Shown here: piece by piece, positions 1-64,000 of the stretch
Layout of the letters: each line of letters begins with the position of its first letter
Numbering within the stretch: the stretch's first letter is position 1
DNA from: Malacoraja senta
Lineage: Eukaryota
Length of the DNA: 64,000 nucleotides
Assembly: GCA_038087875.1 (NCBI GenBank)
Contig: CM075989.1
Coordinates: forward strand, 25,298,001-25,362,000
Direction: 5' to 3'
Notes under the pieces: generated by a model
The model's database searches: none
Told to the model about the DNA's origin: nothing
The model's input: the letters and a program-made list of their open reading frames with translations, nothing else
Made by a program: the position numbers and the translations under genes

Positions 1-131
1 GTCACGTGCTCCAGACGGCTGTACGGTCGAATGAAGTCACGCACGACCTTCGCGGGACCGTCGCGGCTCAACGCGACCACGAGGTCGCATAATTTGAGTG
101 CCAAGGACACGTAAGTGGGACGGGCCCTTTA
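1..131. mobile_element. Right end of a PIF/Harbinger-type MITE
   Basis: Ends gtgggacgggccct-tta, matching the TIR of the complete copy at 30888-31113. Confidence 0.65.
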
Positions 132-1131
132 CTTTGGCATTTAAGCATTAAAGGTTTTGTAAGAGTTTCAAAGCAAGTTTCTTGTCAATTTACTTCTACT
201 TTCTTCCACTGTCAATGACCTAATATTATCTGCTTATTCGCCCAACTCTGGCTTACTACTTTTGCAACTTTGAGCTTTCTCCAATCGGATATCCCAAGTT
301 TAGTTAACCATAGTAGATCCTTATTTCCACAGTCTTTATTCCATACTGGGATACACATATGTTAAGAACTTTAAAGTTTATATACACCAAAACTATTGTT
401 TGTTGGTTTCTAAGATTCTCCTACAGGCTCAGTTTCCTGGAACTTCCTGAGCTGTTTTCAATCCAATATTCTTGAGACAGCACTTACCCACAGCGGCATT
501 TCTAATTCTCAATGTTATTTACTTGTCTAGAGACTTTTCTACGAACCTGTCTACTGCGCTTCGTTATCTTGGCTTTAGGACTATAGTTGCCAATTTATAT
601 TGCCTGGAGCAAAGATACCATCATTATTGCATTACCTTAGTTACAAACCCATTTCTATTACATGCATCAGTATTGCATTGCACAAAGAAACTGCATGCTC
701 TGATATAGAAGGTAAACTGATTTAAATGTTCTCTTACGGGAAAAACGGGACCTACCTCTGCTCCTATTTTTACCTCCCAAAACATATACTATCAAATGCT
801 GCCTTGATGTCAATGTCCTTGGCCAATTGTTGGATCATGTTTTAGGAAAGTCTTGGTATCCCATCCTCCACTTTAATGGTTTATGACTAAAGGCTACATG
901 ACTGCACAGCTTGTTTCAATGTGTTGGTTGCAAGGACTGTTGGCTCCATCATATGCTACTCAGCACAAATGTAGCCCTGTGTTGCAGTTTCACCAGCTAG
1001 GACTTCCTTGTTTCTTCATAAGTACACCTTGTGCTAGTCTTGACTAAACCCTTCACCATGCCTCTGAATCACAGCTGTTCCCCAGTTTGACTGCAACAGG
1101 AAGGTGAGGGACACATCAGGCCATGTAGGTA

Positions 1132-1423
1132 CATAGATACATAGAAATTAGGTGCAGGAGTAGGCCATTCGGCCCTTCGAGCCTGCACCGCCATTCAATA
1201 TGATCATGGCTGATCATCCAACTCAGTATCCCGTACCTGCCTTCTCTCCATACCCCCTGATCCCTTTAGCCACAAGGGCCACATCTAACTCCCTCTTAAA
1301 TATAGCCAATGAACTGGCCTCAACTACCCTCTGTGGCAGAGAGTTCCAGAGATTCACCACTCTCTGTGTGAAAGTTTTTCCTCATCTCGGTCTTAAAGGA
1401 TTTCCCCCTTATCCTTAAGCTGT
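1132..1423 (-). mobile_element. CR1 LINE 3' end fragment (young family)
   Basis: Reverse complement nearly identical to 15435-15729. Confidence 0.9.
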
Positions 1424-2789
1424 GAGGTAGAGATAGCGATGTACATTTCTGCAGCAGATGGCCCACAATCTTCATGGATACCAACCTGAATTGCCAGATG
1501 TGTAGGGTCATTTCCATTTAACTCATTTGTAGTTCCACACAAATCAAAAGTGTTTCCAAAATGTTAATATGGCATGTTGTCTCAACAATAACTGTGCACT
1601 GATCACGTCTACCAATGATGTCACGAGCAAAATGGATCAGCCACAGGAGGAGATGGTCAATTGGGTTTTTACTTCATGCTCAATCATTACTTAGCGCAGG
1701 TCTAGTTTACATCTTCAACATTTAGTACTGGACCAGCTTGTCAGAGGTGGTGTTTATAGAAGCAGTATGGAGGACATTCACCGTGGAAGAACACAGGATC
1801 CATTCAACAGCAAGTGAACAGAGGTGGTGGCAAATCAGAATTTCACCTCTGGTACATCCTGCCAATGGGACGGAACACACAGGAAATGTGATGGAGTTCA
1901 GAATATTGTCCAAGGCATAATTCCCTGGGTACAACCATGTCAGCCTCAACATGTCGACACCATTGTGCCCCGAAGTCAACATTGACATACCTCTCCCAAT
2001 GTCAATACCAAAACTTATATGTTAGAAAGGATGTCGTACACAGTTAACTGATTTAGAAGCACCTTGACATTTCCAAATTCTGTATGCAAGTCAATGCCAA
2101 GCAGTCAGTTCCATTTTACTGAGAGTATATGTGCAAAATGGCAAGTATATAGTGAGGGGTTGAGACAGAGGCTGGTAGGCAATAGGTGGAAGCCTGCTTA
2201 TTAATACCCCATGTCCTTATGAAACATTCATTCCCTCCACCACTAACAAAATAGCTGCGATAGATACTACCTGTCTAATCTGTTTACACCATTGTGGACA
2301 GCACAACAGATCAAAACCGTGATCTCTACCAAACTACGAGGAGCAGTTTTATGGGGACACACCACCTCCAAGTTTCACTCCAAACACACACCCACCACTC
2401 TATTATTGAGAGATCCAAATCCTGCAACTCACCTGATCAGTGCACAGTTAGAGACAGGGGCAATGAATGCGAGCTTTACCAGTGACAATCACATCCCCAA
2501 AGCATTATAAAGTTATATTCAAATGACACAAGTACTAACTCAATACCTGCTTAGTCAGCGACACAATTAATTAAGAACTGGCATTACTACGCAGCTCATT
2601 TACTGTTGACCAAAATTCCCACTGTCACATTGAATTACTCATCGCTCAAGTTGCATGATGATCAGGTTCAGTTTAGGATTCTACAAATCTCTTCCGGTAA
2701 TTAATGATCATTACTGCATTTAGTTTGTGTGTGTAAATACCTTTTAAATTACATATTGTAGTAGCTTAAATATTTAAAGAACTTTGCAG

Positions 2790-3600
2790 TGGAGTCAGAG
2801 TTATACAGCATGAAAACAGGGCCTTCGGCCCAACTTGTCCATTGCCTACCAACATGCCCCATGGACACTTGTCCCACATGCCCATGTTTGGTCCACATCA
2901 CTCCATTTACCCTATATCCAAGTACCTGTCTAAATGTCTTTTAATTATTGATATAGTACCTATCTCAACTAACTGGCAACTCATTACATATTCCCACCAT
3001 CTTCAGTTTGAAAAAATTGCCCCCTAGGGTTCCAATAAAATCTTTCCCCTCTCACCATAAACCTATGTCATCTGGTTCTTGATTCCTCTACCTTGCGTAA
3101 AAGATTCTGTGCTTCTACCACAGCTATTCCTCTCATGATTTATTCACGTCTATACGATCACCCCTCATTCTCCTGCGCTCCAAGGAATAAAGCCCAATCC
3201 TGCCCAATCCCCTATAGCTATAGTCAAGTCCTGTCAACATTCCTGTAAATCTTCTCGGCACCCTTTCCAGTTTAAGAACATCTTTCCTATAGCACTGTGA
3301 CCAAAACTGACCATAATACTCCAAACGTGGCCTCACCAACATCTTGTAAAATTGTAACATCCCAACTTCTATACTTAATATAAACACAAAATGCTGGAGT
3401 AACTTGGCAATACAGGCAGCATCTCTGGAGAGAAGAACTGGGTGACGTTTCGAGTCGAGACCCTTCTTCAGAATATAGTCAATACCCTGACTGATGAAGG
3501 GCAATGTGCCAAAAGCTTTATTTACCACCCTATCCAGCTGTATCACCATTTTCAAGGTACAATGTACCTGTACTCCTGGTTCCTTCTGCTCTACAATGAA
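2790..3600 (-). mobile_element. Decayed CR1 fragment with a nested Penelope-derived short element (about 3380-3475)
   Basis: MLQFYKMLVRPRLEYYGQFWS...LYSLERRRMRGD-like translation and CR1 tail. Confidence 0.8.
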
Positions 3601-5486
3601 ACTGGCAAGAACACAACTGGAGAAACAAGGAACTGCAGATGCTGGAGTAGCTCAGCAGGTCAGGTAGCATCTCTGGAGAAACCACCACCAACTGTATCCA
3701 CCCATCACTGTCAGAATTTATCCTGCCACTCCTCGCTTCCAGCTTTATCCCCCCCCCCAACCACAGAATCAGTCTGAAGAAGGGTCCTGACTTGAAACGT
3801 TACCTATCCATGTTCTCCACAGATGCTGCCTGACCCACGAGTTATTCTTTTACTGCCCTTTTTAGCACTCCTTAAGTATTTTGTTCAGTTTTAGTTCAAT
3901 ACTTGGTACACGTGTACTGGTGGAAGTTCAGGAAGCACATAACGTTGATTCAGGAATGACAGGACCGACTTACAAAAAGAATTGTGCAGGTTGGGCCCTA
4001 ATCTCACAGTTTTAGAGGTTGCCTTACTTTAAAACACAGTATTGAGGGGGTTTGATAGGGTTTATGCCCTCATGGGAGATGAAGATGAGGAGAGGGTTTG
4101 CATTGGAGGGCATAGTTTAAGGAACTGCCAAGACAGACCAGGGAGCCATTGGTCAGTGACACTTTGGAACTCTCTGTCCAATAAGCTAGAGATATCAATT
4201 AATTGTGTACATTGAAAGCCATGATAAAATTATTGGACTAAAGATATCAAGACTTTATGCAAGCACGAAAGAAAGAGGCCAACATGCGATCAATAAGATC
4301 ATAAATAGGTACATGATCTAATCATGCTTCCATTTCTTAAAGTCAATTGTCAGTGACTAGTCCACAAATCAAGAGTTTCTGCCCCAAAGCTAATCCTCTT
4401 GTGCAGCATTAAATAACTGCTCAAACCTTCACCTTTGAGACAGAATTACAGACACAAGTTTGATTGTAATGTATTGACAAGAATGGTGCAGGCCACTTGG
4501 AAGTATCACCATTTCCAATTATTCTCCATTAATACAGACAGCACAAAAAACATTTAGCGCTCCAGCACTGGTTTTGCTAAGCTGCCTCACATTGGGTTTG
4601 AATCTTTTTAGTGAATGGCCCACCAGTGGCAATGCCAGCTCCAATTGTCTAAACTCATTTACACTGAGGACTAAGTCAAAGGTATATGACAATTGCACTC
4701 ATTAAACAGCAAAGCACAAGGTTTTATTTAAAATTTACATGTTATCAGATTGTGGCAATAGAATTCCATTCGGTGCAATCTACATTTTTGTGAAGAGAAA
4801 CAGGACAAAGACTGCGGATATCCTTACACCAATTCAATTCAAATGTAGGATATCTAGCTACATTCGATTACTGTTAGTCTCCTCAACTTGATTTCAAAGA
4901 TAACCACAAAATATTTTTCCTATAAAAATAACTAAAACCTTAGGCAAAGAGGAAATGTTGCTTTGATATGTTTGCTATTACATCAGATTTAAGATGAGGA
5001 TTAAAATTATATAAACACATATATAAACAAGAAATATTCAAAGAATTTGATGCCAGTGACAGAAATCTTCCATCTCCAATAAGAGTTATACATAGTGGGA
5101 TAGCACATGTGCTCAGACTATTGGTCCTGGGTCTGAAAATGAATGGCAGGCCAAGGTTCAAGGGTTGAAATCTTGAAGGTCATTTATGAAACTGCTCTCC
5201 TTGGATGTTTTTATAAATAACAAATTTGAACAAAAGTGGGCATACAACCACTTAGAAACAAAGAGTCTTTCATTGTTGGATGCATTCAATTGCATTGCAA
5301 TAACTCAAGTTTATTACAGAAATTTTACTAAACAAGGTAGCACAATGACCCATGTATCCAAATGCACAGATGGAAATATAATTTGCAGATCCTTGCACAA
5401 TTCCCATTACAATTGATTTTCTGCTCTTTTTTTCTTCTAAATTTGAGCCAACAAAAATGCACAAAAGCAAGACTTGAGGAAGTATC

Positions 5487-6327
5487 GGTGGGCGGTGCGA
5501 CTTTCGTCAGCAGCGGCCTCTGCAGTCCGTCTGTCTTTTTATTATTTTTGTCTCGTTTCTATGTAGTTTTTATTAATTTTTGTCGGGGTATGTGTGTGTG
5601 GGGGGTGGGGGGGACGGGGGACTTTAAAATCTTTCCCCTGCACGGGAGACCCGACCTTTTCTTTGTCGGGTCTCCGTTGTCGTTGGGGCTGGGCAACGTG
5701 GAGCGGCCTCCAGCAGGAGCGACCTGGGGCTCCAGTTGCGGAGCTGCGGACTACTCACCGTCACGGGGCTGGCTGAGTCCGGAGCGGGTGTAGCTGTGGT
5801 GGAGCGCTGCTGCGACCCGACCCCCGGAGATTCGGAGGCTACGGCCGCGGGTCTGGCGGACGGCAACACCGGAAGCCCGCGCGTCCCTGGTGGGAGACCA
5901 CTTTTCGGGGCTTCCGCAGCGGCGACTTCTCATGCCCGAGTTGCGAGGTTGAAGAGCACCTGGAGCGGGGCTTTACATCACCGCCCCGCGCGGCTTGGAA
6001 TGGCCGCGGGACTGTGCGAGCGCACGCCGGGGCTCTAACACCAAGACCCGGGGCGCGACCTTGCATCACCCGGCGTGGCTTTAATGGCCACGGGATAATC
6101 ACCATCGCCCGCCAGGGGCTTTGACTTTGACTCTGACATCGGGGGGGGGAAGGAGTGCAGTGGAGAGATACGTTTTTTTTGCCTTCCATCACAGCACTGT
6201 GATGGATGTATGTGTAAATTGTGTTGTGTCTCGGGTCTTTTTCGTTTTGTAATGTATGGCTGCAGAAACGACATTTCGTTTGGACCTCAACGGGGTCCGA
6301 ATGACAAATAAATTGTGTTGTATTGTA
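5487..6327 (+). mobile_element. GC-rich non-coding element with a LINE-like 3' tail (probable non-autonomous retroelement)
   Basis: Abrupt CpG-rich block in an AT-rich intron, ending in hairpin ttggacc-tcaacgg-ggtccgaa, aataaa and (ttgta)-like repeats. Confidence 0.55.
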
Positions 6328-7367
6328 AAATGGTTGGAAAATTTCACAACGTGGCCACATATTCCCAAGCATAAGGATGGACCAGGCAAGAGAACACTCA
6401 TTAATTAAACCATCTGCAGAGAATAGTTCTAGTCTCACCAGAGATGGATTAGACCGATTAACAATGCCTTGATTCTGTAGTTGAAGGCAGAACCACAAGT
6501 GGGATCTTGTTTCCAGGAAGTCTCGCTATTTAGGCCACTCTCAGCCATCTGGGGTAAGGGGCAGCACCAGGCCAAACCAACAGCAAGTACCTGGGGCTCC
6601 ACATTTTCACTTCAGTTAGAAATTACTACTCAGAAATCCTGCCTCAGTTTGACTTGAAGCTTATGTATTCCATAACTGGGAGAAACACCATTTGGTTTAT
6701 TGGAACTAAATGACATAAAGCTAGAAAACAACATTTTAGGATATAGACAATGGGCTCCCTTACCAGTTAAGTAAGAAATTAGTAGCCTGGGGATTTGTTT
6801 AACAGGTCAGTCTCTGCTACAAGCCTATTCACAGCAGCAAGGAAATAACATGCAGCATCACATCTCAAAATGTCACATCTTCGGAAAATCAGTAACAGAA
6901 AAAGATAGCGAAACAATTACCAACCAGGACACCACCCAAAGTCGTGACTACTTTGAATATGAACTGTTTGTGCAGTTTTCAGGATTAAGTGGTGAAAATA
7001 AGCTTCTAGCTATATTTATTACTGTGAAAAAGATACATTTGTTGATAACCAGATTATGCAGTTTTGAGTCAAATGAACAAAGCTTAGTCTAGATTGGAGC
7101 ATTGCCAATTTTCCAGGCCTGCCTTCTTAGCTATTCAAATTATCCTCATGCAAAAACTCTTCTAAAAACACAATTGCAAACTCTGCTGTCATATTTGATA
7201 AAAAAATATGGTTGACAATTAAATTGGTGAAGAGGGAAATAGAGGCATAGTACTGGGTACATTTCACTGAATGGCAAGCAATGATGGACTTGGAAGTTTT
7301 ATGTGACAACAATTTCAAAGAGGTAGAGGTTTGTGAGCAAGACCAAAAATGGTATCCGATTCTAAAT

Positions 7368-7592
7368 GTGTAGGAAGGACCTGCAGATGTTGGTTTACAC
7401 TGAAGATAGAGACAAAATGCTGGAGTAACAGCGGGACAGGCAGCATTTCTGGATAGAAGGAATGGGTGACGTTTCGGGTCGAGACCCTTCTTCAGACTCC
7501 GAAGAAGTGTCTCGACCCAAAACGTCACCTATTCCTTCTATCCAGAGATGCTGACTGTTTCGGTGAGTTACTCCAGCATTTGGTGTGTATCT
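7368..7592. mobile_element. Inverted dimer of the Penelope-derived short element
   Basis: Two arms in opposite orientation meeting near 7500; flanked by direct repeat gattctaaat (7358-7367, 7593-7602). Confidence 0.8.
7464..7499 (-). ncRNA. Minimal type I hammerhead ribozyme-like core
   Basis: Sense gagu-CUGAAGA-a-GGGU(CUCG)ACCC-GAAAC-GUC-accc. Confidence 0.6.
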
Positions 7593-8631
7593 GATTCTAA
7601 ATCCTAATCTGGAGATTTATGATACAGAGTATAAAATATTACCTGATATTAGCAATTTAATGAACACATCTTAATAGAAACAAACTAGAAGTTAATATTG
7701 CTGGTGATCAGCAAATGGCAGAGATGAGGTCTTTGAGACCTCAAGCATAAAATAAACCGCTGCAGATCTGGGCTGAGAAATTCCACCTGTCGTTCTCATA
7801 GGTCAAAACCCAATGCCGATCTGGTTCAGGATTTAATTGTTTATTAATAAAGAAGCATTCCAACATGCCCATAATAAGCATTTGCATTTGAATCATGCAG
7901 ACGGTATTCAAAGTCAGAAAGCAATCAGTCTACTGCTCTTCGCACTCTGCAGCCTGACCTGCTGAACATTTCCAGCATTGTTTTTAAATACACAGTTCCA
8001 ATATCTAGTTTGTTTTTTAGTTACAAAACAGGAATCGTGTCACCAAGTCTCAGCCTACATCATGGTCAGTGTGATGCAAAAATATAAAAATGCCCTCTTT
8101 GATGAGCAAACCTCAAGAATTTACAAAGTTACATCATGTTTGGAACAGAAATGTGCTGTCAGTCTTATCACCATCTTGTTTTGAAAGACAATGCCAATTC
8201 AAGGTTTGTCATAAAGAATATTTTAATAAAAGGCCACCTTCCACTAGTAAAATCCAGTGACAACTGTACTGCATTGTAATCCAGAACTCAAAAAATGGCC
8301 TGTCTGTATGGAAGATAATTCAGCTCAGATCCAAACCTACAACTTTTACCTTTCTGCAATTTTTTGCACACTATCTTTGCTTGAAATCAAATTTAAAGTC
8401 AGCTTTTACCCAGCTGTTTAAAGCTCAAGGGGCAAGGAGACAGGAATCACCAAACTCCATGTTGGCTGCACATCATATAATGACCAGTTCCAGCTGTGGG
8501 AGATCTGGATCATTTGGCATACAAAACATTTTATTGTAGAGAGAAACATTGCAATACAATTCTAAAAGCCTAGTCCGTTGCAGGATATCAACTGTGTCCA
8601 CATTCAAAAGGCATTCCACAACATTTTCCAT

Positions 8632-9910
8632 GCAGGAAGGAACTATAGATACTGGTTTAAACTAGACACAAAAAGCTGGAGTAACTCAGCGGGTCAGGTA
8701 GCATGTCTAGAGAAAAGGAATCGGTGACATTTTGGGTTAAGACCCTGCTTCAGAATGAGAATCAGGGGAAAGTGAAACAAGAGCAGTGATATAGAACAAA
8801 TGAATGAAAGATATGCAAAAAAGTAACAATGATCAAGGAAACAGTCCATTGCTGGCTGTGTTATACAGACAATAAACCTCAAAAGGACAACAGTGAAGCA
8901 TCTCTGGGTGATGTTTTGGGTCGAGACCCTTCACCGAACGTCACCCATTCCTTCTCTCCAGGGATGCTGCCTGACCCGCTGAGTTACTCCAGCATTTTGT
9001 GTCTATCTTCGATTTAAACTAGCATCTGCAGTTCCTTTCTGCACAGGACAGCAGAAAACTAGTACAATGACCTAGGAAGGGGGAGGGATGGAGAGAGAGA
9101 GGGGGATGCAAGGGTTACTTGAAGTTAGAGAAATCAATATTCATACCGTCAGTTTGTAAGCTGCCCAAGCGAAATATGACATGGTGTTCGTCCAATTAGC
9201 ATTTGGCCTCTGACAATGGAGGACAGAAAGAGGAAGAAGGGTATCGACCCGAAATGTCGCCTATTCCTTCTCTCCATAGATGCTGCCTCACCCGCTGAGT
9301 TTCTCCAGCATTTTTTGTGTACCATGGAGGACAGAATTGTCAGTATGGCAATGGGAGTTAAAGTGTTTGGCAACCAGGAGATCTCATAAGCCAAGGCGGA
9401 CTGAGCGAAAGTGTTCAGCAGTCGCCCAGTCTATGCTTGGTCTCGCCAATATACAACAGCCCACACCTGGAACAACGAATACAGTAGATGAGGTTGGAGG
9501 AGGTACAAGTGAACCTCTGCCTAACCTGAAAGGACTATCGGGGTCCTTCGACGGAGTCGAGGTAGAAGGTATAGGGACAGGTGTTGCATCTTCTGCGGTT
9601 GCAGGGGAAAGTACCTGGGGAAGGGGTGGTTTAGGTGGGAAGGGATGGGTTAACCAGGGAGTTGCAGAGGGAACGGTCTCTGCGGAAAGGGGTGGGAATG
9701 GAAAAATGTGACTAGTGGTGGGATATTATTGGAGGTGACTGATTGGGTGAAAGGTGAGAACTAGGGGAACTCTGTCCCTGTTGCAACTGGGGAGGGGGAG
9801 TGAGAGCAGAGCTACGGGGTACCGAGGAGATATGTGTGAGGGTTTCATCTGTGATAGAAGTGGGGAACCCTTGTTCCCCAAAGAATGAGGACATCACGGA
9901 TGTTCTGGAC
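8632..9910 (-). mobile_element. Decayed Penelope-like retroelement (GIY-YIG region and 3' terminal repeat) with nested short copies
   Basis: Minus strand reads FQVRQRFTCTSSNLIYCIRCSRCGLLYIGETKHRLG (about 9420-9535) and LDEHHVIFRLGSLQTDGMNIDFSNFK-stop (about 9116-9196). Confidence 0.88.
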
Positions 9911-12167
9911 CATTTGCCTGTCCATTCTACAAATCTTTTCACTACTCTCACTGCAGGGTACCCGAGAGTGTGCACAGGTAAGTTTCTCTCTGTCCTAATG
10001 CTATTTAAAAAAAAAGTAAGAATCTGGTATACACATTCCATTTCTCACTGCATTTCCCAACAGCCTGCAGTTATATCACCATATTCCCCTTATAGCATTC
10101 ACACCAGTCTGGTTGGTTCCAGGCAGGCTCTTCTGACACTCCAAACAACGTATTCACTTGGCAAGCGAGAACTTACTCAATTTATTGAATATTACGTAGT
10201 ACATACGGTGAGAACCCTGATTTTTGTGTGTTAAACTTACTGCAGCCCAACGTTCCTCGACATGCACAGATTTAAACCAAAGGTATAGGACCTCTGGTGC
10301 ACCCATGTCGCCCCTTTGTCACACACAAAGAACACATTTATGCCCTGCTTTTTTGTTTAATTCACCACACAATCACAAATACCAAGATTTTATAGGTGCA
10401 GTCATAGCCTTGATGTGCAGCAAGGAAGGAAAAAAAAGCCTATTTAACAGGGCTGAGATACAGTTTTTAAGGATGGAGTTCTAGTGCTTCCTCCAGAGTG
10501 GTGGAAGATTTTTTGGATAATTTTTAAGGAAGGGTTCGATACTTGAAGAATTGACTGGACTGTGATTTTGAGAGTACAATCAGATCAGTTGGTGTCATCG
10601 TATTAAACAATAGAATCAGCTCCTATCTGAGTGAGCACTAGCCGTTGGTTTATTTTTCAATTATGCCCTCACTTTGCTAAACTTCAGCAGACACAAAACG
10701 AGCTTGTTTAACCTTTCCTTGCAAAACCAGTGTCCATTGGCTCAGCACCCACCTTCTTTCTGATTTATATACAACTGAAATATTGTATATACATGCTCCC
10801 TATCTTTTATTCAACTTCCCCAGACTATTACTCTGCTATATTCATGCTCTAAAATACCCAAATATCATCTTTTGATAAAATACTTTACTCAGCAGGCCAG
10901 GCAACATCTCTGGAGAGAAGGAATGGGTGACATTTCAGGTGGAGACCCTTCTTCAGACTCGCATCCTTTTGCCAGATCTTTGCACAGTCACGACCTATTT
11001 TTGTGGTGTCCGTTTGTCCTCTTTCATCGACAAAATTGAAGTCACCGTACTTCAGTCGGTTAACTTCATACAAGACATTTATACAAATTGTAAAAAACCG
11101 AGACTAGGGTATTATCCCACTGACACATCAATCGAACAAAAGGGTAGTTTATGCACAATTTTCCAGTTAGTACGTCAATTATCTATCCAATAAATATATA
11201 TCCACCTACACCAAATTCTATTTTCAACAACTTTTGATGTAAAACTTATCAAAAAGGTCCCCCAAAAAAGTAGACTTGCTCTACAGCACATAATTCAAAG
11301 AACTTTTTGGGCAAGAATCAAAGTGCTGTGGGAACTCAGCAGGTAAAACAGAATCTGTGGAGGAAATAGACTAGTGATATTTTGGGTGAGGACCGTTTGA
11401 AGAAAGGTCCCTCAAAGGATCCCATCCCAAAATATCCATTCCCTGACCCGCTGAGTTCCTCAGCACTTTATTTTTTGACCAAGATCCCAGCATCTGGAGA
11501 TTCTTGCAACGTCAGCATTTTCATGTTGTTACACAAATTAAACTCAAAATTCAATTTTGAAAGATCTAGTAATATTATGCAAATGATTTAATATCCAGAA
11601 GTTGCAAAAATTGAAGAATTGATACATTCTTCATACATAAAACCTCAAATATCCACACAACTGTCTGATACTCCTAACTAGGAGTTATTTAGTATATCTC
11701 CAGACATATATACTGATGCACGATTTATATCCATGCCTCTTCAAGCATCTTTGAATGAAATCACGATTGATTTATAATCTTAATAACAATTACTATGTCG
11801 AAACTTTAACTTCAATTCCTCATTCTTGGTCAAGTTTCTGACAAAGGATCTCACTAAAAACACTGGCCGAGTAGTAGCTGTCACCTGGAGAAAAGTTCCA
11901 CACTATAGTACATCAGTCACCCTCTGGGTGTAGAAGTGACTTCAAGCTTGCGAGCTCCTTCGCACCACTTGCCATTCACTTTGCTCTTCCCTCGCCTAGG
12001 TGGGTGTTTTTATGTTTATACTTTCAGACTGTGACATGCATTGACTATAGTTTGACCTCTGCTGTCCGCACAGAGAGGGGTGCTCCCCCGGCATCACCTC
12101 CTCCTCCCCAGAGCACAAAGATCCGGAGTATCAGCGGCTCAGCTTGTGTCCATCACCTCCTCCTTAC

Positions 12168-12953
12168 CTCGTACGACCAGGCGCATTGCACGCCGGCGAC
12201 CCTGCGCACACAACGGCCGAGCTCCAAGTCCTCGTGTGTGGTGTACATCTCCCGCAGACACTGGCCGATGTGAGGCAGCACCCGGCGGAGCAGCTCACGG
12301 CTCAGCACCACGCCCGGGCCACCCATGCAGAAGTTCTCGCCCGGCTCCAGCGCCAGCTTGCCCATCTCCTCGGGCGCGCCGAGGCCGGTCTGGCCCAGGT
12401 ACAGCGGCTGGCTGCTGTTGAGGCCCCGTAGGAAGCGCTCCAGCCTCTCGCCGCGGATGTACGTGTCGTCGTCGGCCCGCACGAACCACTCGAAGTGCTG
12501 CAGGTGCCGCTCGCCCATGTACTTGAGCATCAGGAAGGACTTCTTCTGCGGCGGGTAGGTGTCGTCCACGCCGGGCAGGGCGACGAGCGGCAGCGGCAGG
12601 CTGAGGTTGGAGCCCTCGCTGGAGAAGAACTCGACGCGGCCGGGGATGTGCCGGGCCCAGGTGCCGTAGGCCGCCAGCGCCCGGCTCCTCAGGTACTTCT
12701 TGGCGCTCATCACCCCCACGTACATGAAGCGGGAGGCGGCGGGCCGCTCGTCCTCGTCCTCGTCCTCCCCGCCCGCAGACCCCGCCAACTGCCCGGCGCC
12801 CACTCCCTTCCGCCCGCACCCGGCCCTCTCCCGCTGGCGCGCCGCCCGCCCCGGCATCGTGGCCCGGGGCAGCAGCAGCCAGGAGGCGAGGCCGAAGCCG
12901 AGCACTAGGCCCAACAACATGCTGAGCCAGGAGCGCCGGCAGCGCGGCGCCAT
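12168..12953 (-). CDS. CHSY1: Chondroitin sulfate synthase 1, first coding exon (262 codons); downstream exon(s) lie beyond the window start
   Basis: ATG at 12953 gives MAPRCRRSWLSMLLGLVLGFGLASWLLLPR (signal anchor), then YVGVMSAKKYL, GVDDTYPPQKKSF, RADDDTY, ENFCMGGPG, HEDLELGRC and CAWSYE, ending at donor GAG|GTAAGG (phase 0). Adjacent to SELENOS and SNRPA1 as in human. Confidence 0.95.
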
Positions 12954-13325
12954 CCCAGCCCTGGCCTCTACCGCGGCCGCTTCGCTAGTCGGGCTGTGGG
13001 TACCCGAGGCCGGGGCCCCGCCGTTTAGTGGGGCCTGTTGCCGGAGGCTGGGGACCCGCGGTGCCGCCGCCACTGCCGCTCCTCCATGTCCCCGCTGCCC
13101 GTTCCTGCTGCCTCACCTCACCTCACCTCACCTCACCCGTCCCCACCCACCCACACTGCCCACACTGCCCCCACTGCCCCCACTGCCGCCCCCACCTCTC
13201 TTACACTACTTTTCCTGCTGTCGACCCGCGCCTTTAACCCGCCCGCCACGAGCCGCTCATTGGCTGCTCTATCAAGCCACGCCCCTTAAAGGCGCCTTGG
13301 GATTTATATCCCGCCGACAGACTCA
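12954..13325 (-). promoter_or_regulatory. CHSY1 CpG-island 5' UTR/promoter
   Basis: GC/CpG-rich; CCAAT box (attgg 13259-13263 on +), Sp/KLF box gccacgcccc 13276-13285, short cctca and ccactgccc repeats. Confidence 0.65.
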
Positions 13326-13419
13326 GCTGGAAGGGTTTCGGCCCGAAACGTTGCCTATTTCCTTCGCTCCATAGATGCTGCTGCACCCGCTGAGTTTCTC
13401 CAGCATTTTTGTGTACCTT

Positions 13420-15980
13420 GGTCAGGAAACATGTTCCCGATGTTGGGGGAGTCCAGAACCAGGGGCCACAGTTTAAGAATAACGAGTAAGCCATTTAGAA
13501 CGGAGAGGAGTTAAAGAAAGGTAACTTTGAGGGTATGAGACGTGAATTGGCCAAGATTGACTGGCAATTAGTTCTAAAAGGGTTGACGGTGGATATGCAA
13601 TGGAAGGCATTTAAAGACTGCATGGATGAACTACAAAAATTGTTCATCGCAGTTTGGCAAAAGAATAAATCAGGGAAGGTAGTGCATCCGTGGATAACAA
13701 GGGAAATCAGGGATAGTATCAAAGCAAAAGATGATGCGTACAAATTAGCCAGAAAAAGCAGCATACCAGAGGACTGGGGGAAATTCAGAGACCAGCTGAG
13801 GAGGACAAAGGGCTTAATTAGGAAAGGGAAAATAAATTATGAAAGAAAACTGGCAGGGAACATAAAAACTGACTGCAAAAGGTTTTATAGGTATGTGAAG
13901 AGAAAGAGATTAGTTAAAACAAATGTAGGTCCCTTGCAGTCAGAAACAGGTGAATTGATCATGGGGAACAAGGATATGGCGGACCAATTGAATAACTACT
14001 TTGGTTCCGTCTTCACTAAGGAAGACATAAATAATCTGCCGGAAATAGCAGGGGGCCGCGGGTCAAAGGAGATGGAGGAACTGAGTGAAATCCAGGTTAG
14101 TCGGGAAGTGGTGTTGGGTAAATTGAATGGATTAAAGGCCGATAAATCACCAGGGCCAGATAGGCTGCATCCCAGAGTACTTAAGGAAGTAGCTCCAGAA
14201 ATAGTGGATGCATTAGTGATAATTTTTCAAAACTCTTTAGATTCTGGAGTAGTTCCTGAGGATTGGAGGGTAGCAAACGTAACCCCACTTTTTAAGAAGG
14301 GAGGGAGATTGAAAACAGGGAATTACAGACCAGTTAGTCTAACATCAGTAGTGGGGAAACTGCTAGAGTCAGTTATTAAAGATGGGATAGCAGCACATTT
14401 GGAAAGTGGTGAAATCATTGGACAAAGTCAGCATGGATTTACGAAAGGTATATCGTGTCTGCCGAATCTTATAGAATTTTTCGAGGATGTAACTAGTAGA
14501 GTGGATAGGGGAGAACCAGTGGATGTGTTGTATCTGGACTTTCAGAAGGCTTTCGACAAGGTACCACATAAGAGATTAGTATACAAACTTAAAGCACACG
14601 GTATTGGGGGTTCAGTATTGATGTGGATAGAGAACTGGCTGGCAAACAGGAAGCAAAGAGTAGGAGTAAACGGGTCCTTTTCACAATGGCAGGCAGTGAC
14701 TAGTGGGGTACCGCAAGGCTCAGTGCTGGGACCTCAGCTATTTACAATTTATATTAATGAGCTGGATGAGGGAATTGAAGGCAACATCTCCAAGTTTGCA
14801 GATGACACTAAGCTGGGGGGCAGTGTTAGCTGTGAGGAGGATGCTAGGAGACTGCAAGGTGACTTGGATAGGCTGGGTGAGTGGGCAAATGTTTGGCAGA
14901 TGCAGTATAATGTGGATAAATGTGAGGTTATCCACTTTGGTGGCAAAAACAGGAAAGCAGACTATTATCTAAATGGTGGCCGATTAGGAAATGGGGAGAT
15001 GCAGCGAGACCTGGGTGTCATGGTACACCAGTTATTGAAAGTAGGCATGCAGGTGCAGCAGGCAGTGAAGAAAGCGAATGGTATGTTAGCTTTCATAGCA
15101 AAAGGATTTGAGTATAGGAGCAGGGAGGTTCTACTGCAGTTGTACAGGGTCTTGGTGAGACCACACCTGGAGTATTGCGTACAGTTTTGGTCTCCAAATC
15201 TGAGGAAGGACATTATAGCCATAGAGGGAGTGCAGAGAAGGTTCACCAGACTGATTCCTGGGATGTCAGGACTTTCATAGGAAGAAAGACTGGATAGACT
15301 TGGCTTATACTCGCTAGAATTTAGGAGATTGAGAGGGGATCTTATAGAAACGTACAAAATTCTTATGGGGTTGGACAGGCTAGATGCAGGAAGATTGTTC
15401 CCGATGTTGGGGAAGTCCAGGACAAGGGGTCACAGCTTAAGGATAAGGGGGAAATCCTTAAAGACCGAGATGAGGAAAAACTTTTTCACACAGAGAGTGG
15501 TGAATCTCTGGAACTCTCTGCCACAGAGGGTAGTTGAGGCCAGTTCATTGGCTATATTTAAGAGCGAGTTAGATCTGGCCCTTGTGGCTAAAGGGATCAG
15601 GGGGTATGGAGTGAAGGCAGGTACGGGATACTGAGTTGGATGATCAGCCATGATCATATTGAATGGCGGTGCAGGCTCGAAGGGCCGAATGGCCTACTCC
15701 TGCACCTATTTTCTATGTATCTATGTATCCAGGAGGAAACACTTTTTCTCACAGAGAGTGGTGAGTCTGTGGAATTCTCTGCCTCAGAGGGTGGTGGAGG
15801 CAGGTTCTCTGGATGCTTTCAAGAGAGAGCTAGATAGGGCTCTTAAAAATAGCGGAGTCAGGGGATATGGGGAGAAGGCAGGAACGGGTACTGATTGGGG
15901 ATGATCAGCCATGATCACATTGAATGGCGGTGCTGGCTCGAAGGGCCGAATGGCCTACTCCTGCACCTATTGTCTATTGT
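13420..15980 (+). mobile_element. CR1 3' fragment acting as host, split by the younger CR1 insertion
   Basis: 13420-13510 continues collinearly at 15731-15980. Confidence 0.75.
13511..15730 (+). mobile_element. 5'-truncated CR1 LINE: RT ORF with one premature stop
   Basis: ORF 13535-15280 (NYRPVSLTS, YLDFQKAFDKV, GVPQGSVLGP, KFADDTKL); TAG at 15278-15280, same frame continues to 15634; (ctatgtat) tail; aggag duplicated at 13506-13510 and 15731-15735. Confidence 0.96.
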
Positions 15981-16267
15981 CAGGCAGCATCTGTGGAGAA
16001 CATGGATAGGTGACGTTTCACAGAGTGCTGGAGTAACTCAGCGGGTCAGGCAGCATCTGTGGAGAACATGGATAAGTGACGTTTCGGGTTGAGACCCTTC
16101 TTTTTTTTGCCGACATATACCCGCATTTAAACTCCTAGCAATTCCCCCACCCTAACCAACTTGTCCACAGTCATTCACACTACTGACTATAACACCATTC
16201 TAGAGAAGGCAAGAAACGTTTTTGTTATGTATATATACTTTATTCTGAATAAAGTTTATTTTTGAAA

Positions 16268-16730
16268 ATGAAAGTTACCGTGCTGTTCCGAGACATCGAG
16301 GGCTTCTGGAAGACCATAATTTCAGTGAAGGCCACTCGTTGGTCTGCCCGAAACACGCTGGTCTTCCATGACGGTGAGAGGTCCGTAAACGCATGTTGCC
16401 AGTCTAGGCTGCAGATGTATGTGCCGAGGACACACTGCAGATGGGTGCAACAAATACACACTGTGTGCAAGCACCACAACACCATTGGACAGAGCGGAGC
16501 AGGGTCCGGAGGGGGAACTTTTCAAACAATGGAAGAGATATCATCCCTGGGAGTAATATGAGCAGCAAAGGTGTTTGCCAGCACTTTGTATTTCATTTAA
16601 AGAAAGATGTGAATATTACTGAGTGCAACACTATCGAATGTATGGACACTAAAGATGTATTGAAGAATTTTGCAGTTTTGTTTTATATATTTTGTATTCT
16701 TAATAAAGTTCATTTTTGAAATTAAAAGAA
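16268..16730 (+). mobile_element. L1/Tx1-clade LINE 3' fragment
   Basis: FWKTIISVKATRWSARNTLVFH...SRLQMYV resembles a Tx1-type ORF2 C-terminus; ends with aataaag and an A-rich tail. Confidence 0.6.
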
Positions 16731-17587
16731 CTAGCCACGCTGTTCCCTGGTACCCACTATGTCAGATATCAAATGCTACTGGAAGACAATCAAGTCGGGG
16801 AACTCAAACCTTATTCCAAAACAGCAAGATGTCCATAACTGCAGGAGGATGTGCTGAACCTTGGTTTATGTTTTATTATTATCACGTGTACCAGTGAAAA
16901 GCCTTGTTTTGCATACTATCCAATCAGATCAGATAATACTATACATAAATACAATCAAATCAAACTGGAATATACTGCATGAAGATTATGTACCATAATT
17001 TGTGACATTACAGTGACCACCTTCAGAGCATTTATTCAGCTGTGAAGAGCTTCAGGATGTCCTGTTGAAAAAAGCGCCTGCATTTACATAGTAGCAATTG
17101 GCCTCCTTTCTGAGAACCTCAAGGTGTGTGACTGCCAAAGTACTTAAAGATGGAGAAATGCAACATGGAAACAGGCCCTTTGCCCAACCAACCACCCACC
17201 CATTAACACTAATCGGGGGCCGCCAAGGAAAAGAGGGGGGGGGTAGGGGTAGATGATGAATGGACCAACTATATTTCAGGGTACTTTGTAGCATTGTCAG
17301 CACATTGTGATGAATCTTGTACTGTGTATGCAAAAAACTATTTCATTGTACCTTCACAGTATGCAACAATAAAGTGTATATCTATCTAGAACTAATTTAA
17401 TCCAATTCTCTCCAAACTACTCCATTAAGTATTTTTGAGGTACAATCAGTCTTGTAAAGTTAAATCAAAGTTATAAAAGTTTTATAACAAACGTTTGATC
17501 ATGCTCGTCGGTATTAAAACCCAATAGATTCCCCTTTGACTTTAAATCAGTGCATCTTGGCTGGAGATTTTGCCCAATAACTTGCTT

Positions 17588-18040
17588 CATAGGTTTACAA
17601 GAATGATTCCAGGAATGAATGGGTTAGCATATGATGAGCGTTTGACAGCACTGGTCCTCCACTCACTGGAGTTCAGAAGGTTGAGTGTGGACATCATTGA
17701 AACTTATAGAATGATGAAAGCCATAGATAGAGTGGATATGGAAAGGATGTTTCCACTGGTGGGAGATTCTAGGACCAGAGGTTTTTGCCTCAGAATTAAA
17801 TGGCATTCTTTTAGAAAGGTGGTGAGGAAGAACTTTGTTAGTCAGAGGGTAGTTAATTTGTGGAAGGCCTAGTCAGTGGATATTTTTAAAGCAGAGATAC
17901 ATTGAATCTTGATTAGAGCAGGTGTCAAGGGTTATGGGGAGAAGGCAGGAAAATGGAATTAGGAGGCAGAGATCAGACATGATTGAATGGCAGAGTAGAA
18001 TCAATGGGCTGAATGGCCTAATTCTACTCCTAGAACTTGT
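17588..18040 (+). mobile_element. CR1 3' fragment
   Basis: RFTRMIPGMNGLAYDERL...LEFRRL...FPLVGDSRTRG and CR1 tail. Confidence 0.85.
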
Positions 18041-19544
18041 GAAAATCCCAGGATCTCTTTTGGAAGTTAAACCTCTGCATTTAATCTAGGGATTTGAACT
18101 CCGTCAGAAAAGATGCACATGCATAGGGCAAAGTGCAACAAAGGTTGACTAGACTGATTCCTGGGATGGTGGGACTGCCCCATGAAGACAGTCAACAATG
18201 TATATATTTATTCAAGTTAATATTTGGGATCTGATTGAAAATTAGAATTTTGACATGGTTTGACTGGCTGCAAAGAGCATATTTCCCGACTTGGAAATCT
18301 GAAATAACGTTTCAGCTATCCATGTCTTCCAAAGATGCTGTCTGACCCACTGAGTTACTCCAGCACTTTGTATAGTATTCTGTACTCTGTTCACATTTGC
18401 CTCCAGTGCTCTCACAGGTAAAGAGCAACCAATTTGTCTTCTGACACCTCACATTTTGCTGCACGGTGGCCCCCAACATGACAGGCCATCGACCTGAAAT
18501 ATTAACTGTGTCTTTCTCCTGACCTGCTGGGTATTTCTAACATATTCTGGTTTTACCTTAAATATTCCTGAAGGGGATTTTGCAGCAAAGGGGTAGGTCT
18601 CATCCTCTGGAGGCAGACAACTATAAAAAGTGCAATGGCCAAGAACAAGATTTAACTCACGTGGAGGTGATCGTCGTGTGCATGCCCAAGCCAAAGCAAA
18701 ACACAAATAAGTAGGTAGGAAATTGAATAGGTTAGAATGCAACTTTCATTCAACTTTGCTTCTGGAGTTACAGAAAAACAAATGAAGGGTTAAAACATTG
18801 TGGCTCATTCAAGCTGAATATTGTCTATTTGGATTTACTTCCACCAATAAGATCTCAGATGTGACCTTAGTAACCTAATTTATGATCTCACAAATTGTTT
18901 GAAATTGGGAGGTTTGATTTGATCAGCAGTATTCACGGATCTGTGTGCTTTATTGATATTTATTTTTTACCTTGCAGGACACAGTGATATTGGTTCAACT
19001 TCACGTAATTTGTTAAAACATTTTTCTTTGTTGTGCCTTTGGCTCAGATATTATTTTTACTCTGAAGTTGGCAAACTATTTCTTCACAGAAAACCATGCA
19101 AATGTCAAGGCCTGTTTCAGTGAATAATAATCAGCTGTAGGCTCCTTGAATCATGGCTGATCTAATCTTGGCCTTAATGTCACTTTTCTTCTCGCCCCAC
19201 AGACCTCTTATAGTTAATGCCACATGACCTGAAGTAGTGTTTAAGTATATGTTAGGGATGAACTGGGAAACATGGCATAAAGGCAAAAGAAAAATCACAA
19301 TAAGAGCTGACTTTTATTGAGGACAGTACGAAAATATTTTTTTTCTCTGGTTAAAGGGTTAACGGTGAAGCAAATAAACAGTTCTGGGAAGATCTGCAGC
19401 TGGCTCATATAACACTCCATAATTTCCTCCTATTTTATGATGTTCAAGGCACAATTACAGTGGTGTAAGTCCGAGGAAAATGTGAATCTAATTTTGTCAC
19501 TGAACATTGCATCAGCCAATTTCACAATCACACTGTAATTGCAC

Positions 19545-20085
19545 AGTGATATACAGCATGGAAACAGGCTCTTCGGCTCAACTCGACTCAAGTTGCTGAA
19601 CTGAGCTAGTACCACTTGCCCAAGCCTGGCCTTCAAACGTCTCACCATGTACCTGTCCAAACGTCCTTGAACTGCTGGAACTGTACCCACCTCTTTCTCT
19701 GACGGTTCATTCCACACGCATACCATCTTTTGTTTGAAAATGTTGCTCCTCGGGTCCCATTTAAATCCCCTCTCACCTTAAATCTATGCCCCCAAAAGCA
19801 TTCAACTCCCATCCCCTGGGACAAAGGCTGTGGCTATTCACATTATCCATGTCCTTCATGGTTTTATATTCCTCTATAAGGTAATCCCTCAGCCTCCTAT
19901 GTTCCAGGGAAAGTTGACCAAGCCTCTCCTCATAACCCAGACCGGGCAACATCATCGTAAAACTTGTTTTCCATCCTTTCCAATTCAATGGCTCCATTCT
20001 ATAGCAGGACAACCAGAATTGTGCAGAGTACACCAAACGTCTTGCAGAGCTGTAACGTGATGTCCCAACTCCTGGACTCAAAACC
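19545..20085 (-). mobile_element. Decayed CR1 fragment, resuming at 25545
   Basis: LGYEERLGQL..LEHRRLRDYLIEEYK-like translation; host of the hAT-like element. Confidence 0.8.
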
Positions 20086-21216
20086 CAGGGTTGCCAACAT
20101 TGGGTGAGAGATGGGAGTGAGAAATTGCAAGAGACCATGACCGAGGGCACCCAGCGAAGAGGTTGGGGGGGAGGGGGTGAGGGTGTGGGAGGGGGGAAGG
20201 GTGTGGTACGGAGCTTTTGCATTTTTCAGCTTGAAATTGTGCAATCTGGTGGATACTGTAGCGAGTCTTTTAACTTACACTTGAATGCAATATTTATGCT
20301 TTAAATTGGATTAGCTATGAATAAGGTTAGGCTAAATTATATTCCTAATTACATTCCACAGTAGACCCAGGTTCTGATCAACAGGTGCAGCACATGAATG
20401 ATCTTAGTATATTCATGTATAGAAATCAGATTATATCAAACACTTGCCCATGTTGACCAACCAGGGTCTCACTGCACACCTGGTACTACTCCTGACCCTG
20501 ACTCCAGTTGCATACCTTCTCTCATTCCTGACCCTGAGTCCAGCCTTACACCTGTCCCCCTATTCTACCCTGATCATAGATGTTTACCTGCTTAGGTTCC
20601 CAATGCTGAACACTCCCATTGTCCCAGCTTTGACTGCACACCTAGTACTATTCCAGACCGTGACTCTGGATGCACACTTGGCCTTGCTCCTAGCCCCTCT
20701 GCACTGACAATATATCTGGCCCACACATAAAGCCCCGTATCTGACCCCCTTGACTTAATGTATTACGTTCAAGTCCACAGGTGCTTATCTAATGCGGTAA
20801 TCTTTTATGGGGCTCTTCACAGACCAAATTTTGCATAACATAATTTGCTACATCTATTGGCTTCCTTGTTATCTAACATGCTAGTTACTTTGTCAAAGAA
20901 GTCATCAATTGGTTGAACTCAATTACTCATCCATAAAATTATACTCACTCAGCTGTATAAGTATTCTGTTACCATTTCCTTCATTTTCCTAACAAACTGT
21001 CCTGAAGTTATTTTCACCCCCAATATTTTCAGTATATTGCTGTCTTCCTCTCAGCTGGGACTTTTCCAAAATGCAAAGTCCAATAACTATATATTTAAGC
21101 AATATTCTATTAAATGTGATCTTGAGAGTACATAATATTTTCTGTGGTATTCATAACACAACAATGATAAAAAGATCTTTGTTTTGATTGCACCTACCAA
21201 CATACCAACACATACA

Positions 21217-21450
21217 AGTGGTGAATCTCTGGAATTCTCTGCCACAGAAGGTAGTTGAGGCCAGTTCATTGGCTATATTTAAGAGGGAGTTAGATGTGGC
21301 CCTTGTGGCTAAAGGGATCAGGGGGTATGGAGAGAAAGCAGGTACAGGATACCGAGTTGGATGATCAGCCAAGATCATATTGAATGGCGGTGCAGGCTCG
21401 AACGGCCGAATGGCCTACTCCTGCACCTATTTTCTATGTTTCTATGTTTC
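21217..21450 (+). mobile_element. CR1 3' end fragment (young family)
   Basis: Near-identical to 15497-15720. Confidence 0.9.
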
Positions 21451-22459
21451 TAACATGCATATATTATGATATTACAGTTAATATGTACCTAGGGCAAATT
21501 TTTGTTCCAATTCTCCCCATTCCTAATTACTTTTACATTGAAGTGATTGAAATCCAAGTGAAGTTTAAATGGCATCAGAAAAATAAAGCCTCCGGAATGG
21601 ATGATATTCATTACGTGGTTGGTTGGAGTCAGTATCAGCACAATTAGTATATTAAACTTTGAATCTTCAGATGTCCTGGTTCAAGCTAAAACTAAATACA
21701 AATAATAACCATCTCAAACATTCCCCTGCAAGTATCTCTGTCACTCCTTTAAAATATGCCCCTTCTTTGAACAAGCTCTTAAACATTGCATCTCAACCAG
21801 TTTCCATCTGATTACACTCCTTGAGGATGTTCATCTACGTGTTCAATTAATAAAACAACGAGATTGGGGACATTTTTATTCAACCTGTCAAAGGAATTTG
21901 GGGGGGGGGGGGTGGTTTAGAAATAGTCAGTGAGGTAAACAAACATAATAGTTGAGTGGCAAATGGTAATAATTTAACTGAAGGAAATAATGGGTTAACG
22001 GGGCTGTATGTTGTGACAGACAGCATGACACCTTGCATGTCATTTTAATATTACACATCCCACCCCCCTGGATATTCCAGATTAATAAATTAATGTTTTG
22101 TCAATTAATTACAAATCAGGCTAATTACAAATCAATAACATTAGCCAATTCCGAAACACGAAGCGCTGAGCATTGGGATCCAGACATCATGGACAACTGG
22201 CCTCAGTTCCCCGCTCACATCAGGCAGTGCTCTCTCTCTGAACCATGGGCCATGGAGTGTTTTTGAAAGTGGGGGGGCGGAGCGATCGCTGATCACTCGC
22301 CTTCGGGGTACCCGGCGAGGGAGTGGAGCAAGCAAGTGGAGGGAGGGTGTGGGAGGGGGGTGTCCCATGGTAGGGACTTTTTGAAATTTGAATTAAAATC
22401 ATGTTTTAGTGCATTGTAGAAGTATGATTTCAATGTTTTTTGTTTGAAGTATTTTTAAG

Positions 22460-23125
22460 AGGTAACTTTTTAAGGGTGGTGGGTGTATGGAACAAGCTGC
22501 AAGAGGAGGTAGTTGAGGCAGGGACTATCCCAACATTTAAGAAACAGTTAGACTGATACATGGATAGGACAGGTTTGGAGGGATATGGACCAAAAGCAGG
22601 TAGTGTAGCTGGGACATGTTGGCAGGTGTGGGCAAGTTGCGCTGAAGGGCTTGTTTTCACACACTGTATCACTCCATGACTACATTATACCTCCACCATG
22701 CATGCATCAAAATCAAGTGGTCGAGTTTTATTGCCATATACTCAAGCATAGAAACATAGAAAATAAGTGCAGGAATAGACCAATCGGCCCTTCGATCCAG
22801 CACTGTCATTCAATATGATCATGGTTGTTTATCTAAAATTAGTACCTCTTTCCTGTTTTTTCCCCCATATCCCTTGATTTCGTGAGCTAAATGCAACTCT
22901 CTTGAAAACATCCAGTGAATTGGCTTCCACTGCCTTCTGTGGCAGAGAGTTCTACAGATTCACAACTCTCTGGGTGAAGAAAGTTTGTCCTCATCTCAGT
23001 CCTAACTGGCCTACCCTTTATTCTTAACCTGGGAATAAATGTATCTTGCAAATATACAAATAAATGTATCTTGTATCTTGATCCCTGGTTCTGAACTCCC
23101 CCAACATCGGGAACATTTTTCCTGC
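22460..23125. mobile_element. Two CR1 3' fragments tail to tail (22460-22680 +, 22747-23125 -)
   Basis: Match other CR1 tails in the window. Confidence 0.8.
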
Positions 23126-24344
23126 AGTTACAGTAAGTGAAAATCTAGCAGGCAAGCAGGATGCTTTCTGCAACCACCCCCATTTGAAGGCCACTATCTT
23201 CCACCATTTCTACCCAGTGCTTGGTACCTACTCCCAGCAGCCACTGGTTGTCCTCCAGGATGCACTGAGTGCAACCTGAAGGGCCTGTCGCACTTCGGCG
23301 ATCTTTTGGGCAACTACAAGCGACAGTGGCAACAATATTTGCTTTCGGAGGTTGTCGCGAGGTGTCGTAGGTGGATGCTAGTAAAACTAGTTCCTGACTC
23401 TCCTAAAGAGTCGCCTCAGTTGGACAGGCCCATAAGTGCGTGGGAATAGCGTAGATCAGGGGAGCCGCGACCAGCCGCGTCACTCGTTGTCCAGCCCACT
23501 CTCCAAGTCGCCGATAGACACAAAAATCCGGAGTAACATCCAATTTCTTCTCTGTGTCTGTGGACCGACTCCAAGCACCAAAGGCCCATTCATCTGCGGC
23601 GCTGCTCCATACATGATTGGCTTTGTGGAGATCAGAGCCAGATGTCACCGTGTCCCGGCACTCGGCCCCACACAGCCCTGCTAGCCGGACGGTTCAGTTT
23701 AGAGATACAACGCGGAAGCAGACCCTTCAGCCAACCGAGTCCGCACCGACCAGCGATCCCCGCACATTAACACTATCCTACACACACTAGGGACAATTTA
23801 CACTTATACCAAGCCAATTAACCAGACCTTCAGTCTGAAGATGGGTCTCGGCCCGAAACGTCACCCATTCCTTCCCTCCAGAGATGCTGCCTGACCCGCT
23901 GAGTTACTCCAGCACTTTGTGTCTATCGGTTTAAACCAGCATCGGCAGTTCCTTCGTACACGTGTACCTGTCCAAATGCCGTTTAAATGTCATTGTGGTA
24001 ATTTCAAGTGTAGAATGAAGACAAGAGTGTTTAGTTGTCGCGTGCAGCAACATCAGAACAATGACATTCTCAGTTGCTGCACCTTAACAGGCCGGTTAAA
24101 GCAACAACACACTGATACATGTAAATAGATTGATTTAGTTTACTATTGCCACCTGTAGCGAGGTACAGAGAAAAGCTTTTGTTGCGTGCTATCCGGTAAA
24201 TGCAAGCAAGCCGCTCACAATGTACAGATAAAGGAGAACGGGCGCAACATATATAATCAATAATACAATGGATTAATAATCAGTAATATTGAGTAATCAT
24301 CCCAGCATATCAAAGGAGGCCCAAGTATTAGCATTACAATTAAT

Positions 24345-24625
24345 GCCCCACAGCGCCGGAGACCCGGGTTCGATCCTGGTCTCGGGTGCTGTGTGGAGTT
24401 TGCACGTTTTTCCTGTGACCGTGTAGGTTTCCTCCGGGTGCTCCAGTTTCCTCCCACATCCCAAAGACGTGCGGGTTTGTAGGTTAATTGGCCCTCTGTA
24501 AATTGCCCCCTAATGTGTAGGGAGTGGATGAGTAAGTGGGATAACAGAACCAGTGTGAACGGGTGATCGATGGTCGGCACGGACTTGAGGGGCCGAAGGG
24601 CCTGTTTCCACACTGTATCTTTGAA
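24345..24625 (+). mobile_element. tRNA-derived V-SINE (HE1-like)
   Basis: B-box ggttcgatcc, V-domain ggagtttgcacg...tttcctccgggtgctccagtttcctcccaca, CR1-like tail. Related minus-strand pieces at about 23690-23825, 30740-30855 and 56970-57035. Confidence 0.85.
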
Positions 24626-27600
24626 CTAATTATAATATTGAACAAATCAAGACTTACCTATCGGATTTGAACATGAACAATATTATCCCAAGGTTGCAGA
24701 GTATTTGAATGGCATTTACTGCATAATCCCTGAGGTTATTCTTGGTAAAGTGAAGGGCAAAGTTCATCTCTACAAGTTTCATTTTCTGAAGTTAATTTGT
24801 AGTTTATATTTACCATTTTGCCTTTGCTTATTTGGTTCCGCGATACAAGACTTACATTTAAAGATGAACAAAATATAAATTTAAAGACAGATATCAACTA
24901 ATTTCCCCGATTGACTGAATATCGATTTCTTTAACATCCCCTCTCTCTCCGTCCCTCCCCCACCCGACTACTACCTGGTACTAGCTGCAAAGTCGTCTTG
25001 TTGGGTCTCATTGTGTGATAAGGAACTGCAGATGCTGAAGAGACACACAAAATGCTGGAGCAACTCAGCGGGACAGGCAGCATCTCTGGAGAGAAGGAAT
25101 GGGTGACGTTTCGGGTCGAGACCGTTCTAAAGGTTTCAGGTCGAGACCCTTAGAAGAAACGTCACCCACTCCTTCTCTCCAGAGACGCTGCCTGATCCAT
25201 GCTGTTCACCAGGGCGAATTCAGCACAGAGACTAACGGTAGTGGCGCAACGCTTCCGACTGCCCGGGACTCTTGCACTGAGGCTGCTCCATGGCCGGAGC
25301 TGCAGCGAGCGACTCGCCAGCCTGGCAAACACTTGCCAGCCCCGGCTTCCCATCTTCATCTGCCCCCGCCGCTGCTTCTGCTCCCGGCTCTTCAACACCC
25401 GCGGTCCATGCAGCTGATATGAGTTTTGAAATTCTCGTTGATCACAGAATTTCTCACGACAGAGCGTGAGAAATTTGTGATCAGCGTGAGAATTTGTCAA
25501 AATGCGTGAGTCTCACGCTCAAAGCGTGAGAGTTGGCAGCCCTGCAATACCTGACTGATGAATGCAAGCATGCCAGACCCCATCTATATTTCATGAGAAG
25601 AAAGATGGCATATGTTGCATTTTTCACTTGTAAATTTTGATCGAATTATAACCTGAAAATATACCCTATGATTTTTATACAAGAAGCTAATTATGCTAAC
25701 CATCTGCAGCTGAAGGCTCAGCTGCTTTACAGTTGGTTGGTGTAGTTACAAGTTACCCTGTATGGCAATATTCTGCAAACATATCAAAGTGAACGCAAAA
25801 ATATATACTACAGATAATAGAAATCGGATACAAAACAGGAAATCCTGGAAACACTCAGCAAGTTAAGCAAGTATCTGTGGGAAGCTAACATACTCATAAC
25901 AATCCTGGTCTCACTCCTCCACATAGTCCCTTTGTCCTTTCCATTTACCCCTTTATTTCGTCTTTACAGCAATTAAAACCAACTTGTTTATTTTCCTCTT
26001 TCCAAGTTCTAATGAAGGGTCTTTGACTTGAAACATAACTCACTCTTAACAGCAACCAAGAATCCATCAACAGTGTATTTAAACAGTGCGTACTGAACAT
26101 TTTAAACCATATTCAATTATTTATTCATATTTGTCCCTATGTCACCAGTCATATGTTCACAAACCATGAAATCATTTACCAATTGAGCCTATGCTAGTTC
26201 TTTAGTGTAAACCCAAATTAATCTTCTAATCCGATATCTCTCTTCAAATATGTATCCAATTTATCATGATTTCTGCAGCTAACACTCCCTATGGGCCACT
26301 ACGATAAAGCATTCTGTGACCTTATCTTTTTCAATGTGAACATATCACCACCAATTTACCACTATATTCTTCTTCGATCATCTTCAGCCTCTATTTTTAC
26401 AACAAAATGAAAGAAACAACTCTCAGTTTATCCTTTCAAAACATAATGTCATTCTGAAAACCACCAATCTGCTGGAGGGTGAATGTGGGTGGTTACAGTC
26501 TGCTGCACAGATACAGAAAGAAACACATCTACAGAAATAAACATAACTAGGATAGGAAGACTCAGATCTGCAGATTCCAACACATACTAATCCACACACA
26601 CACACATCCGAAGAAGGATCCCAACTCAAAATGCTGTCTATTCTTCCCTCCAGAAGCTACCCGAGCTGCTGAGTTACTCTGTCCGGGCTGCATTCTGATG
26701 CAGGCAGTGGAAGGTGAAGGGGACGGTCTGCAAACTTACATTCCACACCCTCAGAAAATACTGTCGTTCCGTGGTGGGCTCGGCAGGTGGGACAAGGCAA
26801 CCTCAGCATAGGGAAGTGGAGGGGCAGTTGCTGGCAGTGGCAGTCACAGGTTGTGGTGCTGGTGGAGGTGGCTGCAGGAGGCCCGAGAGCAGCCAGGCAA
26901 AGATCATACCTTTCAGAAACTTGGAAGGTGCATTAATTCCGGAAGAATTAATTTCTTACTCGCTGCAGCTTTACAGGCACATTAGATGCAACTGCAGTAA
27001 ATATATAATAAATTACCAGTTATTTTAAGTAAACCAGAAAATGATAGTGCAAAAAAACCCCAAAGTATATAGAGCAACCATAGTAGTGCAAAGTCGATAA
27101 TGGTTTGGTGCTGAGGTAGGGATGTGCAGGGCAGTTCGAGAACCTGATGATTGATTAGAAGCAATAAAGGTTCTCAGGCTTCCTGACAGTAAACACAAGA
27201 GGAGAGCATGACGAGAGTGACTGGGTCTTTGTTGACCCCGACAGTAAACACAAGAGGAGAGCATGACGAGTGACTGGGTTTTTGTTGACACTTGCTGTCT
27301 TGAGGCAGTGCTTCCTATAGATCTCTTTGACAGTGGGGTGCAGAGGGAGCATTGAGCTTGTCAGCATCAAGCTGGACAATGATATGTCGCTGTTACTTGA
27401 ACCTCTCCGTTTCACTGTACTAGCAGGAACTATGCTGACCGTACTACATGTATTGGGGTCGGGATCCCAGGGAGAAGATCTGCACGGATTTAGGCAAACA
27501 GATGCACACAAACAAACACAAAACCGACAGAAATACATTTCAGCCTGTCCCCACCCATGCTGCCTGGCCTGAGTGCATACACTATTTCAGCCTGTCCCAC

Positions 27601-28860
27601 TGATTACATACACTATTTCAGTCCGTCCCCACTCACGCTATCTGGCCTACTGAGTGTTCCAGCATGATACTGTTTCATTGCAGAAACGCACCCAGGTCAA
27701 TTTGTAAATATACACATGGATTCACACATTCTTACAAGCACACAAATCAAACAGAAACCTTCATTGCCACAGAAACACACTCAATAATGTACAGAAATAC
27801 ATACAGAAATTACTAGTGGCAAATTCAAACACATTCTTGGATCTTCAGAATCATGCATGCACAAAGATTAACACAAATATACGCATGTATTTCATGAATA
27901 TTCAAAGACACCCATGAGTGGAGTCTTTACCGGTGCATGCATATGTACATATAGATACGCACACGCACACACACGGGTTTACAGGGGAAAAAACCCATGT
28001 ACAAATTTCTACCGAAGCATGCAATAAATTCACAAAATTTACATAGATTTCAAGAAACACCATGTCACAGTTTACAGAAATGTTCAGGTAGATACAGAGA
28101 TATTGATATGGATCTGCAGAAAGGTAAAACATTCACCAATCTAAGGATATACAGAATCTACGAATACACTCAAAAGTACTGAAACTCCAATTTGTGAAAG
28201 CTAACTGACAGATTTGTGGAAACTGGACAGCTCTCTCCAAAAATACACACAAATCTACAAAAACTGGCACGCTCTGATCTTTATAAATCCTCACATATTA
28301 AACTGTTTGCACAAATCTGCAGACACACACAGAGAACCACTGAAGATTACATTCAGAATCGCACCTGCACACAAAAGTAGAGAAATACCGAAATATCCAG
28401 TCAATTCTTCACAAGTACTTACCCATTGAAGCCAACAACAGACATCTACAGAATCACAACTACTCAAATGTCCATGTCAAACCTTCCCCACACACCAGGA
28501 TTTGCAGAAATATGTATACACAAGGATTAAAAGAAACAGAAACTTACACACAAATGTACAAACAGTCTCCCTTGGGCCCATCATAAAATCTATAGAAACG
28601 CACCCACAAAAACTGACAGAATTGGATACACAAATATGCAGAATGATACTCAAACTGAGTAATAAAGAGGTACAACACAGGAACAGGCTCTACTGCCCAG
28701 CAAATCAGAGCCATCTATCATCCCCCTATCTACTCTGATCATACATTTGTCCACAAACATGTCAACAGTTTCCTTCAAATTTACAGAGTTACATCCTCAC
28801 AGAAATACTAAAACTAAAGAACAACATCCCCAAATCCCCAAAAAAACACTTTCACCAAAG

Positions 28861-29775
28861 TTAAGCAATAAGCCAGTTCGGTATTCCGAAAACAGCAAGG
28901 ATTCATGGGATTTGTCAAAGGTCTTTCACCATAAAGAAAAGCGAACGAAGCGTTGGCTGAAGAAACTGTATATAAATTCTTATGTTTATTCAAAATATCT
29001 TTAATCTGAGGAACAGGGGTGCCGTGTGGTCACATTATAGGAAAGTTAATGTATTCCAGACTGGAACACAACGATGATAGTTTCTGAGTCAAACTATTCT
29101 GCTAATACGAATGAGCAATGAAATTCTCGATTCCAGAAAGGCTCCCTTAAATGGTCAACTCCTCATCCCTCCCAAACGAACAGGGTAGCGGGAGAGGGGG
29201 GTGTAATAGCAAGAGAGAGGGGGCAGATGCGAGTGCGAGACAGGGGAGATCGCTCACACAGACCTGCGCCTCATCCGCAGGCAGGATCGAACCCGGGTCC
29301 CCGGCGCCGCGGGTGCTGTCGAAAGCCGAGCACCAGCCTTCAAAGGGGAAACACACAAAGCGCTGCAGCATGTTAGCTGCCTCTGTCTCACGCCGGCTGC
29401 AAGCCCGGCCCGACACCTCTGGCCACCCCCGGGCAGGGACGAGACACTCGGGAGGGGACGGGAACAGCCCAGCAGCAACTCAACAGCGCCCACAGCGCCA
29501 GAGCTCCGGGCCCGACCCCGACCACGGACGAGCACGATCTCGCTCATTCGCCAAAGCATAAAGCAATAAAAACGACAAAATAATCTTAGTTTTTAACAAA
29601 GGAACAATAAATACGTAGTTTGAAAGCAGTATTTTCTTACCTAGAAGAATCAAACCTGGAAAAAAAGGAAGAAATGAAGGTGTATATGTACACAGCTCCA
29701 CTGCTTTCCAGCAATGTTTATGCATAGTGACCTTTGACCCGGACATGCGCAGTCGGAATACCGAACTCGCTTATT
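28861..29775. mobile_element. About 0.9 kb element bounded by 23-bp inverted repeats
   Basis: aataagccagttcggtattccga (28867-28889) vs tcggaataccgaactcgcttatt (29753-29775), 22/23 complementary; CpG-rich interior. Confidence 0.6.
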
Positions 29776-30264
29776 CTAGAGACTATTTAACGAAAGCACA
29801 CATGCACAAATCATTGCGCAGAAATAATTCTATAGAAATATCCACATGGATTGAAAGAAATGTGCACACCAGACTACAGAAATCTACACAAAGCTGCAGA
29901 AACATGTGCAAGTGTTCATGGAATGATATTCACACATCTATAAATAGCTCTCTTATCTACAAAAAAAACGAATTGTCTACAAAAATACATGTATCTGCAC
30001 AAACTTCATTTTTACATAAGCATAAAGACATGCACAGGTAGATAGGACAATTAAAAAACAAACATATGCAGATATACGCACACAAATCAAGTTTTTTCGC
30101 AGATATCCATAGCCAACTGTAGAAAATATACTTAACATAACTACTAATTAAACATTTGGAATCTGAAACATAGTTAATGGTTTTAATCATCAGCTAAAAC
30201 AAAATAAATGTATTTATGTTGGTATCAAAACCAAAGATTTAATAAGATGTTTTAATGCCACTAC

Positions 30265-30330
30265 CCACGCCCATTTTCAGAGATCCTCACTGGCAATGCC
30301 ATTTACAGGGATAACATCATTCATAGCTGT
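30265..30330 (-). promoter_or_regulatory. SECIS element (form 2) in the SELENOS 3' UTR
   Basis: Sense AUGAU-GUUAUCCCUGU-AAA-UGGC(AUU)GCCA-GUGAGGAUCUC-UGAA: AUGA/GA quartet, 11-nt helix II with wobbles and mismatches, unpaired AAA and mini-stem; about 205 nt after the UGA; ATTAAA at 30251-30256 follows. Confidence 0.88.
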
Positions 30331-30484
30331 CAATTCATATAACGTTTCACATGAGTAAACACTGCTCTTTACATTAAAAAGTGAATGATAAAATTTATGT
30401 CTAACAGAAAATTGAAACTAGCTGTAACAGAATAAAATGATTGAAATTGACAAGCTAGGGAGCAGGGTAGACAGTGTCCAAAGA

Positions 30485-30515
30485 TGGCCAGTGGCTCTGG
30501 TAACGCCACTGACCA
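30485..30515 (-). promoter_or_regulatory. Proximal stem-loop 4 nt after the SELENOS stop codon
   Basis: Sense UGGUCAGUGGC-GUUACCAGA-GCCACUGGCCA: 11-bp stem (one G-U), 9-nt loop. Confidence 0.8.
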
Positions 30516-30519
30516 CACT

Positions 30520-30605
30520 CTAACCTCACGATCCAGAAGAAGGCCCTCTGTGACCTGGTCTCCACAAACACGAACCACTGCCATCACCCGTCAGGGGATT
30601 AAAAC
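30520..30605 (-). CDS. SELENOS: Selenoprotein S exon 6 with selenocysteine codon (TGA 30526-30528) and TAG stop
   Basis: [32 protein letters not shown]; penultimate Sec with a Cys 14 residues upstream, as in the SELENOS family; total CDS 525 nt. Confidence 0.96.
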
Positions 30606-30887
30606 CTGAAAGACCAACAGCAAAATACTGTAACATTTCAAAGAACATGCAGCAGTCAGAAAATCACACTTTGTGACATGGGGTACGGTAGCACATTGGG
30701 TACCTAAGTGGATGAGTACCAGAGGTTTTGTTAGTTTACAGATACCCTATACGGTCACAGGGAGAATGTACAACTCTGTGCAGACAGTCAAGTTCGAACC
30801 CGGGTCTCTGGTATTGTAAGGCAGCAACTCTACCGCTGCATCACCGTGCCACCCCACCCAAGGTCTGATACATCAATACAAGCTTAA

Positions 30888-31113
30888 AGGGCCTGTCCCA
30901 CTTTCACGACCTAATTCACGACCTTTTTTACTCGTGGACATTTTTCATCATGCTAGAAAAGCGCCCTGACCTACTTGATGCCATGAGTACCTACGACTAA
31001 CATCACGGCCTGCTACGACCTACCTACGACCTCCTACGACCAGGCTGCGAGTACGAGTCAAGGGCAAACTCAGCAGAGGTCGTGCATTAGGTTGTGAAAG
31101 TGGGACAGGCCCT
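30888..31113. mobile_element. PIF/Harbinger-type MITE in SELENOS intron 5
   Basis: About 35-bp TIRs agggcctgtcccactttcac.../...gtgaaagtgggacaggccct with TAA on both sides; internal (ctacgac) repeats. Related copy at about 23279-23434. Confidence 0.85.
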
Positions 31114-32958
31114 TAAATCACACCATGTTAGCAGGGCAAGTTAAATGCAAGAAATTAAATCAATCTGAAGTTAAAATAGTCTCATTAATGCTAACAATTA
31201 AATGATGGGATTGTTGTAAAAATGCACTGGACCACAAATGTCCTCCCTCACTCTATCTAGGATGTATGGAGCTTATGAACAAGGCGGCCAATTATCAAAT
31301 GATGTCTCAATTCAGAGATATTTAGAAATGATCAATGTGCCACCACTGGCACTGTCACATTCAGTGAAAGAATAAAAAAAACAAAGTCTTACACCACAGA
31401 TGTCTGTTTGTGAGGTGTGTGTGTGTCTCTTTACTGGAGTTCTGAGATTACATGTGAAGACAGGTATAATACAGGGAGACATCACCGCCATCCAAATGTC
31501 CCTCAGCTAGTGAATCTGTACTCCCTCAAGGTCAATGTATATGGAAGTATTATTGAGCGCAGCAGGGTGACTACATATACACAAGGTGGTGAACATTATC
31601 TGATACATCCACAGCAGGAGAACAGACCATGTTATCCACAGGAGGTGCAACCTCAAAAGGACCGACACCACCCAGCAATGCTCTCATTTCACTCCAACAT
31701 CGGGAAGGCATGGGAGTCGAAAACCGTGACCATCAGGTTAAAGAATAGTTTCTTCCCAACAACCATCAGCCTCTTCAACACTAACCGATGGACTATCTTT
31801 GGTTGCACAAAGGACTTGGGCATTTTCTTTATTAATTGATTGAAGTTGTGTCCATTATATATTATTTATATGTATTGTGTTACAGGCCTGTTATGCTGCA
31901 GCAAAAAATAATTGAATTGTTCCATTTTTGTGTACATATGGCAATTAAACACTAGACCAAACTCTGGACCGCAGGAGAATTGCTTCTGAAAAGAAGATAA
32001 ATTGAATCCCAAGGCTTGCAACCTGCACTAACTTCCAGAATTAGTGAAAGGCATCACACATGCAGATTCAAGAAAGTTCATGGAAGTTGGGAAGGAGGGG
32101 AGGTAAAAATGAGTGACCCCACAGGTGAGCTTCTGAGTATCAACTGATTCGGCTTTCCAAAGTACTACAGGGATTAAAGATTAACAAAATAAATAACTGG
32201 GTATTTTAACTGCAGAAATGTTGCTATTAAATGTGTACAAAAAAAAGTATAGAGAATAAAAATACAAGGCTTCTTGGATTAAAGTTAGTCATACAGCACA
32301 GAAAAGGGCCCTTCTGCCCATCTTACCCATGCCGACCAAGATGCCTCCGCTACACTAGGCCCATCTGGTCATGTTTGGCCCATATCCCTCGAAGCCTTCC
32401 CCATCCATGTACATTCAAAAGTCTTTTAAATGTTGATATAGTACCTGCCTCAATTACCTCCTCTGGCAGCTTGTTCCACATACCCACCACCCTATGTGAA
32501 AACGTTGCCTGTCAGTTTCCTCTCTCCCCTTAAACATCTGCCCCCTGGATCTTGATTCCCTAGTCTGGGCAAAAAAGTCCTTGCATTCTTTGTGCATCTG
32601 AGAAACTTAGAATTTAGAAGTTCTACTAAATGCACTATGATGTTGCTAGTACCTGTTAAACTACTGCAGGAGGCAGAGAAATTGTGCTTCAATCAGTCAT
32701 AGCATAATCAAGGTGACCCAGGTTATCAACTCAGGTCATAGATGAACTCCTAAGGTCCGTTGAAGTGATAATACTACTAATACTCTGGAGCTATTAATCA
32801 ACTCTGCCACAACCTAAGACGGATATCCTGGCAATATTTGTTCGAAACAGAGAACAAAATGCAGGTTTAAAGTATTCAATGTCCATGTAAACACGGTTGC
32901 TGTTCCCCTGAACACTTGACTCCACACCAGTGAGTACTTGGTGATTAGGAGCACTCAC

Positions 32959-33022
32959 CTCCTCTCAAGGGCTTCTTGTCAGATTTGGATTTTGTTGGTC
33001 TTGGTGTGTTGGATTCTGGCTC
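32959..33022 (-). CDS. SELENOS: Selenoprotein S exon 5
   Basis: EPESNTPRPTKSKSDKKPLRG(G); 64 nt; acceptor tttcag, donor GAG|GTGAGT. Confidence 0.94.
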
Positions 33023-33139
33023 CTGAAATCAAACAATGATAAAAACAACCAATTAGCCCTATCCCGTCTCAAAAACATGAACATTATACATTAACGATAT
33101 CTCAATTGTAAATAACTAAACATAACAAGATCATGTTAC

Positions 33140-33229
33140 AGGATCCGTGATTGTTTTCTTCCGGGTGCTCTTTCCTTGTTGCAAATTTTCCCAGGCTTGG
33201 ATTTTCTCCCTTCTTTTCTCTTCTTCAAT
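33140..33229 (-). CDS. SELENOS: Selenoprotein S exon 4
   Basis: IEEEKRREKIQAWENLQQGKSTRKKTITDP; 90 nt; acceptor aatgcag, donor CCT|GTAACA. Confidence 0.92.
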
Positions 33230-33834
33230 CTGCATTAAAGAAAACAACAAGGTCAAATAGCCACCGCCCCAGAGCCAAATCTGCAAAACCCCAGTGCACA
33301 GCTTGAACCAATGAGTCTTATTCAGTCTTCCAGTAACAAATTAGCCCAATGCTACACACATCCACTTGTTCATTTACCATTACTTGTTAGCTCTAAATCT
33401 TAGTTTTCTTCTTCAAAAAATCTACCACATCAGAATTATCCAAATTAAATTACATCTTCCATGTTCCTAACATCTCAGCATTCCACTAAACAAATCCCAT
33501 TCTCAGTTCTCCCTGCAGTTAGCTAACCTTCTGGGATGATACATTGTACAGACCAAGACGCCTCCACCGACTTCTGACTCTAAACTCACAGCCCTTCATA
33601 TTATTCCTTTTATACATGCTTGACTAAATGCCTTCCGAATCTATTCCCAGCCTTTGACAAAGTATATTTAAAATGACAATTTTTAAATCCTTGTTTTCCC
33701 CGGCTTACAATTCCCACGCCTGTGAAACACGTAATGCGTGCATTTTCAGGTCATGCTGCATGTACTGATGTTCAGATCTGTTTGCACGAGCTTTCATTTT
33801 ACCATCAGGACCAAATGATTTGATGCGTCCTTAC

Positions 33835-33941
33835 TTCTTTCTGTTTCTCTTTGTATTTTGCTGCTTGGGCATCCAGTTCTTGCTGCATGCGATGGCGAGC
33901 AGCATCCATTGCTTCCTGCCGCCTCACAATTAATGATGGTT
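33835..33941 (-). CDS. SELENOS: Selenoprotein S exon 3 (VCP/p97-interacting coiled coil)
   Basis: (E)PSLIVRRQEAMDAARHRMQQELDAQAAKYKEKQKE; 107 nt; AG and GTAAGG boundaries. Confidence 0.96.
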
Positions 33942-34329
33942 CTGGACACAAGAAGAATACATTAATACATTTAAAGAAGCTCCAACTTTGAGCAAAATAG
34001 ATTTTACCTTTGTGGGAAGAATCACCGTTATGCATAGGAATAGTTCATATCCGATATTATGAAATAATGATCAAATAATTCTTATGAATGCAGAACTAAG
34101 ACAAATCTTAATAAATTGACCAGAGAGAAGACTACATTTCTGTCCAAAGACAATGATTTACTGAGTTTTCTGCTACATCTAGAGGGTGGGTTGTCCACAA
34201 TGTGAAACTAACCAACTACCATCAAATCACAATTGAAGTCCAATGGCATTAAAGAGTCAGTCAGCATCTCAGGAGAAAAAGGATTGGGGGCGTTTCAGGT
34301 TGGGAGCCGTCTACAAACTATTTTTTTCC

Positions 34330-34665
34330 TGTCTGAAGAAGATCCGGACCCCCGACCACCCATTCTTGTTCACGTCACCCAGCACTCTGCGAAACGTTAC
34401 TCCAGCACTCTGCGAAACGTCACTTATCCATGTTCTCCGATGCTGCCTGACCCGCTGTATTACTCCAGCACTCTGCGAAACGTCACTTATCCATGTTCTC
34501 CACAGATGCTGCCTGACCCCTGTGTTACTCCAGCACTCTGTGAAACGTCACCTATCCATGTACTCCAGATGCTGCCTGACCCGCTGAGTTACTCCAGCAC
34601 TCTGTGAAACGTCACCTATCCATGTACTCCACAGATGCTGCCTGACCCGCTGAGTTACTCCAGCC
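34330..34665 (+). repeat. Tandem array (about 66-nt unit) of the Penelope-derived terminal sequence
   Basis: Repeated gaaacgtcacctatccatg...gatgctgcctgacccgctgagttactccagcactctgt. Confidence 0.85.
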
Positions 34666-34786
34666 GAAGATTCCTTGCATTTTGAAATTCAATTCTCACT
34701 TGTAGATTACAAAATATTAATTCAGTTTAGAATCTGGATAAAAGTAAAAAGTGCCCGTTAAAGTAAAATATTGTAAAATTCTGTAC

Positions 34787-34930
34787 CAAGTTCAGCCTCC
34801 GAGGCCTGTGGCTGCTGGCGGCTCTTCAATCGCATCATGGAACCAATTCTCTGAAGGACAAAGTAGCAAGCCACGCAGCTGAAGAAGATGTACCAGCCAT
34901 ATTCCGAAAGGATGTGGAGCAACTGTGTCA
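34787..34930 (-). CDS. SELENOS: Selenoprotein S exon 2 (transmembrane segment)
   Basis: Acceptor ttccctttcag; (V)TQLLHILSEYGWYIFFSCVACYFVLQRIG...EAEL; donor TTG|GTACAG; 144 nt, phase 1-1. Confidence 0.93.
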
Positions 34931-35049
34931 CTGAAAGGGAAACAGAAACAAATGCTGACATTTTACCCACACATGAATATTGTCGAGACAGCTAAAACAC
35001 CTCAGGTAGGTTGGCCTGATACAAGGAGTAGCTGGGGAACCAATTGGAG

Positions 35050-35660
35050 TTATGGAGTCCTAGAGTGATACAGTGTGGAAACTAGCCCTTCGGCTCAACT
35101 TGCACACACCGGCCAACATGTCCCAGCTACACTAGTCCCACTTGCCTGTGCTTGGCCCATATCCCTCTGAACCTGTCCTATCCATGTACCTTTCTAACTG
35201 TTTCTTAAATGTTGGGATAGTCCCAGCCTCAACTACCTTCTCTGGCAGCTTATTCCATACACTCACCACCCTTTGTGTGAAAAAGTTACCCCTCAGATTC
35301 TTATTAAATCTTTTCCTCTTCACCTTGAACCCAAGTCCTCTATTCCCCTACTGGGCGAGAGATTCTGTGCATCTATCCGATCTATTCATCTCATGATTTT
35401 ATACACCTCTATAAGATCACCCCTCATCCTCTTGCGCTTAAAGGAATAGAGACCCAGGCTACTCAACCTCTCCCTATAGCTCATACCCTCTAGTCCTGGC
35501 AAAATCCTCGTAAACATTCTCTGAACCCTTTCAAGCTTGACAATATCTTTCTATAACGGTGCCCAGAACTGAACACAATACTCTAAATGCGTTCTCACCA
35601 ACGTCTTATACAACTGCAACATGACCTTTCCAACTTCTATACTCAATACTCTGACTGATG
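35050..35660 (-). mobile_element. CR1 3' fragment
   Basis: RFNKNLRGNFFTQRVVSVWNKLPEKVVEAG and tail. Confidence 0.85.
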
Positions 35661-37009
35661 ATGTCCCTGCCTAAACTTCACCAGGTGACCCCATGGGTAT
35701 GGAATGAAAATAGATTCAGTCTCTTACTGCGTATCGGTCACAGAGATTTCCATCTGTGGAAAGTATTCTGCCCTTCTTGTCTAGTTAGGTCAGAATGGAG
35801 TGTTCAGAAAACTTCTACAGATTTATGAGACAACTACAGGCCAATCAGTTTCTCAGTTGTGGGACAGCTTTTAATGACAATTATCAGGGGAAATATTAAT
35901 AGGCACTTGGTAAAGGTTCACTCGATAAAGAGGACCCGATATAATAAAGAACAATCATGTTTAACTGACCTGACTGAATGTTTTTGGTGAGATAACAAAG
36001 GAAGCTTAAAGAATTGTGTAAGATGTTGACCACATGAATTTTCAGAAGGCCCGTTAGTCCCATGGAATTACAGGATCTATCACAGCACGGTTAGGAAAGT
36101 CAGATGGAGTGTGGTGTAAAATGGCTGTTTCTCAGATATTGGCACCTCCAAGGATCAATGCTGGAACTTTTAAAAAATATTTTAATGATCAAGGGGTTGT
36201 GTTACAGGGATAGGCTGGGACTTTTGTCTGAGGAGTATTGAAGGCTCAGGTGTGACCTAGTGGAAGTGTACAAATTCATGAGGAGCATGGATAATGTAAA
36301 TAGGGCCAAGGGAAATGGGACTGCAGGGACTCAGGACCTTACGGGACAACGCAAACCTATTCGGCCCTTCAAACTTGGGCTCGCCAAACACAGGCTATAG
36401 CTTATTTCCATTTAGTAAACCAGTGCTACCGATGAAGCAACTTAAAGGTACTTATCCAGGAACTGCTTCAAAGTGGACACAAGAGACTGCAGATGCTTGA
36501 ATCTGGAGCAAAAAAAGAAAACTTCTGGAGAAGCTCGGCAAATTTCTTTCCCCCTGCAGATGCTGCTCAACCCACTGAATTTATCTAGCAGTTTGCTTAT
36601 TAATACTTAAATGTCGTGCTTCCATCAACTTCACAGGCAGTTGAGTAAAATAATTATTTCTCAATTCCCTCGAACTCTCCAACAATTATCTTCACCCTCC
36701 GTGACCAACAGAAGGTTGACCGGCTCAAGGTTCCTCAGCCTGGTGCTTCCTCCCTTTTCAAACAATGGCACACCAGCAGTTTCCAGTTGGCTGACACCAA
36801 CCTATCTGCAGAGCCTTGAAAATACCACAAATCTGGTACAATTTCCTCCTGTGGTTCACTTAAGCGTTTAAAATACATCTGAGCCACTCTGAAAAGTTGG
36901 CAATCCTTTTAAATTATCCTTATTTAGCATTTCCAGTAGTGTCACCTTTTCCATATGTATAATATTTCTCCCATTAAAAGATGAAACACATTTGTTCAAA
37001 ACTATAGGA

Positions 37010-38435
37010 ATTAACGGGTCCGTTTCAGAATGGCCGGCAGTGACCAGTGGGGTGCCGCGAAACTCAGTGGTGGGACCCCAGTTATTTACAATATATTATC
37101 GATCTAGACGAAGGAATTAAATGTAACATCTCCATTTGTGAATGACACAAAGCTTGGTGGCAGCGTGAGCTGCGAGGAGGATACTATGAGGCTGCAGGGT
37201 GACTTGGATAAGTTGGATGACTGGGCAGATGCAGTATAACAATGTGAATAAATGTGAGGTTATCCACTTTGCTGGCAAGAACAAGAATGCAGATTATTAT
37301 CTGAATGGTAGACAAAAGTCTATGGTGTCAGATTAGGAAAAGGGGAAGTACAACGAGACCTGGGTGTCCTTGTACATCAGTCACTGAAAGTAAGCATGCA
37401 GGGTCAGCAGGCAGTGAAGAAAGCTAATGGCATGTTGGCCTTCAATTCAGAGGGGATTTGAATATAGGAGCAAGGAGGTCCTACTACAGTTGTACAGGGT
37501 CCTGGTGAGACCACACTTGGAGTATTGTGTGCAGTTTTTGGTCTCCTAATTTGAAGACCATTCCTGCTATTGAGGGAGTGCAGCTTATGTTCACTAGATT
37601 AATTCCCGGGATGACGGGACTGGGATATACGACATGATTGAACTTTATTTATCCCAGGAGGGAAATTGATCGAAAGAATGAAAGAAATTATGATAAAAGA
37701 ATGGATTGAATAGGCTTATATTCACTGGAATTTAGGATGAGAAGTGATATGATAGAAATATGTAAAATTATTAAGGGATTAGACAGGCTAGATGCAGGAA
37801 AAATGTTCCCGATGTTGGAGGAGTCCAGAACCAGGGGTCATAGTTTACAAATAAGGGGTTGGCCATTTAGGACTGAGATGAGGAAAGACCTTTTCACCCA
37901 GAGTTGTGAATCTGTGGAATTCTCTGCCACTTACTTACAAAATTCTTATGGGGTTGGACAGGCAAGATAAGGGGGAAATCCTTTAAGACCGAGATGAGGA
38001 AAAACTTTTTCACACAGAGAGTGGTGAATCTCTGGAACTCTCTGCCACAGAGGGTAGTTGAGGCCAGTTCATTGGCTATACTTAAGAGGGAGTTAGATGT
38101 GGCCCTTGTGGCTAAAGGGATCAGAGGGTATGGAGAGAAGGCAGGTACGGGATACCGAGTTGGATGATCAGCCATGATCATATTGAATGGCGGTGCAGGC
38201 TCGAAGGGCCGAATGGCCTACTCCTGCACCTATTTTCTATGTATCTATAAGGCAGTGGAGGCCAATTCACTGGATGTATTCAAGAGTTGGATATTGCTCT
38301 TAGGGTAACAGAATCAAGGGATATGGGGAGAAAGCAGAATCTACTGATTCTGGATGATCAGCCATGATCACAGTGAATGGTGGTGCTGGCTCAAAGGGCC
38401 GAATGGCCTACTCGTGCACCTATTTTCTATGGTTC
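37010..38435 (+). mobile_element. Decayed CR1 with a younger CR1 3' piece nested at about 37932-38248
   Basis: Collinear with 14670-15720 but frameshifted; host resumes at about 38249. Confidence 0.85.
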
Positions 38436-39144
38436 CAAAACTGCAGATGCTGAAGATATAAAAATTCTGCACACTCAGCAGGTGTATGCAAGTCTCACAT
38501 TAACAACTCATTACACAGACCATGAAACCTAATGTGGCAGTAATTACTACAAGCAAGCCATTTTCACTCATTGTTTCACATTTGTTCTACCCATCTCTCC
38601 CTGATCTCCCCTCCTACTGAAAATCAGTTTGTATTTTCCTTTTCCAGTCCACAGACCCAAAATGTTGATGGTTTCTCTTCTCACAGATGCTGCCAGACCT
38701 GCTGAATTTTTAGAAATATTTTCTGTTTTTGTTCAAATCTGTACGTTAAGCACCTTCAGATTTACCTTGATTTTACTAGCAATTAGTTTTGATGCAGCTT
38801 TTTTGCTGTCCTGATTTCCTTGTTAATTGCATCCCTGCACCTGCTTTATTCCTTCAAGCTATGATACAGAAGGAAGCCAAATAGTCTATATTGGTTTGTA
38901 GTAAAACATTCTAAGGCAATTTAGATTTTTGGTTCACAGAGTAAACGGATGAGAATGCAAATGAAACAAGGTAGGGGGGGAATTCAAAGAAAATTCTTTT
39001 AGCTCAAAATTTCTCACTGCGACTCTCCCTCCGGCACCAATCTCCCCCTCCCTCCACAACCTATCCTCTCCTCTCCACCACCCCCTCCCTCCTCTCAGAC
39101 TGGACCCCCGGCTCTCACCGCACTCACCCTCTCCCCCCCCCATA

Positions 39145-39748
39145 CACGTGTACCCAACACTGTACCCCTGTCCCCCCCCCCACCTGCTGTCACCGCCGGC
39201 CCCTCGCGCTCCCCCACTGTACACCAGTGTACCCCACACTGTACACGTGTACCCCACACTTCCCCCAGCGTATCCCACACTGTACACCACTGTACACCAG
39301 TGTGCCCCACACTGTACCCCACACTGTACACCAGTGTACCCACACTGTACACCAGTGTACCCCCACACTGTACATGTCTACCCCACACTGTACACCAGTG
39401 TACCCCCACACTGTACATGTCTACCCCACACGGTACCCCAGTCTACACCACACTGTACACATGAACCCCACACTGTACACGTCTACCCCACACTGAACCC
39501 GTCTACCCCACACGTGTACCCCACACTGTACATGTCTACCCCACACTGTACATGTCTACCCCACACGGTACCCCAGTCTACCCCACACGGTACCCCAGTC
39601 TACCCCACACGGTACCCCAGTCTACCCCACACGGTACCCCAGTCTACCCACACTGAACCCCAGCGTACCCCACACGGTACCCCAGTCTACCCCACACGGT
39701 ACCCCAGTCTACCCCACACGGTACCCCAGTCTACCCCACACTGAACCC
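39145..39748. repeat. Minisatellite in SELENOS intron 1 (20-22 bp units)
   Basis: Units such as ccccacacggtaccccagtcta and ccccacactgtacatgtcta. Confidence 0.95.
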
Positions 39749-39758
39749 CCTCCACCAC

Positions 39759-39792
39759 CTGCTGTCACCGCCGGCCCCTCACGCTCCTCCAT
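39759..39792 (-). CDS. SELENOS: Selenoprotein S exon 1 (MEEREGPAVTA, phase 1)
   Basis: ATG at 39792 beside a CpG promoter; donor CAG|GTGGTG; phase matches exon 2. The donor is weak and the sequence poorly conserved, so this exon is less certain than the others. Confidence 0.7.
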
Positions 39793-39794
39793 CG

Positions 39795-39900
39795 TTTCAA
39801 CTTCCGACTGATCCGTTGATCCCGTGACTTCCGGGACCGCTCGACCAATCAGAGCAGCGACTGACGTGGCGAATCAACACCTGCTTCCGCGTTTCAAAGG
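39795..39900 (-). promoter_or_regulatory. SELENOS promoter: Ets-like cores, CCAAT box and UPRE
   Basis: Three cttccg cores (about 39801, 39828, 39884), CCAAT at 39845-39849, TGACGTGG at 39862-39869, CpG-rich. Confidence 0.75.
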
Positions 39901-40216
39901 GTAATGCCGGCGGCCGGTGCGGTGGGGCCCACAGCAGGAGCTAAAGGTGTCAGTGGCTGTTGATGGAACATCTGGCTCTGGCCACTGGAGACAAGGCTGC
40001 CTGCAATCCCAGCCCCATCGGCCTGAGGAAGCAGACGGTACACCCATGGGTTTCTGCTGTCCGTTTCGCACCACAGACAGTGCTGGATCATGTCTGATCC
40101 CCCTGGACTTTCACAGCAGGTGATGCAGTATAATTGTCACTCCATCCTGACTATCCAACTGGAGATTCTGTTTCCTTTCCAACTCCAACCCTCCTGTACC
40201 ACTACTCACAGAATCA

Positions 40217-40226
40217 ATACATACAT

Positions 40227-40262
<36 letters not shown>

Positions 40263-40634
40263 TGTTATATATATATATATTTATATTTATATTTATGTAT
40301 ATATATCTATATATATTTATTTATATATATATGTGTATGTATGTATGATTCTGTGAGTAGTTGCACAGGAGGATATATATGAATATATATATAAATATAT
40401 AAATATATATATATATAAAAATATAAAAATATATATAAATATAAAAATATATAAATATACATATCTATAAATATACATATCTATAAATATACATATCTAT
40501 AAATATACACATCTATAAATATATATCTATATAAATATATACCTATATATATAAATATATATATATATATAATAGATATATAAATAAATATATAGATATA
40601 TAAATATATATAAATATATATATAAATATATATA

Positions 40635-40719
<85 letters not shown>

Positions 40720-40740
40720 TCACATATATATATACATACA
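40217..40740. repeat. (TA)n/(CA)n compound microsatellite
   Basis: Directly visible. Confidence 0.97.
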
Positions 40741-43349
40741 TCTATCTATTATATAAAACTCTGTGGCTGCCATCCGTCGTCCGGCGTCAAAATTCCCTTT
40801 GATACCGCCCTAGTCTATTATATAAAACTCTGTGGCTGCCATCCGTCCGTCCGTCCGGCGTCAAAATTCCCCTTTGATACCGCCCTAGGCCCACACAGCA
40901 CGCGGAAACGCCGATATTTTTTTTACCATTTCTAAAGAGATTACATTTATCTTTACGAATAGACACTCCTGATTAAAATTTGGTAGTGCTTGTGTAGACT
41001 TTTTTTTAAATAAAATACTTCTCCCCCCCCCCCACCCCAACATTTCAAAATGCTAAACAAACAGCTCTCAGCCATAGAATGTTAGTCACGTTTCCATTGT
41101 GTGATGTCACAATGCCCGATGCTCACACATGTCCAATCGGAATGGATCCATTTACATATGCCTTTGCAGCAGACCCAGCCCCTCCCCCGCAACCTGTGTC
41201 GAAGGGCGTCGTCACGTGTGTGGGGGTGATAGGGAATGGGGAAATTTCAAAATGTTTAAAAAAAACAGCTCTCAGCAATAGAATGTTAATGAAGGTTCCG
41301 TTGTGTGATGTCACAATGCCCAATGCACACAGATGACAAATCGGAATGGATCCAATTACATATGCCTTTGCAGCAGCACCAGCCCTCCCCCCCACCTGTG
41401 TTTGAAGGGCGTCGTCACGTGTGTGGGAATATAGAAAGAGGATTGTGGGTGATATGGTGATAGGGATGGACTGGCCCTACCCCTCCTACTTCAACTCCCC
41501 CTCCCCACTCTTCACCCTCTCTCCCTCTCCCCCTCCCTCCCCTCCCTTCCCCCTCCCACCACCCCCCATACCCCCTTCCCCTCACTCTTGCACCACTCCC
41601 AGCTACCCCCTCTCTCCACTCTTCCCCTCTCCCTCCCCCACCTCTCTCCTCCCCTCCCTCTCTTCCACCTACTCCTCTCCCCTTCCCCTCATCCCCTCCT
41701 CTCCACCTCTAACATCCCCTCCCCCCTCCCTGCCCTCCCCGCTCTCCTCCCACTCCCCTCTCCTCCCCCTCCCTCTCCCCCACCCTACTCTCTTCAACCT
41801 CACCAATCTCTCCCATTTCCTCCTCCCCCTCTCCACACCCCATCTTCCTCTCCCCCCTCCCGCCGATTGTGTTTGGAGTGTGGTTAGTGTGTGTGATGCC
41901 GCAGCCCACCCCCCCTCCCCGCAAACGCGCGTTGGTAAAACAGCCCGCCAACAGTCTATCTGTCTTTAAGACGGAACTGCACATGCTGGAAAATCGAAGG
42001 TACAAAAAAAAGCAGTATAACCTCAGCGGGTGCAGCATCATCAATGAATCAAAGGAAATAGGCAACGTTTCAAAAAAAAAAACCCATCTGAGGATGGGCT
42101 TCAGCACAAAGCGTTGCCTATTTCCTTCGCACCATAGATGCTGCTGCACCCGGTGTGTTTCTCAAGCTTTTTTTGTGTACCAGTCTCTCTGTCTCTCCCT
42201 CCCCTCTCTCTCTTCACAGCCCGTGGCTCGACTCATGCACGCCCGCTCCAACCCCCCCCCCTTCACCTCTCTCCCCCATCCTCTCCTTCCTCTCTCCACC
42301 CCTCTCCTCTCTCCCCCCTTCCTCTCCACCCTCCTCCTCCCCCTCATCACAATTTTTTTTTAAATAACATTACATTTTCTCTCTCTGCCCCCCCCCCTCA
42401 AGACGCACCTGAGAGGCGAGGGCTATTCGTCAGTGGATAGGGTGAAGATGGGATAAAAGAAAAAAACTAAGATAATATCAAGGGGTGTGATGAGTGTGTG
42501 TTTGTGGGTGCCAGATTCCCACCCGCAACCGTGCTTTGGAGGAAAGGGGGTGGTTAGTGTGACGCCACAGCCCCCCCCTCCCCCGCAAACGCACGTTCGG
42601 TGTCCAGACCCAACTGGTCTGCACTTAGTCTAGTTATACTATTAAAACTCTGTGGCTGCCGACTTCTGTCTGCCATCTGCCTGACTTGTGTCACAAATCG
42701 CCTTTGATACCGCTCCAGCCCCACAGCACGCGGAAATGCCGATGTTTTTTGCCATTTCTAAAGAGATTACATTTATCTTTACGAATACACTCCTGATTAA
42801 ATTTGGTCGTTTATGTACACGTTTTTAAAATAAAATCCATCCCCCCCCCCACCCCCACTCACTCATTTTGTCTCCTCCTGCTGGTCACCCACCATAACGG
42901 CTGCTGTCGACCGCCTCTGCTCCGAAAATGACGCCATCTTTTTTCCCCCGATTTTCACCCCGGGGTCTGAAGCACGTTCGGGGACCAGACCCAACGGGTC
43001 TGCACTTGGTCTAGTATTCTATTAAAACTCTGTGCCTGCCTGACTTGTGTCCGCCATTTCTAAAGAGATTACATTTATCTTTACGAATAGACACTACTGA
43101 TTAAATTTGGTCCTGTTTATGTACACGTTTTAAAATAAAATCCACCCCCCCTCATCACGACGCCATCTTTTTTCCGCTGATTTTCTCCGAAAAACGACGC
43201 CATCTTTTTTCCGCCGATTTTCTCCGAAAACGACGCCATCTTTTTTCTGCCGATTTTCACCCCGGGGTCTGAAGCACGTTCGGGATCTCACACCCCGGAG
43301 TCTTAAGCACGTTCGGTGTCCAGACCCAACGGGTTTGCACTTGGTCTAG
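40741..43349 (+). mobile_element. Non-autonomous Helitron, three head-to-tail units
   Basis: A|TC 5' start (tctatctattatataaaac); 3' hairpin cagaccc-aac-gggtctg then CTAG|T at 42630-42633, 43011-43014 and 43346-43349; no TSD. Confidence 0.82.
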
Positions 43350-43690
43350 TATATGTATATAAATATGTGTGTGTGTATATATATACACACACACACATAT
43401 GTGTATGTATGTATATATATATATATATACACACATACATATATATATACACGCATACATACACACACAACATACATACACCAACATACATATACACATA
43501 CATACATACATACAAACACATACACACGCATGTATACACACGCACATACATATGCATACATACATATATATACACACATACAAACACATATATGTACACA
43601 CACACACACACACATATATATATACACACGCACAAATATATATACGCACATACATATACCTACACACACACACACACATATATATGTATG
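43350..43690. repeat. (CA/TA)n compound microsatellite
   Basis: Directly visible. Confidence 0.97.
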
Positions 43691-43961
43691 GACACACTGA
43701 TCTGTTCTGTATTAGTTCTGTTCTAAAACTCACCTGCCAACATTCTTCCAGTTCACTACCTCTTCTCTGTGTTCCTGTAATGTACACTGTACTCCAGCAA
43801 CAAAACCAGTTAGTTTTATCCGACCTTCCTGTTAAATTCTGTTCCAGCAGAAAATCGCAAAATTATATGCCTTAACTGTATTTGTCGTTACCTTCCGAGA
43901 TCAGTGGACGTACACTCTAAAACCTGTGATTTTCTACATTTCTCATTTATTTCTACATTTA

Positions 43962-44194
43962 GTTTTTAAGAAGGAACTGCAAATGCTGGAAAATCAAAGG
44001 TAGACAAAAGTGCTGGAGAAACTCAGCGGGTGCGGCAGCAACTATGGTGCGAAGGAAATAGGCAACGTTTCGGGCCAAAACCTGTCTGAAGTCTGAGTCT
44101 GAAGAATGGTTTCGACCCGAAATGTTGACTATTTCCTTCGCTCCATAGATGCTGCTGCACCCGCTGAGTTTCTCCAGCACTTTTGTCTACCTTC
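43962..44194. mobile_element. Inverted dimer of the Penelope-derived short element
   Basis: Inverted arms; 14-bp direct repeat tatttctacattta at 43948-43961 and 44195-44208. Confidence 0.85.
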
Positions 44195-45693
44195 TATTTC
44201 TACATTTATCTTGCCCTTTGTCCCTCCTAAATGCATCGCCTTGCACTTCTGCAGCCAAAATTCTATTTGCTGTCACTCTGCCTATAAAACAGCACTGACA
44301 TATTTTTGAAATCTCATTCTCTTTCTCACTCTCGAGACTGTGTGGATCTGGATTTACTACTCTAGGTAGAACATCACTCAGCACTATGATTACTAGTGGA
44401 GATGGAGAGTGGTCAATGTTGATACCTTCTATACATACAGCTAAATCATTGACATAAACCACAAATATACCACCTTTCAACAAGCTTCGCGGAGCCTGAT
44501 TGCAAACATTTCTCCAGGCTCTAACCTCTGCTTTTCCGCTGTGGTAGCTTGTCTATCTGAGGCTGTCCATCTTTGTTTGATGGAGAATGGCTTCAAGCAG
44601 CAATGGCCACACTGGAGTCAGTAGGAATCAAGGGGTAATCCCTCCATGGAATCATACATAGCACAAAGGAAGGCAGTTGTGATGAAGGTCAATCTCAGCC
44701 ACAGCCTTCTTGTTAGGAGTTCCTCTGGGTCGTGTCCTTCATCAATGAACTCAGTTCAGAAATGGGAATGTTCATTGATAATTGCACAATGTTCAACTCC
44801 AGCCGAGACTTCTCAGATAATGAAGCAGTGTAATAATGGTTGGACTCAATGCGCCACAGGGCACCTTGTTAGGACGACCCTAACCTCGCTACCACTGATG
44901 TTAGATACACTGGCCTCCTCTGTCCTCTGTTGAAACTCAGGTTACATGCACACATTCTGTGTTTACACAATTCATTGACAACCTGACTCCAGCGATTTCC
45001 AAATAGCACATCAGAGAGCGATGCCTTCAGAACAAAACGCATCAACCTTCCTAACAAAAGACTATTAGCCTGCTAATTTATTTCTCTCTCTCTCTGTGCA
45101 GAAACTGACTCTTTGCTGAGCTTCTTCAGCATCCTTGGCTTTCATGCCATGGTTAAGCTCTGGTGGTAATTACACTATGCGCCTTGGCATTAGGCCCATC
45201 AAGGTACTCCTCACGATGAGAACAGAGCACGAAACTGGATAGAAGCTCTCATCCCTCCCCCACTGATGAGTTCCGATGGGGTACTTATTAACGAGACAGG
45301 GAAGGTGATGCCTTTATCTTCTTCCTGCGTCGACCTGAGGATCAAGGATGATTGAGTTCTGTGGGTTCCAGGGTGATTGGTGGGACCTGCACTCTCCCAG
45401 AGGGGACAGGTGGTGCCTGATGGGATGAGTGGCAGGTCCTTTCCTTCCACTGTCCATATGCTCCTGACACAGGATGTTCTCAGTGCATCTTGAATGCTGC
45501 TCCTCCACTCCAACAGTTACTCTGCTCTGCATTGACCTTTCTTTCCACCTCCCATCCCAGGCTCTGTACCTATCAAAAGCCTCTCATCTCAAATACTTTG
45601 AGAAGGTAACCTACTAGAATTAGCAACCATCTCGCTTGACCCGAATATTTACATCTTTGTGAAAGTAAAAACTGACAATTACCCCAAAAAATG

Positions 45694-45699
45694 TTTATT
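45694..45699 (-). terminator. Probable SNRPA1 polyadenylation signal AATAAA
   Basis: tttatt on +, about 300 nt after the stop, followed by T/G-rich sense sequence. Confidence 0.65.
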
Positions 45700-45997
45700 A
45701 TCAAAATCCTGACAAGCAAACATATACAGCCTGAACATAATTGAAGTGAATGATACTTGGTTAGAGTGGAAACACAAACCAATCTTTCCTGCAGTGAGGT
45801 CTGACTTGGACAATAAGTTGTTCCTGAGCAGTATTCCACTGGGTGATAACAGGACATTGCAGTTTCCAGGTGATCAGAGCCTGCCCATAGACAAAACCAC
45901 ACACAAGCACAATGCTCATCACTTCACTAAATTCAAGGTTCATCTCCAAAGCGGAGACCATCCAACAAGGAACTTTAACATACACATTAGGGAAGCA

Positions 45998-46059
45998 TTA
46001 GTTGCCGTTGGTTACAGAATCCGCCTCCATATCTTCTTCCTCAACTTCATCTGTAGCGC
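45998..46059 (-). CDS. SNRPA1: U2 snRNP A' exon 9 (terminal)
   Basis: GATDEVEEEDMEADSVTNGN-stop; total CDS 771 nt = 256 aa. Confidence 0.95.
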
Positions 46060-47282
46060 CTGTAAATACATAAATTATGTCTGGCATCTTAAACTTGCTA
46101 CTCTTTTTATTCAAAGATTAAAAGATTGACAATTGTTCATAAAATAGTTTCACAAGGACAAGGATGTTGAGGGTTGCTTTAACCAGTACTGTAACGGAGC
46201 TCAGTATTACATTATCAATTAGTAACAGTACCTGGGCTGTACAGTTCACTCGGATAGTGTTTACTACCAGTCAGCATGTACTGACAGCATTCAAGGAGTG
46301 GAGAGACAGTAATGTTTGTTGACATAATGGAAAAAGTCTGGCTTTGCTTCATAGAAAGGGGAGATTGACAGAGATCTGGGCAAATAAAAAAGGAACTAAA
46401 CCAAACAAGTGTAGAATTGCAAAAAAATTAGAACAGAGCAATTCAGCCATTATATTCATGCCAAATGAAAAAGAACTACCAAACATAATCTCACTATCCA
46501 TCACTAGTTAGGGCTTTCCATGTACAATTTCAAGTTCTATTTAAAATGTGGGATTTTGTCTCTATTCACCTTCCAGGCACACACCCAGCTAAAAAGCTTT
46601 CATTTTTAAACAGATTCTAAATTATCAGATTTTTTAGCCTTCTGCAAAAAGGTGCTCTCTATTTACAGTATCTAGATCCTTCATAATATTTTACACCCCA
46701 ATTAAATCTTCCCGTCTCTTATGTTCTGATAGAAACAGCCTCTCCAATCAGTAAAATGGGGGCTCAATCCATGATAGCTCAGAAATGAACACATTGGACA
46801 AATTTTCTTATCAAAGCTCGACACAAAATGCTGGAATAACTCAGGGGGTCAGGCAGCATTTCTGGAGAAAAGGAACAGATTATTTTTCGGGTCAAGACCC
46901 TTCATCAGACAGAGTCAGGGAGGGGGACACTGGAGGTTTGGTTTAATCTGATCAGTCTAGAAAAGGGAAGGCAGAATTTTCTCTGATCTTACATACTCTG
47001 CTTGTTCCTTTTTGAATCTCGAGGGGGATAGGGAATATAGTAGCTCTGAAGAAGGGTCTCGACCCAAAACATCACCCATTCCTTCTCTCCAGAGTTGCCG
47101 CCTGTCCCGCTGAGTTACTCCAGCATTTTGTGTCTACCACAGGGAATATAGTTTTGTGAAGCAGAAGGACACGAAGTCTGCAACAAAACTGCTAAACGCA
47201 TTATCGGCAGATTGGGCTTTGTGGAGAACAGGACTTTCCTTGCTTTGGACCATTTGATTTTCTGTTCATGCTCTCAACTCAC

Positions 47283-47376
47283 CAGTCTTCCTGTCTCTGC
47301 CTGGGATTTGCCCAGCCTGCAACATTCCTTTCAGCTTCTCCACCTCAGCCAGAGTTGATGCATTGGCAATCGCATT
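47283..47376 (-). CDS. SNRPA1: U2 snRNP A' exon 8
   Basis: NAIANASTLAEVEKLKGMLQAGQIPGRDRKT; 94 nt; donor GTGAGT. Confidence 0.97.
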
Positions 47377-47759
47377 CTGCAAATCAAACAGCAGCATAGC
47401 TTCATAGATTGACACGTTCAAAGGTGCCCTTTTAACCAAGTGACCCTTAAGTCTTTCCACAGATCTGCAGTCTCTCCAGGTACTAAAGTACTCAGTTGGC
47501 CCAAAGTCTACGAGATAATACACTAGCCATTCATGAGCAAAAAGGAATACACCTGCAATCTGAAACTGAATTTGACCATGTTTGGCACAGTGGGTCAAAG
47601 CTCCATGTTCAATGCCAATCCACAATCTCTATCAACGCATCTGTTTGCTTTCCATCACCTGCCAGATATATTAGAAAATCAAGTGTGGAGAGAACCCAAT
47701 GAACTGGAATTTACTAATAGTCAAAAAACGCAGTGTGAAAGCTGATAAACCCCAAGATT

Positions 47760-48960
47760 AAAGTGAATTATGTGCAGCATTTTGAACGAGGTGACTTCAG
47801 AGATGGTGGGTGCTATTCCATGGTTTTAAAGATCCTGGAATTGTTCCAATGGGTTGCAAGGTAGTCCAGTTTAATGAAGGCAGGAGAGAAAAAGGGGAAT
47901 AATCAATCCATCAGGTTAATGTCAATGGAGTGGAAAATGTGAAATCTATAATCAATGATGCAATACTAGGATTGAGCAGAGTCAATATGGACTTACAAAT
48001 GAATTCTCCTAGAATGAAGATGCAACTTGTGAATAGACATGGTGCACCCAGTAATATGGTGTAATTGGAACTTCAACGGGAACATAATGGTCAAAGCACA
48101 TGGAAGTTGAAGCAAGGGAGTGGCATGGTAAGAGAACCTGTCATTGGACAGAAAGCAAAGAGTGGCAACAAAGAGGTCCTTCCTTCCGTCAGTAGGGGTG
48201 ACTATTGGGGAACTTCTCGGATCAGTGGTTGGGCCAAAGCTGTTCATCATCTATCAACTAAGGGGACCGACCATACATCAGACTTGCAAGTCTGCGCCAT
48301 CCTATTATTGCATTTGTGAATGTAGACTAAAGTCGGTGAAGCAGAGGATTTGTTCAATATCAGAAATTGGGTGGTGCTTCTACACAAGTCACCAAAGTCA
48401 AACACGCAGGAAGAGTGCAAACTTAAACGGGCGTCATTTATAAACAGAAGCGCTTGATTAGAGGGTAAAGAACACCTAGATAATTGTACAAGGCCTCAGT
48501 GAGACTGCACCGGGAGTATTGTGCACAGATCTAATCTTTTTACTTGAGAAAAGATGGAAGTGCAACAAAGCTTTGCTGGATTGGTTCAGGGGACGGCGAG
48601 TTTCCTGTACAGAGATTGAGTAGAGCGGAGCGCAGAGTGTGGGGGACTGAAGAATGAGGGGAGACCTCATGGAAACCTACCAAACTGGGAAAGGCCTTGA
48701 CAGGTCAGATGTTGTAAAGATGTTTTCTCTGACTGAGAAGTCTAGGAATGCAGAACATGTTGGAAATAAGGGGTAAGCAATTTAGGACCAAGATGAGAAA
48801 ATAATTATTTACTCAGAAGATAAACCGTTGGAATCCTCTGCCCTGTGCGCTTGACACTGAGCTCAATCAAATCAGAAAGAGAAGTAGATTGGTCATGAAT
48901 CTAATGAATAGTGGAGCTGACTCAAAGGCCAGCCGACTTCCTGCTGCTCCTCATTAAGTT
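47760..48960 (+). mobile_element. Heavily decayed CR1 in SNRPA1 intron 7
   Basis: Patchy similarity to the 13.5-15.7 kb CR1 (gtgagactgcaccgggagtattgtgcacag; gaagaatgaggggagacctcat). Confidence 0.65.
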
Positions 48961-49458
48961 CCTAAAACATTTGGCACAGAAACATACCGGCTCCATTGCC
49001 GCCTGTTTACCCGTCAACCCCCCCCCCCCCCCACAATGTGTGAGAGGGAATTGAAATAGAGAGGAGGGCGAATTGAACCCTTCTGATATCATTCATCCTT
49101 CATCTGTTAATTCCCATTGCTCTGTATAATTGGGTGAAGTTATTCTGGGATATGGTGCAAATATGGCCCAAGTGAACAGATCACTCTTCCTGCTCTGAGA
49201 CTTCACCTCCTCACAGAACACTTCAACAGGACAATCTGCAATTAGCTTGATTCAGGTTGTGCATCTACGTCATCTCTGCTTTAGTTCTGTTTTTATTTCA
49301 TTTCTGAAATCTTGCTCATGCATTGGCTTCAGCATTGTCAAACAAGCAATTCTCCAGATGCCAACCTAGCCCCTAAGATTCCTCTTGTTTCTCTGTCTGA
49401 TTCCAGCATTTGCTCTTGCAGGACCCAGTTAAACCTGCAGCGGGTTGTATCTGCTTAC

Positions 49459-49534
49459 CTTAATAGCTTCAACTTCAGGTCCTGTAGGACCTGCTTTCTT
49501 CTTCTCCCCTGACAATCCTGCACCTGGTGTGAAA
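49459..49534 (-). CDS. SNRPA1: U2 snRNP A' exon 7
   Basis: FTPGAGLSGEKKKAGPTGPEVEAIK; 76 nt; donor AAG|GTAAGC. Confidence 0.96.
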
Positions 49535-49856
49535 CTTAAGAACACAGAGAATTTAGTAAATTAAGCTGCCACACAAGATCTTCTCTGGACCTTTAAAGGC
49601 ACAATGTTTAAAAACCAGTGCAGTATCTGATCTTTTCATTAACTGATACATATTACAACTCTGCCCTGAACAGATCATTACTTGAAATAACTTCCCTCAG
49701 AAACACAAATGTGCTGGGAAGGCAGCACTTGCTGAAAAAAACAGCAATTTGGAAGCATTGTTGGTCTTGAATAAAGACATCTCTCTGGTTGATTCTTGCC
49801 CAATTGCAGTGTTTCTGAGGCAAGACATCAAGCCAAGTGTAGTGTCTGTATCTTAC

Positions 49857-49936
49857 GTCTTGGTTTTCTTGGTTATATCCTTGGCAAGCTGCGCCCCACG
49901 TTTGCCTTTAAACATCCGATCCGCTTCCTGACGTTC
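49857..49936 (-). CDS. SNRPA1: U2 snRNP A' exon 6
   Basis: ERQEADRMFKGKRGAQLAKDITKKTK(T); 80 nt; donor GTAAGA. Confidence 0.97.
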
Positions 49937-51959
49937 CTGTGACGATACATCACATCCAGTTACATACAAACTGAACGGCTCATCCCAGCAGTCACATTCT
50001 GCCTACCCACATGTGTTATATGCTATAATAAATTTAAAGATTTGAGAGAACAAAAATAGCAGTAAAATAAAGATTTGATAATCAAAATCCTGAAATGATC
50101 ACTTCAGAAAACTATCGTACCTTAAGAGTGAAATGTATCCTATATCAGGTCCAAGGTAAAGAATCATCAGGCAATTTAAAAAGATAACATCCTGCATGGA
50201 AGGAAGATGACAGCTTTTGGAAGAAGCATCTATCCAGTCGTCATTCAGTCACCCAACCAAAAGCAGCTTCACATTTCCACTTGTCAAAAGGTTTGACTCT
50301 GCGGCAGTTGGAGATGGTTCCAATTGTGGGAGCGTTGTTGATGAGCTTGGTGAACAGAACAGTATGTACCTTGGAACTTCAATATCAGGTGTGGACTGCT
50401 AATGTTATCTGGACTCTCAACGTGAACTGAACTGGTGGCAAGGGCTGATCATAGTTTAACACTGGCCTCTCACCCATGAACAATGGAGCAACACTAACGA
50501 CAGTGACGCACTGAAGAAGTGCTTGAATAAGAATAAAAGCAGAGCAAGACAGAAATCCTCCTGCGCATCTATACCATGTTAACAATAGTTATGTCATCAT
50601 GTATATTATTCAGAGGGCTAGGTAACTATTCAGAGGCATATCCAAGTCCTGACACATCAGCAGAGAAAGACAGACTTGGATTGTTTTCTCTGAAATGCCA
50701 TTGGTACGGTTCGTACACTTTCAAGGTCCAAAAATCCCATTTAAGGACCAAAATCCAGCAAACATTGATGGTTTATCGGACATTCCTCGACTCGACCGCC
50801 CGCAGGCCCGGAGCTCCACCGTTGGATTGTGGAGCCGCCTGACCGACCACCACGAGCAGCAGCAGCAACAACATCCACTGCTTCTCCGCCTTCCCGGCTA
50901 AACCCAGGCCCGGACCACCAAATCTGCCGTGGCTGCCGACCATCACCGCCTCCTGGGGGCCACCACCGACCTCACTGTCTCCCCAGGGCCACTGATGCTG
51001 CTGCCGCCGACCCGTATCTCTACTCCAGAACCTCACGGGCCTCCACCAGCGACTCCGCCGACCTTGGTCTCTCCACCGCCCACCAGTGTGCCGGAGGCAT
51101 CACCTCCCCAGAGTTCCAGGCTCAGCACCAGGCCCAGAACCTCCATGATGCAGACAGCAAGTGGTCTGACTCTGCTGGGTCCTACTGCTCCCCCTCTCCT
51201 ACAGGGGATCCTCAGTAGTAATGGTCTTCCCCTTCCCCCTCTTTTAACCAGGTTACCCCAACCACACACCAACTAGTTAAAATTCCCCGCTGTTCATTGA
51301 AGCTTTTTTTTTTACAGAGGTGCCGGAGCGGCGCTGCACCCCTGGACAAGACACACATTCCTGCTGCTTCAATGTCTTTATTCTCAGCGACAAGGCAGGC
51401 AAGAGAATATGTAAATAGGCGACAAAGACAAACATATCTAACAATGTTTCCCGACTTTTAATAAAAATACACATTATAAACGATGAAAAACCGGCACATT
51501 GCTATGCATGAATGAATACTTTTATCATAAAAAGTGAATTTTCAAAGACTTAAGGACCTATGATAACTCCAAGGAGTTTCAAATTCCAGGCAGGCAGCAT
51601 CTCTGGAGAAAAGGAATAGGTGATGTTTGGGTTTGAGACCCTTCTTTAGACTCTGGGACTGCAACGGTCATCACCATGAGTGGCACTCTGGCAGCAACGT
51701 TGAGCACACTGGCCATCATACAAGGTACAGTTCCCAGACAGTGTAAATCAAGACCTCATCCTCACCAACCTACTTGCTACATAACGTCTGAAACATGACC
51801 ATTGAAACAAGATATCCTTGTGGAGAAACAATCCTGTCTTCACATGACGGTCACCCTTCACTGTATCTTACGCCACTTTTACAATGCAGAACAAGACGGT
51901 CACAGAACGAGGATGACATTCAGGAGTGGACTAGTGCGTCAGTAGCATCGTGTTTCATT

Positions 51960-52452
51960 GTGATAGAGTCAATCATACAGAGTGGAAACTGGTCCTTCAG
52001 CCCAACTTGCCCACACCAGCCAACATGTCCCAGCTACACTAGTCCTACCTGCCTGTGTGTGGCCCATATCCCTCCAAACCCGTCCTATCTATGTGCCTGT
52101 ATAACTGTTTCTTAAACGTTGGGATAGTCCCAGCCTTAACTACCTCCTCTGGCAGCGCATTCCATACACCCATCACCCTTTGTGTAAAAATGTTACCCCT
52201 CAGATTCCTATTAAATATTTTCCCCTTCACATTAAACCTATGTCCTCTGGTCCTAGATTCACCTACTCTGAGCAAGAGACTCTGTGCATCTACCCGACCT
52301 TTTCCTCTGATGATTTTGTGCACCTCTATAAGATCACCCTTTATCTTCCTGCGCTCCAAGCAATAGAATCCCAGCCTACGCAACCTCTCCCCATAGCTCA
52401 GACCCTCGAATCTTGGCAACAACCTCGTAAATCTCTGTACCTTTTCCAGCTC
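51960..52452 (-). mobile_element. CR1 3' fragment
   Basis: GLSYGERLRRLGFYCLERRKIKGDLIEVHK...FTQRVMGVWNALP. Confidence 0.88.
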
Positions 52453-52689
52453 GATCTGAAACCAGGTGACCTAACATCCCTCAACACGCTGGAACAAGCA
52501 TAAATCTGATTCAATAAGTCAGGAGAGCTTGCTGGAAGCAGCCCTAAACATACCACACAAAAGTTCAGGAACTACATAATAAAAACTTCATTTCATTTAA
52601 AGGGATCCCATATCATATTTCAGGATACAAAGCTAGACAGTACTAAAACTGGTACCAAAATGCCCTGCAGCAGCAGGCCCAAACCATAC

Positions 52690-52792
52690 CTTCAGCTTGA
52701 CCTTCTGGAAATCCAGAACTCTGATCTGTGGAGCTTTGTGGATCACATAGAGGCGATAATGCTTCTTACTTGTTACAGGATTTCTCAGGAGG
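52690..52792 (-). CDS. SNRPA1: U2 snRNP A' exon 5
   Basis: LLRNPVTSKKHYRLYVIHKAPQIRVLDFQKVKLK; 103 nt. Confidence 0.97.
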
Positions 52793-54051
52793 CTGCAAAA
52801 TCAACGTTCATAATTCAAATGCATTTGACCAAACTGAAAATCTCAGTAAGAGTCTGAATGTCAGCGAATGGAAGAAAAGGAGAAGATAAAGGTCAGGATG
52901 GAATAGAACAAGTTAATGGCTTGGCTCAGACAAGGTGCACCATGGGATGGCTGGCAGGCTGCAGAAATAAAACTAGGAAGATGCACAAGGCAGGGTGCAG
53001 TAGGAAGTTTACATAACTGAATACTCATTATGCAAGTTACTACTGATGCCTGTGTTAAAACTGGTTGCCATCAGGTCATCAGAATTCTGCAGGCCTTGGT
53101 GATCCAAGCAGAATGTTGGCCAGTCAAGTGTGAATGTAAGTAGTGTTACACTACCACCTGCTGGCAGCAATCATCTCAGGGTTTCAGGTTAAATTCATGG
53201 TCACAAGGCCACAGGAAAGTGGAACAACCCATGTCCTCTTCCTCTTACAAAAGGCCATACCATTTATTAATTTCCAACGCCAGCAATTTGTATATTACAC
53301 TCAAGGTTTATCAGCATCTGACTGAAAGTGAGGTTTAAAACAGCTAGAAAAATATTCTTATATTTATGGGCGATCTTCTCCAGTCATATCAAGGCATGCA
53401 AATGATAAATTGAACACCCAACCAATTAAATACAAATAAACAAGCCACTACATTAAAGATCGAAGTTGACACATGACAAGGTGAGGAATTGTACTTTGGA
53501 CGGAGAAGGCACAAGCAGTACTTACAAGCTGTGCACATTTTTATTCCCAATAGCACAGGCAAACAGCCAGTAACATATTCATGAACAGCAAATCAGAAAC
53601 AGCTTCAAGATGCTCCCTTAAACATTTCGAAAATATTAGCAGCCAGTAAGACCTCGTTAAGAGAAAACATGCAATCAGAAAATGGCAGGTATATAGTAAA
53701 ACACACTGTCCCTCCAGAAGCAGAGTCTAGGGCCAGAGGGCACAGCCACAGAATAAGAGGATATACCTTTAGAAAGAAGAGGAGGAATTTCTTTAGCCAG
53801 AGGGTGAAACTGTGGCATTAGTTGCTAGAGACAGCTGTGGAAGCCAAGTCATTGCGTATTTTTTAAATTGGAGATTGATGGGTTATTGATTAGGAAGAGT
53901 GTCAATTACAGATAGGAGGGAGAAGGGTTGAGGTGGAAAAATAGATCAGCATGATCGAATGGCAAGGCAGACTTGATGGGCTGAATGGCCTCATTCTGTC
54001 TTTTGACCACAAAAATAAGGCAAAATCTTAACATTAATGTAGTGAACATAC

Positions 54052-54098
54052 CTCAGAAATGCAAGCGACTTGATTGTTGAAAGTGTATCCAGATCGCC
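54052..54098 (-). CDS. SNRPA1: U2 snRNP A' exon 4
   Basis: GDLDTLSTIKSLAFL(S); 47 nt; AG and GTATGT boundaries. Confidence 0.95.
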
Positions 54099-55384
54099 CT
54101 ACGGAGGAAGATGGAAGGCTAGCATGAACTCGGCCAAAGGAACGGCTGCAGTATTTTTTATTACAGGCCAAGGGAAATTGACAGCACACACCCAACCAAA
54201 GTTAAGCCAACTGAATACTTACAGGAACAGGACAAGACATGAAGACACCAACCATAGAGGCTAGCGAGGATGATCTGTGAACTAACTCCAGTACTTGTCT
54301 AGGTTCTCTAAACCAACCCAATAATCTGCCAATACCAAGGGGTATTTGGGAAGAAGGTTAGGTGGTGTACACTACCCATGACAGTGCACAATTCCCACTG
54401 TGGGCTCACCAATGGATTGGCTGGTTACAACACAACTTTCTAGCCCCCTCCAAAAAAAATTCCACTGATCAGTTACATTCTTGCATCTATCCTTACTTAA
54501 AACTTTGATAATTCAATCTTTGATAATGACCACAAACTATTCTGAATCCAAGTAGCCTGCAGGAGGATCACCAATTACATTTCTCCACAGATGCTGCCTG
54601 ACCCGCTGAGTGACTCCAGCACTCTGTGAAACGTCACCTATCCATGTTCTCCAGAGATGCTGCCTGACCCGCTGAGTTACTCCAGCACTATGTGAATCGT
54701 CACCTATCCATGTTCTCCAGAGATGCTGCCTGAGCCGCTGAGTTACTTGGCAGAAGCTCTCAGGCTGCTAACGAACCTCACTCTCGGGCACCATGGAACA
54801 TTTGGGTCACCACACACCTCTACACAACAGCATTACTATTTGGGAATGGAAATGAGAGGCTGGTCGCAGCATTCTACACAGGCTGCAAGGATAATTTGAG
54901 TTCTCACAGGTGCTGATAAAATCTACTGAGTGCTTGCAGAATTGTGTATTATTTATTATTAATCCGTTGATATTTCAGCATCCATGATATAATCCTGTTG
55001 ACCCACTTATTCTGATATTTATCTTTCACTGGGACCTGTGTCATTTGCTTTACATTATATGATAACTTGCTCCATGTTTCCTTTTTTGCTGTTCGCATTG
55101 GTATTTAATCCTTTCAAACTTGTGCTTGTCCATGTTCTGCCACCTGCTGTCATGCACTCAGCTTGTTATGCTTTCTGTGTCTGCTTGGGGCTTACTAATA
55201 TTCGAGCTGACAAGTGACAATGCCACAACTTAACCGAGTGCCATAACACACTTCAATTACCACAACTTTCACCATCAAAACATTTCAAGGGAAGTTTGAA
55301 ATCACTGAACTCAGGGAAGATTGAGACTGGCTGCCCACGGCTAAAAACAACATTTTTGCAGGTTCAAAAGTTTCTTCAACTCAC

Positions 55385-55463
55385 CAGTTCCTGCAGGTTG
55401 TTGTTGGTGAGAACCAATTCCCGCAGGTTCGGCAGCGCCTGTTCAAGGCCTTCACCGATGCGA
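55385..55463 (-). CDS. SNRPA1: U2 snRNP A' exon 3
   Basis: RIGEGLEQALPNLRELVLTNNNLQEL; 79 nt; AG and GTGAGT boundaries. Confidence 0.97.
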
Positions 55464-56114
55464 CTGAAACAAAATCATTTCGCAGATTATTGAATCCTGC
55501 ATAGGGATACCTACTGGTCACGACTTATGAACCACAAACAAATCATTGAACCAAACACTATCGAGTACAGAAAACTACTTCACTGCAGACACTGTCCAGG
55601 GTGACAATGCAATACAATGGTGCGTTAGTCTCACATGTGCAAAACACAGTTAAATTCAGAGTTGCCAGATTTGGCACAATTTCCAAAGGTCCGTGCGCCC
55701 GATCCAGGCTGCTGCTGGGCCTCTAGCCGTCACCTATGTCTTGATTGTCCCTCTCCTTGCCCGGCCACCCGTCTGCTCTGAGAACACCTCCCGCAGCCAA
55801 CCTTGAGGGAGCGCAAGGTACAACCCCCGGTCCACCAGCCTTGCTCCTCATGGCCGCCGTTGCCAGATCCCTCCTCTCGCTCGGTTCCCTGATCTTTGGA
55901 GGATGAGCAGGGTCGGGGCATGACGGCTTCCTCCCTCCTCTAGGCCATGGCCCACCGCCATCCTTCTGTAAAGTGGAACGGCAGCCGACAACTACACCAG
56001 CATCTCTACTTCCTCCCCCCCCCCCACCCACATATATGGCATGCTGCCTCAGGAAAGCGGCCAACATAATCAGACCACTCATAACATACGTTTTTCTTTC
56101 TTCTCTCTCCTAGG

Positions 56115-56965
56115 CATAGAGTGATACAGTGCGGAAACAGGCCCTTTGGCCCAACTGGCCCACACCAGCCAACATGTCCCATCTACACCCATCCCATCTG
56201 CCAGGGTTTGGTCCAAATCCCTCCAAACCTGTCCTATTCTTGTTCCTGTCTGTTTCTTAAACGTTGGGATAGTCCCTGCCTCATCTGGCAGCTCGTTCCA
56301 TACACCCACTATCCTTTGTGTGAAAAAGTTACCCCTCAGATTCCTATTAATTCTTTTCCCCTTCACCCTAAATCTATGTCCCCTGGCCCACGATTCACCT
56401 ACTCTGGGCAAGAGACTCTATGCATCTACCCGATCTATTCCTCTCATGATTTTATACACCTCTATAAGATCACCCCTCATCCTCCTGTGCTCCAAAGAAT
56501 AGAGTTCCAGCCTACCCAACCTCTCCCTATAGCTCACACCCTCTAGCCCTGGCAACATCCTCGTAAATCCTCTCTGTACCCATTCCAGCTTGGCATCTTT
56601 TCTTTAAATTGGTGCCCAGAACTGACATCTTATATAACTGCAACAAGACCTCCAAACTCATATACTCAATACTCTGACTGATGAAGGTTAATGTGCCAGA
56701 CGTCTTTTTGACCACCCGATGTGCCTGCGACTTCACCATCAAGGAACCATGCACCTGCACGCCTAGATCCCTCTGCTCTACAACACTCCCCAGAGCCCTA
56801 TCATTCACTGTGTAGGTCTGGCTCATGTTATACTTCCCAAAATGCAACACCTTACATTTCTCTGTATAAAATTCCATCAACCATTCCTCCGCCCACCTGG
56901 CCAATCGATCAATATCCTGCTGCAATTTTTCACAACCACCTTCACTATCTGCAAAACCACCCACT
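56115..56965 (-). mobile_element. CR1 fragment (RT end to tail)
   Basis: LQQDIDRLARWAEEWLMEF...KCKVLHFG...QRDLGVQVH and tail. Confidence 0.88.
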
Positions 56966-57264
56966 TTTGTGTTATTCGAACCCGGGTCTACAGCACTGAA
57001 AGGCAGCAACTCGACCACTGCATCACCGTGCCACTTTGCTCCTTAGTTCCAGAAACTCCTCCAGGAATACACTTATTCCCAGCTACCTATACCTGTCCTT
57101 GCTTCCTTCTTATTCTTGCCCAATGCCCCAATTTCGCTCGTCAGCCAATTTCCTTACGTTTGCCTGCCTTGCCCTTCACTCTAATAGGGACGTGCATATC
57201 TTGAGCTTTTGTAAAAAACAGCTTCTTCCCCACTCCTGAACAGACATTTCATATGCTATGGATG

Positions 57265-58118
57265 TATGGGAGTGGGCAGAGGAGTGGCAGATGGAATATA
57301 GTGCAGCAAAGTATGGAGTCATGCATTTTAGTAGTAGGGCATAAACTATTTTCTAAATGGGGGGAGAATCCAGAAATCGGAGGTGCAAAGGGACTTGGGA
57401 GTGCTGGTGCAGGATTCCCCAAAATTTAATCTGTAAGTCAAATCGATAGTAAAGAAAGCAAACGCAATGCTAGCATTTATTTCAAGGGGGCTAGAATACA
57501 AAAACAGGGATGCAATGCTGAGGCTCTACAAGGCACTGGTCAGGCCGCAATTAGATGTGTTGTGAGCAATTTTAGGCACCATATCTGAGGAACGATGTAT
57601 TGGCCCTGGAAAGGGTCCAGAGGTTTACAAGAATGATCCCAGGAATGAGTGGGTTAACAAGTGATAAGCATTTGATGGTAGCCTGTACTCTCTGGAGTTT
57701 AGAATAATGAGGGGGGGACCTAATTGAAACATACCGAATTGTGAAAGGCTTGTATAGAGTGGATGTGGAGAGGATGTTTGCACTAGTGGAAGACTCTAGG
57801 ACTAGAAGACCAAGGCAAATTCCTTGTATGTGAATACTTGGCCAATAAACTTATTCATTCATTGCCTCAGAATTAAAGGATGTTCCTTTAGGAAGGAGAT
57901 GAGAAGGAATTTCTTCAGTCAGAGGGTGATGACCCTGTGGAATTCTTTGCCATCAAAGGATGTGGAGACCAAGTCAATTGATATTTTAAAACATAGATAT
58001 TCTTGATTAGTACAGGTATCAGGGGTTATGGGTAGAAGGCAGGAGAAATTGGGGTTAGAAGAGAGAGATGATTGAATGGCAGAATAGACTTGATCGGCCG
58101 AATGGCCTAATTCTGCTA
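57265..58118 (+). mobile_element. Decayed CR1 fragment
   Basis: Collinear with 14880-15720. Confidence 0.85.
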
Positions 58119-59578
58119 TCAGTTCAGTTTTATTTGTCATATGTAGGTTAACACAGGGTCAACGGTACAATGAAATGTGTTTGACAAGACAACGGGACAG
58201 CTCAGCAATTATATTACAAGGAGAAAAATAAGATTTAAAAAGAGAAGATAAAAGTGAGATTGGTAGGTAAAAGACAATAATAAATAAAAAATAAAATAAT
58301 CAGCATATATAATGTGTTTATGAGTTCAGAAGCCTGATGGCATGACGATAAAAACTGTTCTTAAGTCTGGTGGTGCGTGCAGCCCTGCTCCTGTATCGTC
58401 TGCCTGACGGTAACAAGGAGAACAGTCTGGGTGCTGGGTGGCTGTGGTCCTTGATGATGCTGTGTGCCTTCCGCAGGCACCGCCGGTGGAAAATGTCCTG
58501 AATGGCCGGGAGACAGTTGCCAGTGATGTGCTGTGCCGCCTTCACCACTCTCCGTAGTGATTTGCGGCTCTGGGCAGAACAGTTCCCGTACCAGACTGTG
58601 ATGCAGCCTGTCAGCAGACTCTCGATGGTGCAACTGTTGAAGTTTGTGAGGATGCTGGTGTTCATGCCAAACTTCCTCAGTGTTCTCAGGAAAAAGAGCC
58701 GCTGGCGGGCTTTCTTTGTTATTGTGTCCGTGTGCAGTGTCCAAGAGAGGTCCTCAGTGATGTGCACACCGAGGAACTTGAAGTTGCTGACCCTTTCAAC
58801 CTCAGCATCACCGATGTGGATGAGGAGGTGTCCACTCCCCTGCTGTCTCCTGTAGTCCACAATCAACTCTTTAGTTTTGCTGACATTGAGAGGTTATTTT
58901 CCTGGCACCAGCTGTTTAGTGCCTTTACCTCCTCTCTATAGGCTGTCTCATTATTGTCTGTGATGAGGCCCAGGATGGTTGTGTCGTCAGCAAACTTTAA
59001 GATGTTGGAGCTGTGCTTAGCAGTACAGTCGTGCGTGAACAGGGAGTACAGGAGAGGACTGAGCACACAGCCCTGTGGTGCGCCTGTGTTGAGGATCAGT
59101 GAGGAAGAGGTGTGGCTGCCAATTCTCACCACCTGGGGCCTGCCCGTCAGGAAGTCGAATATCCAGCCACAGATGGAGGTCTCCAGTCCAAGATCAAGGA
59201 GCTTGGGGACGAGTTTTGAGGGAATGATAGTGTTGAATGCCGAGCTGTAGTCAATGAAGAGCATTCTCACATATGTATTCCCTTTGTCCAGGTGGGTGAG
59301 CGCAGTGAGTTGCCATGGCGATGGCATCGTCGGTGGCCCTGTTTGGTCTATACGCAAACTGAAGTGGGTCCAAAGTGTCAGGGAGAGAGGATCAGATGTG
59401 AGTTTTGACTAGCCGCTCGAAGCACTTCATGATGACTGATGTCAGTGCGACAGGACGGTTGTCTTTTAAACAGGAGATTAATGGTTTCTTTGGAACAGGA
59501 ACAATGATGGATGCTTTGAAGGGGGTGGGAACCACAGACTGACTCAGGGAGAGGTTAAAGATGTTGGTGAACACCTGA
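58119..59578 (-). mobile_element. Rex1/Babar-type LINE, 5'-truncated and frameshifted
   Basis: [78 protein letters not shown] over three frames. Older pieces at about 26950-27340 (-) and 31650-31950 (+). Confidence 0.9.
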
Positions 59579-59846
59579 CCTTATTCCTAATCTACCTCTT
59601 GCAACCCTTGTATTTAACATGTCGGGACTTTCTGCAATTTCAACACTATATTCTGTCTATTTTCTCTTTGCAGTACCTGATGGCATGACTTGTCCGGAGA
59701 ATAGAAAATCAAAGTCTAGCACAGTATCTCAGTGCATGTGACCATAATAAACCGACCTTTCACTAAACCATTGTACCAAATATCTTCAGTCAAATATGTA
59801 CCAGCCTTCCAGCACCGGGAGGGGGAGGGGGAGGGGGGGGACTCAC

Positions 59847-59994
59847 CAGATCCGGTTATTGTTCAACAGGAGACTTTTCAGTCTCCGCAGCAATGGAAAG
59901 CCATCCAATTTCCGTATTTCATTGTCCGAGAAGTCAATGGAGTCGAATTGATCCAGTGTCGCCCCCAAATTCTCCACAACCGGAATCTTATATC
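59847..59994 (-). CDS. SNRPA1: U2 snRNP A' exon 2
   Basis: GYKIPVVENLGATLDQFDSIDFSDNEIRKLDGFPLLRRLKSLLLNNNRI(C); 148 nt; donor GTGAGT. Confidence 0.97.
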
Positions 59995-60235
59995 CTGCAA
60001 CAATAAAAAAATATGTGTCCCATTATTCTGGCAGCGAAACAAAACAAATCCGTCTCGCCTTCAGCTGGGAGCGGGAACTCGGCGGCTGAGGGGCGTGAGG
60101 TCGGCGCCGGGGAAACGATCCTTGGCCTGAGGGGTGGAGGAGGAAGGACGGGGCCCGGGTGGGTGGGGGGGGGGGGTGGGGTACGAGGCCCGGGAGGAGG
60201 GGGGACGGGGCACAGGCAGATACTTCGGGCCTCAC

Positions 60236-60317
60236 CGCGAAGGTCCAGTTCCCGGTCCCGCACGGCGTTGGTGAACTGCGCCGCCAACTCGATCAGCTCC
60301 GCCGTCAGCTTCACCAT
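60236..60317 (-). CDS. SNRPA1: U2 snRNP A' exon 1
   Basis: MVKLTAELIELAAQFTNAVRDRELDLR; 82 nt; donor GCG|GTGAGG. Confidence 0.97.
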
Positions 60318-60377
60318 GCTGCCGCGATCCCACAATGCTCCGCACGCCAGCACTTCCGCGAGATCGCGGGGCCATCG

Positions 60378-61340
60378 ACCTCACTCCCATCATTCCACGG
60401 GGGATACTTTCACTCCCATGATACCTCAGGGTCCGGACCTCACTCCCATGATACCTCAGGGTCCGGACCTCACTCCCATGATACCTCAGGGTCCGGACCT
60501 CACTCCCATGATACCTCAGGGTCCGGACCTCACTCCCATGATACCTCAGGGTCCGGACCTCACTCCCATGATACCTCAGGGTCCGGACCTCACTCCCATG
60601 ATCCCTCAGGGGGCGGACCTCACTCCCATGATGTCTGAGAGACCAGGACCACACACTCATGATTACTCAGGGCCAAGACCTCACTACCAGGGTGCCGCAG
60701 GGCCCCGGCCCTCACTTGCATGATGCCTCAGGATCTTGGCCTTCCCTCCCACGATGCCTGAGACCTGGACCTCACTCCCATGATGCCACCGGGCTTGGAC
60801 CTCACTCCCATGATACCTCAGGGCCCAGACCTCACACCCAGGATGCATCGAAGGCCCAGCCTTCATTCCCATGATGCCTCAGGGGCCAGGACCTCACTCC
60901 CATAATGCCTCAGAGACCTGGAACTCACAACCATGATTCCTCAGGGACTTAAAACTCATTCCCGGGATGTCCCAGTAGCCCGGACCTCACTCCCATGATG
61001 CGACCGGGCTCGGACCTCACTCCCATGATGCCTCGCTCCGATGATGCCTCAGGGAGTCAGACCTCATTCCCATGAGTCTGAAGAAGGGTTTCGGCCCGAA
61101 ACGTTGCCTATTTCCTTCGCTCCATAGATGCTGCTGCACCCGCTGAGTTTCTCCAGCATTTTTGTGTACCCTCATTCCCATGATGCGTTTGGGGCCCGGA
61201 CCTCACTCCCAGGATGCCTCTGGGGCCCGGACCTTGCACCATGAAGCCTCAGTGAGTCAGACCTCATTCCCATGATGCCGCAGTGGGTCAGACCTCACTC
61301 CCATGATGCGTTTGGGGCCCGGACCTCACTCCCAGGATGC
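60378..61340. repeat. 30-bp minisatellite immediately upstream of SNRPA1
   Basis: Unit cactcccatgatacctcagggtccggacct, near-perfect over 60411-60630, diverging beyond. Confidence 0.95.
61074..61109 (+). ncRNA. Minimal type I hammerhead ribozyme-like core in a Penelope-derived element
   Basis: gagu-CUGAAGA-a-GGGU(UUCG)GCCC-GAAAC-GUU-gccu: catalytic boxes and stem II present, stem I weak, stem III minimal. Confidence 0.6.
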
Positions 61341-61379
61341 CGCAGGAACCGGCGTGAGCTGAGGCCGGGCCGCAACCTC

Positions 61380-61834
61380 AAAGGCCTGTCTCACGAGTCT
61401 GCGGTCATTGGCGGTGAAACAGGAAGAATCTACCGCTCCTGGGCCGCCATAGACCGCGCACTCGGTCAAACGCACAATTCCGGGGCCGTGCGGCATTGTT
61501 CCCAACACCGCACGGTGCTAAAATAAAACCAACACTGTTCAAAAAACGTTTCCTACCGCACAGCCTCCGCCAGTGAGGCACGTGTGCGGCACGGCCGCCG
61601 CCACAGCGCCGCGATCAGCACGGCCACCGCCACAGCCCCGCAGATCCTAAATGACGTCATCGCAGTCGGCCCGCCCTTTTTTTTTAACTTACCGCAAGCT
61701 CGTGGGACCAGCCGTACTTAATCACTCGGCCCCCGCGCAGCACCCGTGCGGCGCTCCCGTGGCATAGGCTCGGCGCTCTCGCCATTGCCGCGCTTCACCG
61801 CCGATGACCGCAACACCGTGAGACAGAGCCTTTA
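61380..61834. mobile_element. Harbinger-like MITE (CpG-rich)
   Basis: Imperfect 38-bp inverted ends aaggcctgtctcacgagtctgcggtcattggcggtgaa and ttcaccgccgatgaccgcaacaccgtgagacagagcctt. Confidence 0.65.
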
Positions 61835-63159
61835 GTCTTTGGGTCACCGGTTAGTTTGCCCTGAGATTAATCTGGGGAACAGTCGCCGTGGTGCCTGAGG
61901 CGGGACTTGAATGGATCATCGCTCTGAGGGAGGGAGGGAGGGAGCGGCCCCTGGGGACTTGGAACCGGGAGGCAGAGTTTGAGAACGGAGGTGAAGGCGG
62001 CTCTGAGAGAATTGTGATTATCGTGAATAAAGTAACAGCAGGTATCATTGAAATCTGATCTCTGAATCAGAATCTGCCCACTGCCCACCTCACACTAAAT
62101 CTACACCAATCCCTCTTTTTTCTCTGCTTTCACTTTATTCCACACTTTCAATGTTCTTTCCAGTCTGTATGTGCCCCAACCTCACCCAGACAAAAATAGG
62201 TACTATGACTGCAGATGCCCCTGACTGTCGAATAGTGAAAGGCCGATTATAAGACGTACCTTTAGAAAGAAGATGAGGAGGAGTTTCTTTTGTCCGAGGG
62301 TGGTGAATATGTGGAATTCATTGCCACAGATGGTGGTGGAGGCCGGCATTGGGTATTTTTAAGGCAGAAATTGTCAGGTTCTTGATTAGTACGGGTGGCA
62401 GGGGTTACGGGGAGAAGGCAGGAGGATGAGACAGAGCGAAAGATAGATCAGCCATGATTGAATGGAGGAGTAGACATGATGGGCCGAATGACCTTCAGAA
62501 CTGCCTGTTAACATTCATAGAGGAATTAAAGAAGGCATTAACCCCAAGAAAAGGGCTTGGCAGAAATAAAGAGGTTGCACGGCAGTCGAGGTCACGACCC
62601 GTGACCCGTACTGTTGCCATGCAATGCCTTCTGGAGTACAAGCGGTGAACATCAGGTAAGCACTCACCATGGCAGCCAGTACAACGGGCCCATCTTCTGT
62701 CCCAGCATCCGGACTTCACGCTGACTGGTTCCACACTCGCGGACCCCGGGCCGTCTGTCCCCGAGGTGGGGGGGGCGGGCGTCGAGGTGCCTGTGCAGCG
62801 TGGTCAGTGACAGGGTGGGCGGAGGGACCAGACTGTCCCCAACTCTGCTGCAGCTGACGGGTACGTTGCCGGGTTTTCGTCCCCGTGTGTCCGTTGTCCA
62901 GCCCCTTGTGTGGGCGCTGCCGGCCTATAGCCCGTGACAGTGCGGACGCACAGGGGGAGACGGGGCGGCCGTGGCCGGACAGCACTGACCCCAGGGGAAG
63001 AGTGGGGGCTGTCCCGAGGGATGCGTTCCTTTGGCCGCTTACACCTTGGTGCTCGGGTTCAGAGCAAAGATACTAGAGCGTTTGGTTCAGAGCGCTCATT
63101 CACACTCCACAAAAATTGACCATTTCGGTGTTTTTTAGCAGGTAAGAAAGTAAGTAGCG

Positions 63160-64000
63160 CTTGGTTCTTGGTTTCTTGGTCCTCCAAAATATTCCAAATG
63201 GAATTTAAACTGGAGGTGGTGGAGGGAGGACTTAAGCCAGAAAGGGTTTTTGGGAAGAAAGAGCTAACTTAAATTTAGTTGCATCTGGTTGGGTAACTAT
63301 AGTAGGGTGGAGATTATTCCATGCTTTAATTGTGCGGGGGAAGAATGAATTGCTGTACACATCTGTCTTGGTAGCTGGAATCACAAATTGGATCGAATGC
63401 CCTCGTCTGCTCCTAATTGGTTTGGGTTTGGTGTAGGTCTTGTAATCTATGTCGAGCTGACCATTTAACATTTTGTAAAAACAGGTCAAACGGTGAGCTT
63501 CACGTCTGTCTTGGAGAGGGTTCCACCCCAGAGAATTCAGAAGTTTGGTAACACTCGCTTCTCTCTCATAGGTGTTAGTAACAAATCGAGCTGCCTGTCT
63601 TTGGACACGTTCGATGGAAGAAATGTTTTTATTTGTGTATGGGTCCCATGCTGCAACTGCGTAGTCCAAATGAGGTCTAACGAGGGTGAAGTATAGCTTC
63701 TCCTTGACAGAAGTTGAACAATGATGAAAGTTGCGCCTCAGAAAATTTAGGACACCTGTTGCTTTCACCGTTGCATGATGAGACTGACCATTCCAAAGCA
63801 GATCATTCTGCAATTTGATGCCAAGATACTTGGTTTGTTTGGATTCTTCAAGGGTGGTACCAAGTATATTGTACGATGTTTCGCCTGGATTCCTCTTTCT
63901 GGTGACACGCATGGTTTCACATTTGGAAGGGTTGAACTGCATGCCCCATTGGTGTGACCACTCAACCATTGTATCGAGGTCCTTTTGGAGAGCATCTTCA
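63160..64000 (-). mobile_element. Non-LTR retrotransposon 3' part (CR1 group, distinct from the other CR1s), running off the window end
   Basis: Uninterrupted ORF to stop at 63232: WGMQFNPSKC, KYLGI, LYFTLVRPHLDYAVAAWDP, IERVQRQAARFV, SFFPRTIKAWNNL; short 3' UTR ending in (aaccaag) repeats. Confidence 0.88.

Follow-up and report, generated by a model that had tools for sequence, protein, structure and literature searches.

Penelope-like elements (PLEs) carry minimal hammerhead ribozymes in their terminal repeats (pLTRs). Single minimal hammerheads derived from truncated PLEs have been described in fish, coelacanth and Xenopus, with ~4,000 hammerheads per genome in coelacanth and ~9,000 in Xenopus as counted with a descriptor other than ours (PMC4209133). 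Truncated PLE ends with minimal hammerheads are a known kind of sequence, described since 2014 in fish and amphibian genomes. The minimal PLE hammerheads cleave poorly, and only as dimers or with the PLE protein (PMC4209133, PMC11167929), and cleavage is not needed for PLE insertion in vitro (PMC11167929). In a PLE from the anole, two internal sites at which the reverse transcriptase (RT) starts correspond to the tail (PMC11167929), and PLE inversions with a tail on one side have been described (PMC8557442, PMC3846280). A CX2-5CxxC linker before a C-terminal GIY-YIG domain is a feature of the Neptune and Nematis groups (PMC8557442). The intron of Drosophila Penelope lies 46 nt after the transcript start (PMC2377424) and ends at helix I of the hammerhead (PMC4209133). 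Non-LTR retrozymes have been reported from one chondrichthyan (PMC7229834, bioRxiv 2026.07.22.740005).

We analyzed 64,000 nt of Malacoraja senta DNA (contig CM075989.1, positions 25,298,001 to 25,362,000; hereafter the window), in which short repeats with hammerhead-like cores are dispersed. These repeats are terminal fragments of a PLE, make up ~5% of the window and are mistakable for a ribozyme SINE. Our literature search found no report on this PLE-end family in skates or rays; Repbase or Dfam may well hold it.

One copy of the repeat lies at the end of a decayed PLE at 8625-9900, and two other units (9229-9323 and 8894-9044) landed inside this remnant. Its features are:

9115-9900, minus strand: decayed, 5′-truncated PLE ORF with thumb end, CxxxxCxxC linker and GIY-YIG domain, carrying stops, frameshifts and the 9229-9323 insertion
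8625-9114, minus strand: pLTR region at the 3′ end of the PLE, split by the insertion at 8894-9044 and closing with the hammerhead region and tail
8726-8753, minus strand: damaged hammerhead core in its native pLTR position, sense to the ORF and ~360 bases after the stop
8894-9044, both strands: inverted two-arm insertion in the pLTR; the plus arm starts at GAAAC and has the tail
8884-8893/9045-9054: duplication framing 8894-9044, 10 bp with 1 mismatch; weaker
9216-9228, plus strand: left target-site duplication, 13 bp, the target being the GIY-YIG coding region of the PLE remnant
9229-9323, plus strand: short pLTR-end copy, 5′-truncated inside the core, with the short 3′ end, antisense to the interrupted PLE ORF
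9324-9336, plus strand: right target-site duplication, 13 bp, an exact repeat of 9216-9228

The RT core is absent from the remnant at 9115-9900, and its GIY-YIG domain matched Pfam at E=0.13. The in-frame piece had 1888 relatives at E≤0.001, the best being proteins of Leucoraja (70%), Hypanus (58-59%) and Rhincodon (60-62%). Four of five long relatives contained both RT and GIY-YIG, and in the fifth only GIY-YIG was detected at that threshold. A search for a full-length batoid ORF did not find one (best long relative, 45-49% to a Hypanus protein). The CxxxxCxxC linker was also present in the proteins P0002, P0003, P0032 and P0033. P0002 is a Leucoraja gene model in which DUF4518 is fused to the linker and GIY-YIG of the PLE family, possibly through exonization or as a prediction artifact. 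Judged by its linker, which Nematis shares, and with the RT absent from the remnant, the parent element appears to be a Neptune-type PLE.

The preliminary description of the window had placed a copy in sense downstream of the GIY-YIG ORF and linked the repeats to a Penelope-like terminal repeat. Both claims held: the copy spans 8632-8757 on the minus strand, albeit with a damaged core, and the same sequence ends the linker and GIY-YIG remnant. Without its insertion, the pLTR region at 8625-9114 is roughly 340 nt. Contigs from four sequencing runs joined position 8788 to a hammerhead start 14, 16, 5 and 4 times, respectively (among the 15 listed of 6903 joints). Since this joint occurred in all four runs, the pLTR link is not peculiar to one copy. 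In the window, ORF-linked sequence was seen for the GTC-accca subfamily only; GTT-gcc and GTC-accta (see below) were seen without an ORF partner. A second stretch, 24925-25010, resembles the sequence after the PLE stop, with 24 bases matching 9079-9102, and adjoins an inverted pair at 25013-25206. This arrangement is probably another insertion into a PLE repeat.

An nhmmer profile, built from 20 window copies and trimmed at about the main 5′ boundary, detected 41 matches to the 95-135-nt repeats (3388 bp, or 5.3% of the 64-kb window), of which 18 had E<1e-20. The same profile had no matches in the reversed window. The 41 matches correspond to 29 insertion units in the window. At least three subfamilies (GTC-accca, GTC-accta and GTT-gcc) could be separated by divergence 3′ of the cut site; copy 9229-9323 is an intermediate GTC-gcc type, and within GTT-gcc, 13330-13417 is identical at 88 of 88 bases to the young copy at 61076-61169. 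These results agree with what had been described earlier, namely well over a dozen copies of 90-130 bp, high abundance and at least two subfamilies (GTC-acc and GTT-gcc). If the window is typical, there are ~450 units and ~90 cores per Mb. In the contigs of the four runs, the hammerhead bin had 17-53 times the summed depth of the GIY-YIG bin, and repeat bins lay about five orders of magnitude above single-copy bins, depths that do not measure copy number. The other copies discussed below are:

3380-3474, minus strand: solo copy that landed in a LINE remnant; its core boxes (3444-3471) are intact
3637-3860, both strands: GTC-accta unit; the plus copy (core 3774-3801) continues upstream into pLTR-like sequence, and 3637-3680 is an inverted fragment
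7368-7592, both strands: head-to-head pair joined at AG|TCTG; the minus arm has an intact core (7468-7495) and tail, the plus arm the short end
7352-7367/7587-7602: duplication of pair 7368-7592, 16 bp with 1 mismatch
10887-10960, minus strand: solo copy, 3′-truncated, with a descriptor match at 10929-10956
13330-13421, plus strand: young GTT-gcc copy, truncated inside the core
15979-16102, minus strand: 66-bp tandem units behind a truncated head, running from GAAAC to the short 3′ end, without CUGANGA and stem II
23831-23961, plus strand: solo copy that has the tail and an intact core (23835-23862); a search for a duplication was negative
34396-34664, plus strand: 66-bp unit array of ~4 units, junction as at 15979-16102
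41966-42182, both strands: GTT-gcc head-to-head pair, tail on the minus arm only
41950-41965/42179-42194: duplication of pair 41966-42182, 16 bp with 2 mismatches
43962-44195, both strands: GTT-gcc head-to-head pair, tail on the minus arm only; duplication ~43949-43961/44196-44208
46809-46930, minus strand: copy with ~20 nt of pLTR kept upstream of the core
47045-47138, plus strand: solo copy with the short 3′ end; 14-bp duplication 47028-47041/47139-47152 with 1 mismatch
54568-54747, plus strand: 66-bp unit array of ~2.5 units, junction as at 15979-16102
61076-61169, plus strand: young solo GTT-gcc copy with intact core (61078-61105) and the short 3′ end, inside a 30-bp minisatellite
61062-61075/61170-61183: duplication of 61076-61169, 14 bp, exact

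The window also contains a chondroitin sulfate synthase-like first exon (12153-13112, minus strand; Pfam Fringe and CHGN) and exons at 47266-47628 and 59988-60380, both on the minus strand, with an LRR_9 match near 60300 (minus strand). The latter two exons presumably encode U2 snRNP A′. A nearly intact LINE ORF2 at 13499-15634 on the plus strand (RVT_1, 593 aa plus the following frame) comes directly after copy 13330-13421, and LINE remnants lie elsewhere. A minisatellite of 30-31 bp at 60410-61341, beside the LRR_9 exon, is interrupted by the young copy 61076-61169.

We examined the hammerhead cores. The core pattern of the preliminary description matched exactly at all three cores it had named as best (7471-7495 on the minus strand, 23835-23859 and 61078-61102 on the plus strand) and at nine places with up to two mismatches, compared to none in 100 shuffles. 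A minimal type I descriptor, written without the family sequence, found six cores in the window versus one in total over 30 block shuffles:

3444-3471, minus strand: descriptor core
3774-3801, plus strand: descriptor core
7468-7495, minus strand: descriptor core
10929-10956, minus strand: descriptor core
23835-23862, plus strand: descriptor core
61078-61105, plus strand: descriptor core

The proposed type I layout (CUGANGA, stem II, GAAA and NUH) is thus confirmed. A ribozyme had also been assigned to 9216-9336. There, the claim fails, as copy 9229-9323 starts inside the core, has no CTGA box and carries GAAAT for GAAAC. An Rfam scan of the window returned no hammerhead at E≤1 and only miRNA matches driven by microsatellites.

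All core boxes, in order, were kept in 5 of 15 core-spanning copies. Core cells differed from the majority of their own subfamily at 31 of 331 positions and 3′ flank cells at 142 of 1759 (p=0.45). The cores of the copies therefore decay neutrally, like their flanks, and the better preservation of core than flank on which the earlier reading had been staked was not found among the copies. Comparing the majority sequences of the two best-sampled subfamilies gave differences in 2 of 29 motif columns versus 17 of 67 flank columns (p=0.05); for the core alone, there were 0 in 13 (p=0.06). This comparison is a borderline sign that the source elements (subfamily masters) may have kept the hammerhead motif.

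Stem II consists of 4 bp with a G-C first pair, and 91% of its cells were paired; slid controls for the whole structure gave 7-53%. Covariation in stem II did not rise above shuffles (156/500), and the changes were almost all one-sided. RNAalifold of 16 copies returned only four pairs, all in the 3′ part and none covarying. As had been noted from the sequence, stem I is weak, with at most two contiguous pairs in 8 of 8 matched cores, fewer than the ~4-5 bp expected of a minimal type I hammerhead, and its pairing probability was 0 in 9 of 9 window folds (ViennaRNA predictions for naked RNA). Instead, in both intact GTC-accca copies, ViennaRNA predicted pairing between the stem II 5′ arm and bases after the cut site (probability 0.78-1.0). 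The helix III palindrome was predicted to form self-duplexes of 4 bp and 6 bp (−3.1 and −4.1 kcal/mol), which fits the requirement of the dimer model. We conclude that the hammerhead is a passenger in the short copies. By analogy with described PLEs, in the source elements it probably acts only when dimerized or assisted by the PLE protein.

Two bases go from A to G between subfamilies, namely the one at the start of the stem II 3′ arm and the one that directly follows the cut site. The two sites are model columns 23 and 35 (for example, in 7468-7495 and 61078-61110). In the predicted folds, the post-cleavage strand thus keeps mimicking the stem II arm, and the alternative hairpin that hides the cut site is preserved. 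As a structural model, this hairpin might be an off-switch.

Pattern scans outside the window yielded one comparator. Metagenome contigs had no match to the long pattern and one to the short pattern, L001, a different family with the same core; viral and prokaryote contigs had no matches. In L001 (1-48, minus strand), an unrelated animal-like contig, the core and stem II are almost those of our family, stem I has 4 bp and the loop of helix III is palindromic. L001 serves as a folding comparator only, and it folds as a canonical hammerhead, with a stem I probability of 0.71-0.95 (ViennaRNA).

The copies carry several marks of PLE insertion. Their 3′ ends form two classes ~35 nt apart: 7 matches reach past column 133 of the model, to an AC-rich terminus, and the others with a complete 3′ part end near columns 99-104. 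The longer end is, by its likeness to described PLEs, the PLE tail. In 4 of 4 runs, one of the top loose ends was the tail terminus followed by T-rich sequence of low agreement (among the 24 listed of 7443). Two-strand pairs make up 6 of the 29 units. The tail is on one arm only in all three complete head-to-head pairs, with one duplication framing both arms, and head-to-head joints were present in the contigs of all four runs (among the 15 listed of 6903 joints).

Flanking duplications scored ≥12 at 6 of 29 units compared to 6 of 150 random sites; those at the scoring units are 13-16 bp, and 23 of the 29 units lack a strong duplication. The two duplications reported in the preliminary description, 13 bp at 9216-9228/9324-9336 and 14 bp at 61062-61075/61170-61183, are both exact. 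The second is weaker, since it lies inside the 30-bp minisatellite and the same 14-mer variant recurs at 61262. One copy adjoins a (CA)n run, a likeness to the Neptune clade (PMC8557442). No empty sites were seen in the contigs, and those of one relative (relative B) reach into four insertions.

Our preferred reading is that the short repeats are pLTR ends of Neptune-type PLEs, inserted by the element's own RT/GIY-YIG protein. We put the probability of this at roughly 0.8, because the same sequence ends the ORF remnant, there are two 3′ ends, inversions have the tail on one arm, and duplications of 10-16 bp frame the copies.

The 5′ ends bear on how the copies arose. Of 34 non-array matches, two start at model column 33 and none at columns 34-37, the positions that directly follow the cut site. 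Since the core upstream of the cut site is retained in the copies, cleavage did not make their 5′ ends. Instead, 16 matches have their start ahead of the core, in columns 2-6. Three of the 16 continue into pLTR-like sequence, and another is probably a junction artifact. This leaves 12-13 of 31 copies that start within five columns at (C)AG|TCTGAAG (p~1e-6 against a flat null over 60 columns; this choice of null is arbitrary, the profile was built to begin there, and the two arms of an inverted pair do not count as independent). A second group of 5′ ends lies at GAAAC, right after stem II, and comprises three single arms and seven array units. Upstream of the 5′ boundary, the commonest context was pLTR-like in 4 of 4 runs, with low agreement (0.36-0.42).

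A sharp 5′ boundary, together with a large excess of terminal over ORF sequence, counts against the PLE-end reading, as both are also expected from a dedicated short non-autonomous family. The masters of such a SINE-like family would be short, pLTR-derived and self-transcribed, using the PLE protein in trans via their 3′ part; pLTRs suffice for trans mobilization (PMC3846280). It would also suit the young GTT-gcc copies, which are identical at 88 of 88 bases and have no ORF-linked partner in the window, and the 66-bp array junction at three loci, which implies that at least one derived form spread. However, the search for tRNAs was negative, Rfam matched none of the copies, and all 18 strong copies lacked an A or B box, both internally and in the preceding 60 nt. 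In 18 copies, the 3′ contexts were discrete ends, with no poly(A) or simple-repeat tail. The solo copies also lack the upstream pLTR, where PLE promoters sit (PMC6765202, PMC2377424), and 3 of 16 complete-head copies continue into pLTR, in keeping with the pLTR-like boundary context. Since there is no tRNA and no A or B box, and the heads are not at the cut site, the SINE-like, ribozyme-headed family of the preliminary description was not borne out, and we regard an independent family of this kind as quite unlikely.

Tandem copies suggest a second alternative, a non-LTR retrozyme, in which head-to-tail units would cleave as dimers and circularize, the PLE protein would reverse-transcribe the circles, and the solo copies would be monomers. 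In the contigs of all four runs, the 3′ end of one unit is joined to the start of the next, and five such joints were listed, with counts of, for example, 32/35/4/0 and 21/18/4/5 across the runs (among the 15 listed of 6903 joints). The palindromic helix III, with its predicted dimer duplexes of −3.1 and −4.1 kcal/mol, would suit this cycle, and an origin of retrozymes from pLTRs has been proposed (bioRxiv 2026.07.22.740005). However, the repeated unit lacks CUGANGA and stem II in 3 of 3 window arrays, and by the criterion of bioRxiv 2026.07.22.740005 these 66-bp arrays are therefore not retrozymes. The positions of the head-to-tail joints vary, as separate template jumps would produce, and the ends are no permutations of a single circle. 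Stem I is limited to 2 bp, the cut site is concealed in the predicted fold, and in the retrozyme work 8 of 9 tested dimers did not cleave (bioRxiv 2026.07.22.740005). We consider a retrozyme origin very improbable. The 66-bp unit consists of the second half of the hammerhead and the short 3′ end, with one junction at three loci (15979, 34396 and 54568), and seems to be a ribozyme-less, pLTR-derived minisatellite that spread as such.

Recombination between the two pLTRs of complete insertions would leave the duplications in place, and recombination or deletion has been suggested as the source of solo pLTRs in rotifer PLEs (PMC3846280). It is an extremely improbable source of the solo repeats in the window, as these retain no more than the final 95-135 nt of the roughly 340-nt repeat region, have a common start and often occur as inverted pairs inside one duplication.

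Under the PLE-end reading, insertion could proceed as follows. The GIY-YIG endonuclease would nick the target, as in the anole PLE work. By the same analogy, RT would use an uncleaved RNA template and begin internally, either ~65 or ~100 nt beyond the cut site. Our data suggest that synthesis would mostly stop early, at (C)AG|TCTGAAG before the core or at GAAAC after stem II, and that fold-back or a template jump would often follow, giving inversions and tandems. The hammerhead decays neutrally after insertion.

Several events could make synthesis stop at (C)AG|TCTGAAG. We tentatively give a little less than an even chance to run-off at the transcript start. The boundary sequence is TCAGTC (TCATTC at 8757), which we take to fit the initiator consensus, so that RT copying from an mRNA 5′ leader would run off there, giving 95 or 130 nt. 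A stall or template switch at the structured motif is possible, if doubtful. A 3′ splice site, as in Drosophila Penelope, appears somewhat unlikely. The 5′ boundary is a good 3′ splice site, with a pyrimidine tract followed by AG. The copies with duplications have only 0-4 extra bases before TCTG, indicating that no first exon was copied. A weak search turned up no annotated protein with a splice junction at the 5′ boundary. In two runs that we guess to be RNA, contigs cover the chondroitin sulfate synthase-like exon and not its intron; contigs carry no information on ends, strand or level. We also considered whether a G before AGTCTG was a spliced first exon or a copied cap. This idea was dropped with only two copies left, because the partner arm supplies the G in two inverted pairs and the duplication supplies it at 61074; the literature searched offered no usable support for cap copying.

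A wider form of the run-off explanation, that most of the short copies are run-off cDNAs of the Neptune mRNA 5′ leader, with RT starting in the upstream pLTR and ending at the capped A of TCAGTC, is conceivable, and we hold it with doubt. If it is true, the genome would be a fossil map of the transcription start and of two RT start sites. There would be some 10^5-10^6 copies, as extrapolated from one window, and possibly the densest hammerhead load of any vertebrate. The first hammerhead of the mRNA, with a 2-bp stem I, could not cut, and the head-to-tail joins would be raw material for retrozymes. A 5′ pile-up that marks the transcription start would matter because the PLE cycle is poorly resolved with respect to start site, short insertions and the role of the hammerhead, and hundreds of thousands of sharp-ended natural insertions would make that cycle countable. 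Most hammerheads tallied in such genomes are dead passengers.

We compared the family with described systems. The non-LTR retrozymes resemble it in being short and non-coding, with a type I hammerhead, a relationship to pLTRs and dispersed monomers (PMC7229834, bioRxiv 2026.07.22.740005). They differ in forming tandem arrays with a complete and mostly canonical hammerhead in each unit of 150-450 bp and in having circular RNA, whereas the arrays described here have lost half the core.

The minimal hammerheads of PLEs (PMC4209133) are closer. Features in common are CUGANGA, the extra base before stem II, the G-C first pair of stem II, the lack of helix III together with a palindrome for the dimer, the pLTR position in sense, the predominance of scattered single motifs and the close pairs on opposite strands. 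The Schistosoma PLE families have a stem II of 4-5 bp and a stem I of 7-8 bp, compared to 4 and 2 bp here; D. virilis, like our family, has a 2-bp helix I. Cartilaginous fish are not named among the hosts in the available portion of that survey (PMC4209133). With six cores in 64 kb, the density would be far higher than in coelacanth or Xenopus if the window is typical, the counts coming from different descriptors.

Poseidon_Ac of the green anole (Frangieh et al. 2024, PMC11167929) matches the family in its two 3′ ends, 30-40-nt tail, AC-rich end and AT-rich flanks. Further likenesses are that the hammerhead lies roughly 100 nt before the end, that the element inserts into itself and that the RNA template is uncleaved (PMC11167929). 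Poseidon_Ac belongs to the Poseidon clade and has its start codon at the hammerhead (PMC11167929), whereas our element has a Neptune-type linker and most copies have no AUG there. The available part of that study describes no pile-up of 5′ ends before the core, on which its Fig. S2 may bear (PMC11167929).

The remaining comparison is with the Neptune clade of endonuclease-containing PLEs (PMC8557442). The remnant lacks RT and is assigned by its linker, which Nematis has too (PMC8557442). With the Neptune clade, our family shares the linker and GIY-YIG domain, 5′ truncation, inverted 5′ copies and a one-sided tail (PMC8557442).

Follow-up and report, generated by a model that had tools for sequence, protein, structure and literature searches.

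Introduction

The proximal part of the SELENOS 3' UTR is known to hold a stem-loop, termed SL1 or PSL, which in human spans UTR nucleotides 3-36 (PMC3628699, PMC6844570). According to the study of Bubenik (2013; PMC3628699), SL1 has been conserved across 36 species (chicken, zebra finch, Xenopus and Ciona among them), with compensatory changes, a splice donor is sequestered within it, and a variant lacking the SECIS had been found in primates only as of 2013; the species table of that study is without cartilaginous or bony fishes. In human the SECIS-less variant amounts to 5-16% of transcripts (PMC3628699) and is also mentioned elsewhere (PMC5553675), and primate SELENOS variant 1 (NM_203472) is supported by ESTs and qRT-PCR (PMC3628699, PMC3316567).

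The function of the stem was taken up by Cockman (2019; PMC6844570). There, deletion of the PSL from human native-position cDNA constructs brought no gain in Sec insertion, and a linear sequence could substitute for the PSL in a V5 assay. The positive effect of 2013 had been obtained with a 60-nt deletion that also cut the SPUR element (PMC3628699, PMC6844570), a mammal-conserved element at UTR nt 55-91 (PMC6844570). The same paper proposes that the PSL is retained to prevent a SECIS-removing splice, leaves open the reason for the conservation of the SELENOS proximal stem, and reports a similar stem in six of eight human selenoproteins with C-terminal Sec, those of TR1 and SelK being without a splice site (PMC6844570). 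Among the papers listed by searches outside subscription journals, none treated SL1/PSL in cartilaginous or bony fishes.

The SELENOS locus of a skate

The window analysed here is a stretch of 64,000 nt from Malacoraja senta (GCA_038087875.1, contig CM075989.1, 25,298,001 to 25,362,000), numbered from its first letter. SELENOS lies in it on the minus strand, its six exons encoding 172 amino acids followed by Sec and Gly:

39792-39759, 34930-34787, 33941-33835, 33229-33140 and 33022-32959, minus strand: SELENOS exons 1-5 (joints among exons 3-6 present in related RNA)
30520-30605, minus strand: SELENOS exon 6, coding part (PF06936, E 1e-9; joint with exon 5 spliced in 4 of 4 RNA runs)

Three of the four SELENOS exons tested matched PF06936 (Pfam), and exon 2 shows 94% identity to a protein that clusters with the SELENOS of Amblyraja, Leucoraja and Rhinoraja. 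Exon 6 ends in Ser, Sec (UGA, 30528-30526), Gly (GGU) and the stop codon UAG (30522-30520). The gene is flanked by an exon with a Fringe/CHGN domain and by a first exon with an LRR_9 domain, which we take to belong to CHSY1 and SNRPA1, respectively. Just upstream of the CHSY1-like exon lies a stop-free frame of 593 aa (13499-15280, plus strand) in which motifs like those of LINE reverse transcriptases were recognized by eye, and intron 5 holds a MITE-like element (30884-31117) with inverted arms of 41 nt and very high RNA contig depth. No tRNA genes were found.

A post-stop hairpin with a donor-like site predicted to be buried

30484-30516, minus strand: proximal stem-loop, SL1/PSL orthologue (folding z -4.28; orthologous hairpins in other loci)
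30508-30516, minus strand, GT at 30513-30512: donor-like GTG/GTCAGT in the 5' arm of the hairpin (10.8 kcal/mol predicted for its opening; no use seen)

The initial annotation had described an 11-bp hairpin 4 nt past UGA-GGU-UAG with GUG/GUCAGU in its 5' arm, and all of these coordinates were confirmed. The helix (30515-30485) has 11 bp, including one G-U, a 9-nt loop and a 4-nt spacer after UAG, and the MFE fold adds a twelfth pair, a G-U at 30516-30484; in UTR numbering the hairpin starts at nt 4-5 and the donor GU stands at nt 7. Its energy is -21.9 kcal/mol (z -4.28), equally stable folds occurring in 0 of 200 shuffles, and the minus strand of the 64 kb holds 12 hairpins of the same class (11 bp, at most one G-U, loop of 3-15 nt). 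A search with Rfam gave no matches at gathering thresholds and only chance-level ones in 29000-30700, the SECIS also being left uncalled.

As a donor, GTG/GTCAGT is moderate (5.6 bits by an approximate matrix), and 251 of the 4028 GT sites on the minus strand score at least as high, that is, 3.9 per kb or a chance of about 7.5% per 20 nt. The score falls within the range of SELENOS's own donors, four of the five having been scored with the same approximate matrix (5.3, 1.6, 7.5 and 1.6 bits). The predicted cost of opening the in-stem donor, 10.8 kcal/mol, compares with 3.6 and 7.0 kcal/mol for two real SELENOS donors. A further motif, GAG/GTTAGA (30527-30519, minus strand), spans the Sec, Gly and stop codons; with 6.1 bits it is no weaker than the candidate donor, its predicted accessibility is greater than that of the in-stem site (3.2 kcal/mol), and no use of it was seen in related RNA.

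Orthologous hairpins and compensatory pairs

A metagenome scan yielded 19 loci, four of which are SELENOS by translated context (L004, L011, L013 and L014). The other 15 were dropped as GC-rich chance matches, as was one viral match (L020), and no matches were found among the prokaryote genomes scanned for the element. L004 is a teleost locus, its protein being identical to that of lumpfish; L011 appears teleost-like by its similarity to L004, and we judge L013 to be bird-like and L014 invertebrate-like. A hairpin is present within the first 50 nt of the UTR in all five loci, the window and these four (z -3.1, -3.7, -2.7, -2.0 and -4.8), so that the hairpin sought in other fishes was indeed met with in the teleosts L004 and L011. 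That of the bird-like locus is weak, 7 of 200 shuffles being as stable. The invertebrate-like locus carries a strong post-stop hairpin (2548-2582, plus strand; z -4.8) together with a type II SECIS, and its stem is without a donor-like site.

The 5' arm contains GUCAG in three of the five loci (skate, L004 and L011), L013 and L014 being without the donor. Human has GUUAG in the same register, as read from published primers (PMC3628699, PMC6844570), and the donor GU stands at UTR nt 7 in skate, nt 6 in L004 and L011, and nt 8 in human (from the primer). A donor-like motif at a similar position in human, mentioned in the initial annotation, is borne out, with one register shared by skate, two teleosts and human. 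Pairs +1 to +7 were registered on GUCAG by a script, because MAFFT misaligned the 3' arms, and the human pairs were read by eye from the loop-deletion primer. Pair +6 is U-A in skate, C-G and A-U in the teleosts and U-A in human; at pair +3 the three fishes have C-G where human has U-A; pair +2 is U-G or U-A, and pair +5 G-C or G-U. Since position +6 shows three different pairs, the structure is supported, the compensatory pairs coming from four sequences in register (skate, two teleosts and human).

Between skate and teleost, 6 of 7 positions are conserved in the hairpin 5' arm and 7 of 10 in the SECIS helix II arm. As the two arms are about equally conserved, passive inheritance in a slowly changing stem suffices to account for the motif. 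Against a donor under selection stand this comparable conservation of the SECIS arm, the two of five loci without a donor and the drift of +6 away from U in both teleosts.

The SECIS, the downstream acceptor and a 909-bp insertion

30265-30332 (outer limits approximate), minus strand: type II SECIS (core AUGA at 30320, AAA bulge, mini-helix, 3' GA near 30278)
30182-30256, minus strand: three ATTAAA hexamers (30256, 30243 and 30187), possible proximal poly(A) signals (contigs of 3 of 4 RNA runs continue past them)
29641-29680, minus strand: pyrimidine tract, AG (29657-29656) and 15-nt candidate micro-exon (29655-29641), inside the insertion; use not seen
28867-29775, no strand assigned: 909-bp CpG-rich segment with imperfect inverted repeats at both ends (recognized by repeat arms, composition and depth spikes)

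The SECIS has the type II layout and can be aligned with the four orthologous SECIS elements; the coordinates confirm that it lies, like the ATTAAA hexamers, downstream of the hairpin. The acceptor at 29656 lies downstream of the SECIS and within the transcribed region, being crossed unspliced in three RNA assemblies (X1, X5 and X6, introduced below). It is strong by a crude pyrimidine score, 4 of 4231 AGs scoring as high; four of the five true SELENOS acceptors were scored in this crude way and gave 15, 13, 12 and 13. Its strength and position, and the 858 nt that splicing from 30513 would excise, agree with what had been annotated. At 29640, 15 nt past the acceptor, follows a strong donor, TAG/GTAAGA (9.6 bits by the approximate matrix). 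This donor and the repeat-bounded segment around both sites are additions to the initial annotation.

The 909-bp segment is bounded by arms of 23 nt at 96% identity, with a second pair of 22 nt at 77%. Its GC content is 50%, with 55 CpG per kb, and TGTG occurs 8.8 times per kb inside it versus 31-36 on both flanks. Both of its end bins draw extra RNA contig depth, reaching 870-895 at 29740 in X4 and X5. In its terminal inverted repeats, its altered composition and the indications that its ends occur in multiple copies, the segment resembles a non-autonomous DNA transposon, and it is likely to be one, inserted in a TG-rich tract. The insertion is likely to be multi-copy and would also be present in the three related organisms. 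One of its ends may resemble Crypton-type termini, and its arm pattern found no matches among viral contigs. By blastn the acceptor had no counterpart in any of the four orthologous loci, distant UTRs rarely aligning and L004 having a UTR of only 511 nt. Since the acceptor sits inside a repeat-like insertion, an ancestral role for it is unlikely.

The TG-rich degenerate tract itself (30119-29790 and 28850-27650, minus strand) contains TGTA.AT 12 times versus 1.7 expected under a first-order Markov model, 0 of 500 simulations reaching 12. These motifs resemble what we take to be Pumilio sites, only one of them matching fully, and their excess could be due to an expanded repeat.

Transcripts of related species

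Four contig assemblies (X1, X4, X5 and X6) from three related organisms, with about 96-97% identity to the window, were mapped on 27650-34300. None of the listed runs is labelled as RNA, which says nothing on expression; the four were treated as RNA, since SELENOS introns are missing from their contigs and each assembly has exon 4-5 and 5-6 joints with GT-AG ends. Over the donor (30514-30512) and the SECIS the main contig is continuous in every assembly, and it extends to 29710 (X1), 29710 (X4), 29744 (X5) and 30120 (X6). In X1, X5 and X6, listed contigs with 20-35% of the depth of the main contig bridge the acceptor at 29656 without splicing, and a joint of 30514 to 29655 is absent among the 15 joints listed of 41, as seen in contigs, from which rare forms are dropped. 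Contig assembly loses rare isoforms, and a form as frequent as the human one (5-16%) could have been pruned. In these relatives the main SELENOS transcript is unspliced at the donor and contains the SECIS. The proposal that the junction from 30513 to 29655 is in use, and with it that of a switch between Sec-containing and truncated protein, hence found no support in the RNA contigs of the related species.

Farther downstream, X1, X4 and X5 contain contigs of 3.5-3.9 kb, which define another feature:

About 25400-29228 (lower end estimated from contig size), no strand assigned: downstream transcribed tract

Its depth is 30-47% of that of the SELENOS main contig in the related species, and it is likely to be a long 3' UTR read-through. 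The donor at 29640 is crossed unspliced by one X6 contig (record 24), and no joint from 29640 is among those listed. RNA contigs of two organisms end or start exactly at 29625 and 29568, a graph branch near the acceptor; the ends at 29625 were rejected as a sign of the junction, which predicts 29627, and most likely stem from paralogous copies of the inserted segment. Those at 29744 and 29710 were likewise not accepted as poly(A) sites, as they match k-1 overlaps with the repeated end of the element.

The C-terminus of a truncated product

When mammalian SELENOS is terminated at UGA, its C-terminus is di-Gly, and the protein is cleared by CRL2-KLHDC2 (PMC12035522, PMC8013793). Proteins truncated at UGA would end in Gly-Ala in 13 of 13 elasmobranch proteins (three clusters) and in Gly-Ser in the window (30534-30526, minus strand), versus Gly-Gly in 6 of 6 proteins of the teleost cluster and di-Gly also in L013 and L014. 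Judged by sequence, truncated elasmobranch SELENOS would thus be without the di-Gly KLHDC2 degron. Gly-Ser as a degron mimic binds KLHDC2 more weakly (PMC12035522; autoinhibition is treated in PMC11470957 as well), and Ala-ending peptides can still drive degradation (PMC8013793). The effect of a Gly-Ala or Gly-Ser end on stability could accordingly go either way.

Discussion

We hypothesize that the hairpin is a standing lock that keeps the donor-like GUCAG paired, the terminal exon unspliced and the SECIS in the message, a reading that we hold to be, on balance, probable. The SL1/PSL stem would fold in cells and pair the moderate donor, the paired stem would block the binding of U1, and the terminal exon would as a consequence remain unspliced. 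The acceptor at 29656 would have been carried into a long read-through 3' UTR by the inserted repeat, and would not be the partner of an ancestral switch. This proposal draws on the position matching SL1, the compensatory pairs, the opening cost of 10.8 kcal/mol, the unspliced RNA of the relatives and the human PSL results, use of the donor upon opening of the stem being hypothetical. Since the hairpin occurs without the donor in the bird-like and invertebrate-like loci, locking cannot be the only role of the stem.

These two loci also favour the explanation next in likelihood, in itself somewhat doubtful, that the stem was selected for translation, through ribosome pausing or spacing beside UGA-GGU-UAG, with GUCAG as a neutral passenger in a slow helix. 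The hairpin in five of five loci, the comparable conservation of the SECIS helix and the stems without splice site of TR1 and SelK, among the six of eight similar stems in human (PMC6844570), are all consistent with it, whereas the lack of a gain in Sec insertion upon PSL deletion, the substitution by a linear sequence in the V5 assay and the loss of SPUR in the deletion of 2013 (PMC3628699, PMC6844570) argue against it. Least likely of the roles considered for the stem, and quite improbable, is a structure-gated switch, in which the open stem would let 30513 splice to 29655, perhaps via the 15-nt micro-exon, to give a minor SECIS-less mRNA and a Sec-less protein. Such a form has its precedent in the human variant, at 5-16% of transcripts, albeit one found in primates only as of 2013 (PMC3628699), and GUYAG is retained in three lineages. 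The acceptor, moreover, ranks among the four strongest of 4231 AGs and precedes a donor of 9.6 bits, and transcription reaches it at 20-35% of main-contig depth (X1, X5 and X6). The junctions would fall 12 and 27 nt past UGA, inside the NMD-escape zone of 50 nt. Yet a retained branch would end a contig at 30512, and the main contig is unbroken there in all four assemblies; X5 shows almost the same depth over the acceptor (37.7) as past it (37.9); the junction is missing among the 15 joints listed of 41, contigs ending at 29625 and not at the predicted 29627; and the acceptor belongs to a repeat-like insertion with no match in four orthologous loci.

The pyrimidine tract, the 15-nt exon and the strong donor might instead be parts of an independent transcript initiated within the insertion, the RNA of 3.5-3.9 kb being that transcript, an idea compatible with the lock explanation for the hairpin and in itself improbable. 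The insertion is CpG-rich, depth climbs from the element (0.15-0.35 of the main contig) to the far tract (0.30-0.47), and SELENOS exons and the far tract never occur together on one contig. On the other hand, contigs cover most of the way from the UTR into the element, the donor at 29640 is crossed unspliced by the X6 contig and has no joint among those listed, and a GC bias could account for the dip in depth. A more speculative view, which we think very unlikely, is that GUYAG in SL1 is a latent U1 site shut since the jawed-vertebrate ancestor, for which lineages recruit acceptors of their own, an exon in primates and a transposon-borne micro-exon in skate; a rare NMD-escaping SECIS-less mRNA of the skate, whose product would end in Gly-Ala or Gly-Ser without the di-Gly degron, could then persist Sec-free. 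If the skate junction existed, it would mean that a splice removing the SECIS had been recruited convergently, and would open a way to a Sec-free isoform that might be stable.

The lock remains our preferred reading. Of the hairpin/donor module tentatively ascribed to the jawed-vertebrate ancestor, the hairpin is probably older, being present in the invertebrate-like locus, and Ciona being part of the 2013 alignment (PMC3628699); the donor register holds for skate, two teleosts and human and is absent in the bird-like locus.

Comparison with known systems

The SELENON SRE is alike in being a stem-loop a few nucleotides 3' of a Sec UGA (PMC3628699). It is coding and begins 6 nt past UGA, whereas the skate stem lies in the UTR, 10 nt past UGA, and the human PSL, set against the SRE, is dispensable for recoding at its native position (PMC6844570). 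Primate variant 1 and the skate candidate share a donor 12-13 nt past UGA and a predicted outcome, a stop at UGA. The primate variant is documented in RNA, whereas in the contigs of skate relatives the splice was not seen; the acceptor of the skate candidate, moreover, belongs to a repeat-like insertion, and another donor follows it after 15 nt.

The closest counterpart is human SL1/PSL itself, which has in common with the skate hairpin the gene, the place after Sec-Gly-stop, GU-YAG in the 5' arm, in a register that agrees to within 1-2 nt, and a downstream SECIS of type II. They differ in size, the human stem having 14 bp and a 6-nt loop (PMC6844570) and the skate stem 11-12 bp and a 9-nt loop, and in the distance to the SECIS, whose core lies 200 nt into the skate UTR, the human element being farther away and starting after nt 335 (PMC6844570). 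The homology to the mammalian stem-loop suggested by the initial annotation is borne out by position, fold and compensatory pairs: the skate hairpin is the orthologue of SELENOS SL1/PSL, and the idea of structure gating has already been published for primates. What is new is the GUYAG register recurring, with compensatory pairs, in skate, two teleosts and human. The donor-bearing stem in a cartilaginous fish and two teleosts is a modest extension of the range described for SL1/PSL, and provides non-mammalian test cases for splice blocking.
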